Source: a virus. Taken from it: DNA of 64,000 bases. The notes under the pieces are model-generated. The model searched no databases, was not told the DNA's origin, and saw only the letters and a list, made by a program, of their open reading frames with translations. Made by a program: the position numbers and the translations under genes. The stretch lies in the IMG/VR virus record IMGVR_UViG_3300048999_000056, positions 1 to 64,000 of that record. One strand, given 5' to 3'. Of the stretch, positions 1 through 64,000 are shown one piece after another (positions within the stretch are counted from its first letter, which is position 1; each line of letters begins with the position of its first letter).

Positions 1-39
1 TTATATAAGTAGTAGCGTCGAACCAAATGGCGAGTTGAA

Positions 40-552
40 ATGTCCGGTTGCTGGTATTGCGTACAGTCACGCCCACGTCGCGAGTTCATGGCGCGGTCAC
101 ACCTCAACAGACAAGGCTTCAACACGTTGCTCCTGACCGATACGCGCGTCAGGACATATCGCGGCAACGTCAAACGCGAACAGGTCGTGTCGTTGTTCGG
201 CAACTACTTCTTCGTGTGGTTCGATATCATGCGCGATCCGTGGCAACGTATCTGTCACACCTACGGCGTGCGTCGGTTGTTCTCCGCTGATGCCGAGACG
301 CCGATCCCCGTGCCGCAACATTCGATTGACAGCTTACGCGCCTGCTCGACGCCAACTCCCACCAACGATCGTATTCACCCCGGCTGCCGCGCCAAGGTCA
401 TCAGCGGCCCCCTCACGATGCGCAACGGTGAAGAAACCTCCGGCATCGTCCAGTGGACACGCAACCAGCGCGCCGCGCTGCTCCTTGGCATGATGCAAGG
501 CGAGATCGAGGTCGAGTTCGACATAGCAAGCCTGGAACTGTGCGATGCCTAA
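40..552 (+). CDS. NusG/RfaH-family transcription antitermination factor
   Basis: NGN-like motifs WYCVQSRPRRE, LFGNYFFV and ICHTYGVRRL, followed by a KOW-like segment (PGCRAKVISGP); lies directly upstream of the terminase genes. Confidence 0.8.
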   Translation: MSGCWYCVQSRPRREFMARSHLNRQGFNTLLLTDTRVRTYRGNVKREQVVSLFGNYFFVWFDIMRDPWQRICHTYGVRRLFSADAETPIPVPQHSIDSLRACSTPTPTNDRIHPGCRAKVISGPLTMRNGEETSGIVQWTRNQRAALLLGMMQGEIEVEFDIASLELCDA

Positions 553-1168
553 GCGAATGCCTCTGCCTCATACGCTCAACGGTCACGGCAATCCGAAACC
601 GTTATCCCCGATGGACCCTCGCCGGTACGGCAACGGGCGTGCCAACGGTCATATGCTGCCCCCCGAGTATTTCGATCGCGTTGCCGAGTCCAGGGCAACC
701 TGCACGCCGCGCAAGCTGACCACCAACACGTCATACCGCGATTACTTCCCGCCGATGGTCTACCAGCTGCGTCTGATGGGCGCTTCAAATCGTTCAATCG
801 CCAATGCGTGCGATGTCTCCGAAAAGGACGTGTGGGACTGGACCTACAGCGATCGGCCGATTCCCGAGTTCGCCGAAGCGATGAAGCTGGGCGGTGAGCT
901 GGCGGATGCGCGTGTTGCCATGTCACAGTATCACCGCGCGATCGGCTACAGCCATCCCGATACCAAGATTGTCGTTGCCGGTGGCAATGTCGTGGAAGTG
1001 CCGATCACCAAACACTACCCGCCCGACGCCAGCGCCGGTCAGTTCTGGTTGACCAATCGCCAGAGCAAGCTATGGCGCAACAGAACGACGAACGAGCTGA
1101 CCGGTGCTGATGGCGAACCGCTCGTACCGCCGCAGCTGATCATTCAGCCGGTCGAGCCGAAAGGATAA
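545..1168 (+). CDS. terS: Terminase small subunit
   Basis: HTH-like region, then ADARVA..YHRAIGYSH..KHYPPD..A.QFWLTNRQ..WR typical of this TerS family; upstream of TerL. Confidence 0.8.
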   Translation: MPKRMPLPHTLNGHGNPKPLSPMDPRRYGNGRANGHMLPPEYFDRVAESRATCTPRKLTTNTSYRDYFPPMVYQLRLMGASNRSIANACDVSEKDVWDWTYSDRPIPEFAEAMKLGGELADARVAMSQYHRAIGYSHPDTKIVVAGGNVVEVPITKHYPPDASAGQFWLTNRQSKLWRNRTTNELTGADGEPLVPPQLIIQPVEPKG

Positions 1169-1175
1169 ACGCAAC

Positions 1176-1382
1176 ATGCATAGTCCTCTTCTGACGGTGC
1201 TGATCATCCTGCTGATCGTCGGCGCGCTTGGCGGTGGCTACTATGGGCGAGGCGCCGGCTGGTACGGTCCGCATCCCGGCAATCCCAACTACACGCCATC
1301 GTCAAATGGCTACTACTTTTCCAGCGGGCTTGGCGCCGTTCTCTTCATAGTGCTGCTCCTCCTGCTGCTCGGCGTCCTGTAA
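1176..1382 (+). CDS. Small two-TM membrane protein (DUF3309-like)
   Basis: Hydrophobic helix, Gly/Tyr-rich loop (GGGYYG), second hydrophobic helix. Confidence 0.6.
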   Translation: MHSPLLTVLIILLIVGALGGGYYGRGAGWYGPHPGNPNYTPSSNGYYFSSGLGAVLFIVLLLLLLGVL

Positions 1383-1600
1383 TGCATTCCTCAACCTTCG
1401 ACTATCTCAATCCGACCGATGAACAGAAGGCACGTATGGCGAAGGTGCGCGCAGCGTTTGCCGAACTGGCCGGCCAAGTTTTGCTCAACGTGCCGCCCGG
1501 AAAGGACCGTGCCTACTTGATACGCAAGCTACGTGAATGTGGCATGTGGGCCAACGTCGCCATTACTCGACATGACGATGGCTCGCCACGTGCTGGATAG
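1382..1600 (+). CDS. Acb2/Tad1-like helical hairpin protein (putative anti-defence nucleotide sponge)
   Basis: 72 aa; FDYLNPTDEQ...PPGKDRAYLIRKLRECGMWANVAITR resembles the family pattern F.Y..P..EQ...P..RE.SLA..KLEE..MWAN.AIAR. Confidence 0.6.
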   Translation: MHSSTFDYLNPTDEQKARMAKVRAAFAELAGQVLLNVPPGKDRAYLIRKLRECGMWANVAITRHDDGSPRAG

Positions 1601-1675
1601 AATGCAGATGGACCGCGCACAACGCAATCGCAGACTGACAAGCGACCTCCGTCCTCCTCCTGCTGGGACCAGGGG

Positions 1676-1963
1676 TTGTCGGCGCCGCTGCGATTGCTGT
1701 GCGACGGTCCGGTGACGGGCTCAATGGTTGAACCGGTAGATACTGCGAGCCCGTCACCACGTCTTCAAGCCGTGCTGTATCGCGGCTCGCGCGGTGTGGT
1801 CGGTGAAGCCTACATCCAATGCGACGAAGGGGAAATCATCGCAGTTCCCTACGCGGTCAGTCAGCTGATCGGCGACCGTGTCAAACGCTTCGCCAATATC
1901 GGCGAGCTGTGTCATTACATCGTCGCCAACAAGATTATGCTCACACGCATGACGGTGATATGA
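1676..1963 (+). CDS. Hypothetical protein
   Basis: ORF in operon orientation; stop overlaps the next ATG (ATGA). Confidence 0.45.
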   Translation: MSAPLRLLCDGPVTGSMVEPVDTASPSPRLQAVLYRGSRGVVGEAYIQCDEGEIIAVPYAVSQLIGDRVKRFANIGELCHYIVANKIMLTRMTVI

Positions 1964-2175
1964 CGCCGGCCTCTTATCTCCGCGAGTTCTTCGTTGAACC
2001 GGCTGACTGGCTGCGCTGGCGCCCTGTCGTGTTGTCGGCGAACGACAACGTGGTGCGTCCGCTGCATCCGTGCCTGCAATTCTTCCGTCGCGCAACGGCT
2101 GAGCGCGTAGCCTCGATTGCCCGGCAACAATATGCTGACGGTCGGTTTGCAGGAGCGAAAGAGCACGTACCGTGA
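1960..2175 (+). CDS. Hypothetical protein
   Basis: Starts MTPASYLREFF; 4-nt overlaps with both neighbours. Confidence 0.45.
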   Translation: MTPASYLREFFVEPADWLRWRPVVLSANDNVVRPLHPCLQFFRRATAERVASIARQQYADGRFAGAKEHVP

Positions 2176-3500
2176 CACGTATGCGTATGCCGTTTGCGGA
2201 GGAGCAACAACCGCAACCGCAGCTATTCATGCAGATGCCGGTCGCGTTCATACCGCTGCTCGACCGGCGGATGCCCGACGGCACGCCGATCCGTTACAAA
2301 TGCTACTTCGGCGGACGCGGCGCCGGTCGCAGCTGGAACTTCGCCCGCGCTCTTGTCGGCGAAGCGTTCACCGAACAACACCTGATCCTCTGCACACGCG
2401 AGTTTCAGAACACGATTGCAGACTCGGTCAAGCGCGTGATCGAGACGCAGATCGCTGCCATGAAACTCGATCCATGGTTCCGCATCACGGAAACCAACAT
2501 AACGTGCCGGCTGACCGGCAGCGAGTTCATCTTCAAAGGTCTGCGTCGCGACATCCAGGGCATCAGATCGCTGGAGGGCGTGACACGCTGCTGGGTAGAG
2601 GAAGGCCAGTGGACCACTAATGACTCGTGGCTGATCCTCGACCCTACCATACGAGCGCCTGGCAGCCAGATTTGGGTATCCTATAACCCGGTCGATGAAA
2701 CCGATCCGACGCACCAGATGTTCGCGATCGATGAACACCGGCCGCACGACGCGTTGGTGCGCAAAGTCTCGTATCGTGACAATCCATGGTTTCCTGCCGA
2801 GCTGGAGCGGTTGCGCGTCCGTATGCTGGAGCAGGACCCGGATGCCTACGACTGGGTGTGGGAAGGCGAGTGCCGCAAGATATCAGCGGCGGCGATCTTC
2901 AAGGACAATTACATTGTCGAGGGTTTCGAGGAACCGGAGAAAGTTGACCGCTACTTCTTCGGTCTGGACTTCGGCTTTGCGCATGATGCGCTCGCAGCTG
3001 TGCGCTGCTACATCCACAACGATCAATTGTGGATCACGCACGAGTTCTACGCAATCGGCGTGGAGATCGACGACATAGCGCCCGCATTGAAGGGCGGACG
3101 CTCAGAGCGCAACGGCGCACAGTTTGAAGGTATCCCCGGTATCGAGCACTGGCCGGTGAAGGCTGACAGTGCGCGGCCCGAGACGATCAGTTATCTCGCG
3201 CGGCAAGGTCTCAACGTGACAGCCGCGGAGAAATGGCAAGGCTCTGTCGAGGACGGTATCTCGCACTTGAAGGGCTTTCGCAAAATCCACGTGCACACGC
3301 GCTGTGTCAACACGGCGCAGGAGTTCCGGCTCTACAGCTACAGGATCGACGCGAAAGCGAAGGACAAGCACAATCCGCAACCGGGCGATATCCTGCCGGT
3401 GCCAGAGGACAAGCACAACCACGCCATCGACGCAACACGCTACGCGCTCGACGGTTACATTCAACGTCGCGGTGGTCTGGGCGTGTGGGCCAAGCTGTGA
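2172..3500 (+). CDS. terL: Terminase large subunit (PBSX-type)
   Basis: Walker A-like GGRGAGRS, CTREFQNTIADSV, Walker B WVEEG, SYNP, nuclease motifs GLDFGF and NHAIDATRYA. Confidence 0.95.
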   Translation: MTRMRMPFAEEQQPQPQLFMQMPVAFIPLLDRRMPDGTPIRYKCYFGGRGAGRSWNFARALVGEAFTEQHLILCTREFQNTIADSVKRVIETQIAAMKLDPWFRITETNITCRLTGSEFIFKGLRRDIQGIRSLEGVTRCWVEEGQWTTNDSWLILDPTIRAPGSQIWVSYNPVDETDPTHQMFAIDEHRPHDALVRKVSYRDNPWFPAELERLRVRMLEQDPDAYDWVWEGECRKISAAAIFKDNYIVEGFEEPEKVDRYFFGLDFGFAHDALAAVRCYIHNDQLWITHEFYAIGVEIDDIAPALKGGRSERNGAQFEGIPGIEHWPVKADSARPETISYLARQGLNVTAAEKWQGSVEDGISHLKGFRKIHVHTRCVNTAQEFRLYSYRIDAKAKDKHNPQPGDILPVPEDKHNHAIDATRYALDGYIQRRGGLGVWAKL

Positions 3501-3511
3501 AAAACGGTTTT

Positions 3512-3530
3512 GGTATATAATAGATGGCAT
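3512..3530 (+). promoter_or_regulatory. Putative promoter/leader of GGY-NN array 1
   Basis: GGTATATAATAGATGGCAT (contains TATAAT) in a GC-rich genome; similar motifs precede arrays 2 and 3. Confidence 0.65.
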
Positions 3531-5449
3531 CGAATGGGTAGGCCAGGCATGTTGCGGTTTGGCTCGGCAGGCATCGCAACCACGCTCGGCATCGCAGGAT
3601 CGGCTTGGCGTGTGTTGGCTAGATAGGGCACGGTCCCGCAGGTAGGGCATGTGAGGGCTTGCGGCGGCAACGTTAGGCTTGGCGTTGCAGGCAGGTCGCG
3701 GTTCGACCAGACCCGGCTAGGCAGGGTTAGACGTGGCATCGCAGGATCGGCTCGGAACGTCACCGTTAGCTTTGGCTCGGGACGACTTGGCAGGCGAGTC
3801 TAGACAAGGCAAGTCAGGGCAAGGATCGACATCGCAGGCTCGGCTCGGTAGTTCTCGGCATGGTCCTGCCACGTAGGGTTGGGCATCGCAGGCAAGGCAT
3901 GGCGGGGTTCGACCACGCTCGGATCGGTTTGGCGTTGCAGGCTCGGTTCGGCAAGGCAGGCTCAGGCTCGACGTGTCATCGCAGGCGTGGCAATGATTGG
4001 CAAATCAGGGTTCGGCACGTCTAGGCCCGGCAGCGCAGGCATCGCAGGGACCGCATCGGTTTGTCAGGTCGTGGCACGGTGGGACGTGGCAGGCTAGACA
4101 TAGCAGGACGTGATAGGGCCGGGTTCGGTATCGCAGGTGAGGCTAGGCACGTCGTCGTGTGGACTGGACCGGCAACGTCCGGCAGGCACGGTTCGGCTTA
4201 GCAGGGCTTGTCAAAGGCAGGGTACGGGTTGGCTGGCGAGGCATGGCATCGTGCGGCCACGATAGTCCAGGCGGGTTGCGGCGGGCATGGCATGGCAAGA
4301 TACGGCGCCGCTCGACGCGGTATGTCGGCGCAGGCAGGTCTAGGCGCGGCTCGACGTGGCTTGGTCCGTTCCGGCCGGCTCCGCTCGGCACGGCATGGTA
4401 CGGAGCGTTCGGCAAGGCAGGGCGGGCTCGGCACGGTATGAGGCGGCTCGACGCCGGTGGGCAACGCAGGCACGGATCGTGAGGCAGCTCTAGGGATGGC
4501 TCGGCTCGACACCGCAGGCTTGGGTAGGCGAGTTGACGAAACGCTCGGCATGACGGGGCTCGGTAGGGCTGGCTTGGATTGGCGCGGATCGGCATGGCAC
4601 GTTGAGGTCCGGCAACGCAGGCTTGGTTGGGTTAGGCCCGACGTATCGCGGTTCGGCTCGACACGACAGGGCAGGCGTGGATTGGTAGGCGTGGATCGGC
4701 CTCGACTGGCATCGCATGGTATGGCAGGCGCGGCAAGAGTCGGCAGCGCTGGTCTAGTTCCGGCTGGTCATGGCGGGCACGGCAGGTTGAGACATGGTTC
4801 GGCCCGCCCACGTATCGCACGCTTTGGCATGGCGTCGCAGGCACGGTAAGCTGAGACATGGTCCGGCCCGGTTTGGCAGCGAAGGGTAGGGCATCGCAGG
4901 CTTGTCACGGCTGGGCAGGGGTCGTTGAGGCAATGTTAGGCATGGCGTCGCAGGCTCGGCTCGGTTAGGCATGTCCGCGTTTCGCGTGGCTCGGTTGCGC
5001 GGGCAGGGTTTGGTCGGTTTGTCCAGTCACGTCCCGGCTCGTTGGCGCTGGTCGTGGCCGGCATGGCAAGGTGAGCATAGGCTGGACACGGCAAGGGCGG
5101 CAACGCGGGCACGGCATGGCAATTCTCGGCTGGGCGACGTTTGGCAACGCGGGCGTGGATTGTCTCGGCAAGGCTGGTCGGGGATTGGTCAGGCAGGCCC
5201 CGCTTGGTCGGCTCGGCATGGCTAGTCAGCTCTCGTCAGGACGTGGCAGCCGTGGGAAGGCGAGGGCAGGCGTCCGGCGGTTCGGCAAGGCACCGCTGGC
5301 TGCGCTCGGTTTGGTCGGCTCGGGAAGGCTAGGTGGGGCTTCAGCAGGGCAGGCATGGCCCGACACGGCTCGACATGGTTAGGCGGGGCATGGTCCCGCT
5401 GGCATGCCATGGCACGGCGACGCCAGACGGGGCTAGACCAGGCAGGCAT
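3526..5449 (+). repeat. GGY-NN pentamer array 1 (putative guide-RNA array, roughly 35-40 units)
   Basis: 5-nt periodicity; unit ends such as GGCAT-CGCA start at 3588, 3632, 3681, 3735, 3784, 3828, 3882, 3931, 3975 and 4029 (spacings 44/49/54); no credible ORF. Confidence 0.9.
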
Positions 5450-5467
5450 ATATGATGGAGGTTGCGC

Positions 5468-5863
5468 ATGCTGCAACCTTTTTCAATGGATGGACAATAC
5501 CTTCAACTCGTGGCGCATCTGCGCGGTTGCGAACACGCGCTCTCCGATGATTTCAGGGGAGCGTGGGCGCCAGCCGCGCAACCGCGCCTCATGTGGGCAA
5601 TCGAGATCAACGTCGAAATGCCGCTCGATCCGTGCGACCTCGAAAAGCGGTTCGCGGCAATGGCGTTGAAGTACAAGATCGACATGCGGCAAGGCGACGC
5701 TCTGACGCCGCCGCTGCAACCACCTTATCCAGCATTGCGCCGGCACATACGCAAGGCGCGTAGCTTCTATGGTTTCATTGTCACCTATGTAGCGATGGTG
5801 CCGCATCCGGCAGCGTCGTGCACGAAACCGCCCTTCATTCCATTGGAGCCGATAGCGGCATGA
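5468..5863 (+). CDS. Hypothetical protein
   Basis: GGAGG upstream; overlaps the next ATG. Confidence 0.5.
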   Translation: MLQPFSMDGQYLQLVAHLRGCEHALSDDFRGAWAPAAQPRLMWAIEINVEMPLDPCDLEKRFAAMALKYKIDMRQGDALTPPLQPPYPALRRHIRKARSFYGFIVTYVAMVPHPAASCTKPPFIPLEPIAA

Positions 5864-6171
5864 TCAACCGTCGTAGGTTTGTGCAGGGATTGCTGGCATT
5901 GCCGGCGATCGTGCGAACGCCCGGCCTGCTCATGCCGGTGCGGCCGATCAGACCGCAGCTGGGTCCTGTGTCTGGCAAGTTCTACTTTGAAGTTGGCTGG
6001 GGCGAGCCTGCAACAGCGACGAGCGCTTGGTTGAACAAGACACCTGACGAAGTCTTGGCCGACGTGAATCAGATTTTCTCGATTGGCTGGGACCAATGTC
6101 AACCTGATTGGCAAGTCGTGTTCGACGACGGCAATCTGCAAGTGAAGCCGACAGAGTTTGGAAGTTTCTGA
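5860..6171 (+). CDS. Hypothetical protein with an RR/Tat-like N-terminus
   Basis: MINRRRFVQGLLALPAIVR..LMPVR; ATGA overlap with the upstream gene. Confidence 0.55.
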   Translation: MINRRRFVQGLLALPAIVRTPGLLMPVRPIRPQLGPVSGKFYFEVGWGEPATATSAWLNKTPDEVLADVNQIFSIGWDQCQPDWQVVFDDGNLQVKPTEFGSF

Positions 6172-6172
6172 C

Positions 6173-6349
6173 ATGGGCCGCATCCCCGCTGAGCTGCAGC
6201 CATACGTCAACCGCCTGACCGGCTGGCAACGCAATCAATGGGCGAAAGCCGGTTATCCTGTCGAGGTCCGCGCGGTGCAACGCTATGCGCGTATGCGCAA
6301 GCCTGAGTTTCGCATGCAGGCGCGCTCCAGGCGACGGCGCCGTGCGTGA
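6173..6349 (+). CDS. Small basic hypothetical protein
   Basis: LTGWQRNQWAKAGYP; operon-like spacing. Confidence 0.45.
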   Translation: MGRIPAELQPYVNRLTGWQRNQWAKAGYPVEVRAVQRYARMRKPEFRMQARSRRRRRA

Positions 6350-6491
6350 ACCCTGAGCACGAAGAAGCCCATAGACGCGCCGCCGACAAGCGCCGTGACG
6401 ATCGGCGACGAGATCGTCTGGCCTGGTTCGGTGTGTGGATCGGTGTCTTCACGGCGCTGATCGCCATGGCAATAGCTGTAGGATTTCACCG

Positions 6492-8612
6492 TTGAGCGAT
6501 CGTGTCACCAAACCACGGGTGCGCGTGCAGGCTGGTAGCCCCAACAAGGCTTTCGTTGGCGATAGCTTCGCCAACTTCGCCGGCAATCTCGGCTACGGCA
6601 CGCAGAACCCGTCATCAGGCGCAACGTATGGTTTCCATCCGTTGTCGCGTGATCGTACGCTGCTCGAATGGATGTATCGGGGCAGCTGGCTTGTCCGCAA
6701 GGTCGTTGACTGCCCTGCCGACGATATGACGCGTGAGGGCATCAACATCGAAAGCGACATGCCGCCCGATGACATCGACGAGTTTACCCAGTTCTGGAAC
6801 AACCTGCAACTTTGGCAGCGGATCAACGCTACGCTGAAGTGGGCACGCCTGTATGGCGGCTGCCTCGCAGTTATGATGATCGCGGATCAGGACCCTGAGA
6901 CGCCGTTGCGGATCGACACGATCGGCAAGAATCAGTTCAAAGGGTTGATGGTGCTCGATCGGTGGATGGTCTGGCCGCACAACGATCTCGTGCGCGACTA
7001 CGGCGCCGACTACGGCAAGCCCAAGCTGTATGAGGTTGTCGCCGATGCGCGGTCGCAGCCGCGTTTGAAGGTGCACTATTCACGCGTCATACGCTTCGAC
7101 GGTGTTGAGCTGCCGTATTGGCAGAAGATGTCGGAGAACGAGTGGGGCCTCTCGGTCATTGAGCCGTTGTGGGATCGGATGATTGCATTCGACTCTGCGA
7201 CACAGGGCGCTGCCCAGTTGATCTATAAGGCGCATCTGCGCATTCTCAAGCTGCCGCAATATCGCGAACTGATCGCGTCGGGCGGTGCGATGTTCCAAGC
7301 CGTCATGCGGCAAATCCAGATGATCCGCATGATGCAGACCAACGAGGGTCTGACGGTCCTCGACGGCGAGGATGATTTCGTCTCGCAGCAATACAACTTC
7401 GGCGGCCTCGCCGAAATGATGATCCAGTTCGGTCAACAAGTGTCCGGCGCTGCCGACGTGCCGATGACACGTATGTTCGGACAGTCTCCCGCCGGCATGA
7501 ACGCAACAGGCGAGTCCGACCTGCGGAACTACTACGATGGTATTCGCTCGCAACAGGAGTTCCGCCTGCGTCGCGTAATCAAGCAGTTGCTTGATATCAC
7601 CTATCGCTCGATGACAGGACGGCCTTTGCCGCGTGGCTTCAACTTTTCGTTCAAGCCGCTATGGCAGTTGACCGACGAGATCAAGGCGCAGATCGCCACA
7701 GCGCACGCGACGGCGACCGAGGGCTTGCTGCAGGCTGGCGTCTTCACGCCGGCTATCGCACTGAAGGAAATCCGCCAGTCGTCACGGTTGACCGGTTTTG
7801 GTAGCAACATCACAGACGAGGATATCGAAGCTGCCGAACAGGCGCCGCCCATGCCCATGGAAGCCGGTATGCCAGGGGCGCCAGGACAGCCTGGACTGGC
7901 GGGACCGGAAGGCGACATGCCTGTGCCCGGCGTGCCCGGACCTGAGCAGCAGCCTGGATTGCCAGGGTTGCCGGCCGGTCGCGAGGCGCCGATGGAACTC
8001 GCGCCCAGGGAGGCGCTGCGGCGGCTCTCAGGCGCTGCCACAGGGCGGCAAGCAGCGACTGAAGAGGATGATGCCGCGAGATCGCCGGAGCCGCTGGCGG
8101 GCGCTCATATCAAGCTGCATGAGGGTGTCACGGCACGCGCCAATCTGCCCGGCACGCAAGTCAACTTCGACCGCCGCTCGATTATCGACATGGGCGGTCT
8201 GCAATGCGTGATCGAAACCGCCAAGGGTGAACAGCGGCTCGGCTACGGCTGGGCCGATGTCATGCCTTGCAACTATGGCTACATCACCGGCACGTCCTCC
8301 GCCGAGGGTGAGCGCGAACAGATGGATTGCTTCGTCGGCGACGATCTGACGAGTGATCGCGTTTGGATAATCGACCAGATCAACCCCGGCACAGCGCACT
8401 TCGACGAGCATAAGGTGATGCTCGGCTTCAGCTCGCGTGACGACGCATTGCAGACCTACCATGCAGCGTTCGGCGATGGCTCCGGTCCAGCCCGCGTCGG
8501 CACGGTGCGTGAAATGAGTATCGGCACGTTGAAGCGGTGGCTGGAGGATTGGAAATACGCCAATGCGCCGCCGCGCCGGTCCGCCAACGGAGACGCAAGA
8601 TATGATCGTTGA
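6492..8612 (+). CDS. Portal protein (DUF1073 family) with a C-terminal inorganic-pyrophosphatase-like domain; start codon uncertain
   Basis: YRGSWLVRKVVDCPADDMTR, WARLYGG, HYSRV, FGQSPAGMNATGESDLRNYYD; Pro/Gly linker; then IETAKG..YGYI.GT..DCFVG..FDEHKVMLGF. Confidence 0.9.
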   Translation: MSDRVTKPRVRVQAGSPNKAFVGDSFANFAGNLGYGTQNPSSGATYGFHPLSRDRTLLEWMYRGSWLVRKVVDCPADDMTREGINIESDMPPDDIDEFTQFWNNLQLWQRINATLKWARLYGGCLAVMMIADQDPETPLRIDTIGKNQFKGLMVLDRWMVWPHNDLVRDYGADYGKPKLYEVVADARSQPRLKVHYSRVIRFDGVELPYWQKMSENEWGLSVIEPLWDRMIAFDSATQGAAQLIYKAHLRILKLPQYRELIASGGAMFQAVMRQIQMIRMMQTNEGLTVLDGEDDFVSQQYNFGGLAEMMIQFGQQVSGAADVPMTRMFGQSPAGMNATGESDLRNYYDGIRSQQEFRLRRVIKQLLDITYRSMTGRPLPRGFNFSFKPLWQLTDEIKAQIATAHATATEGLLQAGVFTPAIALKEIRQSSRLTGFGSNITDEDIEAAEQAPPMPMEAGMPGAPGQPGLAGPEGDMPVPGVPGPEQQPGLPGLPAGREAPMELAPREALRRLSGAATGRQAATEEDDAARSPEPLAGAHIKLHEGVTARANLPGTQVNFDRRSIIDMGGLQCVIETAKGEQRLGYGWADVMPCNYGYITGTSSAEGEREQMDCFVGDDLTSDRVWIIDQINPGTAHFDEHKVMLGFSSRDDALQTYHAAFGDGSGPARVGTVREMSIGTLKRWLEDWKYANAPPRRSANGDARYDR

Positions 8613-8772
8613 TCTCCTCGAGCTGCTGGCGCTGTTCCTGTTGTCATTCTTCTGGGTGCCACCACCACCGATCCGTATCATCGTGTGGGCGGTGTTGCTG
8701 ATCGCATTGCTGTTGCTGATACTGCCGGCTACCGGCGTAACAGTCAACGGCAGGCTGGGTTATCTACGATAG
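8602..8772 (+). CDS. Small two-TM membrane protein
   Basis: Two hydrophobic stretches separated by PPPP. Confidence 0.55.
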   Translation: MIVDLLELLALFLLSFFWVPPPPIRIIVWAVLLIALLLLILPATGVTVNGRLGYLR

Positions 8773-8911
8773 GAGGCGCCGATACAGACAGTGCATAGTT
8801 GATTAACTCCGTTTCGGATTCTTCCAAAGAAGCGAGCATGCACCGTCCTGACGGTTGTAGGTGACACCGGGAGTTTGAGGGCGGAACCTTCATAAACGCA
8901 GGAGACATACC

Positions 8912-9124
8912 ATGTCTGACGAACCGCAGCCTGCTGATCAGCCGCAGCCTGACGAAGAGGAGCTGCGTCGGCAGGCGCGCATTCAGAGCGGCAGCCTGAT
9001 CGACAACCACAACCCCGACAACCCGAACTTCAAGCAAGGTCAACAGACTTGGCCTGACTCGTCACCGCAAGGCGACGTGAATAACCCCGACAGTCTGGTC
9101 AACCAGCAAAACCAGAATGGCTGA
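8912..9124 (+). CDS. Hypothetical Gln/Asn/Pro-rich protein
   Basis: AGGAG RBS; low complexity. Confidence 0.55.
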   Translation: MSDEPQPADQPQPDEEELRRQARIQSGSLIDNHNPDNPNFKQGQQTWPDSSPQGDVNNPDSLVNQQNQNG

Positions 9125-9596
9125 CGGCGAACTCGACCGGCTGCGGGAGATCGAGCACCAGCTACGCGAGATCAATCACCGCGTCGGTCGGTTGCCGGCG
9201 GTCGTCCGCTATCTGCGCGAGCGCGACTTGTGGGCGATCGAGGTTTTTCTGCTGATCAGTTCGTGCTGGGCTGCAAGTGTTCTGCTGCGTCCACCATCGA
9301 ACTTCGCACAGTTCCCGTCCGCATTTGGCATCGCTGAAATGCTGTCACGCAACGAGCAGCTATGGGGCTACCTCGTTGCGTGCGCGGCCGGACTGAAGAT
9401 TATCGGTATTACGTTCTACTTCAAGCACCGAACGATTGGCGTTGTGCTGCGATGCATGGGTCTGGCGTGCGGCGGCACGTTCTGGTGCATGATGGGGTTG
9501 AGCACCGTGATCGGCAACCCTGATACGCTGTTCGGCTTCGCGGGCTTTATGATGGGTGTCTTGTCGTGGTGGTCTATCTTGCGGGTGTCGTGGTGA
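9117..9596 (+). CDS. Multi-pass membrane protein
   Basis: About four hydrophobic segments. Confidence 0.65.
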   Translation: MADGELDRLREIEHQLREINHRVGRLPAVVRYLRERDLWAIEVFLLISSCWAASVLLRPPSNFAQFPSAFGIAEMLSRNEQLWGYLVACAAGLKIIGITFYFKHRTIGVVLRCMGLACGGTFWCMMGLSTVIGNPDTLFGFAGFMMGVLSWWSILRVSW

Positions 9597-9599
9597 GAA

Positions 9600-10031
9600 A
9601 TGCCAGAAGAAGGCGCGCTTCGCCAACAGATTGGCGAGACACTGGGCACGGTCAAGTTCCTTGCCGAGCAGATACGCGATCTCAAGGCTGACACGCGGCA
9701 GTCGATTTCCGACCTCAAGGGCGAACAGACGCAGCAGCAACAACGTCTGACAGGGCAACTCGAATTGTTGTCGGTGCAGGTTCGCGACCTCGCCGATAAG
9801 ACGCGCAGCGCCGTATCGGAAGTTACCGATTTGAAGGGCGATTTTGTCGAGACCCGTGATCGGGTAGAGGAACTGGAGCAACCGGTCCGGCGCCTCGACG
9901 ACTTTCGCAAAACCATGATCCGGTGGGGATTGATCGCAACGTCGTTTCTTGCTGTTGTGGGATCGATAATCGCCAACGTGGTGGCTACCAGTATAAGCAA
10001 CCTCTTACGTACGTGGTGGCACGGTGGCTGA
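9600..10031 (+). CDS. Coiled-coil protein with a C-terminal TM segment
   Basis: Heptad-like body; WGLIATSFLAVVGSIIANV anchor. Confidence 0.6.
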   Translation: MPEEGALRQQIGETLGTVKFLAEQIRDLKADTRQSISDLKGEQTQQQQRLTGQLELLSVQVRDLADKTRSAVSEVTDLKGDFVETRDRVEELEQPVRRLDDFRKTMIRWGLIATSFLAVVGSIIANVVATSISNLLRTWWHGG

Positions 10032-10405
10032 TGATACCGGCAAAAATCTTGTTGGTTGAGGATGATCCTGACATCGCTGAAGTACAGTCGGCTCTGCTGG
10101 CCTCTGTCGGCTATACGATCGTCGCTGTGCACACGGCGCGCGACGCTCTCACGGCGCTGGAGCAGAATGGTAGCTTCGATATTCTGTTCACGGACCTGCG
10201 CCTTGGCGCTGAGAACGGCTACTGGCTGGCGTCGAATGCGCAGCCGCGCTTTCCCGATCTGATCATTGTGTTGACCACCGGCTATGCCTCGTCTGTGATC
10301 AACGAGGCAATCAGTCAATGGCCGCTGGTGATGAAGCCTTACAACTCGCGGACGCTGATCCGCGTGTTCGACCAAGCGATGCGCAATAAACAGAGGAAGG
10401 AATAA
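10031..10405 (+). CDS. Stand-alone response-regulator receiver domain (CheY-like)
   Basis: ILLVEDD, DILFTD (phospho-Asp), LTTGY, KPY. Confidence 0.9.
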   Translation: MIPAKILLVEDDPDIAEVQSALLASVGYTIVAVHTARDALTALEQNGSFDILFTDLRLGAENGYWLASNAQPRFPDLIIVLTTGYASSVINEAISQWPLVMKPYNSRTLIRVFDQAMRNKQRKE

Positions 10406-10408
10406 ACA

Positions 10409-10717
10409 ATGCAGATTACGCTACATCTTTCCAAGCCGGACGGCACGACGGTTGGTGATGTCGCAGTGCCTGACTTCAATGTCTTCGTCCGCATCCCGCC
10501 CGACCTCGCCGTGCAGGTTGTCAACCTCGCTGAAGGCTGGACGCCTGACATGCTGGCGAACGGCGAGCTGTACGCGCTGGTCGCGATCCTGCCGAGCACG
10601 CAACCGGTCTACGTTGTCGGCCGCCCGATCCTGCCTGAGCAGAGCATGCTCAGCCACAAGGGCAACCTCGAATGCGATTCCTACGTGCTGAAGGCTGACG
10701 GCTCGATCGAGCGTTGA
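10409..10717 (+). CDS. Hypothetical protein
   Basis: RBS and operon position. Confidence 0.55.
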   Translation: MQITLHLSKPDGTTVGDVAVPDFNVFVRIPPDLAVQVVNLAEGWTPDMLANGELYALVAILPSTQPVYVVGRPILPEQSMLSHKGNLECDSYVLKADGSIER

Positions 10718-10925
10718 GTTTGGAGCGTGAAATGAGCACCAACGAACTTCTGCTGGTGACGTTGGGCTTGGTTGTGTTGATGATAACAGCGACTATCGAA
10801 ACCGCCCTCGGAAATAGTCCTGCTTGGATAGCGTGGTGTTTGGCGATTTCGGCTGCCATATCCAACACCTTCCTGGCAGGTAGGGTGCTGAGAGAGTTGC
10901 GAGCGCTCCGACGAAGGGGGCTGAT

Positions 10926-11159
10926 ATGCGGACGTGGATCATACCGGTGAAGACGCATGACGGTCGCTCGTTGTTTGTCAGCGTCAAGGCTTGGACCAAG
11001 ATGGGCGCCATGCTTGCGTTCTGGTCGCGTGAACCGGCAGACGATACGCCGGAGGACACTGCCCTGCATGACAGCGCGGTGCCGATCGGTCCGCCCGTGG
11101 TAGCTGTCGATTGGATCAAACATCAGCAAACAGTTTCCCGAGCGCCACGCACGGAGTAG
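10926..11159 (+). CDS. Hypothetical protein
   Basis: AGGGG upstream of ATG; operon orientation. Confidence 0.4.
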   Translation: MRTWIIPVKTHDGRSLFVSVKAWTKMGAMLAFWSREPADDTPEDTALHDSAVPIGPPVVAVDWIKHQQTVSRAPRTE

Positions 11160-11253
11160 CGATCCGTGCAGCGTCCGCTGACAGTCGGTTAACTGTCCGT
11201 TTCCTCCCTCGTTCCGTGACGCAGCTAAACCACTCCGCTGCGTCACCAACTAA

Positions 11254-11309
11254 ACCTCTCGCGGCGGTCAACCTGCCTCAGCACATGACTGCCGCGAGAG
11301 GTCCTTTTT
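11254..11309 (+). terminator. Probable intrinsic terminator
   Basis: 17-bp stem ACCTCTCGCGGCGGTCA/TGACTGCCGCGAGAGGT followed by CCTTTTT. Confidence 0.55.
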
Positions 11310-11321
11310 GGAAGTTGATAT

Positions 11322-11840
11322 ATGATCGCTGCTGTGTGGTTTTTCACCGGCTGCCTGGCTACCCTCGCGGGCATCGTGTTCACCGTGCTCTGGCAGCATC
11401 GCAAGGCTGCCAGAGCACCACTGCCGACAGTGCCGCCTGAGCGGCGTATCCATCGCCCCGGTCCCTATCGTGCCAAGCCGGAAGTAGACGTTGAATTTCT
11501 GGACGCACAAGGTCAGTCGGTCGGCTCTGTGACGGTTGAGCTGGTCGTCAGGATCGCAGCATCTGGGTTGCTGATTGCAGCAGCGCGGCCTGTTTACTTC
11601 CTGAATGATCAGTTTCGGGCGGTCGTCATTCATGCTTGGCAGCTTTGGATTGGCGACGATTGCCGAGTAGCGCCGATCGAGCCGGTCACGTTGCAGGCCG
11701 GCGACACGTATCGGTTGAACGGGCTCAACATTCCAGTCAGGCTGGACAACGATATCTGGTTTGGCCCGGACAATGGTGGTGAGGACGATCCGCAACCAAC
11801 GCCGCCGTCACCATCAGGTCAGAAAGAAAAGGTGCAGTGA
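11322..11840 (+). CDS. Hypothetical protein with an N-terminal TM anchor
   Basis: Hydrophobic N-terminus followed by a beta-rich domain. Confidence 0.55.
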   Translation: MIAAVWFFTGCLATLAGIVFTVLWQHRKAARAPLPTVPPERRIHRPGPYRAKPEVDVEFLDAQGQSVGSVTVELVVRIAASGLLIAAARPVYFLNDQFRAVVIHAWQLWIGDDCRVAPIEPVTLQAGDTYRLNGLNIPVRLDNDIWFGPDNGGEDDPQPTPPSPSGQKEKVQ

Positions 11841-12364
11841 TGGCGCCACGGTTGATGATGTGGAGAGTCATACCTCGTTTTCCCGCTTATGAAGTGAGCG
11901 AGTTTGGCGATGTTAGGCGCATCGGTTTCGACTCATGTGGGCGGCCACCGAAAATATTGAAGCCGCATCCTAACGGGCGAGGCTACCTGAGCGTTTGCAT
12001 TGACCGGTCTGTGAAGCCGCCTAAATGGCAGCGGGTGAATCGCTTGGTGCTAGAAGCGTTTGTCGGACCCCCTCCAACGCCGCTACACGAAGCCGCGCAC
12101 AAGAACGGGAAATCAGCCGACAACTACTACGAAAATTTGGTTTGGAAAACCAAGAGCGAGAACTGGCAGGATCGTCGGTTGCACGGAACTGATAACAGCG
12201 GAGAGCGTGGCAGTAAAGCGGTTCTTACGCTTGCTCAAGTTCGCGAGATACGGTTGATCGAAGGAATGTCTCGATCGCAGATCGGGGCTTTGTATGGGGT
12301 GAGCAAAGGAACTATTCAGGCTATTCTGGAAGGTAGATCGTGGAAATCAGCGGAGTTGAGATAA
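11840..12364 (+). CDS. NUMOD4-HNH homing endonuclease
   Basis: W..IP.FPAYEVSEFGDVR, VNRLVLEAFVG, AAHKNG...N...NL.W.T..EN, C-terminal HTH; lower GC than its neighbours. Confidence 0.9.
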   Translation: MAPRLMMWRVIPRFPAYEVSEFGDVRRIGFDSCGRPPKILKPHPNGRGYLSVCIDRSVKPPKWQRVNRLVLEAFVGPPPTPLHEAAHKNGKSADNYYENLVWKTKSENWQDRRLHGTDNSGERGSKAVLTLAQVREIRLIEGMSRSQIGALYGVSKGTIQAILEGRSWKSAELR

Positions 12365-14139
12365 TGCCTCCCAGGATTCTCATGTGGGCGAACTACAGAC
12401 AGAAATACAACATATCAGTTCCTTGTCCGCTGGACGGTGACGATAGCATTCCTTTTTGGTATGACAAGATAGGGTCGCTGGCGCATGAGTGGGCAGAGTG
12501 GGGGATCACCGATGTTCTGTTTCCTCAACCACTCAAGACCAACGCCGGGCACTTCCCAGGTGCGGACGGCTACGGCGTTTATGACGACTACGACATCGGT
12601 TCCAAGAATACTGGTCAGTTCGGAGGAGTTCCTACCCGGTTCGGATACGCCGATCAGTTGCGCCGAGCTGTGGCTATTTGCCATGCTAACGGACTCAATG
12701 TTCTGATCGACCACGTGATGCATCAGCGCATGGGCGGGCACAACGGCGTCTACCGCTACGATAGCGCTACACAGAAGGGGCTGGGACGCTTCCCGAAGGA
12801 CCCGCCGTGCTTTCGTGGCGCCCCGCCGCGCGTGCCCGAGGACCCTGTTCCCTCGCCTCAAGATGACTTCGCATTTGGCGATCAGCTCTGCCCGATCAAT
12901 GGTAAGCCGGACAACTACGTCGCGCACGGTCTAATCGATGCCGGCGATTGGCTGTTCCGCACGCTCGATGCAGACGGCGCCCGCCTCGACGACATGAAGG
13001 GCATGAACGTCGGATTTATGAAGCGGTTTATGTCGTCTGGTGCAATGACGGGAAAGTGGTTCTTCGGCGAGTTCGCATCAGGCAGCCGTGACAGCTGGTG
13101 GGGCGGGCTCGGTACCAATTGGTGGGTTGAGCAAGTTCATGGTTTGGCGTCTGCTGCGGATTTTGACTACCACTACCACGTTGCCATGCCACTCTGCAAC
13201 CAGGGCGGCACCTTCAACATGAGTAGCCTTGCTGGTCGCGGCATGATCGGCAACAATCCAATGAAGGCTGTGCCATTCGTTGAGTCCATGGACTCCGATG
13301 TCAACGGCTTTGCTACTGTTGTCTTCAACAAGGAACTCGGCTACGCGCATCTGCTCGGTGGTGAAGGCTTGCCGTGCATCTACTATCGCGACTGGGCAAT
13401 GGAGCCGAACTGCTACGGCTTGAAGCATCAGATCGAGAACTTATGTTGGTGCGCTCATACGCTGGCGGGTGGTCCGACGATCCCGCGTCCGACCGACAAC
13501 CCGCGCGTCTTCGCATTCGAGCGCATCGGTTCGCCCGGCCTGCTTGTCGTGCTGTCCAATGACATCTGGAATCCCGAGTGGAGCACGGTCACGGTGCAAA
13601 CCGCGAGTTTCGGCGCGCACACGCAGCTGCACGACTTCAATGGGCATAACCAGCAGAACGCCTGGACCGATGCGAACGGTCGCGTGACGCTGGGCGTGCC
13701 ACCGGCCGGCAACGGCAAAGGCTACGGTATGTGGTCGCGTGCCGAGTACCAAGGCCGCATGGTGCAGCAACGCCCACCGCGCGCGACAAGCCAGGACTTC
13801 AACGGTGCGGACGATCTCGACATCGCGCCGTTGTTCGGCACCGTGCCGCAGAAGGTTGGACGCGTCTGGGCCGAGGAAGGCACGGAACTGTCGTTGCGCA
13901 TGATGACGCACGACGGCAAGCCGCCTGACTTCCCCGTGCAGATGATGATCAAGTCGCCGGACGGCAGCGAACTGGCAGCCGGCCGATCCGATCACGTCTA
14001 TGATCACACGGTCAAGCGTGGCTGGCATGAACTATGGGCGCGCAGCTACGACACGTCTGCGACTGCCCGCATTCCCTTTCGGTTGAATGTCTACTACACG
14101 GCGCCGCAACATCTTCGCTCTGATGAATGGGGATTGTGA
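12364..14139 (+). CDS. GH13 alpha-amylase-family glycoside hydrolase
   Basis: GYGVYDDYDIG, TRFG..QL..AV...H, DHVMHQ, DGARLDD (nucleophile), GEF, FVESMD, GLPCIYY. Confidence 0.88.
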   Translation: MPPRILMWANYRQKYNISVPCPLDGDDSIPFWYDKIGSLAHEWAEWGITDVLFPQPLKTNAGHFPGADGYGVYDDYDIGSKNTGQFGGVPTRFGYADQLRRAVAICHANGLNVLIDHVMHQRMGGHNGVYRYDSATQKGLGRFPKDPPCFRGAPPRVPEDPVPSPQDDFAFGDQLCPINGKPDNYVAHGLIDAGDWLFRTLDADGARLDDMKGMNVGFMKRFMSSGAMTGKWFFGEFASGSRDSWWGGLGTNWWVEQVHGLASAADFDYHYHVAMPLCNQGGTFNMSSLAGRGMIGNNPMKAVPFVESMDSDVNGFATVVFNKELGYAHLLGGEGLPCIYYRDWAMEPNCYGLKHQIENLCWCAHTLAGGPTIPRPTDNPRVFAFERIGSPGLLVVLSNDIWNPEWSTVTVQTASFGAHTQLHDFNGHNQQNAWTDANGRVTLGVPPAGNGKGYGMWSRAEYQGRMVQQRPPRATSQDFNGADDLDIAPLFGTVPQKVGRVWAEEGTELSLRMMTHDGKPPDFPVQMMIKSPDGSELAAGRSDHVYDHTVKRGWHELWARSYDTSATARIPFRLNVYYTAPQHLRSDEWGL

Positions 14140-14315
14140 TGGACACTACGGAGTTCACGGCGCGGCTCGACAAGCTGCATGCTCGGGCACGTGAGACAGC
14201 CGACGAGCTGGTTGCCGATCCGCTCAACATGGAAAAGATGAAGATTGCGCTTGCGGCGGCGCACGCGGAAAGTGACTTCCTGCGCGAGAACAAGCCTGAG
14301 CAGACTTATGGCTGA
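14139..14315 (+). CDS. Hypothetical protein
   Basis: TGATG coupling to the GH13 gene. Confidence 0.45.
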   Translation: MDTTEFTARLDKLHARARETADELVADPLNMEKMKIALAAAHAESDFLRENKPEQTYG

Positions 14316-14589
14316 TGTCCTGCCGAACCTGTTTCGTGTTGCCGACCATCCGGGGTATCATTCAACCGGTATCCCCTGGAAAATGATCGCGCCGCACGAA
14401 CAGCAGGCGCAGCGCAATCACAGACAGTCACTGCGGCGGTTGCATGAGCGTGGCGGGCTGTCATGGTGCGAGGCTCTGGCTGTGTTGCAGGACAGGCAAT
14501 GGAGAGCAGAGCCGAACGCCAAGGCGATCGTGCTGGCCATGGTTGCCGAGTGGGATCAGGAACAGATGAATGCCAGTTGCGGGCGATAA
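14308..14589 (+). CDS. Phage hypothetical protein
   Basis: IPWKMIAPHEQQAQRNHRQSLRRLHERGGLSWCEA, a motif I recognise from small phage proteins. Confidence 0.6.
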   Translation: MADVLPNLFRVADHPGYHSTGIPWKMIAPHEQQAQRNHRQSLRRLHERGGLSWCEALAVLQDRQWRAEPNAKAIVLAMVAEWDQEQMNASCGR

Positions 14590-15283
14590 GTGCGGCTTGA
14601 TTGTCGCTCTGGACACAGACGACTTCATCCGCGCCGGATGGTTGGCGAAAACCACGGCGCTGTATGCTGGCATGCTCAAGGTCGGGTTGGAGTTCTGGTT
14701 GGCACATGCCAAACCCGGCTGGGATATGCTGAAGCTGTGCGGTGGCCGACCGCTCATGCTCGATTTGAAGTTCCACGATATTCCCAACACGATGGCAAGT
14801 GCGGTTCGGGCGGTGATGCCACTGCAGCCTGCCTTCATCACGGTGCACGCATCGGCCGGTAGTGATGCGATCAAGGCTGCCTGCAATGTGGTGGGCGGTG
14901 CGACAGAAGTGCTGGCGGTCACAGTATTGACCAGCTTGACCAACGCCGGATTACGATCGATCGGCGTTGAGGATGGCGCATCGGTCCAAGTACGCCGGCT
15001 TGCCGAGCTGGCATACAAGGCTGGCGCGCGCGGCTTCGTATGCAGCCCGCACGAGGTCGCGGACCTGCGCGGGCACTTCGGCGCCAGCGTCAATCTCGTG
15101 GTGCCGGGGATACGGCCGGGCACTGCCATGGCGCACGATCAAGCCCGGCCTTCGACACCGCGAAACGCTGCAGCAGCTGGAGCGGATTGGATCGTGGTCG
15201 GACGGCCGATCACGGAAGCGGCCGATCCTGCAAGTGCGGCAGCCGCAATTGTCGAGGAGATTGCCAATGCTCAAAACAGTTGA
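14570..15283 (+). CDS. pyrF: Orotidine-5'-phosphate decarboxylase
   Basis: LIVALD, KVG, LDLKFHDIPNT, TVHA, VTVLTS, PGIRP, DQ.R, VVGRPIT. Confidence 0.95.
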   Translation: MPVAGDKCGLIVALDTDDFIRAGWLAKTTALYAGMLKVGLEFWLAHAKPGWDMLKLCGGRPLMLDLKFHDIPNTMASAVRAVMPLQPAFITVHASAGSDAIKAACNVVGGATEVLAVTVLTSLTNAGLRSIGVEDGASVQVRRLAELAYKAGARGFVCSPHEVADLRGHFGASVNLVVPGIRPGTAMAHDQARPSTPRNAAAAGADWIVVGRPITEAADPASAAAAIVEEIANAQNS

Positions 15284-15479
15284 ACTGCTGGAGGCCAGCC
15301 CGAACGGTCACACGACGGAAGGCTCGGTGACGATCTTCGTCAGCACGATCAGCCGGATCAAGCCGTGTGCATGGAGTGAAGATTACACTACGATCTACTT
15401 CACGCACGAAAACTCCATGATGACTGTCAGAGGCGATTATCGCCGTGTCCGCGATCTGATCAATGCAGCGGCACAGTGA
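15267..15479 (+). CDS. Hypothetical protein
   Basis: GAGGAG RBS; starts MLKTVELLE. Confidence 0.5.
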   Translation: MLKTVELLEASPNGHTTEGSVTIFVSTISRIKPCAWSEDYTTIYFTHENSMMTVRGDYRRVRDLINAAAQ

Positions 15480-15708
15480 GCCGATCGACATTTTATCCAT
15501 TGCCTTTGCGCGCTACTATGAAGCGCAAAGGCAATGGGCTTGGGTGCAAATGATGCCCGGCGCGGTCATTGCGGCATGGCCGGCGGCCGATGGTGGTACG
15601 GCGCTGCTACTGCGCGCGATAATCGGTGTGCGAGAGGCCACGGAAGATATGGAGGCGGCTCGCGCGTTGTTCGAAGAATGGTGGACGGTGTTGCATGAAG
15701 CGACGTGA
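15463..15708 (+). CDS. Hypothetical protein
   Basis: Overlaps both neighbours in operon orientation. Confidence 0.4.
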   Translation: MQRHSEPIDILSIAFARYYEAQRQWAWVQMMPGAVIAAWPAADGGTALLLRAIIGVREATEDMEAARALFEEWWTVLHEAT

Positions 15709-17617
15709 TCTCCTGTTGCGCTCCGCTGCTCTGTCGCTGGTGCCGTTGTATTGCCGCTACACGGAAGCGCAACCGACCAGCCCTGCATTCGCGCCGGTGC
15801 TGACCGCGTCCTATGACAACAACCGCACGAGTTGGAATGCACGTGAGAATGTCCTCAACCAAGACAACGTCCGGCAGCGCGGCATTCGACGCTATTACTC
15901 CTTTCAGATGGAGGGTGATGCTCGCGGCAGCGAAGCGCAAACGCTCATTGTTCCGAACGTCACAACCCGTGATGGTCTGCGCCACGACATCGCAATACAA
16001 GCGTCTATGTCAGACGGCCTCTGGGCATTCGACGCAGGGACCGGCGAAGTTCTCTGGACCTTCAAGCTGGGGCGGCCGATCAAAGGTTCCAAAGCGTTTG
16101 ACATGTACCAGACCAACGACAACTTCGGCATCCTGAGCACGCCGGTTGTCGATCCTGATACTAAGATCATTTATCTCGTTGTGTGGACCAGCCCCGATCG
16201 TACATTGCAGAATGCGCGTTACATGGCGCGGGCGATCAAGGCGTCGGATGGCAGCGATGCGGCGCCGCCGCTCGACCTGTCCGGTGCGACCTTCAATCCA
16301 GGGCACGGTCTGCCGTCGATGAAACTCGGCACGGTGTTCCGCAAGCAGCGTGCCGGCTTGGCGTTGATAAAAACAGGCGGTCAGAAATCGATCATTGCCA
16401 TGTTCGCGGCGGGCGCTGAGTCGTCCTCCGACAATCATGGCTGGGTGCTGGCGTTGCTGACAGCGCCGTTCCGCGTTGCAGCGGTGTGGAACAACAGCCC
16501 GCATTATCAGGGCGGCGGGATATGGATGGCCGGACAGGCGCCGGCAACGGACGATGACGGCAATATCTACTTCGTCGCTGGCAATGGCGCATTCGACGGG
16601 GTGACAGAGTTCGGCGAGTGCTGCACGAAATTGCACTACACGCCGCCCGCGTCGTCAACCACCATGGGCTCGCTGCAGGCTGTGCAGTGGTTCGCGCGGT
16701 TCACCGATCCCGGCCGCGCCGGGCTTGATCCCGCTTCGGTGGCAACGACATTGAACGCGCCGCGCCCGTCGAATGAAATGCTGCGCATGCCGGAGGGCGA
16801 CGCGCCGGTCAATGCCCTGCCAGACGCGCCTAAGCAGGCGCTGGCGCCCCCTGCGGCCGGCACTGGCGGTGGCTGGACCGATCAGGACGAAGGCTCTGCC
16901 GGCGTGCTCAGGATCGAGCAATTCCACTTGCTGCTCTATGCCGGCAAGGATGGCATTCTGACGGTGCTCGACGAGCGCAATCTCGGCAACACGAAGCTAT
17001 CGGATTTCGCAACACCTGATGGTATCAGGAGGAACTATGCGAAAGCCAAGTCAATCATCTGGTGGACGTTCTTCCCCGGCTTCGACATCTCGCCGACGCC
17101 AACCGACCTTACACAGCTCAACATCGACTTCGCACAAAGAACGCACCACGCCCACTCAACCCCAGTCTTCTACGTCAGTCAGCTTCATGGGCCAATGGTT
17201 TTCTGCTGCGGTGAGAACGGTCCGGTCCGTGCGTGGCAAATTAATGCGCAAGGGCAGTTGACATTCCTGGCCTACTCCGACGAGATCGCATCGCCGAACG
17301 CTGCGCTACCCTCCGGCGGCATGCCGGGCGGTTTCATGTCGATCTCGGATGGGCAGGCACAGAACTCTGCGTTGCTGGTCTGTTGCTTTCCGTATGGCAA
17401 TGCGAACAAGGAAGTCACGGGCGGTTTCTTCGTTGTCTATGATCCCGAGCATTTCGACACGCGTCCTGACGGATCGAAGCGGTTGCGCCCGCTGTGGCGC
17501 TCGCAGGATTGGAACATTCAATACCTGCATTCAAAGTTCAACCGCCCAGTGCAGTCGGGCGGCTTGATCTTCATTCCGACTGGGAATGACAGGACCGACG
17601 TGTATGGGCTGGCTTAA
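15695..17617 (+). CDS. Exported PQQ-like beta-propeller protein
   Basis: Tat-like MKRRDLLL signal; T..YDN.RT.WN..E..L...NV, LWAFDAGTGEVLW, GILSTPVVD, GGGIWMAG, AGKDG. Confidence 0.7.
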   Translation: MKRRDLLLRSAALSLVPLYCRYTEAQPTSPAFAPVLTASYDNNRTSWNARENVLNQDNVRQRGIRRYYSFQMEGDARGSEAQTLIVPNVTTRDGLRHDIAIQASMSDGLWAFDAGTGEVLWTFKLGRPIKGSKAFDMYQTNDNFGILSTPVVDPDTKIIYLVVWTSPDRTLQNARYMARAIKASDGSDAAPPLDLSGATFNPGHGLPSMKLGTVFRKQRAGLALIKTGGQKSIIAMFAAGAESSSDNHGWVLALLTAPFRVAAVWNNSPHYQGGGIWMAGQAPATDDDGNIYFVAGNGAFDGVTEFGECCTKLHYTPPASSTTMGSLQAVQWFARFTDPGRAGLDPASVATTLNAPRPSNEMLRMPEGDAPVNALPDAPKQALAPPAAGTGGGWTDQDEGSAGVLRIEQFHLLLYAGKDGILTVLDERNLGNTKLSDFATPDGIRRNYAKAKSIIWWTFFPGFDISPTPTDLTQLNIDFAQRTHHAHSTPVFYVSQLHGPMVFCCGENGPVRAWQINAQGQLTFLAYSDEIASPNAALPSGGMPGGFMSISDGQAQNSALLVCCFPYGNANKEVTGGFFVVYDPEHFDTRPDGSKRLRPLWRSQDWNIQYLHSKFNRPVQSGGLIFIPTGNDRTDVYGLA

Positions 17618-17760
17618 CCACAACGAATGACGAAGAGTAAAGGTCAACCGTCGCGGCATACGCGCCCGAAGCCGCGCGAGCCGCGATCGAAACCGCAGCG
17701 TGACGAGCATCCACGTGCCGGTCTGCAACGCTTGTTGGAGCGGACGAAGCCGCCGAAGAA

Positions 17761-20700
17761 ATGAGCACCACGATCGATATCTTCTACCGCGACGCGCCCC
17801 CAGCCTTCAAAGAGGCTGAGCATCCACGCGCCAAGAGTGGCGAGTTCGCGAAGAAGGGTGAAGGCAGCGCAAGCGCCAAACCGCAAAAGGTTGCCAAGTC
17901 GGGCCTGCACGAGTTCACCAAGCAGACGCCACCTGAAGGCGATTTGCACGGCGTTGCCTTCAAGTCATGGACGCCGCCGAAAGACAATGACGGTTGGGAA
18001 AAGCTGGCTGACGAGTCGAAGTTCGACGAGCCTGCACTGCCCTCGTTGCCGAAAGGCAAACGCCAAGGGGCAGCCGTCATCGTGAAGGAGCCGGACGGTC
18101 GCGTGTGGATCGTCAAGCCGACAGAGAACTTCGGCGAGTTCAACACGACGTTTCCGGGTGGCGGTGTCGAAAAGGGCATGTCGCCGAAAGGCACTGCGCT
18201 GAAGGAAGCGTATGAGGAAAGCGGGCTCAAGCTGCAGCTGACGGGTGTCGCGGGTGACGTGGAACGTTCGACGCGCAACATACGCTACTATAATGCCAAG
18301 CGGACTGGTGGCACGCCAGCGGATCACGGCTGGGAATCGGAAGCTGTGTTGCTGGCGCACCCCTCCGACCTGCCCGACCAGTTCCACAACCACACGGATC
18401 AACAGATTGCTCATGCGTTCCTGGGTGCCCCGAAACCCAAGGAACAGGCGAGCGAAGGCAAGGCGTCCGGCACCGATCCATCTGAGTTGAAGGAACTGGT
18501 CAAGTCACCAGCGAAGCTGGACGCGCTGTCGGAGAGTTCGCACAAACTCGGCAAGAGCCTCGACGATCTGTCGGACGTGAGCAGTGCGGCGAAAGGTGTC
18601 ATCAACCAGTGGACCAGCCCCGATGGTTACAAGCGTATCAACAACCATCTGAGCGGCGCCTCGACTAATCCCAAGGCGGCGAAAGAGGCTGAGACGCTGC
18701 AGGCCGCTGTCATGGCGCACAAGCTGCCGCATGACGTGCATGCCTATCGCGGCATTCATGGGCCGCAGAGCGAAGCCATACGCTCGCGCAAGGAGGGTGA
18801 TACATTCGAGTATCCCGGCTTCCTGTCAACGACGATCGATCCGAAACGCGCCACGCACTTTGCCAGGGGCGGCAAGGGTGATCTGATCCACATGCAGCTG
18901 CCGAAGGGCGCCCCCGCGCTCTATGTCTCGCATCCGAATGTCAACAGCTGGGAAAGCGAGCGCGAGCTGCTACTACCGCATGGCAGCAAGTTCCGCTACA
19001 TCGGCAACGAGGATGTCGAAATACCGGAATACAACTACAGCGGTCAACAGACAGGCGGGCTGACGAAGGTCAAGCTGCACCATATCGAGCCGATCCTCGA
19101 CCAGTCGGCTACCGCACCTGACAAGCCATCCGCCGTTGCGCCGAAGGCATCAAAGCCTGAGCTACCGGAACCGAGCCCGCAATCGAAGCCGCAGCAGGCG
19201 ATGCACAAGATCGCAACCAGCTCACTGTCACCGAAGGACAAGCGCGCGAAGCTGCAGGACTTCGAAACCTATTCGGGCGGTTTCGCGGAAAAGTACAAGG
19301 CTGGCTTGTTGAAGGCGCTGGCGAACGATCGGCTGACGATTGACATCAACTTCCTCGACGACTTCGACCCGGCCGATCATCCGCAGGCGCCAGCGGGATC
19401 GAGCAAGGGCGGCCAGTTCATCGCCAAGGGCGAGGCGGCGGCATTGACCGAGGGTTTCGAGGCGCCGGACATCACGTCGAAGTCTGCCGCCAAATACTTC
19501 ACCAAGCCTGTCGCCGAATTGAAGAAAGCCGCCAAGAGCGGCGCCTCGCCGGAAGAGATCGCGGAAAAGATCAAGGCGATTGCCGGCGGTCACGCGCACT
19601 CGACCGTCGCGACGTATGCCAACAAGATCATACAGGCGCTTGAGCAGCACGTCGGGCACACGCCGGGCATACTCGGCAAGGCGACGGCGAAAGGCGGCCA
19701 GGCAGCCAAGCCAGAGGCTCCGGCAGCCCCTTCCCCGCCCAAGGCAGCAGAGCCCGAGGCGAAGCCGGCCAAGGCTGGCAACATTGTCACGAAGGAAGAC
19801 GCCGAAAAGTATGCGCCGGACGTGATCGCGCACCCCGAAGATTACACGACGGAATACGCCAGCAAAGTCTACGAAGCACTGCCGATCACCAGTCCGCACG
19901 TTGCAGCGATGTACGGCGTTATTTCAGCGAAGACGGCGGGCGCGAAGAAGCCAGAGGAAAAGCTGCCCTCGCCCAAGGATGAATCGCAGAAGAAGATTTA
20001 CAACACGGTTGCGCATCCGAATGCCAGTGCCGAGGCGAAGGCGGACGCCATCGTCAAGTTTGCGCTGCAAGGCCCGCAGGCAGTCAAGTCCTACGCCAAC
20101 CTTGCGTTGAAGGCGCTTGGTCAGCCCAAGATGTTTGAGCATCCGGGCGGTGAAGAGAAGAAGCCCGAGCCGGAGAAAGCGCCCGAGCCCGAGCTGCCCA
20201 AGCCCAACGAGCAATCGGAGATACAGAAGAACCTGTATTCGATCGCATCGTCGTCGAAGCCGAAAGACGAAAAGGTAGCCGCACTGCAAGCGCAGCCTGT
20301 GCCGACTGGCGGCTACTCGATCAAGTACAAGACTGAGCTGTTGAAAGCGCTGGGCGCCGGTCCAAGCCCAACACCGTCGAAGCCGGCATCAACTGTCATC
20401 GCTCCGAGCAATCCTCCGCCGAGCTGGAAAGCCGGCATGGCGGTGCTCGAAAATGCGACGCGCAACGAGTCCAGCTCCTGGGACCAGGAGAAAGCGCGTA
20501 CGGTCATGCCGACTGCCAAGCAGGGTTATTGGAACAAGCATCCTGAGCAACGAGCCGCGTGCAAAACCTACATCGGCAGTTCGGGCGGCATCAACGGTGC
20601 ATTGCGGCATCCGCAGAGCGCGTCGCAGCACTACATCGACGCAATTCATGCCATTGACGCAGCCTTCTTGGAAGATGCGGCGCTGACAACTCAGGACATG

Positions 20701-21042
20701 GTTGTGCATCGTGGTCTGCCGTTGGTGACTGCCAACGGCAAGCAGACCATTCCTCTTGAAGATATCAAGGAACGCTTGGCGAAGGGACTGCCGTCATCCT
20801 TCCAGTGGGACGGCTTTGTATCAACGTCGTTTGCCAGCGCTGCGGCGTTTTCGGGGAATGACGTGCAGGTTGAAATCGGCGTCAAGAAAGGCAGCCCCGC
20901 TCTGGCCTGGGGCGGCTCGATCGGCCTTGGTAAAGAGAACGAAGTGCTGCTTGAGCATGGTCGGTCCTTTCAGGTGCTGTCGCTTGAAGAAATACCAAGC
21001 CCCGGCAAGACACGTTATCGCGTGAAGGTGGTGATGAAATGA
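17761..21042 (+). CDS. Polyvalent protein: Nudix hydrolase plus two VIP2-like ADP-ribosyltransferase domains
   Basis: Nudix box GGGVEKGMSPKGTALKEAYEESG; ART1 YRG..GFLSTT..ERELLL; ART2 HRG..GFVSTS..ENEVLL; lies two genes upstream of MuF. Confidence 0.85.
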   Translation: MSTTIDIFYRDAPPAFKEAEHPRAKSGEFAKKGEGSASAKPQKVAKSGLHEFTKQTPPEGDLHGVAFKSWTPPKDNDGWEKLADESKFDEPALPSLPKGKRQGAAVIVKEPDGRVWIVKPTENFGEFNTTFPGGGVEKGMSPKGTALKEAYEESGLKLQLTGVAGDVERSTRNIRYYNAKRTGGTPADHGWESEAVLLAHPSDLPDQFHNHTDQQIAHAFLGAPKPKEQASEGKASGTDPSELKELVKSPAKLDALSESSHKLGKSLDDLSDVSSAAKGVINQWTSPDGYKRINNHLSGASTNPKAAKEAETLQAAVMAHKLPHDVHAYRGIHGPQSEAIRSRKEGDTFEYPGFLSTTIDPKRATHFARGGKGDLIHMQLPKGAPALYVSHPNVNSWESERELLLPHGSKFRYIGNEDVEIPEYNYSGQQTGGLTKVKLHHIEPILDQSATAPDKPSAVAPKASKPELPEPSPQSKPQQAMHKIATSSLSPKDKRAKLQDFETYSGGFAEKYKAGLLKALANDRLTIDINFLDDFDPADHPQAPAGSSKGGQFIAKGEAAALTEGFEAPDITSKSAAKYFTKPVAELKKAAKSGASPEEIAEKIKAIAGGHAHSTVATYANKIIQALEQHVGHTPGILGKATAKGGQAAKPEAPAAPSPPKAAEPEAKPAKAGNIVTKEDAEKYAPDVIAHPEDYTTEYASKVYEALPITSPHVAAMYGVISAKTAGAKKPEEKLPSPKDESQKKIYNTVAHPNASAEAKADAIVKFALQGPQAVKSYANLALKALGQPKMFEHPGGEEKKPEPEKAPEPELPKPNEQSEIQKNLYSIASSSKPKDEKVAALQAQPVPTGGYSIKYKTELLKALGAGPSPTPSKPASTVIAPSNPPPSWKAGMAVLENATRNESSSWDQEKARTVMPTAKQGYWNKHPEQRAACKTYIGSSGGINGALRHPQSASQHYIDAIHAIDAAFLEDAALTTQDMVVHRGLPLVTANGKQTIPLEDIKERLAKGLPSSFQWDGFVSTSFASAAAFSGNDVQVEIGVKKGSPALAWGGSIGLGKENEVLLEHGRSFQVLSLEEIPSPGKTRYRVKVVMK

Positions 21043-21233
21043 ACGATGACGAAGACGACAAGAAGCAGGACGAGATACCGGACCGCTTCTTAGAAGCACC
21101 GAAAGTCTACTTCGGCGAAGAGCTGGTCTACGATCCGCATGAGGATGAAAAGGAGGACAAGAAAACCTCCGATGCCCATCCTGGCAAAGACGCATTGAAG
21201 CAAATCAGGCAGAGATGGTCGAAGAGGCGGTGA
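21039..21233 (+). CDS. Small acidic protein coupled to the ART gene
   Basis: ATGA overlap; D/E/K rich. Confidence 0.6.
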   Translation: MNDDEDDKKQDEIPDRFLEAPKVYFGEELVYDPHEDEKEDKKTSDAHPGKDALKQIRQRWSKRR

Positions 21234-21234
21234 C

Positions 21235-22059
21235 ATGCTTGATCGCGTTGGCACGTTCGACGCTTATCAGGAAACCCAGCAAGAGCGGGCAGCCTTCGCC
21301 AAGATACGCAACTCGGAGCGATATTATGGAGCCCAGCTCAGAAAGATTGCCAACGCCATCGAAACTCTCGTCAACGGTATGCAGCCCGATAATGCCGCCG
21401 ATCTGGACACTCTGCAACGTATTCTGGAACGGTATTCCGATCTGCTTCGCCCTTGGGCTCGCTCAGTGGCACGCCGCATGCTGGCAGATGTCGAGCGCCG
21501 CGATCGAACGGCTTGGATCAAATACTCTCGCTTCATGGGAGTGACGCTGCGGCACGAACTGTTGAACACACCGATCGGTGAGGACCTCAACTTGCTGATG
21601 GATCAGCAGGTCAACCTTATCACGTCACTGCCGCTTGAAGCCGCAAGGCGCGTGCACGACATCGCAATCGGCAACCTATACGGTGGCGAACGTGCGAGCG
21701 AGATCGTCAAGCAGATAATGCTGACAGGGCAAGTGACGAAGGCACGTGCCAACCTGATCGCGCGCACGGAAACGTCGCGTGCATCAACAATGCTGACGAT
21801 GGCACGTGCGAAGCAGATCGGCTCGACCGGCTACATCTGGCGGTCATCGCGTGACTACAAGGTGCGCCCCGAGCTGGGCATTCGCAACTTCGCCAAACTC
21901 AACACGCTGCCGATGGGCAGCCATCGCAAACTTGACGGCACCTTCCACGCATGGACCGATCCGCCGATTGCTGATCCGTCCGGTGTGCGCGCGCATCCTG
22001 GCGCGATCTACAATTGCCGCTGCTATGCGGAGCCTGTTTTACCGGACCAATACATATGA
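21235..22059 (+). CDS. MuF/SPP1 gp7-family minor head protein
   Basis: RANLIARTETSRA, YIWRSSRD..VR, HPG.IYNCRCYAEPV. Confidence 0.92.
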   Translation: MLDRVGTFDAYQETQQERAAFAKIRNSERYYGAQLRKIANAIETLVNGMQPDNAADLDTLQRILERYSDLLRPWARSVARRMLADVERRDRTAWIKYSRFMGVTLRHELLNTPIGEDLNLLMDQQVNLITSLPLEAARRVHDIAIGNLYGGERASEIVKQIMLTGQVTKARANLIARTETSRASTMLTMARAKQIGSTGYIWRSSRDYKVRPELGIRNFAKLNTLPMGSHRKLDGTFHAWTDPPIADPSGVRAHPGAIYNCRCYAEPVLPDQYI

Positions 22060-22197
22060 TCTTCGTCATTGAGTGCTGCCAATACGAGTCCTCGTGGTTG
22101 CCGCGCGATTACGATCGCAGCTTGGCGGCAGCATTCGATATTCAACAATGGCTCGAATACCGTATCGGCATTCCGACCCGCATTCGAGAGGTAAGTT

Positions 22198-22542
22198 ATG
22201 AGCAGGCACGAAACGCTCCTACAGCTGATCGACGAGACAGCACGAGTGTTGGACAAACCGCAACATTGGTGCCGCAAGACAGCGGCGAGGAACGCGCACG
22301 GCGCGGTGGTCAAGCCTTGGGCGCCTGATGCCGTTGAGTTCTGCCTGACCGGCGCGATCGAGCGCGTCTGCTGGCTGACCGACAACATGCAGCTAGAGCC
22401 TGCGATGAAAGGCTTGTTCGAAGCCGAGTGCTGGCCGGTCGGTCTTGCGGTCGTCAACGATTACGAGGGCACCGATTTCGCGGAAATCAGGCGGATCATC
22501 GGTGCGGTTCGCCATAAGGTTGAACAGAATGCCGCATCGTAA
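22198..22542 (+). CDS. Hypothetical protein (DUF6197-like)
   Basis: W....AR...G.........A..FCLTGAI pattern. Confidence 0.5.
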   Translation: MSRHETLLQLIDETARVLDKPQHWCRKTAARNAHGAVVKPWAPDAVEFCLTGAIERVCWLTDNMQLEPAMKGLFEAECWPVGLAVVNDYEGTDFAEIRRIIGAVRHKVEQNAAS

Positions 22543-22843
22543 TTCCCACTGGCCGTATCGCGACAACGAGTTGCGGTGGTATCAGTCGCAGGGCATGGAG
22601 TGGGGTGAGATCGCCGATCGTATGCACCTGCCTACTGCGTCCGTCCGCTCGCGCGGCAAGCGGATCGGGCTCGACAATTCGCGGATGACATCATGCAACC
22701 GGCTGCCGATCCAGAAGGCAGCCCAGCGCGAATACAAGGGACAGGTTGTCGCGACGAACCAATCGACGTTGCCGCCGCTGCCATCTTTGCAGATGCCCAT
22801 GCCGGAAATCCATATCGAGGACAACGATGTCAACGACTGTTGA
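22529..22843 (+). CDS. HTH protein, GcrA N-terminal-like
   Basis: W......LR.....G....EIA..M......V..R..RIGL. Confidence 0.5.
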   Translation: MPHRNSHWPYRDNELRWYQSQGMEWGEIADRMHLPTASVRSRGKRIGLDNSRMTSCNRLPIQKAAQREYKGQVVATNQSTLPPLPSLQMPMPEIHIEDNDVNDC

Positions 22844-24347
22844 TCGCGCTACCCTTGATCGGGTGCGAGACTACTTCACGACGGAATCGCTTGGCGACAC
22901 GCAGTCGTTGACGCCGGAGGGTTTCCTGCTATGCAGGAACGTGCCGATCGCACGCACCGGCTCGCAGATTTACGGTCCTGGCGAAATCCCTGTCGAGCCC
23001 GGCGCTGATGGTTTGGTCAACATCACGCGTGACGAGGCAGAGGTATTCCGCCCTGACACGATTGCATCCTTCAACGGCAAACCGATTGTTGATGAACATC
23101 CGCGCGAAGGCAAGGTGACGCCGCTCCTGTGGCGACAGAAATCGGTTGGCGTTGTGCTCAATCCCCGGCGCGGCGACGGTCTGCAATACGACAATGCCTT
23201 CATGTATGCGGACCTGTTGGTACAAGATCAGGCTGCCATCGACGCCGTCCGCGATGGCAAGCGGGAAGTTTCGGCTGGCTACGACGCCGAATACTTGCAG
23301 ACCGCGCCGGGACAGGGACGGCAGCGTAATATCGTAGGAAACCACGTGGCGCTCGTCGATAAAGGGCGTTGCGGTCCACGTTGTGCCATAGGAGATGAAC
23401 AAGACATGGCCAGTCGCGTTAGAATGTTCAAGGACCGCATTCGTCGTGCGGTCACGAAGGACGAAGTGCTTTCCGCTGTCACCGAACTCAGCAAGGACCC
23501 GGAGCTGATGGGCGAAGTGCTGTCCGGTGACGACGATACGCCGTTGGAGAGCGGCCCCGACAACGCCAAGCATCATGTCACGATCAACGTGCATGGTGGC
23601 AAGGCGTCGGAGGAAAAGCCGGACCTGCCGAACGGCAATGGCAATGGCAACGGAGGAGACCCGCCTGCCGTGTCGAACAGCAATGGTCCCGCCAACGGCG
23701 GGGAAGGTGATCGCGTCGCAGCGCTTGAGGCGCGGCTCGATCAGGTTGAACAGGTGCTCGCCATGCTTGCCGGAGAAGATGAAGGCGGCGAGGGCGGTGG
23801 TGAGCAGCCCGGCAGTGAGCAGCCCAACGGCGATCGTCGCTTTGCTGATGAAGGCAACGGCGACGATGACGACAAGAGCAGCGGCGATCGTGCCCATACA
23901 GGCGATCGGCGCGCGATGGTCGGCGACAGCTCGTCAATGCGCGATGGCTTCCAGCGCATGCTATCGCAGGCTGAAATCCTGATGCCCGGTATTCAGCTGA
24001 TCACGTTCGACGCTGCCTCGCCGGCCCGCACAACGTTCGACGCCATGTGCAACTTCCGGCGCCGCACGTTGGAGGCTTCCAAGGGCACCGACAAGGGCAA
24101 GGCGGCAATCGAGCAAGTCATGGACGGCAAGCTACCCAAGTCCTTCCACGACGCTTCCATGACCTGCGACACGATCGGTACAGTGTTCACCGGAGCATCG
24201 TCGCTGATCGCGCAGCAGAATGCCGGTCGCGCGACCCAGCCGCACTTCGGCGCCAATGGTGAGCGCAACGGGTTCTCCACCAAGACGCCGACGCCGGCAG
24301 ACATCAACAAGCGTATGCGCGACTTCTACGCTGGTGCTGCGCGCTGA
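22827..24347 (+). CDS. DUF2213 prohead protease/scaffold protein
   Basis: TPEGFLLC.NVPIARTG.Q.Y, SFNGKPIVDEHP, EVSAGYDAEY, NHVALV..GRCG.RCAIGD; acidic scaffold tail. Confidence 0.9.
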   Translation: MSTTVDRATLDRVRDYFTTESLGDTQSLTPEGFLLCRNVPIARTGSQIYGPGEIPVEPGADGLVNITRDEAEVFRPDTIASFNGKPIVDEHPREGKVTPLLWRQKSVGVVLNPRRGDGLQYDNAFMYADLLVQDQAAIDAVRDGKREVSAGYDAEYLQTAPGQGRQRNIVGNHVALVDKGRCGPRCAIGDEQDMASRVRMFKDRIRRAVTKDEVLSAVTELSKDPELMGEVLSGDDDTPLESGPDNAKHHVTINVHGGKASEEKPDLPNGNGNGNGGDPPAVSNSNGPANGGEGDRVAALEARLDQVEQVLAMLAGEDEGGEGGGEQPGSEQPNGDRRFADEGNGDDDDKSSGDRAHTGDRRAMVGDSSSMRDGFQRMLSQAEILMPGIQLITFDAASPARTTFDAMCNFRRRTLEASKGTDKGKAAIEQVMDGKLPKSFHDASMTCDTIGTVFTGASSLIAQQNAGRATQPHFGANGERNGFSTKTPTPADINKRMRDFYAGAAR

Positions 24348-24377
24348 TCAACCATTATCGTGAAAGGATAAAAGACA

Positions 24378-24899
24378 GTGGTTGCTTACCTCACTCGTAT
24401 GCCGGCTGGAATCCCCGGCGAGGTCAACAGGGGTTTCCATGCGATCATCGAACCGGCAGCGTTGACACCGCTTGGCGTAGCCGGTCATCCGACCGCTTAC
24501 GGCATTCCCCTCGTGATCAACTCCGCTGCCGGCCAGATCGGCCGTATGCGGATGGTCGCAGCGTCCGGTGACGTGGCTGCAAGCATCTACGGATTGCTTG
24601 CGCGTCCGTTCCCGACCAACAACAGTCAGGACCCGCTGGGCACGTCTACGCCTGCGCCTGATGGTCCGTGCGACGTGCTGCGGTTCGGTTACATGACCGT
24701 GCTGCTGTCCGGTTCGGCTGCAGCCGTCAAGGGCAGTCCGGTGTTCTTCTGGCCGGCTGCGCCGAGCGGCACGCATATCACGGGCGGTTTCGAGGCGGAC
24801 AACGGTGGCGGCACGGGCCTCGTTATTCCAGGCTCGTCCTTCATGGGACCGGCGGACGCCAATGGCAACGTCGAAATCAGCGTCAACTTCGGCGCCTGA
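24378..24899 (+). CDS. Capsid cement/decoration protein
   Basis: AYLTRMPAGIPG start; sits between the protease and MCP genes. Confidence 0.75.
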   Translation: MVAYLTRMPAGIPGEVNRGFHAIIEPAALTPLGVAGHPTAYGIPLVINSAAGQIGRMRMVAASGDVAASIYGLLARPFPTNNSQDPLGTSTPAPDGPCDVLRFGYMTVLLSGSAAAVKGSPVFFWPAAPSGTHITGGFEADNGGGTGLVIPGSSFMGPADANGNVEISVNFGA

Positions 24900-24930
24900 T
24901 CTTCATAGCGATACAGGAGTTTAGCACAAC

Positions 24931-26034
24931 ATGCACGCGAGCAAGCCCGTCCGCTCCGCGGACTCAACCATGCTGTCGCGGCCGGGATTGATTCGCCCGA
25001 CCGATGACGATCAGAAGTGGGTCAACCACTTCACAACTGACAACTTCATGACTTTCGACAACGCGTCGCAGTTCACCATTGACTCCACTGGCGCGTTCCT
25101 GATCGGTGAGCTGGAGCGTCTCGACCAGTCGCTGCACGAGCCGCTTGTTGCAGTGACGTGGGGCCGCGATATCGATCTGCGTGAAGACGTGACGATCGCA
25201 GACGAGGTATCGTCCTTCACGCTGTCATCGTTCGCGTCTCCTGGTGGCATCACGCCAACAGGTAAGGCGTGGATCGGCAAGGACTCCAACGCGATCAGCG
25301 GCGTTGCCCTGGATATCGGCAAGGTGACGAACCCGCTGCTACCGTGGGGGCTTGAACTCAAGTGGACGTTGATGGAACTTGAGTCGGCTGCCAAGATCGG
25401 CCGCCCTGTTGACACCCAGAAATACGACGGCATGAAGCTGAAGTATCAGATGGATGTTGACGAAATGGTCTACGTGGGCGATACCACGTATGGCAAGTTC
25501 GGCATGTTCAACAGTCCGCTGATCACGCCAGCCAACGTTTCAGCTACCGGCACCGGCACGCCGAACACGGCATGGGTTTCGGCAGCGGGCGTTCTGACGA
25601 AGACACCTGACAACATTCTGCAGGATGTCAACGAGCTGCTGACTGCAACCTGGGTAGCGTCAGGTATGGCACTCGTGCCGACCGAACTCAGGCTGCCGCC
25701 GCTGGCATTCTCGGCTCTGTCGTCAAACAAGGTGTCCGACGCTGGTAACGTGTCGATCATCGAGTTCCTGCGTAACAACTCGTTGACCAACGCGAGCTAC
25801 GGGCGTCCGCTCAACATCCAGCCGGTGAAGTGGCTGACCGGTGCGGGTGCAAGCGGCACCAACCGCATGGTTGCATACACGAAGGATCGCGACCGTATCC
25901 GCTATCCCCTCGTGCCGCTGCAGCATACGCCGGTTGAGTATCGCAGCATTTGGCAGATCACCACCTACTTCGGGCGTCTCGGTGTTGTCGAGATCGTCTA
26001 CCCGGAGACGATCGGCTACCGCGACGGTCTGTGA
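24931..26034 (+). CDS. Major capsid protein (DUF2184 family)
   Basis: GAFLIGELERLD..L.EPL...TWGRDI.LREDV, GRPVDTQK, RMVAY, YPETIGYRDG. Confidence 0.92.
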   Translation: MHASKPVRSADSTMLSRPGLIRPTDDDQKWVNHFTTDNFMTFDNASQFTIDSTGAFLIGELERLDQSLHEPLVAVTWGRDIDLREDVTIADEVSSFTLSSFASPGGITPTGKAWIGKDSNAISGVALDIGKVTNPLLPWGLELKWTLMELESAAKIGRPVDTQKYDGMKLKYQMDVDEMVYVGDTTYGKFGMFNSPLITPANVSATGTGTPNTAWVSAAGVLTKTPDNILQDVNELLTATWVASGMALVPTELRLPPLAFSALSSNKVSDAGNVSIIEFLRNNSLTNASYGRPLNIQPVKWLTGAGASGTNRMVAYTKDRDRIRYPLVPLQHTPVEYRSIWQITTYFGRLGVVEIVYPETIGYRDGL

Positions 26035-26140
26035 TCAACGAATTTGGGTAGGGTGCTCGGCCCCCAAACACCGATAACAACTGAAAGGTGGGCGCCCTAT
26101 TACGCCATTCGTTTAGTTCTTCAACAAACGGGAGTTTGAT

Positions 26141-26611
26141 ATGAGCGACAATCCCCAGCAATCCGACGCTGGTCTGCAAGAAGCTGCGGCTGCCGGGAAT
26201 CAAGAGGCTGCTATGCAGCCTCCGTCCGATCAGACCGACACGCCTGAAGGCATGGTGCGCGTGCAGATCGTGCAGAACTTCCGCCTCGTGCGCGACGATC
26301 ACACGACGCAGGAGTTCACCGAACGCGGCACCAACTGTGGGCTGCCTGGCTTCTACGACGTGACGCCTGAAGACGCCAACCATTGGTTTCTGCAGGCGCA
26401 CTCGGCAAACCCTCCGGAACCGCTGCCGCCGATGGCCGGGACCGCGCGGGCAGCGGAGATCGAGCAACGCAAGAACCATCGGCGCCGGCTGGCGGAGATG
26501 GCAGCGGATCAGGAAGAGCAGAACGCAGCGACGGAGGTCCGCCGCGATCGGCAAAACCGCGTCCGCCGCGCGCTCGGGCCGACGGGCGGTGACTTCGAAC
26601 AAGCGCCGTAA
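26141..26611 (+). CDS. Hypothetical head-associated protein
   Basis: GGGAG RBS; PG.Y.V....A.HWF..AH motif; follows MCP. Confidence 0.6.
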   Translation: MSDNPQQSDAGLQEAAAAGNQEAAMQPPSDQTDTPEGMVRVQIVQNFRLVRDDHTTQEFTERGTNCGLPGFYDVTPEDANHWFLQAHSANPPEPLPPMAGTARAAEIEQRKNHRRRLAEMAADQEEQNAATEVRRDRQNRVRRALGPTGGDFEQAP

Positions 26612-26623
26612 CGGAGGCTCAAC

Positions 26624-27376
26624 ATGCCGCTGACGGAAAAAGGCTCCGAGATCATGTCCAACATGAAGGAGCAGTACGGCTCGGAGAAAGGCGAACAGGT
26701 CTTCTATGCGAGCAAGAACAAGGGCAAGATCAGCGGCGTGGACTCACAGGACCTGCCGCTGCAGAACTTGATGGAGAAACTGATGGGCAAATTCGCCAAG
26801 GATGAAGACAACGGCGGTGGCGCACGTGCAGCCCCGCCGATGCGTCCGGAGGGCAAGGAGGTTGATGCCATCGGCGTGCAGCTGTCTGGTGACAAGCGCG
26901 CTTTCTTCAAGGGCGCCTTCAAGGATGCACGCCGATTCCTGTCGATCGGCGATTCCTTCAAGTATGCGCTCGATCAGATCAAGGAAGCCGAGGAAGCGCC
27001 GCCCATGCGGCCAACCGGCGATCGTGCCGCGCAGTTGCGGTGGGCAATGGATCAGGTGGGAATGAACCTGCCACGCCCCGAGGGCACCCAGCGCGCAGTC
27101 AAGGCACCAAAGGGCGACTCTGGCACTGCCGAGGGCGCGCGCAAAGCTGCCCAGACGCGTGGTAGTGGTGGTGGCGCGGCGGCTCGGAACATTGGACGTG
27201 GCATTGCCTCGCAGTCACTGCGGGGTGCCGAGGCGCGGCGCCATGGGATCAAGCCGGGCCACCAAATCCAGCCGCAAGGCGGCGGCCGGACGCAGACTGT
27301 CCACTCGGTCCATGGCACCACGATCAACACGCACGAGGGTAACAGCTATCACGCGACGAAGGTGCGCCGCGTATGA
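26624..27376 (+). CDS. Hypothetical (possibly internal head) protein
   Basis: GGAGG RBS; MPLTEKG..IM..M..QYG.EKGEQVFYAS.NKG.I.GV N-terminus. Confidence 0.65.
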   Translation: MPLTEKGSEIMSNMKEQYGSEKGEQVFYASKNKGKISGVDSQDLPLQNLMEKLMGKFAKDEDNGGGARAAPPMRPEGKEVDAIGVQLSGDKRAFFKGAFKDARRFLSIGDSFKYALDQIKEAEEAPPMRPTGDRAAQLRWAMDQVGMNLPRPEGTQRAVKAPKGDSGTAEGARKAAQTRGSGGGAAARNIGRGIASQSLRGAEARRHGIKPGHQIQPQGGGRTQTVHSVHGTTINTHEGNSYHATKVRRV

Positions 27377-27828
27377 CAGCGCTATCAGCTACTCAGTTCC
27401 GCGCGCTGTTTCCGGCGTTCCGTGATCCGGCCGCGTTTGTCGATGGCGAGGTTGAGGCGTGGCTCGACATTGCCGACAAGGCGCTCGACCCGATGATCTG
27501 GGCGAACTATCGCGATCTCGCCATGGCGTTGTTCACGGCCCACAATATCGTGTTGAGCCGACGCGACGAAAAGGCAGCCGACAGCGGCGGTGTGCCCGGC
27601 TCGCCGGTTAGCGGCGTTGTGGCGTCGAAGAGTGTTGGCGCCGTCTCCATCAGCTACGACACGCAAGCCGGACTGGAGCAGAATGCCGGCGCATGGAACC
27701 TGACCAACTACGGCACGCGCTTCTATCGACTGATGCGCCTTGCCGGTATGGGCGGAACGCAACTTGGTGGTCCTGATGTTCAACTTGGTCCAACGTTCGG
27801 ACCGGCATGGCCCGGCGTGCTCGAATGA
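27373..27828 (+). CDS. Head-tail adaptor (DUF4054 family)
   Basis: FR..FPAF.D, LFTAH, SKSVG.VS.SYD, WN.T.YG..F. Confidence 0.85.
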   Translation: MTALSATQFRALFPAFRDPAAFVDGEVEAWLDIADKALDPMIWANYRDLAMALFTAHNIVLSRRDEKAADSGGVPGSPVSGVVASKSVGAVSISYDTQAGLEQNAGAWNLTNYGTRFYRLMRLAGMGGTQLGGPDVQLGPTFGPAWPGVLE

Positions 27829-28323
27829 GCCGCGCCGAACCACGTCACGACTTGCGGTGCGTTGCCGTGTCACGCCTGCCCAGCCTTGCCAGGAGCGGCC
27901 CCGACCGGCGCTGCCGACCCTGGACACGCCTGCGTTGCCGTTCCACGTCTAGCCCTGCGTGGCCCAACCAAGCCTGCGATACCGTGCATCGTCTCGCCTG
28001 ATCTGGACTCGCCTAGCCGATACATGCCTGCGATGCCAGCCCATGCGTAGCGTTGACCTGTCTAATCAGGCGCTACCGAGCCAAGCCTGCTGAGACAAGC
28101 CTTGCCGCGAAAAGCCACCACATCCCTTGCCCCGCCAGCCCTGCCCCATCGAGCCACGACCAGCGTCAACGAGCCTAGCCTGCCAAGCCGAACCCGGCGA
28201 TGACCTGAGTCGCCCTGCCATGCCGAGCCTGCGATGCCCTGCCTCGTCGTGCCCTGCGATGTTAAACCCGAGCCTGCCAGGACAGCCCTCGTCTAGCCTT
28301 GCCGAGCCGAATCATACCATGCC
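27829..28323 (-). repeat. GGY-NN pentamer array 2 (about 10 units)
   Basis: On +, CCTGC linkers at 27929, 27973, 28027 and 28086 (spacings 44/54/59); fills the intergenic gap. Confidence 0.88.
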
Positions 28324-28337
28324 ACTTCATATATACC
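28319..28337 (-). promoter_or_regulatory. Putative promoter/leader of array 2
   Basis: Minus strand reads GGTATATATGAAGTGGCAT; 15/19 identical to the array 1 leader. Confidence 0.65.
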
Positions 28338-28350
28338 GATCGAGGTTTTC

Positions 28351-28893
28351 GTGGCGCAACCACCACACGTTGTAACGGACCATGTTGACGAAGTGCTGAA
28401 GTCAATTCGTCAGCTCACACGCGCGAAGGTTTATGTTGGCATTCCTGCGGCGAACAATCCGCGCAAGGATGGCGTGACGCTCAACGCATTGCTCGGCTAC
28501 GTGCATGAGCATGGTTCGCCTGAGCGCAACATTCCTGCCCGCCCGTTCCTCGTGCCCGGTGTGAAATCCGTTGAGGACAAGACGACAGCCGGTCTGCGTC
28601 GCGCGGCGGAAAACGCACTTGAAGGGCAGTTGGAGCAGATGTTGAAGCAACTTGGTGCTGTAGGCTTCATGGCGACCAATGCCGTCAAGCGGATGATCAC
28701 TGCCGGATTGTCGCCACCACTCGCCGAACGCACTGTGCGGGCTCGGTTGCGAAAGACGCAAGCCGGGCGGCGGCGCCTGCGCAAGCTGGAGCAAGGCGGT
28801 GTTGATCTCTACCAATGGGGCGCCACCAACTTGAAGCCGCTGATCGATACTGCGCAGCTGCGGAACTCCATCACTTACGTCATCCGGAGTTGA
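28351..28893 (+). CDS. Neck/tail-completion protein
   Basis: VYVGIP, HEHGSP..NIPARPFL.PG, PLA..T, KPLIDT.QLRNSITYV. Confidence 0.8.
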   Translation: MAQPPHVVTDHVDEVLKSIRQLTRAKVYVGIPAANNPRKDGVTLNALLGYVHEHGSPERNIPARPFLVPGVKSVEDKTTAGLRRAAENALEGQLEQMLKQLGAVGFMATNAVKRMITAGLSPPLAERTVRARLRKTQAGRRRLRKLEQGGVDLYQWGATNLKPLIDTAQLRNSITYVIRS

Positions 28894-28897
28894 ACTT

Positions 28898-29302
28898 GTG
28901 GCAGAGATCGACGTTACCGAAATCCTCGCCGATCCTGATCTGGCTGACTCGTTTGTTGTCACGCGCACGCGGCAGATCACCGATACGCACGGGCGCACGG
29001 TCGCGCTGCAGCCGAGCACGACAACGGTAGTCGGTGTGGTCCAGCCTATGAGCGGGCGCACGTTGAACATGATGCCTGACATGGTCAACGTATCGGGCGC
29101 TATCGAGCTATGGACAACCTATCGGCTTGAGGGACCGTCGGAGACGACGCAGTCCGATGTCGTCACGTGGCAAGGCCGCAATTACATGGTGCAGAACGTG
29201 CAGCCGTTCACCAACTACGGACAAGGCTACGTGCATGCGGTTTGCCAGCTGATAGACCTTGTGGCGAAGGATGTCGGCGCGTTGACGGATACCGGACCAT
29301 GA
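28898..29302 (+). CDS. Head-closure protein
   Basis: IDVTEIL.DPD, GVVQP, D.V.WQG..Y.V, YG.GY; gene order. Confidence 0.7.
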   Translation: MAEIDVTEILADPDLADSFVVTRTRQITDTHGRTVALQPSTTTVVGVVQPMSGRTLNMMPDMVNVSGAIELWTTYRLEGPSETTQSDVVTWQGRNYMVQNVQPFTNYGQGYVHAVCQLIDLVAKDVGALTDTGP

Positions 29303-29889
29303 GCGGCAATTCCTCGGCGACGGGTGGCTATCTTCGTCAACTCAATACGCCGCTGTCCGACGATGCGTTGCTCGACGCCATACACGATGCGATTGCCGGC
29401 ATCACCGGGATAGCGCCCGAGCTGGTGCGCCCGCGCTGGCAGCATCTGCCGCCCAACCAGCCACCGAATACGCCGCCTGCTGCGACCAACTGGTGCGCGT
29501 TCGGCATCACGGACCGCACACCGATCAACTACCCCGTGATCCGGCACTTTGCAGGGGGGCCAGACAGGGTTACGCGCTGGTCCGCTGTCACGGTGCTGGC
29601 GAGCCTCTACGGCCCTGCCTGCCACGCTCTGGCAGAGCAATTGAGGGATGGTTTCTACGTGGATCAGAACCGCGAACAGCTCGGGCTGGTCGGCGTCAAG
29701 CTAACAGAGGTCGGCGAGCTGACGGCGGTTCCCGATCAGGTCAATCTGCAATGGCTCAATCACGTTGACATCCCGATCATCCTCGCGCAGTCGGTAGACC
29801 GCGACTACGACGTTCTGGACATCGCTTCAAGCCAAGGCACGATCACAACCGAGAATGGCGTGACCGTGGATTGGAATGTCAACGAATAG
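29299..29889 (+). CDS. Neck/tail terminator protein
   Basis: N.SATGGYL, GITG....LVRPRWQ, WCAFGI, YGP; precedes the sheath gene. Confidence 0.75.
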   Translation: MSGNSSATGGYLRQLNTPLSDDALLDAIHDAIAGITGIAPELVRPRWQHLPPNQPPNTPPAATNWCAFGITDRTPINYPVIRHFAGGPDRVTRWSAVTVLASLYGPACHALAEQLRDGFYVDQNREQLGLVGVKLTEVGELTAVPDQVNLQWLNHVDIPIILAQSVDRDYDVLDIASSQGTITTENGVTVDWNVNE

Positions 29890-30112
29890 CCTGCGATGCC
29901 ATGCCGAGCCGCATCGGTCCTAGTCACGTCTTGCCCTGCCATGCCGAGCCTGCGCTGCCGCGCCAGGACTGGCGTCAACGAGCGATGCCGAGCGTTGCCG
30001 GCCACACCGCGACTTAGCCGTGCCAAGCCCAGACTTGCCTTGCCAAGCCCGCCGCACCTTGACGTGTGCTGCCCGTCCTAGACCGGCCAAGCGCGCCGAG
30101 CCGGGTCTTGCC
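29889..30112 (-). repeat. GGY-NN pentamer array 3 (about 4-5 units)
   Basis: On +, CCTGCGATGCC at 29890 and CCTGCGCTGCC at 29949 (spacing 59); pentamer periodicity. Confidence 0.85.
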
Positions 30113-30126
30113 ACTTGTTATATACG
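30108..30126 (-). promoter_or_regulatory. Putative promoter/leader of array 3
   Basis: Minus strand reads CGTATATAACAAGTGGCAA; same consensus as the other two leaders. Confidence 0.65.
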
Positions 30127-30157
30127 AAATTGCCTGTTCAACGAGGAGTAACTGCAA

Positions 30158-31654
30158 ATGCCTATCGGTCTATCTGTCTCTGATGTTGTGCAGGTTTCAA
30201 TCAACCTGCAGCCGATCGCAGCGCCTACGCGAAACTTCGGTGCGCTCTGCATCATCGGCGATTCTTCTGTCATCGATATCGCGTCGCGCATCCGTCAGTA
30301 TACGACGCTCGACGGTGTTGCGGCTGACTTCGGTACAACGGCGCCGGAGTATCTGGCCGCCGATCTGTTTTTCTCGCAGAGCCCGCAACCGTCAATCCTC
30401 TACATCGGGCGCTGGGCGCGCACTGCGACAGCGGGGCAGCTCAACGGCGCCGTGCTCAATTCGGCGCAGCAAGCGGCGTTGCTGACGACGCTGCAGGGGA
30501 TCACAACCGGCGGCATGACGATCTCGGTGGACGGCACGCCGCATGTGCTGACCAACCTGAATTTTTCCGGCATCCTCAATCTTAACGGCGCAGCCACGAT
30601 CATCAATACTGCACTGCCGTCAGCAACCACGGTTTGGGATGGCACGCTCGGGCGGTTTGAGGTCACGTCGCATACCAGTGGCGGAACTTCCAGTGTCAGC
30701 TACGCCACCGATCCTGGGACCGGCGCACCGTTGGCAACCGATCTTGCGTTGACACAGACATCAGGCGCATCGGCGCCGATTGCCGGCGTGCCTTCGGAAA
30801 CGCCCGTTGCGGCGGTCCAGGCGATCAGCCCGCTCAACGCTGATATCTACGGGATCATGTTCGCTGCCGCCACGCCGCCGACTGATGTCCAGCGTCAAGC
30901 GGTTGCAGCCTATATCGAAGGTGCCTCGCCGACGCATATCTACGGGATCACGGTGCAGGACCCGCTGGCAATCGATCCGACCTCTACCACCGATCTCGGC
31001 TACCTGCTCAAAGCGGCCAATTACAGCCGGACATTCTGGCAATACAGCAGTTCATCGCCTTATGCGGTTGCGTCCATGTTCGGCCGCGCCTTCACGACAG
31101 ACTTCAGCGCGAACAACTCGGTGATCACACTCAAGTTCAAGCAGGAGCCGGGTGTGACGGCTGAGTCGTTGACCGAGACGCAGGCTGCCGCGATCGATGC
31201 CAAGAACGGCAATGTGTTCGTCAACTACATGAATGACCGGGCGATCATTCAGCAAGCCAAGATGGCGTCTGGCATTTTCTTCGATGAGCGTCAGGGCACC
31301 GACTGGCTGCAGAACCAAGTGCAGACTGACATCTTCAATCTGCTCTTCACGTCGCCGACCAAGATACCGCAGACCGATCCCGGCATGCACCAGCTTGCCA
31401 CGACAGCCGAACAGTCGATGGACCGTGCTGTCAACAATGGTCTGGTGGCACCGGGCATCTGGACCTCTTCGCTGGAGTTCGGCTTGCTCAAGCAGAACCA
31501 AGCGCTGGCGAAGGGTTACTACGTGTTCATGCCGCCAGTGGCGACACAGAGCCAGTCCGATCGTGAAGCACGCAAGGCGACAACAATGCAAATCGCGGCG
31601 AAACTCGCTGGTGCTGTGCATGATGCGAACGTCGTCATCAACGTCAACCGATGA
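30158..31654 (+). CDS. Contractile tail sheath protein (DUF3383)
   Basis: V..DFG...PEY.AA..FFSQSPQP, ITLKFKQEPGV, DWLQN..Q, KIPQTD, KLAGAVH. Confidence 0.92.
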   Translation: MPIGLSVSDVVQVSINLQPIAAPTRNFGALCIIGDSSVIDIASRIRQYTTLDGVAADFGTTAPEYLAADLFFSQSPQPSILYIGRWARTATAGQLNGAVLNSAQQAALLTTLQGITTGGMTISVDGTPHVLTNLNFSGILNLNGAATIINTALPSATTVWDGTLGRFEVTSHTSGGTSSVSYATDPGTGAPLATDLALTQTSGASAPIAGVPSETPVAAVQAISPLNADIYGIMFAAATPPTDVQRQAVAAYIEGASPTHIYGITVQDPLAIDPTSTTDLGYLLKAANYSRTFWQYSSSSPYAVASMFGRAFTTDFSANNSVITLKFKQEPGVTAESLTETQAAAIDAKNGNVFVNYMNDRAIIQQAKMASGIFFDERQGTDWLQNQVQTDIFNLLFTSPTKIPQTDPGMHQLATTAEQSMDRAVNNGLVAPGIWTSSLEFGLLKQNQALAKGYYVFMPPVATQSQSDREARKATTMQIAAKLAGAVHDANVVINVNR

Positions 31655-31752
31655 GTACCGTCCACTCCGACAAGGGCGGCGTAAACCCTCAAATATCGCA
31701 GGTCCGCGAACGGCCCAGCGATCCGCTTCCTATGAACCGAAAGGGAAATCCC

Positions 31753-32028
31753 ATGAGCACAACCAATCCAGCACCGCAGCCGTCGCCGGAAACCGATCGC
31801 ATCGTCACGATGGTCCTGCATCTGACACAGATGGCGGCAGCGTCGATCGCGATCGTGCCGAACATCAACGCCAAGATACCGCAGATCGCGAACAACATCG
31901 CGTCGGAACTGCAGAAGGCATACAACGACTACAAGGCGCACCCCGACGAGACGATTCTCGATCATGTGAAGGACCTCGTCAACGACGCGCTCAACGACAT
32001 CAAGTTTGAGCTGCAGCAGCAACCGTAA
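31753..32028 (+). CDS. Hypothetical protein between sheath and tube (start uncertain)
   Basis: AAGGGA upstream of ATG 31753; helical composition. Confidence 0.5.
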   Translation: MSTTNPAPQPSPETDRIVTMVLHLTQMAAASIAIVPNINAKIPQIANNIASELQKAYNDYKAHPDETILDHVKDLVNDALNDIKFELQQQP

Positions 32029-32068
32029 TTGCGTAGCTCTGTCACGCCAGTTGGATTAGGAGGAAAGG

Positions 32069-32512
32069 GTGGTTGCATACAGCTTTGTTGACGTGAACGC
32101 GACGCTGGTCGGTCCGGGCGGTGTCGTCTCGCTCGGCAACGGTTCGGGTGCTGCCGAGGAAGGCATTACGATCGAGCAGGCAGAGGACAAGGATACCATG
32201 ACGATCGGTGCCGACGGCACGCCGATGCACAGTCTGCATGCCGGCAAGCAGGGCACCGTGACAATCAGACTGCTGAAGACTTCACCGTCCAATCAGCTCT
32301 TGCAGCTGATGTATGACTTTCAACAGCTGAGTTCGGCGGTGTGGGGGCAGAATGTGCTGGTCATCACGCAGGTTGCGTCCGGTGACGTGACCTCGTGTCG
32401 GTCGGTCGCATTCCGCCGTTCGCCGACGTTGACCTACGCGAAGGACGGCGGCACGCAGGAATGGGGCTTCAATGCCGGTCTGATCGACCGTGCGTTGGGG
32501 AGTTACAACTAA
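32069..32512 (+). CDS. Tail tube protein (DUF3277)
   Basis: YSF.DV.A.L.GP, AEEGIT, M.IGADG..MHSLHA.K.G, LLKTSP.N. Confidence 0.88.
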   Translation: MVAYSFVDVNATLVGPGGVVSLGNGSGAAEEGITIEQAEDKDTMTIGADGTPMHSLHAGKQGTVTIRLLKTSPSNQLLQLMYDFQQLSSAVWGQNVLVITQVASGDVTSCRSVAFRRSPTLTYAKDGGTQEWGFNAGLIDRALGSYN

Positions 32513-32522
32513 CGAGGGATGA

Positions 32523-33032
32523 ATGACAACTGATGTAACGATCGACGGCAACAACTACCGCACCGGGCAACTGAGCGCCAAGCAGCAGTTTCACGTTGCC
32601 CGGCGTCTGGCGCCGTTGATCACCAAAATGGGCGTGGCTATGTCGCAGGGCATGCTGACGCCGCAGCAGGCACCGGTCCAACAAAAAGGAACAGCGGAAC
32701 AGGACGCGGAGGACCAACAAGCTGCGGCAGCTCGGGAAGCGTTCTTGGCGCTGCCGATATTCGAGGCCGTGGCACAGTCGCTTTCCGAACTTTCGGATGA
32801 AGAGTGCGATTACGTCATTCGCGTATGCATGTCCGTTGTGTCGCGCGAGCAAAGCGGTCACTGGATCGGGGTATGGAACAAAGCAGCTGATCAACTACAG
32901 TTCACCGATATTTCCATGCCAGCGATGATGCAGTTGACCATGACTGTGCTGCAGGACAACCTCGGGTCTTTTATGCCCGCCCAGCCCGCACCTGGGAACA
33001 GAGCAGCTACTACAGGTCAAAGCGTCCACTAG
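32523..33032 (+). CDS. Tail assembly chaperone
   Basis: Y....L.A..QFHVARRLAP; between the tube and tape measure genes. Confidence 0.8.
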   Translation: MTTDVTIDGNNYRTGQLSAKQQFHVARRLAPLITKMGVAMSQGMLTPQQAPVQQKGTAEQDAEDQQAAAAREAFLALPIFEAVAQSLSELSDEECDYVIRVCMSVVSREQSGHWIGVWNKAADQLQFTDISMPAMMQLTMTVLQDNLGSFMPAQPAPGNRAATTGQSVH

Positions 33033-33043
33033 CATTCGTGCGG

Positions 33044-33214
33044 ATGGCAACAGAGGCTGATTGGTTGATGCGCCCCGTCAAGCAGGGCATGTGCCGCTAC
33101 GAAAGCCTGCTGGACGGAACTGTCGATCTTGCCGACATTGCCGAGATGAACGATTGCCTCGACGTTGATACGGAAAACGAGTTCCGTCTGCAAGAGGCGC
33201 TGAAAGAGCAGTAA
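33044..33214 (+). CDS. Second tail assembly chaperone segment (56 aa, not in the ORF track)
   Basis: MATEADWLMRPVKQGMCRYESLLDGTVDLADIAEMNDCLDV; stop overlaps the tape-measure ATG. Confidence 0.75.
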   Translation: MATEADWLMRPVKQGMCRYESLLDGTVDLADIAEMNDCLDVDTENEFRLQEALKEQ

Positions 33215-35493
33215 TGGCGACGACGATCAAAGAGTTCCTTGTTGCGCTCGGCTTCAAAGTCGATCCTGCTCAGCAGAATCGCTTTACCGATGCGTTGAAG
33301 GACTCGCATCAGCGCGTCGAGGCGCTCGGTAAGACGTTGACCGGCATGATCAGCAAGTTTGCCGAAATGGCAACTGCTGCGACCGGCACGGCCATCGGTC
33401 TGGCTGCGGCGATGGCCAAGATCAGCGAGAACATTGCAGGCGCTGCCTACGCCGCTGATCGTATCGGCACAACGACACCTAGATTGAAGTCGTTTGAGGA
33501 AGCCATCAGGCAGGTTGGCGGCACGGCCGAACGTGCACGTGGCATGCTTGAGGGCATGATGGACGTGGAGGCGCACCGTCCAGGCACGATATTCGGCACA
33601 TTCGGTATCAAGCCCGGCACCGATCCGGTCGAGGCGATGCGGCTGCTCTCGCAGCACTTCGCCGAGCTGATACGCACTGGTCGGCAGGCGCAAGCCTTTG
33701 CAGAGGGTGAGATCATTCACCTAACGCGGGCGGACATCCTGCAATTGACCAACCCGCTGATGGACCCTGCGTTTCAGCGGTCCATGGGTCGGCGCAACGC
33801 ATTTGGCATCGGACCAGAAGCCGGCCAGATGGCGGAGGAATCTGACCGGCTGATCAAGCAGCTGCACGATCAATTCAACACATTCCTCGAATACCTGCAG
33901 ACGCGGTGGGGGCCAGCCTTCAATGAGGCTATGCGAGCCGCTACCAAATGGTTCGACGAGAATATCCCGAAAATCAAGCAATGGGTGTCCGACGCTGAAG
34001 GCGTTGTCAAATCCTTCATCGAGACATTGAAGCATTGGTGGGATGCGCTGTCGCCGGCCGGCAAGACAACCGTTGAAACCATCGGCGTCATATTGGTGCT
34101 GCGGGCGCTGAGTGCGCTGCCGATTATCGGTCTACCGATCTTGCTTGCCAGCATCGCGACAGCGATCGTTGACCTCGTTCGCGGCTACAACGAGTGGAAA
34201 GCAACCGGCGTCTCCAGTGGTCTGGTGGACTGGACGGTCTGGGGACCGCAGATCGAGAACCTGAAAAGCGGGTTGACGTTCATCAAAGAGAACGTGATCG
34301 ACCCTCTTACCACGGCCTATAAAGCCTACGACGGCGTGCTCGGCACGGTTGCCGAAAAGCTGGCGGAGCAGAAAACCTACGTTGACGGGCTGATTGCCAG
34401 CTATCAGCAATGGAAGGAGACAGGCATTTCCAAGGGTCCTATAGACTGGGACCTGTGGGGGCCACCGATTACGAAGGCAAACGACTGCATCAAGGCTTTG
34501 GTTGCGATATTCCAGAAATGGCAGGAAGTCGGCATCAAGGGCTTCATTGATTGGAACGTGTGGGGGCCGCCTATCGAGCGGATAACGGAGGCGCTAAAAT
34601 ACTTCAACGAGAATGCGATCATTCCGCTTATCGACAACTTGAAAGCGTTGAAGGATTTGGTGACTTTCTCGACGGGCGTAAACGCAGAGGACCTGATCCC
34701 TGGTTGGCTACGCGGCGTGCTCGGCATTCCTGCTGCTGCTGAAGGCGCGCAGCAACAGCAAGAGGAGCCGTCACTGCTCGGCAAGGCCAAGCAGATGTGG
34801 CGCGATCGGCCGGGATGGCTGGGCGGTAGCGGTGGCGGTGCAACTGATGAACGCAAGGCGGATATACGCGACAGGTTGGTCAAGGAGCTGGGCATCCCCG
34901 TAGAGGCTGCATCTGGTCTGGTCAGTAACCTCAACGCGGAGTCCGGCATTGCCGGTATCAACGAGCGCAATCCTGTTGTGCCCGGCAGTCGTGGCGGCTT
35001 TGGTTGGGCGCAATGGACAGGTCCGCGCCGTGTGGCATTCGAGAACTGGGCACGCGCACATGGGCTCGATCCCGCTTCGGACCAAGCGAACATGGGTTTT
35101 CTCGTTGAGGAATTGCGCAACAAATATCCGCAGGTGCTGGCGCAGCTGAAGTCCGGTCAGATCAGCGCGACTGAGGCAGCGAAGATCGTCAGTGATCAGT
35201 ATATCGTGCCGCCGAAATCTGCGACGGCAGGTCATGTTGCGGCAGCGGCGAGCATTGCCAAGCTGGCAAGTGCTGCGAATGGACCGTCGGCCAGTTTGGC
35301 AGCGCCCGCACTCGTGCCGTCACCGGTGAGCTACAACACGTCTGATCAGTCGCGTGACGTGCAGGTCAATGCGCCGACGAATATCAATATCAACGGCGTC
35401 GCCGATCCGCAGCGTGCGGCCGATCTTACGGACCGGCAACGCGACCGGCAGACTGCGAACCTACTACGGCAGATGAAGGCGGTGATCGCGTAA
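33214..35493 (+). CDS. Tape measure protein with a phage-tail-lysozyme domain
   Basis: IKEFLVALGFKVD start; Trp-periodic repeats; NLNAESG..GFGWAQWTGPRR. Confidence 0.88.
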   Translation: MATTIKEFLVALGFKVDPAQQNRFTDALKDSHQRVEALGKTLTGMISKFAEMATAATGTAIGLAAAMAKISENIAGAAYAADRIGTTTPRLKSFEEAIRQVGGTAERARGMLEGMMDVEAHRPGTIFGTFGIKPGTDPVEAMRLLSQHFAELIRTGRQAQAFAEGEIIHLTRADILQLTNPLMDPAFQRSMGRRNAFGIGPEAGQMAEESDRLIKQLHDQFNTFLEYLQTRWGPAFNEAMRAATKWFDENIPKIKQWVSDAEGVVKSFIETLKHWWDALSPAGKTTVETIGVILVLRALSALPIIGLPILLASIATAIVDLVRGYNEWKATGVSSGLVDWTVWGPQIENLKSGLTFIKENVIDPLTTAYKAYDGVLGTVAEKLAEQKTYVDGLIASYQQWKETGISKGPIDWDLWGPPITKANDCIKALVAIFQKWQEVGIKGFIDWNVWGPPIERITEALKYFNENAIIPLIDNLKALKDLVTFSTGVNAEDLIPGWLRGVLGIPAAAEGAQQQQEEPSLLGKAKQMWRDRPGWLGGSGGGATDERKADIRDRLVKELGIPVEAASGLVSNLNAESGIAGINERNPVVPGSRGGFGWAQWTGPRRVAFENWARAHGLDPASDQANMGFLVEELRNKYPQVLAQLKSGQISATEAAKIVSDQYIVPPKSATAGHVAAAASIAKLASAANGPSASLAAPALVPSPVSYNTSDQSRDVQVNAPTNININGVADPQRAADLTDRQRDRQTANLLRQMKAVIA

Positions 35494-36509
35494 TGGCACA
35501 GCAATGGATCAGGAAAATCAGTCTCGTGGTCGAGGGTGCCCAAGGCAGTATCGAGCTGAGCGCGTTGCGCGTCCGCTTCCACGTGTTCGCGCATACCAAC
35601 ATCGCGCCAAGCACGCTTGAGGCGCGCATCTTCAATCTCAATCCTGACAGCGAGCAGAAGCTGCTGACACAGATAGTTGATCCTTTGCCGTCGCTGCAAG
35701 GCTCCAATCCGAACAGCGGCGCCGGCAAGGTGACGTTGCAGGCTGGCTATGAAGAAAACTACGGCACCATCTTCAAAGGTGAGCTGATACAGGTCCGCCG
35801 TGGCCGCGAGGGTCTGGATACCTACATCGATCTGTTTGCCGGCGATGGCGACCGATCGCACAACTGGGCGGTGATCAACACGACATTGGCGGCGGGCTGG
35901 ACACCGCATGACGTGAACGATCAGATACGCAAGGCGATGTCAACTTACGATGTCACAGCTGGCAATCTGCCCGACGCCATCCCGGCCACCGCAGCGCCGC
36001 GCGGCAAGGTGGTTATGGGCATGGCGCGCGACACCCAACGCGATCTGAGCAATCAATTCAACGCGGACGGCTTTGTGCGCAATGGCAATCTCGAATGGCT
36101 GGAGCGCTCGGCCTACCGCCCTGGTGACATTGCCAAGATCAACGCGCAAACCGGCATGATCGGTCTGCCGCAGCAAACCAACTTCGGGCTGACGGTGCGG
36201 ATGCTGCTCAACCCCAGCGTCGGACCGGGCACGCTGCTCCAGCTGCAGAACAAGTCAATTCAACAGCTGCAGGCGTCTGGTCAGGTCGGTGCCGTGACAG
36301 AGAACACCTACCTGCAGAAAAACCTCAACTACGATTTCCTGACGGCGGCGGATGGCAACTATCGCGTGTTCGCGGTTGAGCATATCGGCGACACGCGCGC
36401 CAATGACTGGTACAGCGATGCGATCTGCGTCGCGACATCCTCCGGCATTCCGGGCGGTGCCGCCTTCCTCGTGCCGAAGCAGTATCTTGGATCGGAGGGC
36501 GTGCGGTGA
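35493..36509 (+). CDS. Baseplate hub protein
   Basis: LQAGY, IFKG, PRGKV..G, TGMIG.P.QT, LLNP, GDTR.NDWY. Confidence 0.8.
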   Translation: MAQQWIRKISLVVEGAQGSIELSALRVRFHVFAHTNIAPSTLEARIFNLNPDSEQKLLTQIVDPLPSLQGSNPNSGAGKVTLQAGYEENYGTIFKGELIQVRRGREGLDTYIDLFAGDGDRSHNWAVINTTLAAGWTPHDVNDQIRKAMSTYDVTAGNLPDAIPATAAPRGKVVMGMARDTQRDLSNQFNADGFVRNGNLEWLERSAYRPGDIAKINAQTGMIGLPQQTNFGLTVRMLLNPSVGPGTLLQLQNKSIQQLQASGQVGAVTENTYLQKNLNYDFLTAADGNYRVFAVEHIGDTRANDWYSDAICVATSSGIPGGAAFLVPKQYLGSEGVR

Positions 36510-37138
36510 GCGGAAGCCTTGCTGGCAGCTCGGCGACGATCGCCGCACTCATTGGTGCGGACGTTCTTGAGGAAGTGTTCCTGCAGCCTCACAGGACCAT
36601 CGGGACCATCATTCCCGAGTGCGCCGTGGAGGAACATCATTCGGACCGATTACAGGTCACACAGCATCCGATCGAGATCGGCGCCAATATCTCCGACCAT
36701 GCCTACATGCTGCCTTTCGAGGTCACGTTGCGCTACGGTTGGTCGAACGCGTTGATCGGTGGACAGATACAGAACCTTGGCGATCGGTTCGCGGCGATCG
36801 GCAGCGAGAGTTTTCAACAAGTGATCTCGGGCGGCCAGACCGCCGCGATCTACGAGCATCTGCAGCAGCTGCAAGCGTCGCGCATACCCTTCAGGATCGT
36901 GACGGGCAAGCGCACCTATGCCGACATGCTGATTACGGAAATGGGTGTTACGACCGACGCGCGCACGGAGAACGTGCTGATTGTCGAGCTACACTGTCAA
37001 CAGATTATCAGGGTTTCGACCAGCTCTACGCCCGCAGCGGCGGCGCAGGCGATGCCGGAACAGACAGGTGACGCTATCAACACCGGGAACCAGCAGCTTA
37101 CGCCGGTTCCCGGTGGTGCCGTGACGGGTGTCGCTTAG
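36506..37138 (+). CDS. Baseplate tube-initiator (Dit-like) protein
   Basis: EE.H.D.L.VT.HPIE.GA.ISDHAY..P, L..LQ.SR.PF.IVTGKR.Y..MLI. Confidence 0.8.
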   Translation: MSGSLAGSSATIAALIGADVLEEVFLQPHRTIGTIIPECAVEEHHSDRLQVTQHPIEIGANISDHAYMLPFEVTLRYGWSNALIGGQIQNLGDRFAAIGSESFQQVISGGQTAAIYEHLQQLQASRIPFRIVTGKRTYADMLITEMGVTTDARTENVLIVELHCQQIIRVSTSSTPAAAAQAMPEQTGDAINTGNQQLTPVPGGAVTGVA

Positions 37139-37785
37139 TGGACGAAGTTGCAGGCTAGGTGCGCTGTGCCGTAGTAGTCGGAACCCATGCCGCGATACGA
37201 GCTGAGACAGCTATCCCAGAGCATCTGCTGGCTCTGTGCCGTGGCGCCCGCCGCGCCGCCAGGATGGCGTTGACAGGCGCCCTGATCTCCATAGTAGCAC
37301 GTGATGGCGTCGCGGTTCTGTTGGGCTTGTGCGGCGATTGCGTCCTTCTGCGCCTGAGGCAGACAGCCGGACGGATTGTAGCTGTTGCAGACGTGGTTCT
37401 GATTCGCCTTGTGATACTCGGTTGCCAGCTCGCGATTGTTGATCGTCGCCTTGTCGCTTTCCCATTGCTGGCAGGTCGCCGAGCCTTGGGCGTAGGGGCA
37501 TGACTCCGGAGCAGCCCAGCCGGAGCCGGCATACAGCTTGCGGACTTCAGCGTAGGACATCGTGCCGGTGATCTTCGGCGGGCACGATCCGGCTGGTGGA
37601 CCGCCCGGTTGTTGATGGTAAGGCACTGGCCGCCCGGTCTGTCCGTCAACAACGTTCGTGCAGCCTTTGTCGGCGAAACCGCCCGTGTGGTGCCACTCGT
37701 TCCATGCGGAATACGGGTGACCGAAGCTGCCGTCAGCATTGCAGCCGGCGAGGGTGATGCAGGCGGTGAGGATCAAGGCGCGCAT
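37135..37785 (-). CDS. Cys-rich lipoprotein, antisense within the tail operon
   Basis: MRALILTACITLAGC lipobox; AAGGA RBS; many Cys; fills the gap between two + strand genes. Confidence 0.7.
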   Translation of the reverse strand: MRALILTACITLAGCNADGSFGHPYSAWNEWHHTGGFADKGCTNVVDGQTGRPVPYHQQPGGPPAGSCPPKITGTMSYAEVRKLYAGSGWAAPESCPYAQGSATCQQWESDKATINNRELATEYHKANQNHVCNSYNPSGCLPQAQKDAIAAQAQQNRDAITCYYGDQGACQRHPGGAAGATAQSQQMLWDSCLSSYRGMGSDYYGTAHLACNFVH

Positions 37786-37814
37786 AGCGTGGTTCCTTCA
37801 ATACGGTTGAACTC

Positions 37815-38132
37815 ATGGCAACGACGATCTCGGAAATCCCGCTACGTGCTTCATCGCAGACGTTCACGATCTCGCTTGCATCTGTAATATACAAAATGCG
37901 GGTGCAGTGGCGCGACAAGGCACAGGAATGGATCGTTGATCTGAGCGATCAGGACGACAATTTGTTGATCGCTGGCGTGCCGCTGCTGCCCGGCGCCGAC
38001 ATTCTGGGGCAGTATCCAGAGCTGGGCGTCGGCGGCGAGCTATGGGTGGCGTCGGACGGTGCGCCGGACGAACCGCCAACCTTTGCCGGGCTCGGCTCGA
38101 CCCATCACCTGTACTTCGTGGCGAGAAGCTGA
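37815..38132 (+). CDS. Small baseplate protein (DUF6983-like)
   Basis: EIPL....Q.F.I.L, W..D, G.PL..G.D.L.QY. Confidence 0.75.
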   Translation: MATTISEIPLRASSQTFTISLASVIYKMRVQWRDKAQEWIVDLSDQDDNLLIAGVPLLPGADILGQYPELGVGGELWVASDGAPDEPPTFAGLGSTHHLYFVARS

Positions 38133-38882
38133 ATGGACTATCGCGAGCGCTTCCACGACCCGCAGGAAGCCTTACGGGCCGCCCTGGGTAGTCATCAGGC
38201 TTCCGTCTGGACAGCCCTGCCTGGCATCGTCCAGAGCGTGGATTTCGCCAAGATCACGTGCACCGTCCAGCCCGCGATACAGGCCCAGCAGGTCACGCCG
38301 GACGGCGAACGGAACAACGTCAACATGCCGCTTCTGGTTGACGTGCCGATCCACTTCCCCGGTGGGGGCGGTTACACGGCGACGTTTCCGTTGAAGGAAG
38401 GCGACGAATGCGTGGTGGTGTTCTCGTCGCGCTGCATCGACAATTGGTGGCAAAGCGGCGGCGTGCAACCGCCGTTTGAGCAACGCATGCACGATTTGTC
38501 CGATGCCTTTGCCGTTCCGAGGATTTGGAGCCAACAGACCAAGATCAGCAATATCTCCGATAAGACGGCGCAGCTGCGTAGTGACGACGGCACGCGATAT
38601 GTCGAACTGGACACGCCGAACAAGAAGGTTCGCGCGGTCACGGATACCGTTGTGATCGAGCTGGACAGCAGCAGCGGCAAGGTGACGGTGACGGCTCCGA
38701 CTGAGGTTCATGTTGAATGCCCCCTGGTCACGCTGAGCGGCGACCTGCACGTCTCGGGTGCCGTGATCGGTGGCTACGGCGGGGGCGATCAGGTGGGCTT
38801 GCAGACGCATACGCATACGCAGCCAAACGACACGCACGGCGATGGCGAGCTACCAACCAGAGCACCGACGGCAGGCACGTGA
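38133..38882 (+). CDS. Baseplate central spike (Gp138/gpV-like)
   Basis: WTALPGIV, PLLVDVP..FP.GGG, GDEC.VVF..RCID.WW.SG, R.HDLSD, C-terminal HTH metal motif. Confidence 0.88.
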   Translation: MDYRERFHDPQEALRAALGSHQASVWTALPGIVQSVDFAKITCTVQPAIQAQQVTPDGERNNVNMPLLVDVPIHFPGGGGYTATFPLKEGDECVVVFSSRCIDNWWQSGGVQPPFEQRMHDLSDAFAVPRIWSQQTKISNISDKTAQLRSDDGTRYVELDTPNKKVRAVTDTVVIELDSSSGKVTVTAPTEVHVECPLVTLSGDLHVSGAVIGGYGGGDQVGLQTHTHTQPNDTHGDGELPTRAPTAGT

Positions 38883-39015
38883 TGGCAGACGATAACGATG
38901 ACTGGAGAAATCCGTTGCTCGGCACAACCGGCGTCTTGGCTGTCGTCATGGTGATCGGTCTGGCAGCTCTCGGGATCGGCGGATTGACGACGCTTATTCG
39001 TTGGGCGGTGACGCC

Positions 39016-39465
39016 ATGAGATATCGCAAGTTGACAGCGTCCGGCGATATGCAGTTCGGCCAACAGCAAGCCGACTTCTGGATCAACACGCCTGAAGCGG
39101 TGGCGCAGGCTGTCCAGACGCGGTTGCAGCTGCAGCTTGGAGCGTGGTTTCTCGATACGGATGACGGCATGGACTGGCAAGGGTCCGTGCTCGGCAACAG
39201 AACCTCGCCGATTCGCGACGCCACGATCCGCGCTCGTGTGTTGACGACGTTTGGCGTCAATTCAATCGACGGTTATGCATCAGGCTTCAATCCGAACAAC
39301 CGAGCGTTCGCGGCGCAGTTCTCGTTGGATACCATCTACGGCAAACTCGATCTGTTGAAGACAACATTCTTGACGCCGACCGGCCCACGTCCGCCGATAC
39401 CACCATTTAACGTTGGCGCTAACGTGTTGAATGACACGCAGGTCAACGTCACCTGGAGCGGCTAA
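39016..39465 (+). CDS. Baseplate wedge protein (gp25/gp46-like) with a C-terminal Fn3 fragment
   Basis: MRYRKL...GD..FG, EAVAQAV.TRL.L..G.WFLD, TIYG; tail PPFNVGANVLNDTQVNVTWS. Confidence 0.8.
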   Translation: MRYRKLTASGDMQFGQQQADFWINTPEAVAQAVQTRLQLQLGAWFLDTDDGMDWQGSVLGNRTSPIRDATIRARVLTTFGVNSIDGYASGFNPNNRAFAAQFSLDTIYGKLDLLKTTFLTPTGPRPPIPPFNVGANVLNDTQVNVTWSG

Positions 39466-41667
39466 ATGTCAGGCACAACTACCTATCAAGTCCGCTACCG
39501 CGTCAAAGGTTCAACGACGTGGATCAACTATGGCCAGCCGATAACGGACTTGACCGAGGTCATATCCGGGCTGAAACCCAACACGACGTATGAAATGGAG
39601 GTTGTCGCAACCAATCCGCAAGGTGCGGTTGCATCGAACATTATCACGTTTACCACTGGCAGTTCGGTGCCGCCATCGGTGCCCGGCCTGCCGATCGCCA
39701 GCGGGATCAGTACGACATCGCTTGTGCTCAACTGGCCGGCATCGTCCAGCGGTGCCCAACCGATTTTGTACCAGCCGCAGTTCCGGGTGCACAATACTGG
39801 TAGCTTCGTCAATGTCGGTCTGCAAAGCCTGTCGCAATCAGTGACGGTCACTGGTTTGTCCGCGAGCACAAGCTACGATTTTCGGGTGATTGCCACCAAC
39901 AGCAACGGATCGGCGACTTCTGCAACCCTGACGGTCAGCACGGCGGCGATCGGCACTGCGCCCAGCTCGCCAACCAGTCTACGGGCAACAAACGTCACGG
40001 CGAGCGGCCTGACATTGTCCTGGGTAGGTTCAACAGGCACGCCACCGATCACCTACCAGCCACGCTACCGTCTTGCAGGCACGACCAACTTCGCCACGTT
40101 CGGCCCGGCGATCAGCGGCACGACCGTCAACATTACTGGATTGGCGGCGAGCACCAATTACGAATTTCGGGTGGATGCAGTCAACTCTGTGTCCGCAACA
40201 CCTTCAGCGATCTTGCCGGTCACGACGATTGCTTCGACCATTGCACCTTCGGCGCCAAGCGGGCTGACTGCGAGTAATCAGTCGCAGACTGGCATAACGG
40301 TGTCGTGGGCTGCCTCGACCGGCACGCCAGCGCCGACGTATCAGCTACAGTATCGTGTCGGCGCGACCGGCGCATTTGCCAACTACGGCGCGCCGATCAG
40401 CGGCACGTCTGTCAACGTGACAGGACTGGTAGCGAGCACGACATACAACTTCCAGGTTGTGGCGTCCAACAGCGCCGGTTCTGCGACCTCGACGGTCCTG
40501 TCGGCTGCGACGACCGGCGCACCTGTAGCGCCATCCGCGCCGCTCAATCCAACGGTTGGCACGGTGACAAGCAGCTCGATCGCGGTGTCATGGACGCATC
40601 CGGCACAGGGCACCGATCCGCTGCAATATCAGTTGCAATGGCGCCAGCATCCGGCGGCAGGTTCTGTCGCCGGCTTGTTCAATGAAGACTTCAGCGCGCT
40701 CGATATCAGCGAAACAGGCGGCGCCGTTCCGTCTGCGACGATTACACCGGCTTCCGGCGGCTCGATCACCGATCCATCCGGCAACGTGTGGACGATTAGC
40801 AGCGGTGCTGTATTCGAGAATGGATCGGCTGCAGGTTTTACGGCCAATGTTGCAGAAGTGGCATTGGTCAACGGCGTTATCTGGCACGAGAACAACACTA
40901 ACCAGTGGTATTCGTGGTCGCCACCTTCAACGTGGAACCCCGGCACCGATCCGACCGGCGGAACCGGAACCGGCGCCTGGACGAATCACTACGCGTTCGG
41001 TGGTTCCGAGTATACGCTATCGGCGAACAACGAGGCTCAGTACTACGCCAGTTCTACGCGCACGCCGGGCTTCAATCCGTTCTCAGTCTCCGGCGGCGTG
41101 CTGACGATCACTGCCGACAGTGTGGCGCATACCGTTGCCAACCCGCTTGGGCTGCCATACAATTCCGGTGCGATCATATCAGCGCAGGAGAGCAATGGCT
41201 CCCCTGCGCCCGGCCTGTTCTCGCACATGTACGGCTACTTCGAGGCGCGATGCCAGCTGCCGAAAGGGCGCGGGCTGTGGCCGGCATTCTGGTTGCTGCC
41301 GTTGACTGGTGCCGGCGAGATCGATATCTTCGAACAGCTCGGCAATGATACAACAACGATCTACTGTTCGCTGCATGCGACGGTGGGCGGTGTCGGCAAC
41401 ACGGTGTCGCTGGGCTTTGATGCGTCGGCGGCAATGCATGTTTACGGCTGCGATTGGCAAGCTGACTTCATAACTTGGTATGTCGATAACGTCCAGGTAG
41501 CGCAGGCGCCGACGCCAAGCGACATGATCGGCAAGCCCTACTATATTCTCTTCAACTTGGCTGTCGGTGCTGCTGGTTCCTGGCCCGGCCCGCCTGACGG
41601 CACGACAGTCTTCCCAGCCCGCATGCAGATCGATTATGTCCATGTCTTCGACAAGAGGCCATTCTGA
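39466..41667 (+). CDS. Tandem Fn3 plus GH16 glycoside hydrolase virion appendage protein
   Basis: Repeated GL...T.Y.F.V.A.N Fn3 units; YGYFEAR, GLWPAFW, EIDIFE, H.YG.DW, IDYV. Confidence 0.85.
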   Translation: MSGTTTYQVRYRVKGSTTWINYGQPITDLTEVISGLKPNTTYEMEVVATNPQGAVASNIITFTTGSSVPPSVPGLPIASGISTTSLVLNWPASSSGAQPILYQPQFRVHNTGSFVNVGLQSLSQSVTVTGLSASTSYDFRVIATNSNGSATSATLTVSTAAIGTAPSSPTSLRATNVTASGLTLSWVGSTGTPPITYQPRYRLAGTTNFATFGPAISGTTVNITGLAASTNYEFRVDAVNSVSATPSAILPVTTIASTIAPSAPSGLTASNQSQTGITVSWAASTGTPAPTYQLQYRVGATGAFANYGAPISGTSVNVTGLVASTTYNFQVVASNSAGSATSTVLSAATTGAPVAPSAPLNPTVGTVTSSSIAVSWTHPAQGTDPLQYQLQWRQHPAAGSVAGLFNEDFSALDISETGGAVPSATITPASGGSITDPSGNVWTISSGAVFENGSAAGFTANVAEVALVNGVIWHENNTNQWYSWSPPSTWNPGTDPTGGTGTGAWTNHYAFGGSEYTLSANNEAQYYASSTRTPGFNPFSVSGGVLTITADSVAHTVANPLGLPYNSGAIISAQESNGSPAPGLFSHMYGYFEARCQLPKGRGLWPAFWLLPLTGAGEIDIFEQLGNDTTTIYCSLHATVGGVGNTVSLGFDASAAMHVYGCDWQADFITWYVDNVQVAQAPTPSDMIGKPYYILFNLAVGAAGSWPGPPDGTTVFPARMQIDYVHVFDKRPF

Positions 41668-44600
41668 TGCCAAATCTGACGATCAACCTCGGGTCGCTGA
41701 CAGGTAAGACTGTCCCGGCTGCTCTGTATGGTTTCTCGACTGGCGCGCTCGCCGACAACGGCTTCGCCAATGCTGCAGCTACTGCCACGAAGAATGCGTT
41801 GACAACAATCAAGCCGACGCTTGTTCGCGTCAATGCAAACCAGCAAATTCCGGAGAAATACGGAACCGGCAACACCGGCTACACCAACAATTGGTGGAAC
41901 AACCGGGCTGCCTTCATGGACCCAAACCATACTTTTGTCATGTCGGCCGGTCCTTCGTCTGACACCGGCTTGCCTTACTCGGCCAGTCAGGAAGCGACGT
42001 ATGCTTCGAATTTCGCAACTGCAATGCGGAATGCTGGTCACGAGATAACAACTTGGGAGATTGGCAACGAGTCGCTCAACATCTTGCCTGATGTTGCGAG
42101 CTATCTGAATTATTACCTGCCGATCGCTCGCGCTCTGCATACTGTTAATGCCAACTATAAAGTTGGCGGTCCTGCCACGACATGGTGGGGCGCCTATGAT
42201 CCGGCGCAGTTTGCCAATGGTGTTGCGGCCGGTGACTGCGACTTCTACGAGTTCCACGCTTACAACTTCCAGGGCGTAACCGATCATGCGTCCATCTACA
42301 ATGGTGCCAAGAACTTCGGCGATGCAGACTCCATTCGGACCGCTCTGCGAAATACGAAGCTGGCGAATGTGCCGATCTTCCTGTCGGAGTGGAACCTCGA
42401 CGGTGACTTCAATACCAATCCTGGCATTCAGATCACCTATGTAGGCGCCATTGCGGACGCATTGCTGTCAACTCGTATGTGGCAAGGCGATCCGAACATT
42501 ATGGGCGCCGCTTACTGGGATGCTATCAGCGATCCAAAGTTCGGCGCGATTGAAACCAACGGACAGATCAACCCGCCTGGATACTACCTAGGCTACGCCG
42601 GTCAGCACATGCCCGGTGCAGAGGTCACGGTCTCCGGTGTGTCTGGCAATCTGCAAGTGCTGGCGACGAAGAACGGCAGTAACGTTGCAATTCAGCTCGT
42701 CAATTACGATACAGCGTCTGCGTCAGCCAACAACATCACCTTGACTGGTGGACAGCCGTCCGGTGCGATTACGCGTTGGGAGATCGGCAAATCTAATCAG
42801 TCAACGCCGAATGTCTCGACGCAAGCCAGCCTGTCCAGCGTCAATGTGCCGTCTGAGCAAATCGTCATTCTGACCTTCAGCACGGCAGCAGCGCAGCGCT
42901 CGTTGACGGTCAACGCGATAACAGGTGCGCAAGTCGGTTCGACATTTACCGTGTCCGGCACACTGACAAACTTCACGTCGGCCCCGACGCTGCTCTATTC
43001 TGACGATGGCGGCGGCACTCAAGCGCTGCCGGCCGGCGCGAATGTGACTGCAACATCATACAGCTTCACGCATCCGGCGCCGACAATTGCCGGCAACCAT
43101 ACGATCGTCGTGACTGATGGCACCAACTCGGCATCCGCGACATACAGCGTCGTTGACATCACGTGGCAGTCGCGACCGTTGACAGGCTCACTGTCCGACA
43201 CCGTGACAGGACTGGCGCCCTCGACCTCCTACGACTTCCGTGTATCGGCGCAGAACTCGCTCGGCAGCGGTCCGTTCTCAACCGTCGTCACGCGCTCGAC
43301 CGGCACTGTCGCGCCGACGTTGCCGGGTGCGCCTGTAAGCGTATCGTCTTCTGCTGTCTCGTCGTCTTCGGTGACGGTGACATGGGGGGCGCCGACGACA
43401 GGCAGCGCGCCGTTCACCTATCGCGTGCAGTCCTCCCCGGCAGGCTTGGGCACCTGGACCAATCGAGGGACAGGGGTTTCGGGCACAAGCCTGCCAGTGA
43501 CCGGTCTGGCAGCCGCTACGAGCTATGATTTCCGGGTATTCGCCACGAACAGCGTCGGCGAGGGTCCGGCGTCTTCGACTTACAACGTCTCGACCACGAC
43601 AGCGGCAGCAGCAGTTACGTGGGACCCAGCCAACATCGGCGGCGGCGCGACTTTGTCCAACAGCAACCTGACGGTGACAGCGAACGGTTCCACGACACCG
43701 GGCACAGCCTTTCAGGGTGTGCGTAGCACAGTCTCTCAATCGGCCGGCAAACTCGCCTTTGAAGTGACGACAAATGCCTTGACGCAGGACATGGAGATTG
43801 CTCTCGTCAATGGCAATCATGCCCAAACGACTGATGCTGGGGAGGATCAGCTCAACGGCATCGCGTTTTATCCCAGCGGCGGCGGTGGTAGTCAGGCGCC
43901 GATGTCGGTCTACCAAAATAGCGTTCAAGTGCTGGTCCCTAGCGGCTCGCCGATCTCGGATAGCCCCGGTTCGATTGTGACATTCTGCGTTGATCTGACA
44001 GCCCGGTTGTTCTGGGTTACGAGTAACGCGATGCGTAGCGTCTACGGCGCGTCAGCCTGGAATGATAGCGCCAGTGCCAATCCGGCAACCGGCGTTGGTG
44101 GCATACCGATCAACATCACGGGTGCATTGTTTATCTGCTTCTTTTCCTCAGAGGGCGGTGCAGTCGTCACACTCAATGCCGGCTCGTCCACATTCTCCAC
44201 TTTTGTTCCGTCCAGCTTCGCGGCCTGGGGCGGAACAGGAGCAATCACCGCTCCTGGTGCTGTGACAAGCCTGAGTGGCAGCCCGAGTTCTACAAGCGTG
44301 CAGCTGACCTGGAGCGCACCAACGATCGGCACAACGCCGTTTACCTACCACATGCAGATGTCGCCGACCGGCACCAACACGTGGTCTGATCAAGGCACGT
44401 CTTCGTCGGTATCCGGCACCGTTGCAGGTCTGACGCCTGGGACTGGTTATGACTTCCGCGTCTATGCTGCGAATGCAGCCGGCAATGGCGGGTTCTCCAA
44501 CACGATCACGGTCAGCACGACTTCCGGCGTCTCGGGCACGACGTTCGACGAAGAGTTTGGCACGCTGAGCCTACTCAATACGCGCAACACGGCGGCGGGC

Positions 44601-46526
44601 GGCACGTGGCAGCCGGCAGTCTGGTATACTGATGCAAACGGCAGTCCTGATGGCTACGGGATCGATGACGGCTGGTTTGTCAATCCATTCAACCCGGCGA
44701 CGCCGATCAACGACATATATACGATCGTCAGTGGCTCTTTGAACCTCGCGATCGAAGCCAAGCCGGCAAGCGTCGCTCCCTCGGCTGTCGGCAACAAGCC
44801 TTACATGACTGGGCAGCTGCAGACACAGCCGACATTTCGGCAAGCAGGCGGCTACTTTGAAGCGCGGCTTGCCTGTCCGAAGTTGGATGGAACCATGTTC
44901 GCGTGGTGGTTCTATTCCGACAACGGCAACCAGATGAACCTGGAGATTCCGACCGTCCAGGGCGGCGGTCAGTTCGCCAAATACAGTCTGTGGAACCAGG
45001 GCTCGCAGGCGATCGTCAACGAGTTCTACAGCTACAACATGGCGAGCCCGATCGACTGCACGCAATTCCACACTTACGGCATCGATTGGAACCCGCCAAC
45101 CGGACTGATGACGTTCTACATCGATGGCGCACAGGTTATGCAGGCGCCGATCCCGGCCGGCTTCACCGATCCGATGTACATGCTCTTGTCGAGCTACACA
45201 GGTTCGGCCGGCTGGTATGGTTCGATCACCAATCCTGCCGGGTTGCCGATCAAGATGCAGGTTGACTACGTGCGCGCATTTCCGATCGGGCATGGTCCTG
45301 GTAGCGGTGTTGCCGCGCAACCTGTCACGACGTTCCTGAGTTCGCTTGGCGTCAACGTCCATATCGATCAGGGTTTCAGCGCGAACTCATATATCACACC
45401 GCTGCAGTTCACCGGGATCAAGAACATCCGCACCGGCTACAGCAACATTGGCGGTGCCGTGACGGCGCACAACTCAGCCGGCGTAATGGTCAACGTGTTC
45501 GGTTCGTCTGATCTCACGAGTCACCTTGCAGCAGCGCGGACTCTTGCCACCAACGGCGCGCTGCTATCAATCGAAGGACCGAACGAGCCCAACAATTTCC
45601 CCTTCAGCTACCTGGGCAATCAGGGCGGCGGCTCGGGCACATGGGTCCCGGTAGCGCAGTATCAACGCGATCTTTATGCAGGCGTCAAAGCCGATAGCCA
45701 GCTGCAGAACTTCCCCGTGTTCCACGTTTCTGAGGGTGCCGGCGAGACGGACAACGTTGGCATGCAGTTCCTGACGATACCGAACGGCGCCGGTATCGCC
45801 ATGCCTGACGGCACGAAGTATGCCGACTATGCCAATCCGCACAACTACGTCTCAGGCAATCTGGGCGGTCAGTATGTCAACAACACGGCATGGAACGCTG
45901 CCGATCCGACATTGAACGGCTCCTGGGACGGGCTCTATGTGGAGTATGGGCGGACGTGGCGCGGCGGCTTTGCCGGCTACAGCAATGCGGACTTGCAGAC
46001 GTTGCCACGCGTCACGTCAGAAACCGGCTGGGACTCGACCTCGCTTGGCGAGACGATACAGGGCAAGGTTCTGCTCAACACCTACCTCGCGCAGTTCAAG
46101 CGCGGGTGGCGCTACACGTTCATCTATGAAATGTTCGACCAGGAAGCGTCATCGGGCAACCAGGGGCTGTATCGCAGTGACAAGGTGACGGCGAAGCTGG
46201 CCGCTACCTACATTCACAACATGACAACGATATTGGCTGGCGGGTCGAACATCGCCACGACGCCGCTTGCCTATTCGATCGCCAACCAGCCGGCGACTGT
46301 GCACGATCTGTTGCTGCAGAAAACCGGCAACGTCTATGATCTGATCGTCTGGGGCGAACAGGTATCCGGTTCAAACAACGTGGTTGTCAACCTTGCGGTG
46401 GCACGTTCCTCCATCAAAGTCTTCGATCCGACTGTCGGCACGGCTGCTGTGCAAACGTTGACAAATGCCAGCTCCGTGACGCTTTCGGTGAGCGATCATC
46501 CCTTCATCATAGAGATCACGCTCTGA
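41667..46526 (+). CDS. Multidomain appendage protein: clan GH-A hydrolase, Ig/Fn3, SPRY-like, GH16-like, second clan GH-A hydrolase
   Basis: WEIGNE and LSEWN; Fn3 repeats; LSNSNLT..GKLAFEV; GYFEAR..FHTYGIDW; EGPNEPNN and TSETG. Confidence 0.75.
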   Translation: MPNLTINLGSLTGKTVPAALYGFSTGALADNGFANAAATATKNALTTIKPTLVRVNANQQIPEKYGTGNTGYTNNWWNNRAAFMDPNHTFVMSAGPSSDTGLPYSASQEATYASNFATAMRNAGHEITTWEIGNESLNILPDVASYLNYYLPIARALHTVNANYKVGGPATTWWGAYDPAQFANGVAAGDCDFYEFHAYNFQGVTDHASIYNGAKNFGDADSIRTALRNTKLANVPIFLSEWNLDGDFNTNPGIQITYVGAIADALLSTRMWQGDPNIMGAAYWDAISDPKFGAIETNGQINPPGYYLGYAGQHMPGAEVTVSGVSGNLQVLATKNGSNVAIQLVNYDTASASANNITLTGGQPSGAITRWEIGKSNQSTPNVSTQASLSSVNVPSEQIVILTFSTAAAQRSLTVNAITGAQVGSTFTVSGTLTNFTSAPTLLYSDDGGGTQALPAGANVTATSYSFTHPAPTIAGNHTIVVTDGTNSASATYSVVDITWQSRPLTGSLSDTVTGLAPSTSYDFRVSAQNSLGSGPFSTVVTRSTGTVAPTLPGAPVSVSSSAVSSSSVTVTWGAPTTGSAPFTYRVQSSPAGLGTWTNRGTGVSGTSLPVTGLAAATSYDFRVFATNSVGEGPASSTYNVSTTTAAAAVTWDPANIGGGATLSNSNLTVTANGSTTPGTAFQGVRSTVSQSAGKLAFEVTTNALTQDMEIALVNGNHAQTTDAGEDQLNGIAFYPSGGGGSQAPMSVYQNSVQVLVPSGSPISDSPGSIVTFCVDLTARLFWVTSNAMRSVYGASAWNDSASANPATGVGGIPINITGALFICFFSSEGGAVVTLNAGSSTFSTFVPSSFAAWGGTGAITAPGAVTSLSGSPSSTSVQLTWSAPTIGTTPFTYHMQMSPTGTNTWSDQGTSSSVSGTVAGLTPGTGYDFRVYAANAAGNGGFSNTITVSTTSGVSGTTFDEEFGTLSLLNTRNTAAGGTWQPAVWYTDANGSPDGYGIDDGWFVNPFNPATPINDIYTIVSGSLNLAIEAKPASVAPSAVGNKPYMTGQLQTQPTFRQAGGYFEARLACPKLDGTMFAWWFYSDNGNQMNLEIPTVQGGGQFAKYSLWNQGSQAIVNEFYSYNMASPIDCTQFHTYGIDWNPPTGLMTFYIDGAQVMQAPIPAGFTDPMYMLLSSYTGSAGWYGSITNPAGLPIKMQVDYVRAFPIGHGPGSGVAAQPVTTFLSSLGVNVHIDQGFSANSYITPLQFTGIKNIRTGYSNIGGAVTAHNSAGVMVNVFGSSDLTSHLAAARTLATNGALLSIEGPNEPNNFPFSYLGNQGGGSGTWVPVAQYQRDLYAGVKADSQLQNFPVFHVSEGAGETDNVGMQFLTIPNGAGIAMPDGTKYADYANPHNYVSGNLGGQYVNNTAWNAADPTLNGSWDGLYVEYGRTWRGGFAGYSNADLQTLPRVTSETGWDSTSLGETIQGKVLLNTYLAQFKRGWRYTFIYEMFDQEASSGNQGLYRSDKVTAKLAATYIHNMTTILAGGSNIATTPLAYSIANQPATVHDLLLQKTGNVYDLIVWGEQVSGSNNVVVNLAVARSSIKVFDPTVGTAAVQTLTNASSVTLSVSDHPFIIEITL

Positions 46527-46527
46527 T

Positions 46528-47736
46528 ATGTCCGGCACGATAACAACAACGCCCATCTGCACCGTAGATCGGCTTGGCATTCATGCGCCAAGCTATCAGG
46601 ACGTGCTGTCCTATTTGCAGCAGCAGTACCAAGCGATCTACGGGGCCGATGTCTATCTCGGGAATGACAGCCAGGATGGCCAGTTTCTGGCCGTGCTCGC
46701 GCTGGCTATCCATGACACGAACAGCATGGCAGTCGCGGTCTACGGGGCGTTCTCGCCTGCCACGGCGCAAGGTGCCGGTCTGTCATCGGTGGTCAAGATC
46801 AACGGCATCCGCCGGCTGATCGCGACCAACTCCACCGTTGACGTTGTGCTGGTCGGACAGAACGGCACGACGATCCTCAACGGCATTGTGCGCGATGCGA
46901 ACGGCAACAATTGGCTGCTGCCGCCGTCTGTGACGATCCCCCCTGCCGGACAGGTGACGGCGACGGCGCAGTCAGCCAACCCCGGCGCTGTCTCGCTCGC
47001 GGCGCGCGGCATCGATACGTCGAACGATGCCGGCACGATCCTGACGCCGACGCGTGGCTGGCAGAGTGCCAGCAATCCGTTGCCGGCGGTGCAGGGTGAT
47101 CCGCTGGAATCGGACGCAGCACTGCGCCAGCGTCAGACTGTCTCAACGGCGCTGCCGTCGCAGACTGTGCTCGATGGCATTGTCGGCGATGTTGCCAGCG
47201 TGCCCGGCGTGCTGCGCTATCAGGTCTACGAGAACGATACCGGTGTAACCGATATCAACGGCATACCACCCCATTCGATTGCGTTTGTGGTGGACGGTGG
47301 CGACGCCAGTCAGATTGCCCAAGCCATTGCGTTGAAGAAGACACCGGGCAGCCCGACCTACGGCACCACGACTGAAATCGTCATCGATGATCAAGGCACC
47401 GGGCATTCGATCAACTTCTTCCGGCCGACACCGGTTCCGATCACGGTCGCGATCACGATCGCACCGCTGGCAGGCTTCACGACAGCGACAGAGGCGGTCA
47501 TTGTCCGCGCCGTGGCTGACTACATATCGGCGCAACCGATTGGCATAGACGTGCTGCTGACCAAGCTGTATTCGCCGGCCAATCTGACTCCGCCTGTCGG
47601 CAATACGTTCAACATTGTGTCGCTGGCAATTTCGCGATCCGGCACGCCGACGGCGCAGGACGTGCCTATTGCCTTCAACGAGGCGGCAATTTGCACCACT
47701 GACAACGTAACACTGACAGCGCTGGTCAACCCGTAA
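46528..47736 (+). CDS. Baseplate J/gp47-family protein
   Basis: IYG.D.YL..DSQDGQ, FSP.TAQG..L..VKINGI.R, ESDA.LR.RQ, YENDT, PPHSI..VV.GG. Confidence 0.92.
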   Translation: MSGTITTTPICTVDRLGIHAPSYQDVLSYLQQQYQAIYGADVYLGNDSQDGQFLAVLALAIHDTNSMAVAVYGAFSPATAQGAGLSSVVKINGIRRLIATNSTVDVVLVGQNGTTILNGIVRDANGNNWLLPPSVTIPPAGQVTATAQSANPGAVSLAARGIDTSNDAGTILTPTRGWQSASNPLPAVQGDPLESDAALRQRQTVSTALPSQTVLDGIVGDVASVPGVLRYQVYENDTGVTDINGIPPHSIAFVVDGGDASQIAQAIALKKTPGSPTYGTTTEIVIDDQGTGHSINFFRPTPVPITVAITIAPLAGFTTATEAVIVRAVADYISAQPIGIDVLLTKLYSPANLTPPVGNTFNIVSLAISRSGTPTAQDVPIAFNEAAICTTDNVTLTALVNP

Positions 47737-49610
47737 TGGCATGGGGCGTCCACAACAGCAACCTGTTGCTATCGAACAGCAACAGGACACTTACGCAGAA
47801 CGGTCAGCAGTTCTCGGTGCTGTCGGCTGCAGGCGCCCGCTTTGTCACGTCCGGCAAGTTCTACTGGGAACTCGTCCTCAACGCTGATTTGTCGTCGGGC
47901 GGCACTCTTGAATCCGGTAACAGCTTCATCAATATCGGTGTCGCCAACCCTTCGTTCGATGCCACGCTCACAAGCCCCGACATTGGCGGCACGACCAACG
48001 CGTATCAGTGGTACACATTCGGCGGTGGCGGCTCTGGCAACTACAACGGCACCTATCAGTTTCCGCTGCCGGCATTTGCGCAGGGCAACACTGCGCAAGT
48101 CGCGTTGGATGCCACCAATCATACGATGTGGCTCAACGTCAATAACGCTGGTTGGATCGGCAACAACGGCAACGCCGGTGATCCGGCTGCCGGCACCAAC
48201 GGTATTCCGCTAGCATCTGGTTTGTATACGGGCGGACTCGCGCCCGCAATCAGCTTCCAACCTTCTACGAACAATCAGGTAACTGGCAACTTCGCACCGG
48301 CCAACTGGACCTACACGGCGCCGTCCGGTTTCGGCTCGATTGACACGCAGACGCTCAACGCGACAGCGGCATTTGCCGGTGCCGGCTCCCTTACGGTCAA
48401 CGCTACTGTCCCTGCTCAGTCGCTCAAGCAGGCGAGCGCGGCACTGGCCGGCATCGGTTCGGTCACGGCAAACGCACGGCTGCGAGCGCGCGGTATTGCG
48501 CTGTTCCAGGGCGTAGGAACCGTCTCGGCAGCGACGCGCGGACCAGTGCCTGCCTCGGCTAGTCCGGCAGGCGTAGGCAGCCTGAGCGTGGTGGAACGGG
48601 TGACGATCCACGGCTCGGCTAGTCTCTCAGGGGCAGGCTCTGTTTCGGTGTTCTTCACACCGATTGCGGCGCCCCCTCCGGTGATCGTGCCACCGCCTGC
48701 CGTGCAGGTTCCCGTTGACGATTATCTGCGGCTGATACCGAGCTACAACGCCATTCAGCCGAAGTTCATGGCGACGTTGCGATCAGTTGTTCAACCATTC
48801 GCCGATCAGCAGGAGTTCCTGTCGTCACTGCCGCAGGTATTCGACCTCGATACGGCGATTGGCGTGCAGCTCGATCAGGTCGGCTTGTGGATTGGCCGTG
48901 ACCGCACCATTGAGACGCCGATCAGCGGTGTTTACTTTTCGTGGGATACGCCTGGACTTGGCTGGGAGCAAGGCACGTGGCAGGGCACCTTCGATCCGAG
49001 CGAGGGTCTGACGGTGCTGGACGATGAAACCTATCGGCAGTTGCTTTACGCGAAGATCGGTTCCAACAACTGGGACAGCTCGCCGCAGAGTATTGTTGAT
49101 ATTCTGTCAACGCTGCTTGAGGGTCAAGGCGCCGTTGCGATAACCGTCACCGACAACAACGATATGACGATATCGGTCAACGTAAGCGGTGCGATCAACA
49201 GCGTTGTGTTTCGCTCGTTGATCCTAAACGGTGAGGTTCCGATCAAGCCTGCGGGCGTCGGTATCACCTACAACCTGCCAGCGCCCGGCGCGACAGTCTC
49301 CTATCCCGGCACGGCCTTCATTGGCGGCTCTGGCGGACTTGTTGCCAACGCTACGGTGCAGCGGCCCGGAACGCAGTTTGCGTCGGCCAATGTAGTCGTG
49401 AGCGGTGTTGTTGTTGCCCGCGCTACCATTCGAGATACGCAGGCGCGCGCAACATTTTCCGGTGTCGGCAACGTCGTGGTGGCGCCGACTGCCAGATTGC
49501 AGGCGCGGACAACGCTTGCCGGTGCCGGCGGACTGCTCGGCGTGGCGACCCTGCGAGCGCGAGCGCAAGTCACAATTCAAGGGGCTGGTGGGCGGACATT
49601 CAACGTATAA
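47736..49610 (+). CDS. DUF2612-type baseplate wedge subunit with a fused SPRY-like domain and Ala/Gly repeats
   Basis: FDLDTAIGVQLDQVGLWIG..R, LDDETYR.LL.AKI..N.WD, DN.DMTI, KPAGV; N-terminal SGKFYWE. Confidence 0.8.
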   Translation: MAWGVHNSNLLLSNSNRTLTQNGQQFSVLSAAGARFVTSGKFYWELVLNADLSSGGTLESGNSFINIGVANPSFDATLTSPDIGGTTNAYQWYTFGGGGSGNYNGTYQFPLPAFAQGNTAQVALDATNHTMWLNVNNAGWIGNNGNAGDPAAGTNGIPLASGLYTGGLAPAISFQPSTNNQVTGNFAPANWTYTAPSGFGSIDTQTLNATAAFAGAGSLTVNATVPAQSLKQASAALAGIGSVTANARLRARGIALFQGVGTVSAATRGPVPASASPAGVGSLSVVERVTIHGSASLSGAGSVSVFFTPIAAPPPVIVPPPAVQVPVDDYLRLIPSYNAIQPKFMATLRSVVQPFADQQEFLSSLPQVFDLDTAIGVQLDQVGLWIGRDRTIETPISGVYFSWDTPGLGWEQGTWQGTFDPSEGLTVLDDETYRQLLYAKIGSNNWDSSPQSIVDILSTLLEGQGAVAITVTDNNDMTISVNVSGAINSVVFRSLILNGEVPIKPAGVGITYNLPAPGATVSYPGTAFIGGSGGLVANATVQRPGTQFASANVVVSGVVVARATIRDTQARATFSGVGNVVVAPTARLQARTTLAGAGGLLGVATLRARAQVTIQGAGGRTFNV

Positions 49611-49628
49611 CTGCGGACGTATGATCTT

Positions 49629-50816
49629 ATGGCACAGAACGACTTTCTTCTCTGGGCAACTGGCGCGAACGCCAACGTCTTATCGCAGGCGGAGTATGCC
49701 GGCCTTGGCAATCGGTCGTCAGGCGTCGTCGCTGGTGTAGCGTCCGGCAAGCTCTACAATAAACAAAACCGTCAGGCGTCGATAATCTCGTCGATGATCG
49801 CGCAGTTCATCAGCGATCGGCTCAACGCCGACGTGATAGATGACGGCACCATCGCGACGATCGAAGCCAACTTTACCGCTGCCGTCCGCAGCGTCTTCAG
49901 CATTCCGAACACAGGCGTTGTGCCGGGCACCTACGGTCCGACCATGACACTGTCAGTGCAGGCAGACGGTCGGATCACGGCATTGTCGAGCACGGGATTG
50001 ACATCTTCGGGCGTGCCGCCCGGAACCTACGTCGGCACGACGATAACGGTTGCGGCGGACGGCCGCATAACGGCGATCTCTGGCGTGCCGTACGGTCAGA
50101 TCGGTGGCGACAACAACTGGCAAGGTGGCAACACCTTTAATCATCTGGACAACGGTGGCAACGGCGGTCAATTCCGAGCTGTGCAGGGTTCCTACGGTTC
50201 GATGTGGCGTAACGATGGTAGCTCGACGTATCTGCTATCGACCGCTGCCGGGCAGCAGACCGGCATATGGAGTGCCTACCGTCCGTTCTACTGGAATATG
50301 GCGACAGGCGCCGTCACGATCGACGGAACTGCGTCAGGTGTCAACTTCGGTGGCGCGATAAGCACTGGCCAGGGGATCACGGCTGGATCAGGGAACATCA
50401 CAGCCAATTCGGGGCGCCTACGCGCCGGCTTGGGTGCGTTCGGGTCCGGTGATGCCTTTGCTGGCGTCATTCTCTCGGACGTGTTTCTCGGCGGCAATCT
50501 GGGCAACGATGATTGGTCCTACATGCGGCTGCCGAGCGGCTACATCATCCAGACTTATCGCGGCGCGACTACCAACGGTGGCGAGTTCATCACGTTCCCG
50601 GTGGCGTTCCCCAATGCCTGCCTGCAAGTGTTGGTGCATGAGGGAAATCCGCAAGGATGGATTCCGCCGGCAATTTCCTTCGTCAGCCCAACGATCTTCG
50701 GCACGCAGCAGTTGAGCGCAAATGCCTTTGCTCTCTACTGCGTGCGATACAACTCGAATGCTACTTGGTTCCTTGCTGGTGGCATAGCATTTCGGTACAT
50801 CGCCATCGGCTACTAA
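49629..50816 (+). CDS. Tail fibre protein
   Basis: NDF...ATG..ANV.SQ..Y, NK..RQAS; C-terminal LPSG.IIQ..FP.AFPN.C..YIAIGY. Confidence 0.85.
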   Translation: MAQNDFLLWATGANANVLSQAEYAGLGNRSSGVVAGVASGKLYNKQNRQASIISSMIAQFISDRLNADVIDDGTIATIEANFTAAVRSVFSIPNTGVVPGTYGPTMTLSVQADGRITALSSTGLTSSGVPPGTYVGTTITVAADGRITAISGVPYGQIGGDNNWQGGNTFNHLDNGGNGGQFRAVQGSYGSMWRNDGSSTYLLSTAAGQQTGIWSAYRPFYWNMATGAVTIDGTASGVNFGGAISTGQGITAGSGNITANSGRLRAGLGAFGSGDAFAGVILSDVFLGGNLGNDDWSYMRLPSGYIIQTYRGATTNGGEFITFPVAFPNACLQVLVHEGNPQGWIPPAISFVSPTIFGTQQLSANAFALYCVRYNSNATWFLAGGIAFRYIAIGY

Positions 50817-50827
50817 GGAGGGAGAAC

Positions 50828-51052
50828 ATGCCGCAATATGCCTACTTCGATCATACTCAACCAGAGCCGCAGCATGTGCTCGGCTGGTATGACACGGATA
50901 TCGTTGACTACAAGGACAAGCTGCCGAAGCCCGATGATCTGTTGGAGTTGAACGCCAACCAATGGGCAAGGCGATTGATCGGGCACTGGGCCGTCAAAGG
51001 TGGCGGTTTGATCCCTTACGATCCGCGTCCAGCGCCAGGAGTCGGCGGATGA
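50828..51052 (+). CDS. Tail-fibre assembly-like protein
   Basis: YAYFD, V.GWYDT; follows the fibre gene; AAGGAGG RBS. Confidence 0.6.
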   Translation: MPQYAYFDHTQPEPQHVLGWYDTDIVDYKDKLPKPDDLLELNANQWARRLIGHWAVKGGGLIPYDPRPAPGVGG

Positions 51053-51546
51053 AGCCAATCCTCCTCTCATTATTGTTGCTGACTGCATGCGCCAGTCAGC
51101 AGCACGTAGCTCCGCCACTGCCTGCGCCTGCGCCTGTTGCAGACGGCGCAACGACGGTGCCGCCGCCTGATGTCACGGCGACAACGGTCAAGGATGTTTC
51201 CGGTCCAACCGTCGTCATCATGCCGTCGCATACGTTGATCTTGTATCTCTCCGAGGATGCATACAATGGTGACGTGCAGGTCCAGGTGACGATCGGCGGG
51301 GCGAACGTGTTTGCCAAGCCGGTGAACGTGACGGCGAAGCACGCGCTCAACCAGCGCCAAGTCTTCACGATCCTCGGTGCATGGCCGAACAAGCCCCAGG
51401 TGACGGTTACATTCAGCAATGATGCCTACGGCGGCAGCGCGTCGAAGGACCGCAACCTCTACGTGGTGGGCTCGATCTACGACAACGTCACGTCCAAGGT
51501 TTCGCGCACGCTATGCTGCAATGGTAGCTGGACATTCACGCCATGA
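51049..51546 (+). CDS. Lipoprotein with a Ca-dependent carbohydrate-binding-like module
   Basis: LLTAC lipobox; SEDAY.GD.Q, V.F.NDAYGG....DRNLYV. Confidence 0.7.
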   Translation: MKPILLSLLLLTACASQQHVAPPLPAPAPVADGATTVPPPDVTATTVKDVSGPTVVIMPSHTLILYLSEDAYNGDVQVQVTIGGANVFAKPVNVTAKHALNQRQVFTILGAWPNKPQVTVTFSNDAYGGSASKDRNLYVVGSIYDNVTSKVSRTLCCNGSWTFTP

Positions 51547-51734
51547 CAGACACGATAATTGAAGATGTCGGCGGTGTTGCACAGGCTATGAAGTCCATGC
51601 ATATCGCCGATGCCGAAGCGCTTACAGGCGAGTGGCTGGACCGACTGGCAGCGCAATACCGGCTCGACCGTGGGCATCTGGAAAGCGATTACAGCCTACG
51701 CAACCGACTGGTCAACCGTATTCGAGGCGCGTGA
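51543..51734 (+). CDS. Hypothetical protein
   Basis: TGEWLDRLA..Y...R...ESD..LR.R resembles a baseplate-J fragment motif; coupled on both sides. Confidence 0.5.
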   Translation: MTDTIIEDVGGVAQAMKSMHIADAEALTGEWLDRLAAQYRLDRGHLESDYSLRNRLVNRIRGA

Positions 51735-52153
51735 TGCCGATCGAACTGAAATGGCCGGAAAAGCAGACGCTCGACGCGCTTGACTATGCCTGCGACATGA
51801 CGGGTGATCTGGTATCGGGTGAGACGATTACTGACATTGCCGTATCCGTCAAACCTTCCGGCACGGATGAACTCAACGTGCAGAGCGTGGCGCTGCAGGG
51901 CAATGTGATCGTGGTCTGGTTGACGGGCGGCGTCGGCGGACGCGGCTACCTCGTCCGTATTGATGTCACGACCTCGGCAGAACGGGTATTCGACGTGCTG
52001 GCGGTCCTGCCCATGAGCCGTATCCTGATGCCCTTCCCGGTGCCCGAGCCGACTTCCCAGGATTTCTCGGAACCTATCACCTACCACGAGCCCGTAGCCG
52101 TCCAGGCGGCTGCCACAATCGCCGGGCAGGCACGTCTGGCGTCGGCCCTATGA
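51734..52153 (+). CDS. Fibre/tail adaptor-like protein
   Basis: WP.K.....LDY..D, VWL.GG..G..Y.V....TT. Confidence 0.65.
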   Translation: MPIELKWPEKQTLDALDYACDMTGDLVSGETITDIAVSVKPSGTDELNVQSVALQGNVIVVWLTGGVGGRGYLVRIDVTTSAERVFDVLAVLPMSRILMPFPVPEPTSQDFSEPITYHEPVAVQAAATIAGQARLASAL

Positions 52154-53301
52154 GCGAGAAACCATGGGCGATCATCTGCCGGTTTGGCGGCGTCGGCGAC
52201 AACCTGATTGTATCCTCCGTGCTGCCGCTGCTGGCGCGGAAATACAATGTCGAAGTTATCGCGCAGGCGCCGTTTCACGTCGTCTTCGAGAACAACCCGC
52301 ACGTGGCGCGGTTGACAGTGCGCCAGCGCTCCGACCTGCCGAGCGATGCCATGCCCTGGCAACGCTGGTTTGACGACAGAGCGATCGGCGCCGACATGCT
52401 GGTCAACCTCTCGCATTCCTGCGAGTCCATGCTGTGCCTGTTTGAAAGCCAGACGCAGTATCGTTGGCCGGATGCATGGCGACGCCAGCACTGCGGGCGC
52501 AACTACTTGGAGCACACGCACGACATCGTCGGCGTGCCGCACGAGTTCGATCCGCGCTTCTATCCGACACGCGAAGAATGGCAACGTGCGGAGGAGGTTC
52601 GCCGGACAGTCGGCGGACGCTATGTTGCGTGGTGCCTGTCCGGCACGCGCTACGACAAAATCTTCCCGTCAGCCCCGATCGCGATAGCGCGCATTATCAA
52701 CGAACTGCAAATGCCTGTCGTGATGCTGGGTGCTCCTGGCAAGGATTCCGATCTCGGCAAGAGCATTCAGGAGCACGTCAAGAAGCACAACGGCACCGAT
52801 CGCGGGCTGCATCTTGCGGTGTCTGCCGACGCGACGAAGACGGCGCCCGAGCTGCGCGATGCCTTGGGCCTGCGCGAGAACGTCGAGGCTTGGCCGATCA
52901 GGCGCGTGCTGACACAGACCATGCTGGCTGATCTGGTGATATCGCCTGATACCGGTCCGGCGTGGGCAGTGGCCATGTCAGCAATGCCGAAGATCATACT
53001 GTTGAGCCACGCCTCGCCGGAGAACATCACGAAGCACTGGCGCAACACGGTGACGCTGCATGCTGATCAGCAGCGTGTGTCGTGCTGGCCGTGCCACAAG
53101 TTGCACGAAGGACCGCACACGTGCCGGCCGAACGCCGACAACAACGGCGCCTCGTGCATCAGTGACATCAGCGTGGAGACGATCGTGTCAACCGCTGATG
53201 CGTTGTTAACCCAAGAAAGGAAACCCGACCAATGGCAGGTATCTCAGCTTATCACGAAAAGCAGCTGCTGGACTTCGGACTGGGTGGTGCAGGCGCCGTA
53301 A
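52150..53301 (+). CDS. GT9-family glycosyltransferase
   Basis: RFGGVGDN, VFENNPHV, ADLVISPDTGP.WA, CWPCH..C..C. Confidence 0.82.
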   Translation: MSEKPWAIICRFGGVGDNLIVSSVLPLLARKYNVEVIAQAPFHVVFENNPHVARLTVRQRSDLPSDAMPWQRWFDDRAIGADMLVNLSHSCESMLCLFESQTQYRWPDAWRRQHCGRNYLEHTHDIVGVPHEFDPRFYPTREEWQRAEEVRRTVGGRYVAWCLSGTRYDKIFPSAPIAIARIINELQMPVVMLGAPGKDSDLGKSIQEHVKKHNGTDRGLHLAVSADATKTAPELRDALGLRENVEAWPIRRVLTQTMLADLVISPDTGPAWAVAMSAMPKIILLSHASPENITKHWRNTVTLHADQQRVSCWPCHKLHEGPHTCRPNADNNGASCISDISVETIVSTADALLTQERKPDQWQVSQLITKSSCWTSDWVVQAP

Positions 53302-53636
53302 GCCAGCCCGCATCAGGCTCGCACGGTGTCGGACTGTCGCTTGGTGCGCCGACCTCGATTTCTGCATCCGAGATCGCAACCGGTTCCGGTTGGACACGTC
53401 AGCCGATCGGCTTCGCGGCGGCGGCGTCACCGGCCGGTTCGGCGTCGAACAACACCGCAGCGACATTCGGACCAGGGCTGACCGGTGCGACGTTCTCCGG
53501 TCTGCAAATCTTCGATGATACGCGGTCCGGCACCGGCAACATGCTCTGGTATGGCAACCTCGCCACGCCGCGCACGCTGGGCGTCGGCGACAGCTTGGTG
53601 ATCGCAACCGGTGCGTTGACTATTACCCTCGCCTGA
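53232..53636 (+). CDS. Small virion appendage structural protein
   Basis: S.Y....LL, G..RQ.I.F, N.....F, I.D....GN.L.YG.L...T...GD......G.L.ITL. Confidence 0.65.
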   Translation: MAGISAYHEKQLLDFGLGGAGAVSQPASGSHGVGLSLGAPTSISASEIATGSGWTRQPIGFAAAASPAGSASNNTAATFGPGLTGATFSGLQIFDDTRSGTGNMLWYGNLATPRTLGVGDSLVIATGALTITLA

Positions 53637-53696
53637 TCTGTCGGGTGCAGTCCAACGGTCTGCACCCCACGGACTTCCTAAAGAGCGGCTTCGACA

Positions 53697-56600
53697 ATGG
53701 CGTGGTCCTTCGTCGGTGCCGGCGCTTTAGCGTCCGTCACCACCACAGCGATATCGGTAGCAGAGCCCGCTGGTGTACAAGCCGGCGATCTTCTTGTTGC
53801 GCTCATATCGCATCGTGCCGCGTCGGGTGCCGCTTCGGTGGTGCTGCCGACTGGTTGGACTCTCGTTACTGAGCAGAAGGTCGGCAACACCACCGCCGCC
53901 AGCACGTTAGGCATCGGCAACGGCGTCATGGCCTACCGGGTCGCGACCGGAGCCGGTGGGCCGTGGAGCTTCACGGTTCCGACCGCGAACGTTGCGCTCG
54001 GTCGCATTCTTGTCTACCGCGGTCAGGACAAGCTCGCGTCGCCACTGTGTATGACACGCAGCACGACGACGGCAACCGCCACGACGAGCATCAGCGTTAC
54101 TGGCCTAACAACGCCGAACGCCAACTGTCTGATCATTCACGGTCTATGCGGCGCACAGAATGGCGCGATGTCGGCATTCGACGCCGCGACCGATCCAACG
54201 ACTGCTAGCGGCACGGGCGGTCAAACAGGCGCTCCAACTGCCGGGACATGGCTGGAGCGAACCGATGACGCTACCGCGAATGGTTCCGATTGTAGTCTGG
54301 CAATTGCAGACGCGGTTCGGGCCACGTCGGGCGCCACAGGCAATTTCACCGCGACGGCGGCGCTGGGTTGTGGCTACGCCTCGCTCGTCGGCGTGTTCAA
54401 ACTCGACGTTGCAATCCCAGCCGGCCAACGGCTGGTCACGCATTACATCATCGGAACGGGAACCGGCAGCTTCACGCCGCCGTCCACCGTCAACGCGATC
54501 GTCGAAGTATGGGGCGCGGGCGCCACTGGAAACACCGCGAGCGGCGTGGGCGGTAACGGTGCTGGTTGGTCACGGGATAGTAGCTACGCGCTAACAGCGG
54601 CAACGCCGGTCAACTTTTCGCTCGGTGCTCCCGGCGCGACCTCTGCGGCGGCCGGTGGCGATACTTGGTGGGCAACATCCGGCACGCTGATAGCGAACGG
54701 CGGCGGGTCCGCTACCGCGCGGATCGGCGACGTGACGTTTGTCGGTGGCGTGGCGAGCACCAACTCTGCCACCGGTAACACCGGGGGCGGTGGCGCAGCC
54801 GGTCCGTATGGACCTGGGCGAGCCTCTGGCAGTGCTGGCAGTGGTGGCGGAACGGGTGGCGGTGGTAACGGCGGCGGCACCGACTCAACAGCTTCCGCAA
54901 CGGCAGCTGGCACCGCTGGCGGCAATGGTTTCGCTGGAACGGGCGGCGCTGCTGGCGTTGCAAATGGTAATGGTTCGCCGGGCGGTCCGGGCGCGGGCGG
55001 TGGCGGTGGCGGTAACACGACAGGTCAAGGCGCTCGCGGTGGTGATGATTGGAGCAACGGCGGCGGCGGTGCGGGTGGCACAGGCAGCCTCGCCAATCAT
55101 CCTACAACGGCGGTCGGCGGCACGCCGGGTGCTGGCGGTGCGGCGGCAAATGCGGCACTTGGGCGCGGCGGTTACAGCCTCGTCAAACTCAGCTATGTTG
55201 GGACCGACGATGACAGCCTGACAGTTGTCGGCTCGCTGTCGAACATCGTCTTCGCGCGACCGGGTGCAGCTCATATTGCCGGCACCGGCTCGATATCGGC
55301 CAATGCAACAGTCGTCAGTGGCGGTCCGACTACTTGGCAAGGGACTGCAACATTTGCTGGCGTAGCGTCGGTTAGTGCTGTCACTGCCTACGTCAAACCG
55401 CAACAATGGGACATCGGCAACTACTATCATCCCAACGTCACGCTGTCGGGCACGGGCGGAAACTTTACCGCGCTGCAGACGGGGAGCAGCGGCAACCGTG
55501 CATCGGTGGTTGCGACTGAGTTTTTCAATACCGGCAAATACTACTGGGAACTGCAGATCGATTCCACTGGCGGCGGTCAGTATGTCGGACTGGCGCGTGC
55601 AGCGTTCGATCCCAACGGCTTCGATTCCGCCTTGTATGCGACTGAGGTTACGTGGTGGACCTTTACCGCTGACTCATCCGGTCATATAGTTGCTGCTAAC
55701 GTCGAGATCAGCGCCGGGGCACCGTTCTACACGACTGGCGATCGTGTCCAGTTTGCCTGGGATGCTACCAATCATCTGATATGGCTTAGAGTCAACAATG
55801 GCTCTTGGGCGAACGGCGGTGATCCGGCAGCCGGGACCAACGGTTACGATATCTCGTCCGTGACGGGACCTCTCGCTCCGGCGATCTCGCTGGGCGGCAC
55901 GAATGATCAGATATCAACCAAGTTCGATCGTGCCTCGTGGTCCGGCACGGCGCCAGCCGGTTTCGCTCAATTCGACCCTGTCATTCTACAGGGAACTGCA
56001 ACGCTAGCCGGCACGGGCTCGCGGACCTTTAACGCCACGCACACACCGGCAGGCACAGCAACAATTGGCGGTGCCGGTTTGCTTAGCGTCTCTGCGCGGA
56101 TCATTGACCGGATCGACCCTGTCACGCTGGCAGGTATCGGCTCAATTACTGCAAACGCTACGCATACGCCGGCAGGCACAGCCGTTTTCGCCGGTCTAGG
56201 TTCGTTAACTGTTGACGCAACTGTTGTTCTCGGCACTGTCACGTGGCAGGGCTCGGCAACGTTTGCAGGCGTCGGCACGCTCAGTGTCAATGCGACGCAC
56301 ACGCCAGCCGGACAGGCGACGATCAACGGCGCCGGTTCGCTTGCTGTCACTGCGACGCTGATCGATGCTATAGACGCTCTTACGCTGCCAGGTGCCGGCT
56401 CTCTCAGCGTCAACGCCACGCATACGCCGGCTGCGGCTGCGACGTTTGCCGGTATCGGCTCGGTCACGCTCAATGCGACTTTGACTGCTCCGGTCACGGC
56501 GAATATCAACGGCACCGGATCGGTCACTGCCAATGCTACGCACACGCCGGCTGCGACGGCATCGCTCAACGGTGTCGGATCGATAGCAGCAACCGCGACG

Positions 56601-58043
56601 GTCATCGCTCGTGCCTCAACAACCTTGGCCGGAACAGGCGGGATATCGGCGACGGCGACGGCGATAGAGCAAGCCTCGTCAACGATCGGCGGCACAGGCA
56701 CCGTCACGATCTTCGTCGTCGAAGGCGAGCTAGGTATGGCGTCGCTCGCGGGTGTCGGCTCGCTTACGATAGACGCCACGCACACCCCGATCGGCACGGC
56801 GACCTTCAACGGCATAGGCACGCTGGCGACGGCTTCCGCGGTGCTGGCAGGCGGTTCGGCGATGCTGGGCGGCATCGGTGCGGTTTCGGTCGCGGGGGCT
56901 GCCCAGGCCGCTGCCAGCGCTGCCCTGAGTGGCATTGGCACGCTAACCGTCAGCGGCATTTCGGCGTCTCAGGGAACGGCGGCGTTTGGCGGTGCCGGCT
57001 CGATCTCGGCGAGCGCCACGCATACGCCGGCCGGACAGGCGACGATAGGCGGCACGGGATCGGTGACGCTCAGCGCCCGCGTGGCGGCGATCAGCTCCGC
57101 GACGCTGGCCGGTGTTGGTTCCGTCACAGTCACAGCGACGGCGATCGAGCAGGCTGCCGCGACAATCAACGGCGTAGGCTCGGTTGCGGCTGACGGGCTG
57201 ATCCGTGGTCGGATCGACGCAGCGGCAACGCTAGGCGGCACGGGTGCTGTCACGGCAACCGCGACGATTATCGAGCGCGCTACCTCTGCGATCAGCGGTA
57301 GCGGCTTGCTCGCGGTCAACGCAACGCATACCGGTCAAGCTGCCGCGGCGATCGGCGGAACGGGTGCCCTGGTAGTCAACGCGGTCCATACGCCGCAAGG
57401 CGCTGCGGCACTGCACGGCATTGGTTCGATTACTGTTGCGGCAACGCATACGCCGAATGGCAGCGCCTCGATCTCAGGCGCCGGTGTGTTGACAGTGAGC
57501 GCCAGTCTGCGCCTGCCGGCGATTGCGTCAATCGGCGGCGTCGCTTCGTTTACAGCGATGGCGGATCATACTGCACAAGGCGCTGCGACGTTCGACGGCA
57601 TCGGCACTCTGACGGTTGACGAAAGTCTCGCGCTGGCGACGGGCGCCGATCTTGCGGGCGCAGGCGATGTCACTGTCGAGGCATCGCTGATCGTTCAAGC
57701 TGCCGTCGATCTGGTCGGAACCGGCGCTCTGTCGGTTGACGGTAGCGTATTCAGTCCTGAGCCGGGCTCGGTCACACTTTCCGGTATCGGGTCTGTCACG
57801 ATCAACACGCGGCTTGTTGCGGCGATACACGCGACGATCGGCGGTCAAGGCATCCTGGCTGCCGACGCGGTTGTTGTGACGAGTATCCTGCCGCCGCCGG
57901 AGCGGGAAATCCACGTTGTCGGGCAGTCTCGTGTCGTGACAGACAGCCGCGATCGATCGCTTACGGTTGCGCCTAGTCAACGTGCTGCGTCGGGCGAATA
58001 CAGCCGACTGATCTCCGATCGGCGCGGCGGAAGGAGGATATGA
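53697..58043 (+). CDS. Large appendage/fibre protein: Gly-rich domain, SPRY-like domain and about 20-aa Ala/Gly/Thr repeats
   Basis: GDLLVA, VEVWGAG plus a Gly-rich tract, GKYYWE, tandem A...G.G.(L/V)..NATHTP repeats. Confidence 0.75.
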   Translation: MAWSFVGAGALASVTTTAISVAEPAGVQAGDLLVALISHRAASGAASVVLPTGWTLVTEQKVGNTTAASTLGIGNGVMAYRVATGAGGPWSFTVPTANVALGRILVYRGQDKLASPLCMTRSTTTATATTSISVTGLTTPNANCLIIHGLCGAQNGAMSAFDAATDPTTASGTGGQTGAPTAGTWLERTDDATANGSDCSLAIADAVRATSGATGNFTATAALGCGYASLVGVFKLDVAIPAGQRLVTHYIIGTGTGSFTPPSTVNAIVEVWGAGATGNTASGVGGNGAGWSRDSSYALTAATPVNFSLGAPGATSAAAGGDTWWATSGTLIANGGGSATARIGDVTFVGGVASTNSATGNTGGGGAAGPYGPGRASGSAGSGGGTGGGGNGGGTDSTASATAAGTAGGNGFAGTGGAAGVANGNGSPGGPGAGGGGGGNTTGQGARGGDDWSNGGGGAGGTGSLANHPTTAVGGTPGAGGAAANAALGRGGYSLVKLSYVGTDDDSLTVVGSLSNIVFARPGAAHIAGTGSISANATVVSGGPTTWQGTATFAGVASVSAVTAYVKPQQWDIGNYYHPNVTLSGTGGNFTALQTGSSGNRASVVATEFFNTGKYYWELQIDSTGGGQYVGLARAAFDPNGFDSALYATEVTWWTFTADSSGHIVAANVEISAGAPFYTTGDRVQFAWDATNHLIWLRVNNGSWANGGDPAAGTNGYDISSVTGPLAPAISLGGTNDQISTKFDRASWSGTAPAGFAQFDPVILQGTATLAGTGSRTFNATHTPAGTATIGGAGLLSVSARIIDRIDPVTLAGIGSITANATHTPAGTAVFAGLGSLTVDATVVLGTVTWQGSATFAGVGTLSVNATHTPAGQATINGAGSLAVTATLIDAIDALTLPGAGSLSVNATHTPAAAATFAGIGSVTLNATLTAPVTANINGTGSVTANATHTPAATASLNGVGSIAATATVIARASTTLAGTGGISATATAIEQASSTIGGTGTVTIFVVEGELGMASLAGVGSLTIDATHTPIGTATFNGIGTLATASAVLAGGSAMLGGIGAVSVAGAAQAAASAALSGIGTLTVSGISASQGTAAFGGAGSISASATHTPAGQATIGGTGSVTLSARVAAISSATLAGVGSVTVTATAIEQAAATINGVGSVAADGLIRGRIDAAATLGGTGAVTATATIIERATSAISGSGLLAVNATHTGQAAAAIGGTGALVVNAVHTPQGAAALHGIGSITVAATHTPNGSASISGAGVLTVSASLRLPAIASIGGVASFTAMADHTAQGAATFDGIGTLTVDESLALATGADLAGAGDVTVEASLIVQAAVDLVGTGALSVDGSVFSPEPGSVTLSGIGSVTINTRLVAAIHATIGGQGILAADAVVVTSILPPPEREIHVVGQSRVVTDSRDRSLTVAPSQRAASGEYSRLISDRRGGRRI

Positions 58044-58044
58044 C

Positions 58045-58533
58045 ATGGGCACCTTTTACAGCGACCATATTCAACAGTCCTACTACTATAACTCGCCATC
58101 GCGCGTTTACGATCTTGGCATGCTGGAGCCGGGTACGCGCGCAGCTGTCGAGGCGATCTTGAAAGAAGCGGCGAGCATAGGCCAGCCGCTGCTTGTGTTT
58201 GAGACGTATCGTAGTCAACAACGTCAGGAATTGCTGTACCAGCAAGGCGCCACGCAGCTGCGCGTTGTCGGTTGTCACCACTTCGGTCTGGCCGCCGATC
58301 TCGTGAAGAATGTCGGCAATGAGCCGAGCTGGAAAGGCTCGTTTGACTTCCTCGGTCAGCTCGCGCGCAAGCATGGCATGTTGTGGGGCGGTGACTGGGG
58401 TCAGCCGAACATGCGGCATAGCTTCATCGATGCTGATCATGTGCAGCGTGTCACGCTCGCGGACGAGAACCGCGTATTTGCTGGCGAATTTTTCCCAGGT
58501 GTGGACTACAACCCTTATGTTGCGGTTGCCTAG
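58045..58533 (+). CDS. Endolysin, M15 family peptidase
   Basis: ETYRS..RQ..LY, H.FGLA.D, WGGDW, D..H.Q. Confidence 0.88.
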   Translation: MGTFYSDHIQQSYYYNSPSRVYDLGMLEPGTRAAVEAILKEAASIGQPLLVFETYRSQQRQELLYQQGATQLRVVGCHHFGLAADLVKNVGNEPSWKGSFDFLGQLARKHGMLWGGDWGQPNMRHSFIDADHVQRVTLADENRVFAGEFFPGVDYNPYVAVA

Positions 58534-59045
58534 AGCCATTGCCATGTTTTGCGGTGTTTGATTGCATGAACGGTTGCGACGCAGATATTGTATGAGCCGG
58601 CAATCTTGGCAAAAGATAACTGTCCTGCCTGTAGAAGTGCGCGGATTTCTAGGACATCAGCTTCGCTCAACTTGGATTGGCGTATCTCGGTTCCGTATGC
58701 CTGTTTACCGTGCCGTTGCTTGTCTAGGTTATTTTGGCGTCTAGTTGCCCATCTGACGTTCGACGCTCTATTGTTCATTCTGTCGGAATCCCAGTGTGCC
58801 ACTTCATGTTTGGTCGATGGTCGCGGACCATGGAATGCTGTGCATACGAGCACATGGATGCCAACGTGCTGTTTTCTGCCGTTTACGTCGATGATGTTCG
58901 TGAAGAGGTAGCCGTTATTCTGCGGAATAACTGGCGCCAAGGGTGCTGAGTGATAAGGACTCCTGATCCGACCATAGCTGCTTGCTTCGTAACCGGGAAA
59001 TCCCGGAATTGATCGCCACTGCTCCGGCAATGCGCGTCGTATCAT
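58530..59045 (-). CDS. NUMOD4-HNH homing endonuclease
   Basis: WRSIPGFPGYEASSYGRIR, H.LVC.AFHG, VAHWD....NN...N.RWAT...N. Confidence 0.9.
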   Translation of the reverse strand: MIRRALPEQWRSIPGFPGYEASSYGRIRSPYHSAPLAPVIPQNNGYLFTNIIDVNGRKQHVGIHVLVCTAFHGPRPSTKHEVAHWDSDRMNNRASNVRWATRRQNNLDKQRHGKQAYGTEIRQSKLSEADVLEIRALLQAGQLSFAKIAGSYNICVATVHAIKHRKTWQWL

Positions 59046-59081
59046 GGCTTCCCTCCGTTCTCTGAATAGGGTATACCACGC

Positions 59082-59537
59082 GTGAATCCTAATACCATCG
59101 ATCTCACGCCGATCATCAATGCGCTGATCGCTGTCGCAGCGGCGATGATCGCGCCGTCAGCCGCGCTGCTCCTGGCATGGCTGCGCTCGCGCAAGCATTG
59201 GAAAATTCTTGAAGACGCGCAGATGAATCAAGTGATCACCGAGTCAGCGCAACGCCTCGGGGCAGCGTTTCTGACCAAAGTACAGAAAGCAGGAGAATCC
59301 GTCCATGATGTTGACGTTGGCAACCCGGAGCTGGCGCTGTTCGCCAACAGGATCATCAGCGGCTATCCTGGCTTCGTGGCAAGGCTCGGCTACACGCCGG
59401 ATAAAGTGGCTGCAGTCATCCTCGATGAAGCGCAACGCCTTGGGCATCTGTCGCCGACCGTGCCTGCGCCCGCGCCAAGCGCGCAAGGCGCCATGCGTCT
59501 AGCTGCCGCCGCCCCCAACATTCAGGCGTATCCATGA
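59082..59537 (+). CDS. Holin-like membrane protein
   Basis: IDLTPIINALIA N-terminal TM followed by a basic patch; near the endolysin gene. Confidence 0.55.
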   Translation: MNPNTIDLTPIINALIAVAAAMIAPSAALLLAWLRSRKHWKILEDAQMNQVITESAQRLGAAFLTKVQKAGESVHDVDVGNPELALFANRIISGYPGFVARLGYTPDKVAAVILDEAQRLGHLSPTVPAPAPSAQGAMRLAAAAPNIQAYP

Positions 59538-60049
59538 AACGCCGCAACATCCTTTCATTGCCGGTCAGTATCGCGCTGACAACATGCGCGGGCAACCTGA
59601 CGATCAGTCAGGCCGTCGAGGACGTGGCGCTGATCGCGGACGGCTTTCTCGGGGTGCTGCCGAACATTGTCGGCATAGCCGGTCTGAGCACAGACGATCT
59701 AACACGCGCTGCAGGCTGGATTGCCGACCTCCACACGCTCGCGGTGCGGCTCAGGGAAGCCACCACAGCTGCCGAGGCGGCGCCGATCGTCCGACAGGTC
59801 CAAGGGACGCTGGGACGGCTCGCGGGCATCCTGGCGTTCTTCCCCGTGCCTGCTCCGGTGGTGCTGGCGCTGCAGATGGCGCAGGCGCTGGTGCCGCTGG
59901 TGTACGCCGCATTCAACGTGCCGCAGCCGCAGGCGCCGAACCGGGCGCTTGCCCGCTTCACCTCGCCATCGGTGACGCCTGATCAGGCGCGGGCGACTCT
60001 GAAACAACTAGCCACGAGGTCACACAATGCCAGCGATGAAGTTAGGTAA
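59534..60049 (+). CDS. Putative lipoprotein/membrane protein in the lysis region
   Basis: MKRR..ALTTCAG lipobox-like N-terminus. Confidence 0.5.
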   Translation: MKRRNILSLPVSIALTTCAGNLTISQAVEDVALIADGFLGVLPNIVGIAGLSTDDLTRAAGWIADLHTLAVRLREATTAAEAAPIVRQVQGTLGRLAGILAFFPVPAPVVLALQMAQALVPLVYAAFNVPQPQAPNRALARFTSPSVTPDQARATLKQLATRSHNASDEVR

Positions 60050-60797
60050 ACGCGCCGCTGTTGACGATCCGCGCATTCCGCGTATGTCAGTAGCGACGCA
60101 AGGCAAGCTGCCGTTTCCGCCCGCCAACGTGAACTGGTATGCGGCTGTCGGCGAGTGGGGCATGCTCGGCAATGACACGGTCGGCGATTGTGTCGAGGCC
60201 GCTGGCCTGCACGCGATGCTGCAGATGTCCACTTACGCTGGTGATCGGTCGATACCGACTACTGCGGACGCGTTGAAGTGGTACGAGGCGACCGGGTGGC
60301 GACCGGACGATCCATCAACCGATCAGGGGAGCTACGTTCTAGGACCAGAAGGTATGCTGCCCTGGTGGCATCTCAACGACGTTCCTTGCGGCGGACGGAC
60401 GACGCGGCTCGACGCATTCATGCAGATCAAGCAGAAGAACGTGACGGAATGGCGCCAAGGCATCTGGATATTCGGCGGTCTGCTGCTCGGCATACAGCTG
60501 CCGGAAGCGATTGTGTCCGGTATTCAAATCCCTTATGTCTGGTCGGAGTTCGGCGGCCCGATTGCTGGCGGTCACGAAATCTGGGTGCCTGGCTACCAGC
60601 AAAACGGATCGAGCCGGCTCTACGACCTGATCTCGTGGGGGCAGCGGTTCCGTGCTACCGAGGAGTTCCTGCTCAATTGCGTTGACGAATGCGTGGTGAT
60701 CGTGGACAACCGCGAGATGAACAAGCGCGGCGTCAATGCAGCTGGTCTGAGCTACACGCAACTGACGAATGACCTCAAGCTGATCAACAGAGGCTGA
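60027..60797 (+). CDS. Papain-like cysteine peptidase
   Basis: MLGND..GDC..A, D.G, GGH, GY, SWG. Confidence 0.7.
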   Translation: MPAMKLGKRAAVDDPRIPRMSVATQGKLPFPPANVNWYAAVGEWGMLGNDTVGDCVEAAGLHAMLQMSTYAGDRSIPTTADALKWYEATGWRPDDPSTDQGSYVLGPEGMLPWWHLNDVPCGGRTTRLDAFMQIKQKNVTEWRQGIWIFGGLLLGIQLPEAIVSGIQIPYVWSEFGGPIAGGHEIWVPGYQQNGSSRLYDLISWGQRFRATEEFLLNCVDECVVIVDNREMNKRGVNAAGLSYTQLTNDLKLINRG

Positions 60798-60799
60798 CC

Positions 60800-61255
60800 A
60801 TGGCAATTCTCAACGCAACAGCCGGCATATCAGGTGTCGGCAGGCTGACGGCAATCGCTGCGGCAAAGGAAACAGCGACGGCGGTCCTGTCGGGCAATGC
60901 CAGCGTATTTGTCAACGCTGTCAATGCGCTGCATCTGGCGAGCCCGCCAAACTATCCGATTCCGCCGCAGGCGGATGACGCTGCGCCTGTCTTTCTTGTC
61001 GATCCGGCAACCGGTGCCGCAGTCGGCGCAACAGGACCGTACGCAAACGCACTGCCGGTGACGCCGGCCGATGTCGGCTCACTGCCGGCAACCACGCGTG
61101 CGTTGTGGATCGGCGGTGCCGGTAACGTGACGGTTGACACTCTTGGCGGACAGACAGTCACGCTGACCGCAGTGGCAGCAGGAACATTGCTGCCACTGCA
61201 AGTCTCGCGTGTCCGTGCGGCGACAACGGCGACGTTGGTCGTCGCGTTGTGGTGA
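60800..61255 (+). CDS. Head-spike base protein-like (RcGTA Rcc01079 family)
   Basis: VTP.D...L....RALWIGGAGNV.V....G..VT......G..LP..V.RV....TA..VVALW. Confidence 0.7.
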   Translation: MAILNATAGISGVGRLTAIAAAKETATAVLSGNASVFVNAVNALHLASPPNYPIPPQADDAAPVFLVDPATGAAVGATGPYANALPVTPADVGSLPATTRALWIGGAGNVTVDTLGGQTVTLTAVAAGTLLPLQVSRVRAATTATLVVALW

Positions 61256-61256
61256 T

Positions 61257-62261
61257 GCCTGCGCTGACGGGTCGCACCCTGCCGCGCCTAACCGTGTCGG
61301 GCGATGCCTGCCAAGCCCTGACAATCCACGTCTTGCGTTGCCGTGCCGTGCCGGGCCTGCCGGGTCAAGCCGGGACCTTCCGAGCGTTGCGATGCCGCGT
61401 CTGCCCCGCCATGACATGCCTTGCCGTTGCGAGCGTAGCCTTGCCTGCGCTGTCTTGCCGTGACGGACCTAGCCGCGCTCTGCCCTGTCGAGCCTGCCAT
61501 GCCATGCCCTGACGATCTATGCCATCCCGAGCCGAGCCTAGCCAGCCACGTCAAGCCGTGCCTTGACACGTCTTTCCAAGCCTAGCCGAGCCGAGTCTGC
61601 GTTGACCTGCCAATCGATACCTCGCCGTGCCAAGCCGCGTCTGCCCTGCCTCGGCCTGCCGAACGATACCATGCCCTGCAGACCCATGCCTGCGATGCCG
61701 GAACGTGCCCTGCGCTCTCGTGCCACGTCACCACGTACCCTGCCTGCGCCGCCTCAACGCGTCCTACCGAGCCAAGCCGAGACAAGCCTGCGATGCGGCG
61801 CCTAGCCTCGCCTCGACGGATGTCGCCTCGCCTAGCCTGCGTTGCCACAACCAGCCCCCCGAGATCAGGCGAACCCAGCGTGTCCAAGCCTGCCACGCGC
61901 CGCCCGGACTGCCCTTGCCTATCGGTGTCGCCCCGAGCCGGCCGCGCCCTGCCTCGCCCAGTCTCGTCCTGCCAGGACGTGCCTTGCCTGCCCCGTCGTG
62001 ACGTGCCCAGCGCGGCGTAGCCGAGCCTGCCATGCCATGACCGGTCTAGTCCCGCCTAACCATAGCGGGCCGCGCCTGCCCCGCCATCCGGGCGTCGCCT
62101 TGCCGAGCCTTGTCGAACCATGCCTGCGACGCCTTGCCACGGCGTTACGCGTCTAGCCGCACCTTGCCGAGCCTGCGACGCGATGCCTTGCCAAGCCACG
62201 TCGCAACCCGCCAAGCCTGCGTTGCCATCCCTCGAATTGCCCAGCCAACGCTAACCCTGCC
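61257..62261 (-). repeat. GGY-NN pentamer array 4 (about 20 units), downstream of the RAMP-like operon
   Basis: Minus-strand unit 62173-62125 reads GGCTC GGCAA GGTGC GGCTA GACGC GTAAC GCCGT GGCAA GGCGT CGCA; linkers at 62123, 62172 and 62216 (spacings 49, 44). Confidence 0.9.
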
Positions 62262-62276
62262 CTGTACACAAGGCGA

Positions 62277-62292
62277 GGCGGCCGAAGCCGCC
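62277..62292 (-). other. C(UUCG)G tetraloop hairpin at the 5' side of array 4
   Basis: Minus strand reads GGCGGC-TTCG-GCCGCC; no U-tract follows. Confidence 0.7.
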
Positions 62293-62317
62293 CCGTTAGT
62301 GTTAGATATTATGACTG

Positions 62318-62839
62318 CTACTGTCTGCGGCGCTTTCGCCCTGCCTTGCGGTCGGGGCCTTTGCGTGCTGGCGACTTCACCGTGCCACCTTCCAGCTGAT
62401 CCTGCCGGCGCCGCTCCAGTTCGGCAATCCGCTGGCCTTCATCGAACAGGCGCGACATTTCGGTCAACCGCTGATACTTGATATGGAAGCGGTTGAAGTC
62501 ATCTAGCGCGTCCTTCAACATGACGCGCCGCAAGTCACGATCGGGCAGAATGCGATCAAGCGGACGATAACCGCCGCCCGCGTGACGATCGATACTCAAC
62601 GAGATCATGGTGCGCTGCCCGGTATCGTCAACAACATGAATGGCAATCAGGCGGCGTATCTGGTCGAGCCGATAGCGGTATCCTGCCTTGGCGTCTTCCC
62701 ATTCGAGTTCTTCATGCAGTGCCGAGCTGGGATGCGTAGCAGCCCAGTCGTGCACCACCTTGACGTAGAGATTGCCATCGGGATCGAGCCGGCGCAGCGC
62801 CTCCAGTTCCTGCTGGATGCGCGCCGTGGATTCAAGCAT
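62318..62839 (-). CDS. Conserved phage protein, candidate accessory factor of the RAMP/array system
   Basis: AGGAGG RBS; S.LH..LEW.D..A...YRL.Q.R.LI and L..AL.....F..KY..L motifs. Confidence 0.75.
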   Translation of the reverse strand: MLESTARIQQELEALRRLDPDGNLYVKVVHDWAATHPSSALHEELEWEDAKAGYRYRLDQIRRLIAIHVVDDTGQRTMISLSIDRHAGGGYRPLDRILPDRDLRRVMLKDALDDFNRFHIKYQRLTEMSRLFDEGQRIAELERRRQDQLEGGTVKSPARKGPDRKAGRKRRRQ

Positions 62840-63080
62840 TGTTCGGCCTCCTGGTTGAACGCGCGGCCCAGCCGATAGCGTTCGCCAGATCGCCTTTTTC
62901 CATTGCCAGCTCATACTTGTTGAGTGCGAGCATGTGTTGCGTGAACTTGCGCTCGCGCCGTGCCCATGTGCCAATACGCCGCTTCCTCCGAGGCGGCGTT
63001 TCCTGCAATGCTTTCTCCTTCAGCGCCTCTTGTGCGAGGCGCTGCCCTTCACGGGTTATGTTTTTCAACCGGCTAAGCAT
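62832..63080 (-). CDS. Small basic hypothetical protein
   Basis: 8-nt overlaps with both flanking genes. Confidence 0.55.
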   Translation of the reverse strand: MLSRLKNITREGQRLAQEALKEKALQETPPRRKRRIGTWARRERKFTQHMLALNKYELAMEKGDLANAIGWAARSTRRPNNA

Positions 63081-63948
63081 TGCTGTTGACTACGTCCCAC
63101 AAGCCCCAGTCCAGACCGTTGGAGTTCGGCGAGGAGGGCCGCCCCTCGCCGACGCCGACCTGCATACCGGCAATCGCCATCAGGTTGACCACGTCGGTTG
63201 CCGAGAACTGCCGCGCGTCCCAGCGGACGGTCACGGCGGCGTTCCACTTTTCCCACATAGGCCGGTGGCGGATATCGGCAACGCCTGATGCGTTGCGGGC
63301 TGGCGCCTCGTGCAGCCGTGGCGTGCCGTTGATCTTGACGAGCGGCTGCCCATCCTGATCGAGTCCGTCCGGCACGATGAACAACGACAGCTTGGCGCGT
63401 GTCATCGTGAAGCCGGCAAGGCGGCACGCGTCAATCATCGCGTTGCGGAAAGCCGGCGCCGGAATGCCGTGCCATCCGTCACGCGCGATATGCTGCGCCA
63501 GACGGTAGATTTCTTCGAAGTCCTTCGGCTCGCGACGGCGGCGTGACTTTTCGCCCTGCGAACCCGCCTTCTGCCGCTCCACCATCATGTTGACGGCTTT
63601 CTGGCTGAATTTGTGTTGCACGTAAGGCGTAGAGCCTCTGATGTAGACGATGCCGCGATCGAACTGCGGCGGTTGAATGACGACGCGCGTCACCTTGCCG
63701 CTCAACACGCCAACCGTGCCTTGCTCCATGGTGCTGTCGAGCGTTTCGATCGGGATCGGCGAGGCGGGTATCCTGCCGAAATTGTCGGTGTTGCGCATTG
63801 ACGGCCCGGCTACTGCACCCTTGCCGTTCTTGCCCTTGCCGTTCCGACCGATCGTCGCCTCACGTTCCGCCAGCAGGTCCGCAACCGGATTGCCGCCAGC
63901 GTGCGCCGCCTCGAATGCGGCTTTCTGCTGTCTCTCGTCGCGTGACAT
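63073..63948 (-). CDS. Stand-alone RAMP/Cas7-like RNA-binding protein
   Basis: I.G.TP first strand, GIPAPAFRNAMIDAC (compare RAMP IP.S..KG..R), thumb-like segment ending R.RP.W..W, Gly-rich loop AG..VGVGEGRP......WG.W. Confidence 0.7.
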   Translation of the reverse strand: MSRDERQQKAAFEAAHAGGNPVADLLAEREATIGRNGKGKNGKGAVAGPSMRNTDNFGRIPASPIPIETLDSTMEQGTVGVLSGKVTRVVIQPPQFDRGIVYIRGSTPYVQHKFSQKAVNMMVERQKAGSQGEKSRRRREPKDFEEIYRLAQHIARDGWHGIPAPAFRNAMIDACRLAGFTMTRAKLSLFIVPDGLDQDGQPLVKINGTPRLHEAPARNASGVADIRHRPMWEKWNAAVTVRWDARQFSATDVVNLMAIAGMQVGVGEGRPSSPNSNGLDWGLWDVVNSNA

Positions 63949-64000
63949 AGGTCCGCGCTTGCCGGGCTCGCGTGCCCAAACGGCCGGCTCAACGTCTTCG

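What the first reader, a model, noticed from the sequence alone, without database searches (positions are those of the whole stretch)
3526..5449. 1.9-kb orphan GGY-NN array right after terL with a strict 5n+4 unit grammar
Seen: unit 3690-3743 reads GGCAG GTCGC GGTTC GACCA GACCC GGCTA GGCAG GGTTA GACGT GGCAT CGCA. The first nine spacings I measured are 44, 49, 54, 49, 44, 54, 49, 44, 54, i.e. 8-10 pentamers plus a 4-nt linker. Phase is kept while positions 4-5 vary freely, and I saw no identical units, unlike a slippage microsatellite. The last pentamer plus linker (GGCAT-CGCA-GG) is the most conserved part. Inference: this is the largest guide library of the system, about 57 kb from the RAMP gene and acting in trans, with the linker as a processing site or filament phase break.
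Basis: partly seen in the sequence, partly recalled or inferred. Interest (0 to 1): 0.88.

Follow-up and report, generated by a model that had tools for sequence, protein, structure and literature searches.

The report
Remote VIPR guide-RNA array in phage
The 1.9-kb five-base rhythm after the terminase gene is real and is best read as about 40 back-to-back guide RNAs for the phage's single Cas7-like Vipr protein: a large, remote example of the VIPR system published in 2026, not a new kind of element.

Summary
Window 3526-5449 parses into 350 pentamers and 42 four-base steps, with no six-base step. Every phase slip is therefore -1 and every unit is 5n+4, mostly 44, 49 or 54 nt. The consensus is G-G-Y-N-N with nearly free NN.

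The 113-kb phage has five such arrays. Four have their own TATATA promoter and the fifth follows the operon of a 291-aa protein. That protein is the phage's only homologue of SUSP1 Vipr (profile E 3.3e-5) and folds like Csm3/Cas7.

The link between protein and array holds in both directions. Arrays found by DNA pattern alone have this protein next door in 12 of 14 loci. Loci found by the protein alone have co-oriented arrays in 47 of 50.

This matches the "staggered vrRNA arrays" with 1-nt overlap in the VIPR discovery preprint (bioRxiv 10.64898/2026.04.26.720920, fig. S18 legend).

Three things are not shown: transcription, processing and targets. No guide hit exceeded chance. This scan has already reported VIPR arrays, including remote and scattered ones, on other genomes. 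Verdict: a new member of a known kind, notable for its size (about 90 guides genome-wide) and for promoter-equipped arrays lying antisense inside the late operon.

The parts
3513..3520 (+). GTATATAA promoter-like motif, followed five bases later by TGGCA, the start of the array
   Evidence: GTATATAW occurs 12 times in the 112.8-kb genome, against about 2 expected from composition. It sits directly upstream of arrays 1, 2 and 3 and of several genes. The relative L118 has the same leader in front of its post-terL array.
3526..5449 (+). Array 1: staggered vrRNA array of about 40 guide units, each 8-11 GGY-NN pentamers plus a 4-nt NGCA step
   Evidence: 350 pentamers, 42 four-nt steps, no six-nt step; G 40% and C 26% on the + strand. 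The RNA is not unusually structured (z -0.9). No Rfam family or tRNA.
5457..5483 (+). Terminator-like hairpin (10 pairs) ending in a run of five U, closing the array 1 transcription unit
   Evidence: fold, -16.7 kcal/mol. The simple consensus scan did not call it.
27850..28325 (-). Array 2, same grammar, between the DUF4054 and Neck1 genes and antisense to them; own TATATA motif at 28330-28337
   Evidence: (89 pentamers, 8 four-mers).
29890..30110 (-). Array 3, same grammar, between the neck terminator and tail sheath genes and antisense to them; own TATATA motif at 30119-30126
   Evidence: (42 pentamers, 3 four-mers).
61255..62265 (-). Array 4, same grammar, directly downstream of the vipr operon
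   Evidence: 184 pentamers, 22 four-mers.
62318..62839 (-). 173-aa conserved accessory gene (vap-like)
   Evidence: Homologues lie next to vipr in L129, L026, L058, L031, L074, L020 and L138. PHROG 15946, no Pfam or NCBIfam family. AF2 pLDDT 89, with only weak winged-helix hits at E 0.16-1.
62832..63080 (-). 82-aa ORF between vipr and the vap-like gene; function unknown
   Evidence: No family hit and no homologue in the other loci.
63073..63948 (-). vipr: the only Vipr/RAMP homologue in the genome. The core is 63088-63702; a poorly modelled N-terminal extension of about 90 aa (pLDDT below 50 over residues 36-82) precedes it
   Evidence: A profile of 29 homologues hits only SUSP1 Vipr (36pp_D) in the PDB, at E 3.3e-5. 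The match covers the G-loop, GVGEGRP here against GVGDWRP. AF2 model pLDDT 78; Foldseek top hits are Csm3, Cmr4 and type VII Cas7 at E 4e-5 to 1e-3. Single copy in the genome. Its TATATA promoter lies at genome 64135-64147, just past the window end.

Best explanation
Window 3526-5449 is a staggered array of VIPR guide RNAs (vrRNAs).

Inferred from sequence: it is transcribed on the + strand from its own phage promoter (GTATATAA, then TGGCA) and ends at a hairpin with a U-run.

Taken from the published SUSP1 structures, not tested here: copies of the phage's single Vipr protein (63073-63948, minus strand) bind the RNA, one protomer per pentamer. They bury G-G-Y and display the two variable bases. 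The displayed bases of one unit (8-10 dinucleotides) read double-stranded DNA with one base skipped after every two (NNx). The bound target gene is then silenced.

Inference on the 4-nt step: every 8-11 pentamers a 4-nt NGCA step shifts the register by -1, so neighbouring guides overlap by one G. This marks where one filament or guide ends and the next begins.

The array is one of five in the genome, together about 90 units, all presumably served in trans by the one Vipr. Its probable use is to repress competing phages or other mobile elements. The targets are not identified.
For: 1. Grammar. In all five arrays every slip is -1: 789 pentamers, 89 four-mers, 0 six-mers. The consensus is GGY-NN with nearly free NN.

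2. Same grammar throughout the clade: 392 four-nt against 23 six-nt steps in 47 bacterial or MAG loci, and likewise in IMG/VR loci.

3. Two-way association with the protein. Of 14 loci with true arrays found only by a DNA pattern, 12 encode a homologue of the 63073-63948 protein beside the array. Of 50 loci found only by the protein, 47 have a co-oriented array.

4. The protein is Vipr-like. The profile gives a single PDB hit, SUSP1 Vipr, at E 3.3e-5 across the G-loop, and the fold is Cas7/Csm3-like.

5. Published description. [quoted passage not shown] The structures show one protomer per repeat (10.64898/2026.04.26.720927).

6. Transcription signals. The G-rich strand of arrays 1, 2, 3 and 5 sits behind the same TATATA motif as the vipr operon, even where that is antisense to the flanking late genes. 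Array 1 ends in a terminator-like hairpin.

7. Synteny with turnover. The closest relative (L118, TerL 70% identical) has a 2-kb array with the same leader at the same place after terL, but with different guides.

8. No self-targeting above a shuffled-guide null, as published for VIPR.
Against: - No transcript, processing or protein-binding data exist for this phage.
- No target was found. Exact NNx scans of six guide patterns in IMG/VR and two in JGI metagenomes gave only chance-level hits. Mismatch-tolerant scans of about 2 Mb of fetched phage and host loci did not exceed shuffled controls.
- Only about 55% of pentamers are strict GGY, although perturbing GGY abolished silencing in SUSP1. 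The G-loop here is GEGR, not GDWR, so the Trp that stacks on the second G in SUSP1 is missing.
- There is no conserved 3' tail or pseudoknot of the kind type II vrRNAs have.
- Staggered arrays are known to me only from a figure legend and, according to the preprint text, were not confirmed by sRNA-seq.
Confidence: 0.85

Rival explanations
1. The remote arrays are decaying or silent relics of VIPR arrays: copies moved away from the vipr locus that are no longer used.
For: Only about 55% strict GGY, and an irregular distal half of array 1 with many short or double-length units. No targets found.
Against: The -1-only phase rule is fully kept over 1.9 kb; drift would add +1 and other indels. The promoter motif and terminator are intact. 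The relative L118 keeps an array of similar size at the same site. The array next to vipr (array 4) has the same motif quality.
Confidence: 0.07
2. The arrays are decoys or sponges: RNAs that soak up or redirect the Vipr proteins of rival phages rather than arming the phage's own protein. Satellite solo vrRNAs do this (bioRxiv 10.64898/2026.10.15.759431).
For: Solo vrRNAs that redirect a foreign Vipr are published. Four of the five arrays are unlinked to vipr and have their own promoters.
Against: This phage has its own vipr behind the same promoter type. About 90 different units is more than a decoy needs. No match to repetitive host-like sequence was seen, though host genomes were hardly searched.
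Confidence: 0.05
3. The region acts at the DNA or R-loop level, independently of Vipr. A transcribed G-rich pentamer tract could form R-loops or two-layer G-quadruplexes, as immunoglobulin switch regions do, and serve replication, recombination or packaging next to terL.
For: G 40% against C 26% on the non-template strand, a promoter in front, GG every 5 nt, and the position beside terL. This was my first idea before I read the VIPR papers.
Against: It explains none of three things: the strict -1 punctuation, the free NN positions, or the near-universal linkage to a Vipr gene (12 of 14 and 47 of 50 loci). The arrays also lie between neck and tail genes and next to vipr, not only at terL.
Confidence: 0.03

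Closest known systems
VIPR systems with staggered vrRNA arrays (bioRxiv 10.64898/2026.04.26.720920, main text and legend of fig. S18)
   Same: A lone Vipr RAMP protein with an adjacent accessory gene, phage-borne. The arrays are GGY-NN pentamers whose neighbouring guides overlap by 1 nt, which gives the 5n+4 spacing seen here.
   Different: Five arrays are scattered over a 113-kb genome. Four lie 24-57 kb from vipr with their own promoters, and two of those plus array 4 are antisense to the neighbouring late genes. The total is about 90 units. The triplet is relaxed (G/G/Y at 83/75/81%). I could read only the legend, not the figure, so I cannot name the VIPR type.
Type II VIPR of Escherichia phage SUSP1 (Vipr, vap1, four vrRNAs; PDB 36pp; bioRxiv 10.64898/2026.04.26.720927)
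   Same: Homologous protein (profile E 3.3e-5, G-loop aligned), pentamer guides of similar repeat number, and a probable winged-helix-type accessory protein.
   Different: SUSP1 vrRNAs are about 100 nt, separate, and end in a conserved pseudoknot tail. Here there is no tail, only a 4-nt NGCA step. The G-loop is GEGR rather than GDWR. The protein carries an N-terminal extension of about 90 aa.
Solo (orphan) vrRNAs of F5 satellites and vipr-null SUSP1-like phages (bioRxiv 10.64898/2026.10.15.759431)
   Same: vrRNA genes unlinked to a vipr gene that work with a Vipr made elsewhere.
   Different: Those are 1-2 guides on elements that lack vipr and borrow another element's protein. Here long arrays sit in a genome that has its own vipr.
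Class 1 CRISPR crRNA bound by a Cas7 backbone
   Same: A RAMP filament on a guide RNA with periodic thumb insertion; the fold of the protein.
   Different: No repeat-spacer array and no cas1, cas2 or other cas genes. The register is 5 nt with three bases hidden, not 6 nt with one flipped. Target reading is gapped.

Membership tests
VIPR system | A Vipr protein (minimal RAMP: RRM core, G-loop, thumb) encoded in the same genome | tested here: met
   The profile of 29 homologues hits only SUSP1 Vipr in the PDB (E 3.3e-5). The AF2 model matches Csm3, Cmr4 and type VII Cas7 (E 4e-5 to 1e-3). Single copy.
VIPR system | Non-coding RNA genes made of tandem pentamers with a conserved GGY and hypervariable NN | tested here: met
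   Information per position is 1.13, 0.82, 0.54, 0.06 and 0.04 bits. The motif is relaxed: about 55% strict GGY.
VIPR system | About 9-16 repeats per guide | tested here: met
   The commonest units are 44, 49 and 54 nt, which is 8-10 full pentamers plus the terminal step.
VIPR system | Physical linkage of arrays and vipr across relatives | tested here: met
   12 of 14 pattern-found loci carry the protein. 47 of 50 protein-found loci carry a co-oriented array.
VIPR system | An accessory vap gene next to vipr | tested here: inconclusive
   The 173-aa gene is conserved beside vipr in at least 7 loci. Its fold gives only weak winged-helix hits, and I could not compare it with vap1-6.
VIPR system | vrRNAs are expressed and co-purify with Vipr | not testable with these tools
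Only promoter and terminator motifs are available.
VIPR system | Natural targets that match the NN string under the 1-nt-skip rule | tested here: inconclusive
   Eight collection scans and three local scans gave only chance-level hits. Only exact matches could be sought in the big collections, whereas the papers accept 80% or more.
VIPR system | No self-targeting | tested here: met
   The best self matches equal the shuffled-guide null.
VIPR, staggered-array architecture | Adjacent vrRNAs overlap by exactly 1 nt | tested here: met
   All 89 phase slips in the five arrays are -1.
VIPR type II (SUSP1-like) | A conserved structured 3' tail or pseudoknot after each repeat tract | tested here: not met
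   Units are separated only by NGCA. No conserved tail and no excess structure.
CRISPR array | Direct repeats of about 24-40 nt alternating with unique spacers, plus cas1/cas2 | tested here: not met
   Tandem Repeats Finder found no such repeats. The units share no repeat longer than the last-pentamer/NGCA/first-triplet junction. I ran no search for cas1 or cas2.

The most novel reading that the evidence does not exclude
The 4-nt steps may not be cleavage sites at all. The whole 1.9-kb transcript could stay intact and carry about 40 short Vipr filaments side by side, each knocked out of register from the next. That would make one multivalent silencing particle. In addition, the scattering of promoter-equipped arrays, three of them antisense to the late-gene flow, might time different guide sets or damp late transcription.
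Probability: 0.12. Interest if true: 0.6.

Novelty: new member of a known kind. Interest (0 to 1): 0.35.

Why it matters
VIPR was described only in 2026, and its staggered arrays appear there only in a supplementary figure without RNA data. This phage gives a clean natural test case with three useful properties:

- About 90 guides obey a perfectly kept -1 rule.
- One protein gene serves arrays up to 57 kb away.
- A close relative holds a different guide set at the same site, so guides turn over quickly by an unknown route (no Cas1-like gene is known for VIPR).

It could help to settle how staggered guides are cut or delimited, and how new guides arise. It does not change what is known about the kind of system.

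Tried and rejected
Early ideas, all dropped once the protein linkage and the VIPR papers were in hand:
- TRAP-like ring-protein binding site.
- CsrA-type sponge.
- G-quadruplex or R-loop tract like immunoglobulin switch regions.
- Chi-like array.
- Repeat protein. There is no ORF, and lag-3 autocorrelation is 0.22 against 0.44 at lag 5.

Database checks that found nothing:
- Rfam and tRNA: none.
- GenBank phages, megablast of 25 kb: no match.
- Pfam and NCBIfam for vipr, the 82-aa ORF and the 173-aa gene: none.

Target hunting:
- Own genome: nothing above null.
- 1.5 Mb of loci, including complete relatives G002 and G003: nothing above null.
- 0.5 Mb around Vipr genes in bacteria: nothing above null.
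- Exact IMG/VR scans of array 1 guides 5, 8, 24, 13 and 31 gave 0, 3, 2, 0 and 1 contigs, about what chance gives.
- Guide 8 hit a CDS with the skipped base at codon position 1.
- Guide 24 hit an intergenic site in a 57% G+C contig, but no second guide converged on that contig.
- In metagenomes, guide 24 hit 17 contigs. Read on the opposite strand, the hits in two groups of these spell GSVIEAKK with the skipped base at wobble. The two groups belong to unrelated families, CutC and DeoC, so I treat this as a common-peptide coincidence.
- Guide 30 in metagenomes: 0 hits.
- A unit of array 2 shares 16 of 20 NN letters with a unit of L118. The shared core gave 25 random low-G+C hits.
- Array 2 unit 7 matches the terL of relatives L119 and L120 at 14 of 16 letters, with the skip at codon position 1. 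This is within the null.

Full report
WHAT IS THERE

The window is the first 64 kb of a 112,818-bp IMG/VR phage record rated complete. Region 3526-5449 follows the large terminase gene (2172-3500) and precedes a small ORF and the portal gene (6435-8612).

The region has no convincing ORF. Its 5-nt periodicity is very strong: autocorrelation is 0.44 at lag 5 against 0.22 at lag 3. The peak drifts to 5k-1 at longer lags.

I ran a dynamic-programming parse that was free to use steps of 3-7 nt. It gave 350 pentamers, 42 four-nt steps, one seven-nt step at the very start and no six-nt step. Shuffled sequence gave a mixture. Every unit is therefore 5n+4 nt, most often 44, 49 or 54.

The pentamer consensus is G (83%), G (75%), Y (81%), N, N. 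Positions 4 and 5 carry only 0.06 and 0.04 bits. No two units are alike; the maximum identity is 0.69. The terminal NGCA and the pentamer before it are the most conserved parts.

THE WIDER PICTURE IN THIS GENOME

The genome holds five such arrays:
- Array 1: 3526-5449, + strand.
- Array 2: about 27850-28325, - strand.
- Array 3: about 29890-30110, - strand.
- Array 4: about 61255-62265, - strand.
- Array 5: about 87226-87901, - strand, outside the window.

Together they hold 789 pentamers and 89 four-nt steps, and no six-nt step.

Arrays 1, 2, 3 and 5 are each directly preceded, on the G-rich strand, by a TATATA motif. GTATATAW occurs 12 times in the genome against about 2 expected. The same motif precedes several genes and the operon that ends in array 4.

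Arrays 2 and 3 lie between neck and tail genes and point against them. The strand with the GGY rhythm therefore carries its own promoter whatever the neighbours do, which argues for an RNA product. Array 1 ends in a 10-pair hairpin plus five U. The array RNA itself is not unusually structured (z -0.9).

HOW I REACHED THE IDENTIFICATION

My first ideas were a site for a ring-shaped RNA-binding protein, a sponge RNA, or an R-loop or G-quadruplex tract. A look-up of this scan's earlier notes pointed to VIPR, a system published in 2026. I then read the primary preprints myself.

- bioRxiv 10.64898/2026.04.26.720920 describes phage-borne systems of a minimal RAMP protein (Vipr), an accessory gene (vap) and vrRNAs of 9-16 GGY/NN pentamers. 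The NN letters read double-stranded DNA with one base skipped after each pair. It lists 'staggered arrays with overlapping vrRNAs'. The legend of fig. S18 says the vrRNAs come from positions that overlap by 1 nt, so that the end of one marks the start of the next. That is exactly a 5n+4 spacing.
- bioRxiv 10.64898/2026.04.26.720927 shows one Vipr protomer per repeat, with GGY buried and NN displayed.
- bioRxiv 10.64898/2026.10.15.759431 describes solo vrRNAs unlinked to vipr.

TESTS OF MEMBERSHIP

The protein. A profile of 29 of them finds one thing in the PDB, SUSP1 Vipr, at E 3.3e-5. The alignment covers the G-loop: GVGEGRP here, GVGDWRP there. Its AlphaFold model (pLDDT 78) matches Csm3, Cmr4 and type VII Cas7 subunits at Foldseek E 4e-5 to 1e-3. 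It is the only such gene in the genome.

Linkage from DNA to protein. A 15-base array motif fished IMG/VR contigs. Of the 14 with true period-5 arrays, 12 encode a homologue of this protein beside the array. Many also carry a homologue of the 173-aa gene that follows vipr here.

Linkage from protein to DNA. The Vipr profile found 50 loci in bacterial species genomes and MAGs. Aestuariivirga, Vineibacter and Bradyrhizobium are nearest; Planctomycetota, Verrucomicrobiota, Gemmatimonadota, Cyanobacteria and others also appear. Of these 50 loci, 47 have a co-oriented pentamer array, with 392 four-nt against 23 six-nt steps.

The accessory gene. The 173-aa gene folds confidently (pLDDT 89) but gives only weak winged-helix-like matches. 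That fits the DNA-binding vap classes of the preprint but does not prove membership.

The tail. There is no conserved 3' tail, so this is not the SUSP1-like type II layout.

COMPARISON WITH RELATIVES

The closest phage fragment (L118, TerL 70% identical) has a 2-kb array at the same place after terL. It has the same GTATAT...TGGCA leader and the same grammar, but a different set of guides.

A complete relative with 59% TerL identity (G002) has neither vipr nor arrays. Its terL-portal gap is filled with coding-like sequence instead.

A complete 138-kb phage with a related Vipr (G003) has a single array next to the gene.

The arrays therefore behave as accessory cassettes, and their content turns over much faster than the flanking genes.

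WHAT COULD NOT BE SHOWN

Targets were not found. Self-matches equal the shuffled null. Mismatch-tolerant scans of about 2 Mb of fetched phage and host loci did not exceed shuffled controls.

Eight exact NNx scans of IMG/VR and JGI metagenomes returned only chance-level hits. One cluster looked attractive: read on the opposite strand, guide 24 of array 1 spells GSVIEAKK with the skipped base at wobble. It falls in two unrelated families, CutC and DeoC, so I take it as coincidence.

The large collections could be searched only for exact matches, whereas the papers accept 80% NN identity. The negative result is therefore weak.

POINTS OF DIFFERENCE WORTH NOTING

- The triplet is relaxed: only about 55% strict GGY, with many GAC, GTC and CGC.
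- The G-loop lacks the Trp that stacks on the second G in SUSP1. The two facts may be connected; this is an inference.
- The protein has an N-terminal extension of about 90 aa that most homologues lack.
- About 4.3 kb, or 3.8% of the genome, is given over to guides.

VERDICT

The element belongs to a kind published in 2026. This scan has already reported VIPR arrays on at least 19 other genomes, including remote and scattered arrays. It is a large and tidy new member of a known kind, useful as a test case for how staggered guides are delimited and renewed.

Noticed in passing
window 3474-3520, 28330-28375, 30119-30160; genome 64135-64185, 71743-71790, 72683-72730, 87906-87950, 106449-106490: The TATATA promoters fall into two upstream classes. 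One has GTTGAACA or GTTCAACAC (array 3, array 5, the vipr operon and two genes). The other has GTGAAAAAC (array 1 and a site at 106449). They may be two temporal classes of phage promoter.
   Followed up: partly
window 28088-28161 (array 2, unit 4) and L118:6832-6885: These two units share 16 of 20 NN letters while their 'constant' triplets differ at most positions. That is what selection on the guide code would give, but about 0.2 such pairs are expected by chance among all the comparisons made.
   Followed up: partly
window 27931-27974 (array 2, unit 7) vs L119:6862-6884 and L120:1698-1720: The unit's NN string matches 14 of 16 letters in the conserved nuclease motif region (DILP...DK.NHAIDA) of the terL of two related phages. 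The phage's own terL matches only 9 of 16. The skipped base falls on codon position 1, and the hit is within the shuffled null.
   Followed up: partly
window 63703-63948 (and up to genome 64173): This Vipr carries an N-terminal extension that is poorly modelled over residues 36-82 (pLDDT below 50) and that most homologues (about 210-240 aa) lack. The TATATA promoter at 64135-64147 lies inside the longest possible ORF, so the true start is probably at or after 63948.
   Followed up: partly
L118:6300-6650: The post-terL array of the closest relative is interrupted by about 350 nt without the 5-nt rhythm.
   Followed up: no
G002 (L132-L137), 43147-45800: A complete relative without vipr or arrays has coding-like sequence (several ORFs of 100-200 aa) in the terL-portal gap. 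This junction looks like a hot spot for accessory cargo.
   Followed up: partly
L151-L200: This Vipr clade, always with staggered arrays, is spread over many bacterial phyla in species-representative genomes and MAGs: Alphaproteobacteria, Planctomycetota, Verrucomicrobiota, Gemmatimonadota, Cyanobacteria, Bacteroidota and others. L188 has a 2-kb array.
   Followed up: partly
window 1-7: The record begins with a TATATA motif at base 2. This may be a promoter at the genome end or an assembly break inside one.
   Followed up: no

Follow-up and report, generated by a model that had tools for sequence, protein, structure and literature searches.

The virus record studied here is a 112,818-bp IMG/VR genome that CheckV rates as complete, and by the window we mean the stretch from position 1 to position 64,000 of that record. 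Dispersed over the 113-kb genome are five arrays, about 4.3 kb in total, four of them within the window (Table 1); a G-autocorrelation detector with lags of 5 and 10 delimits them. A dynamic-programming parse resolves all five into units of 7-11 GGYNN pentamers joined by 4-nt linkers, of which CGCA is the commonest, followed by GGCA, TGCA and others, and finds no constant repeat in the units beyond that linker. The arrays hold at least four tandem GGY/NN (YNNGG) pentamers on one strand, the pattern by which vrRNA arrays are recognized. Rfam at gathering thresholds returned no family in the window, and ARAGORN returned no tRNA or tmRNA there. At its C terminus, the portal protein encoded beyond array 1 (Phage_portal_3; 6492-8612, +) has a domain resembling inorganic pyrophosphatase (Pfam InPase, residues 564-685, E = 3e-27). 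Beyond the window, a minus-strand replication module at 64-104 kb encodes a DnaB-like helicase, SbcCD, a UvsX-like recombinase fragment, SSB, DNA polymerase, the RNR large subunit, a sliding-clamp-like processivity factor, primase, and a methyltransferase followed by an HNH endonuclease.

Table 1. Arrays, leaders, hairpins and neighbouring genes; positions are counted along the virus record.
Feature	Position	Strand	Detail
Array 1 leader	3512..3530	+	GTATATA 3513-3519, hexamer TATATA 3514-3519, spacer 3520-3524
Array 1 start	T(-1) 3525, predicted +1 G 3526	+	G opens first pentamer GGCAT
Putative vrRNA array 1	3526..5455	+	about 40 units; between terL and portal module
Intrinsic-terminator-like hairpin	5457..5483	+	stem GGTTGC/GCAACC 5460-5478, five T 5479-5483; closes array 1
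Array 2 leader	28319..28337	-	GTATATA 28336-28330, T(-1) 28324, predicted +1 G 28323
Putative vrRNA array 2	27835..28323	-	about 9 units; antisense to flanking neck genes
Array 2 flanks	27373-27828; 28351-28893		DUF4054 gene; second flanking gene
Array 3 leader	30108..30126	-	GTATATA 30125-30119, T(-1) 30113, predicted +1 G 30112
Putative vrRNA array 3	29886..30112	-	about 4 units; antisense
Array 3 flanks	29299-29889; 30158-31654		neck-terminator gene; DUF3383 sheath-like gene
Putative vrRNA array 4	61257..62263	-	about 22 units; downstream of vipr operon; no promoter motif of its own
12-bp hairpin, no T run	61169..61199	-	directly past array 4, before end of convergent + strand gene
9-bp hairpin, UUCG loop	62274..62295	-	MFE -23 kcal/mol, z -3.1; gap between last operon gene and array 4
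Small operon gene, 173 aa	62839-62318	-	candidate vap accessory gene
Small operon gene, 82 aa	63080-62832	-	candidate vap accessory gene
vipr candidate (Cas7/Csm3-like RAMP), product P0001	63073..64000, ORF on to about 64083	-	first of three operon genes
Putative vrRNA array 5	about 87897-87275	-	outside window; between RNR and DNA polymerase
GAAAA (approximate)	3491-3495, 28314-28310, 106426-106430, 66874-66870		9-13 nt upstream of the G of GTATATA
Heptamer GTATATT, then acaga-TG	37886..37892	-	107 nt upstream of - strand gene 37135-37785
Intragenic GTATATA	44716..44722	-	antisense within gene of 1619 aa; no Y/R pair

VIPR, a phage-borne system related to CRISPR, was first described in 2026 (bioRxiv 10.64898/2026.04.26.720920), and a further paper treats its structure (10.64898/2026.04.26.720927). 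Its RAMP protein, Vipr, is of minimal type and forms polymers along vrRNAs in which GGY alternates with NN; the NN dinucleotides recognize double-stranded DNA, skipping one base, and the GGY/NN strand is the RNA strand. Several array architectures occur, including a 'staggered' one with abutting units (10.64898/2026.04.26.720920, Fig. S18). The element described here carries both a RAMP gene of the Vipr type and the arrays. An AlphaFold model of P0001 (pLDDT 74) matches Csm3/Cas7 chains with E of about 1e-4. A sequence search of P0001 against PDB chains, in a copy of the PDB older than the VIPR structures, gave no match. The protein has 1491 homologues; as a single query against viral contigs it found nothing, and the alignment used as query gave homologue loci. 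Pentamer arrays occur in 76 of the 93 sequences scanned, about 80 of which are Vipr-homologue loci, and usually lie straight behind vipr or a partner gene. Together, the RAMP fold and the arrays at homologue loci identify a VIPR system, and from sequence and structure model we take the five arrays to be vrRNA arrays of the 'staggered' kind. Neither small operon protein matches Pfam, and the 173-aa protein matches phrog_15946, a family of unknown function. Apart from the lone RAMP, no cas gene was seen among the phage proteins scanned. Against 1.5 Mb of sequence (the phage's own genome and the comparison loci), with skips of 0-3 allowed, 64-77 guides found targets no better than shuffled guides did.

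Our focus here is on what lies in front of the arrays. The initial annotation had placed a shared GTATATA-N5-TGGCA leader ahead of three of them, and all three 19-mers can be read directly in the sequence, with the motif at 3513(+), 28336(-) and 30125(-) in the 64-kb window. The stretch behind each copy keeps a strict 5-nt rhythm on the G-rich strand. The observation that the first GGC stands at the same distance in all three also holds, in a precise form: TGGCA consists of a single T and the opening in-frame pentamer of the array (GGCAT, GGCAT and GGCAA in arrays 1, 2 and 3, respectively), the parse being in frame from the predicted +1 G in each. The motif specifies 12-13 bases, so few that public collections should contain it thousands of times by chance. 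Searched as GTATATANNNNNTGGCA with at most one mismatch, it gives exactly three matches in the window vs a mean of 0.05 in dinucleotide shuffles, and none of 100 dinucleotide-preserving shuffles gave three. A scan of the whole genome, a check that the initial annotation had itself named, brings the number to four exact copies and one copy with a single mismatch. What follows the fourth exact copy, at 106448(+), is a protein gene and not an array, and the near copy, GTATATA-TAGGA-TGGCG at 64143(-) just beyond the window edge, precedes the vipr operon and, after it, array 4. The leader is thus truly shared by three arrays but is not specific to arrays.

The heptamer alone is more widely spread. 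GTATAT[AT] occurs 16 times in the 112,818-bp genome, and 13 of these copies fall outside gene calls that cover all but 26% of the genome (binomial P = 7e-6; the calls, made with a GC3 filter, are crude). All 13 are oriented toward a downstream gene or array on their own strand. They head genes of the minus-strand replication module at 64-104 kb, genes of the plus-strand block that begins at 104 kb, the vipr operon, four of the five arrays and a minus-strand gene at 37785; ordinary gene fronts account for about 10. From its sequence, we read the copy in front of the last-named gene as the same promoter type at an ordinary gene. The copy antisense within the gene of 1619 aa is probably a chance occurrence. 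GTATATC also stands at 87256 (-), between the T5 run that closes array 5 and the DNA polymerase start at 87215, and the polymerase gene may have its own promoter there, downstream of the array.

Initiation by sigma-70 holoenzymes favors a position about 7 nt past the -10 element, with a pyrimidine at -1 and a purine at +1. A pyrimidine at the sixth base and a purine at the seventh base after TATATA occur at 14 of the 16 heptamers, including all 13 intergenic ones. The position of this pair places the predicted +1 on the first G of TGGCA, that is, at 3526, 28323 and 30112. TATATA matches TATAAT at five of six positions in every leader, although the consensus of the host itself may differ; 3516-3521 additionally reads TATAAT. 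Because TATATA is palindromic, the orientation of the element depends on the flanking G and the bases downstream. We tried the opposite reading, in which the box would serve as a plus-strand promoter for the genes flanking arrays 2 and 3, and rejected it: those genes start merely 16 and 33 nt away, no -35 accompanies the box on that strand, and relatives that lack the insert express the same flanking genes. The leader of array 2 is 14 nt from the GTG start of the plus-strand gene at 28351-28893.

We weigh the motif here as a promoter. The explanation we consider likely, on the strength of sequence patterns, is that it is an ordinary phage promoter from which transcription starts on the first five-base unit of the array. 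GTATATA(W) would be the -10 element of a promoter type that serves many phage genes, read probably by the host sigma-70 holoenzyme without a canonical -35. The A/G-rich spacer of five bases and the T that follows would be the discriminator and position -1, and the RNA would begin GGCA... on the first GGYNN pentamer. A -10-like element with its start beside the first pentamer is what the initial annotation had proposed, and the recurrence of the heptamer at co-oriented intergenic sites, the Y-1/R+1 pair and the copy kept in a relative (below) all favor it. Rather than being reserved for arrays, the motif would represent a promoter type that the phage employs generally. Initiation by RNA polymerase at the motif, the identity of the sigma factor and the time of firing are what we infer from these patterns.

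The array 5 front differs in detail. It reads GGTATATA-GGAAT-CA-GGCGC on the minus strand, and its predicted start is one base ahead of the first pentamer. At both non-array sites, 106448(+) and 64143(-), a stem-loop begins at or a few bases from the predicted +1, as a 5'-terminal stabilising hairpin would; at 106448(+) two stem-loops follow the predicted start. The ORF behind that copy, which has a good ribosome-binding site, encodes 257 aa rich in Gly, Ala and Ser, with no match in Pfam or PHROG. Its segment (106448-107297, +) is of low complexity (Gly/Asn/Ser/Ala-rich) and has a terminal pair of AAFQxFLTSQxIAFT repeats.

It is also conceivable that what is conserved is a handle of the VIPR RNA or DNA, with GGCA(W) marking the point where Vipr loading or processing begins and the AT-rich box being a mere spacer or a landing site for protein. 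The first pentamer is indeed GGCA(T/A/G) in all four array leaders when that of the relative L001 is counted in, GGCAT or GGCAA is frequent as the pentamer that precedes an internal linker, and several arrays of other phages open with exactly GGCATGGCAGGC. Strings like GGCATGGCAGGC, however, are as common within arrays as at array starts, for which reason we rejected that string as an array-start mark. Moreover, array 5 begins CAGGC, the exact motif heads the protein gene at 106448(+), a near copy heads the vipr mRNA, and the heptamer stands at the ordinary gene fronts counted above. We regard a handle as improbable.

The promoter reading has to accommodate the lack of a second element. A consensus scanner that seeks the canonical sigma-70 pair of -35 and -10, together with terminators, had no match at any leader, and no -35 close to TTGACA lies 16-18 bp upstream of the box. 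In an alignment of 15 heptamer sites, high information content is confined to the heptamer, with weak information upstream of about -17. The earlier remark that no consistent -35 could be identified thus stands. Sigma-54 promoters (TGGCAC-N5-TTGCW) were considered because of the TGGCA element and rejected: TGGCA(T/A) is followed by CGAATGGGT, GGTATGATT and GACCCGGCT, with no TTGC at the required place. Neither a Sigma70_r2 domain nor an RNA polymerase of the T7 type was found in the phage, which fits use of the host polymerase, our default inference. A single weak r4_2 match (14.8 bits, under the cut-off) was disregarded as a phage sigma factor.

Upstream of some heptamers there are further shared bases. 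GAAAA occupies about -27 to -23, the same position, in the four promoters at 3513, 28336, 106448 and 66896, and could serve as an upstream promoter element or bind a factor; a T-rich run is often found ahead of the heptamer. After correction for multiple testing, the k-mer support for both the run and GAAAA is weak. These bases invite the idea of a dedicated regulon, in which a phage or host factor would recognize promoters with GAAAA at this position and a TGGC start and so co-regulate the vipr operon, the arrays and the gene at 106530. The TGGC start is found at five heptamer sites vs about 0.005 expected per site, and the copies at 3513 and 106448 are similar over about 40 nt. The two features do not travel together, however: 66896 has GAAAA without TGGC, whereas 30125 and 64143 have TGGC without GAAAA. 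No transcription factor, sigma factor or other regulator was detected among about 45 phage proteins scanned, and the enrichment is weakened by the correction just mentioned. A regulon of this kind is, in our estimate, a doubtful alternative to an ordinary promoter.

Comparison with relatives shows how the leaders and arrays behave as units. The closest terminase that a TerL search of metagenome contigs returned belongs to L001, a viral contig of 19.6 kb (70% TerL identity), and no GenBank phage matched the first 20 kb by megablast. In L001 an array lies immediately after terL and is headed by GTATATT-TGAAC-TGGCA, at the same site and in the same register, with diverged flanking bases; it is the only relative from which an orthologous array is known. 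The terL-portal interval of L001 holds two arrays (5655-7638) that flank a small gene at about 6319-6600; the GTATAT leader heads the first array only, and the second begins after TAATGT-TATCATT. Among other Vipr-bearing phages, a few arrays also have TATAAT or TATAT boxes shortly before the first pentamer (L050 and L052, about 4679 and 447; L086, about 9141; L058, about 10584). Most arrays of Vipr-bearing phages directly follow the stop codon of vipr or of a partner gene.

The other arrays with leaders are absent from relatives. In seven relatives whose sheath-like protein is 68-70% identical, the neck-terminator and sheath genes abut, array 3 is missing, and the pentamer signal occurs nowhere. 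The insert in our phage extends from directly past the ribosome-binding site of the sheath gene to the upstream stop codon. At the position of array 2 the sheath relatives have short junctions or unrelated small genes, and the array is missing between the orthologous genes of L094, L099 and L100. Relatives by DNA polymerase (54-55% identical) have neither array 5 nor the heptamer. The absence of arrays 2, 3 and 5 from relatives indicates that they are inserted cassettes, with leader and array gained or lost as a unit. In relatives, the neck-gene junctions that here contain arrays 2 and 3 carry unrelated small inserted genes (L096, 1777-2358; L093, 445-1350; L097, 711-1037; L098, 2874-3158 and 3700-4026), and these junctions look like insertion hot spots.

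Such mobility raises the question of whether the likeness among leaders is only a leftover of cassette duplication, or of the insertion junction, with no function today. The lineage-specific insertion of arrays 2, 3 and 5 and the extended similarity of leader 1 to the copy at 106448 are what one would expect of a remnant. Yet the leaders are identical only in the heptamer and TGGCA and differ in the N5 spacer and in their flanks. Further, the motif is kept in L001 at 70% protein identity, and the heptamer with its Y/R pair recurs at the fronts of unrelated genes. We find a functionless remnant very hard to credit.

If the motif is instead a working promoter, each dispersed array would be a self-contained cassette consisting of a promoter and units of 7-11 pentamers with their linkers. 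The array 1 cassette would additionally end in a terminator: the hairpin that closes it has a fold of MFE -16.6 kcal/mol (z -1.9), which a simple scanner overlooked. Folding revealed no convincing terminator for arrays 2, 3 and 5, and transcription of arrays 2 and 3 would continue into structural genes in the antisense direction. The hairpin past array 4 scores z -5.4 for a stretch of 113 nt. Vipr, the Cas7-like product of the candidate gene at 63073 to about 64083(-), would then load the array transcript. That the leaders fix array orientation and that the arrays are transcribed, as the initial annotation had argued, agrees with the way the motif travels with the cassettes, with the terminator of array 1 and with the identity of the GGY strand as the RNA strand in published VIPR. 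For the first guide, the 5' end would be set by initiation and not by processing.

A more ambitious combination of these elements is tempting, and we offer it as speculation that we hold to be rather unlikely as a whole. It would make the arrays autonomous, promoter-bearing guide cassettes that can be gained, lost and placed anywhere, even antisense within late operons. Initiation would fix the 5' end, and so the phase, of the first guide. A promoter subclass with GAAAA at -27 to -23 and a TGGC start would link the arrays, the vipr operon and one gene besides in a common programme of expression.

The system shares with published VIPR its phage-borne nature, one Cas7-like RAMP gene with small partner genes, and non-coding GGYNN arrays on the G-rich strand whose units abut with short junctions. 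It differs in having five scattered arrays, four with a promoter-like leader and two antisense inside the structural operon. In the VIPR preprints consulted, the word 'leader' is never used of arrays, and 'promoter' is used solely for expression plasmids and reporters, so that a promoter at the first pentamer appears to be undescribed there. The solo or orphan vrRNAs of satellites and vipr-null phages also lie away from the vipr operon (bioRxiv 10.64898/2026.10.15.759431), and vrRNA genes so remote must bring their own expression signals. Those, however, are single guides with a conserved 3' tail, whereas here long arrays of many units occur in a phage that bears vipr.

The promoters themselves resemble -35-less promoters of the sigma-70 type (extended -10 promoters, and the late promoters of T4, TATAAATA) in that an AT-rich box of 7-8 bp lies about 7 nt before a Y/R pair, no -35 can be recognised and a phage genome contains many copies. 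They differ from extended -10 promoters in that TG accompanies only some heptamer copies, and from T4 late promoters in that neither a gp55-like nor any other phage sigma factor was detected here. A CRISPR leader likewise is an AT-rich promoter sequence straight upstream of a guide-RNA array and sets the direction of transcription, but it is 100-500 nt long vs about 20 nt here, and the motif here also heads ordinary genes. We rejected a CRISPR array with its leader: direct repeats with unique spacers are lacking, as are cas1 and cas2, and without these the motif has no role in spacer integration.

The proposed arrangement is a new detail of a known system, with a promoter of ordinary type, and it leaves the overall picture of VIPR unchanged. 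If the predicted starts are right, the remote arrays are independent transcription units on the ordinary promoter of the phage, and the first guide begins at +1 and requires no 5' processing. The arrays would then act like morons, inserted at gene junctions. For this clade, the motif would offer a simple rule for annotating the orientation and boundaries of arrays, and it would provide a testable handle on guide expression.

What the first reader, a model, noticed from the sequence alone, without database searches (positions are those of the whole stretch)
61257..63948. Candidate RNA-guided system: stand-alone RAMP/Cas7-like gene, two coupled genes and a co-directional GGY-NN array
Seen: a minus-strand operon (63948-63073, 63080-62832, 62839-62318, each overlapping by 8 nt) is followed within about 60 nt by a UUCG hairpin and about 1 kb of GGY-NN pentamers cut into 44-59-nt units by an NGCA linker. 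Known: the 291-aa protein has the motif order of RAMP/Cas7 backbones (beta1-G-x-TP, IP-helix, thumb, C-terminal Gly loop), and such proteins polymerise on guide RNA with a fixed nucleotide step. No cas1, cas2, cas3, cas5, cas6 or repeat-spacer CRISPR array is visible in the window. Inference: each unit is a guide; one subunit grips each constant GGY and the variable NN dinucleotides jointly encode a gapped target, probably for nuclease-free silencing of competing phages or host genes. This matches my unverified recollection of recently reported VIPR-type phage systems, so the class may already be described even if this locus is not.
Basis: partly seen in the sequence, partly recalled or inferred. 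Interest (0 to 1): 0.97.

Follow-up and report, generated by a model that had tools for sequence, protein, structure and literature searches.

The report
Phage VIPR system with five guide arrays
This is a real but already described kind of phage weapon (a VIPR system: a lone Cas7-like protein plus guide RNAs made of five-letter repeats). This roughly 113-kb phage carries about 90 guide units in five arrays, and one guide spells the catalytic motif of a bacterial anti-phage phospholipase gene.

Summary
On the minus strand lie three overlapping genes, a UUCG hairpin, and 1 kb of GGY-NN pentamers cut into units of 5n+4 nt by an SGCA|GGC junction.

The interpretation also holds, but the class is already published: VIPR systems, in three 2026 bioRxiv preprints. 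The evidence that this locus belongs to it:
- A profile of its family hits only the SUSP1 Vipr protein in the PDB (E 6e-5).
- 126 of 133 homologue loci carry a co-directional pentamer array.
- 101 of 133 carry a homologue of the 173-aa gene just downstream, so that gene is the vap accessory. The 82-aa ORF is unique to this phage.

Features of this locus:
- The virus record is complete at 112.8 kb and holds five arrays, four of them in the window. Together they span about 4.3 kb and 93 units. Four arrays and vipr sit behind the same GTATATA box.
- The -1 junction grammar, which the paper calls "staggered arrays", is shared across the clade.
- One guide, in the array outside the window, is shared with an unrelated phage. 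It exactly reads the GTSTGG codons of CapV-like patatin genes, two of them in CBASS operons.

No target was found for the array in the finding itself. This scan has noted VIPR-like loci in at least 260 other genomes. Verdict: a new member of a known kind.

The parts
63073..64000 (-). vipr gene. It encodes a lone Cas7-like RAMP and runs past the window edge. The likely start is at 64083 (336 aa), behind a GTATATA box at 64143-64137.
62832..63080 (-). 82-aa basic ORF inserted between vipr and vap. It is unique to this phage and it is uncertain whether it is a real gene.
   Evidence: No tblastn match in any of 133 homologue loci. No Pfam or PHROG family. Both of its junctions read CAATGCTT(AG/GA).
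62318..62839 (-). vap, the conserved Vipr accessory protein. It has a weakly winged-helix-like N-terminal domain, a helical hairpin and a basic tail.
62275..62294 (-). UUCG-loop hairpin between vap and array A1.
   Evidence: Sequence. Fold -30.1 kcal/mol for the 76-nt stretch, z -3.4. No U-run follows, so it is not a canonical terminator.
61257..62262 (-). Array A1: 22 units plus a tail of GGY-NN pentamers, staggered by a -1 junction SGCA|GGC. It has no promoter box of its own and is probably read through from the vipr operon.
3512..5484 (+). Array A2 with its GGTATATA box (3512-3519), about 45 units (3526-5449) and a terminator-like hairpin with a T-run (5459-5484). It lies between the terminase large subunit and portal genes.
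   Evidence: Gene identities.
27826..28337 (-). Array A3 (about 9 units) with a GGTATATA box at 28337-28330. It runs antisense in an intergenic gap of the plus-strand structural operon.
   Evidence: Neighbouring structural genes.
29890..30125 (-). Array A4 (about 4 units) with a GTATATA box at 30125-30119. It runs antisense just upstream of the tail sheath gene.

Best explanation
The locus is a VIPR (Viral Interference Programmable Repeat) system of a complete 112.8-kb tailed phage. It belongs to the clade whose guide arrays are 'staggered'.

Shown here:
- The protein is a Vipr-type RAMP.
- The 173-aa gene is its conserved accessory, vap.
- Five arrays of GGY-NN pentamers sit in the genome. 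Four of them, and vipr itself, lie behind the same GTATATA box.

Inferred from the published mechanism:
- Each array is transcribed.
- One Vipr protomer binds each pentamer and hides GGY.
- The free NN pairs read double-stranded DNA, skipping one base after each pair.
- The bound filament blocks transcription of genes in rival phages, prophages or the host.

My own inference: the 4-nt junction unit breaks the 5-nt register. That ends one filament and starts the next, and so sets guide lengths of 44, 49 or 54 nt.

At least one guide of this phage is aimed at CapV-like patatin phospholipase genes.
For: Fold and sequence:
- The only PDB sequence hit of the family profile is SUSP1 Vipr, E 6.3e-5.
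- The published GGY-contact residues H17, R138, D177 and R179 of SUSP1 align to H112, R229, E268 and R270. The last three are invariant in 25 homologues.

Grammar.

Co-occurrence:
- 126 of 133 homologue loci carry a G-rich array of period 5, nearly always on the vipr strand and within about 1.5 kb.
- 1156 of 1291 register slips in those arrays are -1, mostly at GGCA|GGC. This fits the paper's legend on staggered arrays with a 1-nt overlap.
- vap is linked in 101 of 133 loci.

Setting:
- Terminase, portal, neck and sheath genes.
- CheckV completeness 100%.
- A 126-nt overlap of the contig ends.
- No Cas1.

Skip rule in this clade: 600 guides were scanned against 3.6 Mb of unbiased loci.
- The 1-nt skip gave 14 hits with at most 1 mismatch.
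- Skip 0 gave 4 and skip 2 gave 2.
- Five shuffles gave 1 to 7.
- The real hits include in-phase ones on other phages' vipr and vap genes.

Promoter box in front of four arrays and vipr.
Against: - Transcription, processing at the junction and binding by Vipr are therefore unshown.
- Kinship to the tested SUSP1 protein is remote. It covers only the C-terminal 47 residues, and W178 of SUSP1 is a glycine here.
- Only 55% of the 743 pentamers are strict GGY.
- No target was found for any guide of array A1.
- The sigma-70 scan finds no -35/-10 pair at the arrays.
- The VIPR type (I-VII) could not be assigned, because the paper's supplement is not held.
Confidence: 0.9

Rival explanations
1. The four arrays away from vipr (A2-A5) are not offensive guides. 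They would be decoys or regulators: solo vrRNAs that soak up or redirect Vipr proteins of rival phages, or that tune this phage's own late genes.
For: - Solo vrRNAs that redirect a rival's VIPR are described in the third preprint.
- A3 and A4 lie antisense inside the structural operon.
- Other VIPR phages do aim at this phage. An L051 guide matches 18/18 at contig 112555-112580, and an L021 guide matches 16/18 on this vap.
Against: - The phage has its own vipr behind the same promoter box as the arrays.
- The grammar of all five arrays is the same.
- No self-target stands out over shuffles.
- The one decoded guide lies in an orphan array and points outward, at patatin genes.
Confidence: 0.07
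2. The periodic tracts are not RNA guides at all. They would be simple-sequence DNA, a coding repeat, or a structural DNA element that merely travels with the gene.
For: - High-GC open frames run through the arrays.
- Such a tract is annotated as a protein gene in Mycobacterium phage Donkeykong.
Against: - Three fixed and two free positions per pentamer, with NN near zero information, is not what slippage or coding gives.
- The strand always follows vipr.
- A promoter box stands at the 5' end of four arrays.
- A shared unit kept 18/18 NN while 9/27 scaffold bases changed.
- The same RNA class is shown experimentally in the literature.
Confidence: 0.01
3. The system destroys its targets, by nuclease action or RNA targeting, rather than silencing DNA without cutting.
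For: The closest solved folds are RNA-cleaving Csm3/Cmr4 subunits. Some VIPR types carry nuclease or helicase vap genes.
Against: - vap here has no nuclease or helicase match. It looks weakly like a winged-helix DNA binder.
- No further conserved gene follows it.
- Published Vipr proteins of the DNA-binding types repress without cutting.
Confidence: 0.03

Closest known systems
VIPR systems with staggered vrRNA arrays (bioRxiv 10.64898/2026.04.26.720920, legend of fig. S18)
   Same: - A lone Vipr RAMP plus one vap gene in a phage.
- Arrays of GGY-NN pentamers with no tail between guides.
- The end of one guide overlaps the start of the next by one base. Here that is SGCA|G, with the G shared.
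   Different: - Five arrays spread over the genome instead of one locus, about 93 units in all.
- An extra 82-aa ORF between vipr and vap.
- An N-terminal arm of about 90-135 aa on Vipr.
- The paper's figures and tables are not held, so it is unknown whether this clade is the one drawn there or which type number it has.
Type II VIPR of Escherichia phage SUSP1 (PDB 36pp; the experimentally tested reference)
   Same: - RAMP fold, G-loop and thumb arginine.
- GGY/NN code.
- A predicted DNA-binding vap.
- Phage-borne, with guides that hit other phages' vipr and vap genes.
   Different: - Sequence kinship is only detectable by profile (E 6e-5, 47 residues).
- SUSP1 vrRNAs are about 100 nt with a conserved 3' tail and pseudoknot, and there are four per phage. 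Here there is no tail, the units are 44-59 nt, and there are dozens per array.
- W178 of SUSP1 is a glycine here.
Solo or orphan vrRNAs (bioRxiv 10.64898/2026.10.15.759431)
   Same: Guide loci lie away from any vipr gene and have their own promoters.
   Different: There they sit in satellites or in phages that lost vipr, and act on another element's Vipr. Here they share a genome and a promoter box with an intact vipr.
CRISPR-Cas class 1 backbone subunits (Csm3, Cmr4, Cas7)
   Same: The same fold, and the same idea of one subunit per fixed step of guide RNA, with a thumb that interrupts pairing.
   Different: - No repeat-spacer array, Cas1 or other cas genes.
- The step is 5 nt with 2 read, not 6 nt with 5 read.
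- The guides are genome-encoded, not acquired.

Membership tests
[not shown]
   - Beta-hairpin at 210-232 and loop GVGEGRPSSPNSNG at 265-278 in the model and alignment.
VIPR system | Sequence kinship to a Vipr shown to work | tested here: met
   The profile of 25 homologues hits only 'SUSP1 Vipr protein' 36pp_D in 177,635 PDB sequences, E 6.3e-5. A single-sequence search gives only E 1.1.
VIPR system | Residues that hold GGY (SUSP1 H17, R138, D177, W178, R179) | tested here: inconclusive
   These align to H112, R229, E268, G269 and R270. Four are kept or conservatively changed, but the stacking tryptophan is not. The H17 column comes from a weak alignment stretch.
VIPR system | vrRNA genes: tandem YNNGG/GGYNN units (at least 4) with fixed GGY and hypervariable NN | tested here: met
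   There are 743 pentamers in five arrays. GGY columns carry 0.4-2.0 bits and NN columns 0.0-0.4 bits. Strict GGY holds in 55% of units, and the paper itself notes internal degeneracy.
VIPR system | Homologues of the protein travel with such arrays | tested here: met
   126 of 133 loci, from 80 IMG/VR contigs, 51 GTDB genomes and 2 named phages.
VIPR system | A vipr-accessory gene (vap) in the operon | tested here: met
   A homologue of the 173-aa gene follows vipr in 101 of 133 loci. It could not be matched to the published vap1-6 because their sequences are not held.
VIPR system | Viral setting without cas genes or a CRISPR array | tested here: met
   - Phage structural genes.
- The record is a virus, 100% complete.
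- No Cas1.
- No repeat-spacer array by TRF.
- Other cas families were not searched one by one.
VIPR system | Guides read targets with one skipped base per NN, often the wobble base of codons | tested here: met
   - Clade level: 14 hits against 1 to 7 in controls.
- In-phase hits on vipr and vap of other phages.
- One guide of this phage gives 7 of 8 exact hits in phase on one patatin motif.
- For array A1 of the finding itself, no target was found.
VIPR system | vrRNAs are expressed, processed and bound by Vipr, and the complex represses transcription | not testable with these tools
No wet data exist for this phage.
VIPR system | Assignment to one of the seven published types | not testable with these tools
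   Types rest on the paper's tree and data S4, and no supplementary file is held.
CRISPR-Cas | A repeat-spacer array and adaptation genes (cas1, cas2) | tested here: not met
   No Cas1 in the 112.8-kb record, while the same search rings in 7 control genomes. The arrays have no constant repeat longer than 3 nt apart from the 7-nt junction.

The most novel reading that the evidence does not exclude
This phage's VIPR may serve partly as an RNA-guided anti-defence weapon.

A guide in orphan array A5 (contig 87555-87507, outside the window) is shared with an otherwise unrelated 105-kb phage. Read with the 1-nt skip, it spells the catalytic GTSTGG(I/M)(I/M)A(I/M) codons of CapV-like patatin phospholipase genes, whatever their wobble bases.

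In capV-then-cyclase operons, a filament parked near the 5' end of capV would shut off the whole CBASS system carried by a rival prophage or by the host.

The preprints' main texts name satellites, prophage regulators and other VIPR systems as targets, but not patatin or CBASS genes. Earlier notes of this scan raised the same idea on other genomes, and one such claim was later marked down.
Probability: 0.35. Interest if true: 0.7.

Novelty: new member of a known kind. Interest (0 to 1): 0.42.

Why it matters
On its own this locus adds one more VIPR system to a class that three 2026 preprints already define, so the discovery value of the class is spent.

Three things remain useful:
- It gives a clean, complete phage genome for the little-described 'staggered' array form, with a clade-wide junction rule (SGCA|GGC, units of 5n+4 nt). 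That rule makes a testable prediction about how guide length is set.
- It shows how far a phage can go. About 4% of the genome is guide arrays, each behind the same promoter box as vipr, and some are wedged antisense into the structural operon.
- If the patatin/CBASS reading holds, VIPR is used not only against rival mobile elements but also against abortive-infection immunity. Guides written in codon positions 1-2 would then cover a whole protein family at its least mutable motif.

Tried and rejected
Family and motif searches:
- Pfam gave nothing for the three proteins or for 39 vap homologues.
- Rfam at gathering threshold found nothing in the window, so no hammerhead-type array.
- TRF does not see the arrays.
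- The sigma-70 and terminator scans found nothing at the arrays.
- A PDB profile search for vap gave only noise.
- The Atlas shows only unnamed viral clusters for vap.

Self-targeting: 73 guides against the phage's own contig and 133 loci gave no excess over shuffles under the 1-nt skip. No in-phase hit of this phage's guides fell on vipr or vap of relatives.

Exact 1-nt-skip scans for other guides:
- A2:3837 gave one hit in a 35% GC contig, out of codon phase and with no convergence. Judged chance.
- A1:61837, A2:3984 and A1:61744 gave no hit.
- A1:62173 gave two hits where the skip falls on codon position 1. There was no convergence over the whole 59.8-kb provirus. Judged chance.
- A2:4840 gave no hit in metagenomes.
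- A1:61597 gave one sequence seen in two metagenome contigs of 46% GC. It is in phase, but a single event near the chance expectation. Left open.
- The L142 hit of the patatin guide lies in another gene and is probably chance.

Host: the best named terminase relatives are at most about 53% identical, so no host was assigned.

Full report
WHAT IS THERE

On the minus strand of the window's right end lie three ORFs: 63948-63073, 63080-62832 and 62839-62318. Each overlaps the next by 8 nt. Next comes a UUCG-loop hairpin at 62294-62275. The 76-nt stretch around it folds at -30.1 kcal/mol, z -3.4, and no shuffle folds as well.

From 62262 to 61257 runs a tract whose identity at lag 5 is 0.467, against about 0.24 at neighbouring lags. 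A register-tracking parse reads it as GGY-NN pentamers in 22 units plus a tail. Most units are 44, 49 or 54 nt, and each closes with a 4-nt SGCA before the next GGC.

Aligned on 72 junctions of the phage, the three scaffold columns carry 0.4-2.0 bits, the two NN columns 0.0-0.4 bits, and the junction S-G-C-A|G-G-C 0.75-2.0 bits.

One correction is needed. The first ORF stays open to the window edge. The gene call in the protein collection is 336 aa, which puts the start at 64083.

THE CLASS IS ALREADY PUBLISHED

A literature search found three 2026 preprints on VIPR systems. They describe:
- a lone RAMP protein (Vipr), usually one accessory gene (vap), and vrRNAs made of alternating GGY and NN;
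- one protomer per repeat;
- targets in double-stranded DNA read with exactly one skipped base per NN, often the wobble base;
- transcriptional silencing of rival phages, satellites and other VIPR systems;
- seven types, and several array forms, including 'staggered arrays' in which neighbouring vrRNAs overlap by 1 nt.

MEMBERSHIP TESTS

Protein:
- Pfam gives nothing.
- An AlphaFold2 model built on 25 homologues is confident over residues 92-290.
- Foldseek against the PDB returns only Csm3, Cmr4 and type VII Cas7 chains at the top, E about 1e-4.
- A profile of the family hits a single PDB sequence, 'SUSP1 Vipr protein' (36pp), E 6.3e-5, over the thumb base and G-loop.
- The published GGY-contact residues R138, D177 and R179 align with R229, E268 and R270, which are invariant in the family. 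H17 aligns with H112. W178 is a glycine here.

Relatives:
- The family is large, with 1491 clusters at E of 0.001 or better. Most members are 205-240 aa, so the first 90-135 residues here are an extra arm.
- Of 133 loci with a homologue, 126 hold a G-rich segment of period 5. It is almost always on the vipr strand and within about 1.5 kb. The loci come from 80 IMG/VR contigs, 51 GTDB genomes, cyanophage Cy-LDV1 and Mycobacterium phage Donkeykong.
- In those arrays 1156 of 1291 register slips are -1, chiefly GGCA|GGC, with units of 44-59 nt. The 5n+4 grammar is therefore a clade trait and fits the published 'staggered' form.

Accessory genes:
- The 173-aa gene has a homologue directly after vipr in 101 of 133 loci, so it is the vap. 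Its model (pLDDT 92) shows an N-terminal domain that only weakly resembles winged-helix DNA binders, a helical hairpin and a basic tail.
- The 82-aa ORF has no counterpart anywhere.

THE WHOLE PHAGE

- The window is the first 64 kb of a single 112,818-bp virus record with CheckV completeness 100%. Its last 126 nt repeat near its start.
- It encodes terminase, portal, neck, head and tail sheath proteins. It has one vipr and no Cas1.
- It holds five arrays, not one:
  - A1, the array of the finding;
  - A2 at 3526-5449, plus strand, between the terminase and portal genes;
  - A3 at 28322-27826 and A4 at 30112-29890, both antisense in gaps of the structural operon;
  - A5 at contig 87900-87260.
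- Together they make 93 slip-bounded units, 62 of them with 8-13 full pentamers. That is about 4.3 kb, or 4% of the genome.
- A2-A5 each start a few bases after a (G)GTATATA box, and the same box stands at 64143, just upstream of vipr. It occurs 14 times in the record, often with GTT(C/G)AACA 10-14 nt upstream.
- A1 has no box and probably rides on the vipr operon transcript.
- That these boxes are promoters is inference. The sigma-70 scan does not call them.

TARGETS

I applied the published rule, turning each guide into the pattern NNxNNx..., with shuffled-order and other-skip controls.

This phage's guides do not match its own genome or 133 relatives' loci more than shuffles do.

At clade level the rule is supported:
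- 600 unique guides against 3.6 Mb of loci that were not fetched by any pattern gave 14 hits with at most one mismatch under the 1-nt skip.
- Skip 0 gave 4, skip 2 gave 2, and five shuffles gave 1 to 7.
- Among the real hits are in-phase matches of one phage's guide on another's vipr (L024 on L027, 19/20) and vap (L021 on L029, 17/18).
- The L021 guide also matches this phage's vap at 62628-62653 with 16/18.
- A guide of the 138-kb phage behind L051 matches this record exactly (18/18) at 112555-112580, in phase with a 79-aa ORF of no known family. This phage therefore looks like a target as well as an attacker.

THE DECODED GUIDE

Unit A5:87555 has NN pairs AT GC AT AT CC CC GT GA GT. It shares all 18 NN bases with a unit in the array of the 104.6-kb phage behind L041. 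Yet 9 of 27 scaffold bases differ (Fisher p 0.007), the neighbouring units are unrelated, and the genomes share little beyond vipr.

Its 1-nt-skip pattern gave these results:
- Four exact hits in IMG/VR. Three lie antisense and in phase on the same peptide, FDLI(A/S/T)GTSTGGIIAIGL, the GxSxG catalytic motif of patatin-like phospholipases. Their wobble bases differ.
- The same pattern read backwards gave none.
- The L041 version is two NN longer. Those four extra bases, which were not part of the search, also match: 22/22 on one gene and 21/22 on the two others.
- In 401 alphaproteobacterial genomes, about 0.03 hits were expected, a figure I worked out from the genome sizes. The pattern hit four times and the built-in backwards control never did. 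All four hits lie on the same motif in phase.

All seven genes match PADLOC's CBASS 'Effector, Phospholipase' models, E 1e-57 to 1e-98. Two are followed at once by a CD-NTase cyclase. One of these is on a 75-kb viral contig with a WYL regulator upstream, the other on a 62% GC bacterial chromosome. The rest are longer patatins or have no cyclase beside them.

HOW FAR THIS GOES

- The complementarity is solid.
- That the guide evolved to silence CBASS is inference.
- The motif is common to many patatins.
- Only one guide is decoded, and no other guide converges on those loci.
- The copy in this phage has only 4 of 9 strict GGY scaffolds.
- An effector protein already present in the cell would not be removed by silencing.
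- Earlier notes of this scan made similar claims on other genomes, and one was later priced at 30 in 100 for its bold reading.
- I put 0.35 on the anti-defence reading.

For array A1 itself no target was found. The few exact hits of its guides are at the chance rate, out of phase, or in DNA of very different GC.

VERDICT

The kind is known, and this is a new member. It is notable for the number and spread of its arrays and for one guide with a clear, testable target.

No RNA evidence could be obtained. The VIPR type could not be assigned without the paper's supplement.

Noticed in passing
window 3512-5484 (+): A 1.9-kb array of about 45 GGY-NN units sits between the terminase large subunit and portal genes. 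It has its own GGTATATA box and a hairpin plus T-run at its end.
   Followed up: yes
window 27826-28337 (-) and 29890-30125 (-): Two short arrays lie antisense in intergenic gaps of the plus-strand structural operon, among the neck, head and tail sheath genes. Each has a GTATATA box. What antisense transcription does to the late genes is unknown.
   Followed up: partly
contig 87260-87913 (-), outside the window (L151): A fifth array of about 15 units. Its unit at 87555 shares all 18 NN bases with a unit of an unrelated 105-kb phage (L041:11509), and it reads the GTSTGG catalytic codons of CapV-like patatin genes.
   Followed up: yes
whole contig; for example 3513 (+), 28336 (-), 30125 (-), 64143 (-), 87912 (-): GTATATA occurs 14 times in a 60% GC genome, often with GTT(C/G)AACA 10-14 nt upstream. 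It stands before vipr, four arrays and about eight other genes. It is probably a phage promoter class.
   Followed up: partly
L002 2447-2833 (Mycobacterium phage Donkeykong, NC_051648): The annotated protein gene gp48 is in fact a clean GGC-NN array with GGCA|GGC junctions. It lies just upstream of the Vipr homologue gp49 and the vap-like gp50. About 27 mycobacteriophages and 5 Gordonia phages carry the homologue.
   Followed up: partly
L001 4601-4840 and 5361-5620 (Cyanophage Cy-LDV1, BK059895): The closest named phage homologue (g34, 53% identity) is flanked by two pentamer arrays in stretches annotated as intergenic. They lie next to the cI-like repressor, excisionase and integration module.
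   Followed up: no
contig 112555-112580 (+), outside the window (L150): A guide from the 138-kb phage behind L051 matches this record exactly (18/18) under the 1-nt skip. It is in phase with a 79-aa ORF of no known family, so this phage seems to be a target of another VIPR.
   Followed up: partly
window 62628-62653: A guide of the phage behind L021 hits the vap of L029 at 17/18, and it also matches this phage's vap at 16/18, on the conserved RLIAIHVVD codons.
   Followed up: partly
window 4776-4898 (+): Two neighbouring units of A2 share their first six pentamers almost letter for letter and then diverge. This looks like duplication and diversification of a guide.
   Followed up: no
all five arrays: The NN positions are 39% GC in a 60% GC genome. 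That is lower than I would expect even for codon positions 1 and 2 of high-GC targets. Unexplained.
   Followed up: no
window 53697-58043 (+): A 1448-aa ORF in the tail region is built largely of tens of repeats of a short motif ending in NATHTPAG. It is presumably a repetitive tail fibre.
   Followed up: no
contig ends (1-154 and 112693-112818): The last 126 nt of the record repeat near its start. The genome is therefore circularly assembled or terminally redundant, although the record is classed as linear.
   Followed up: partly
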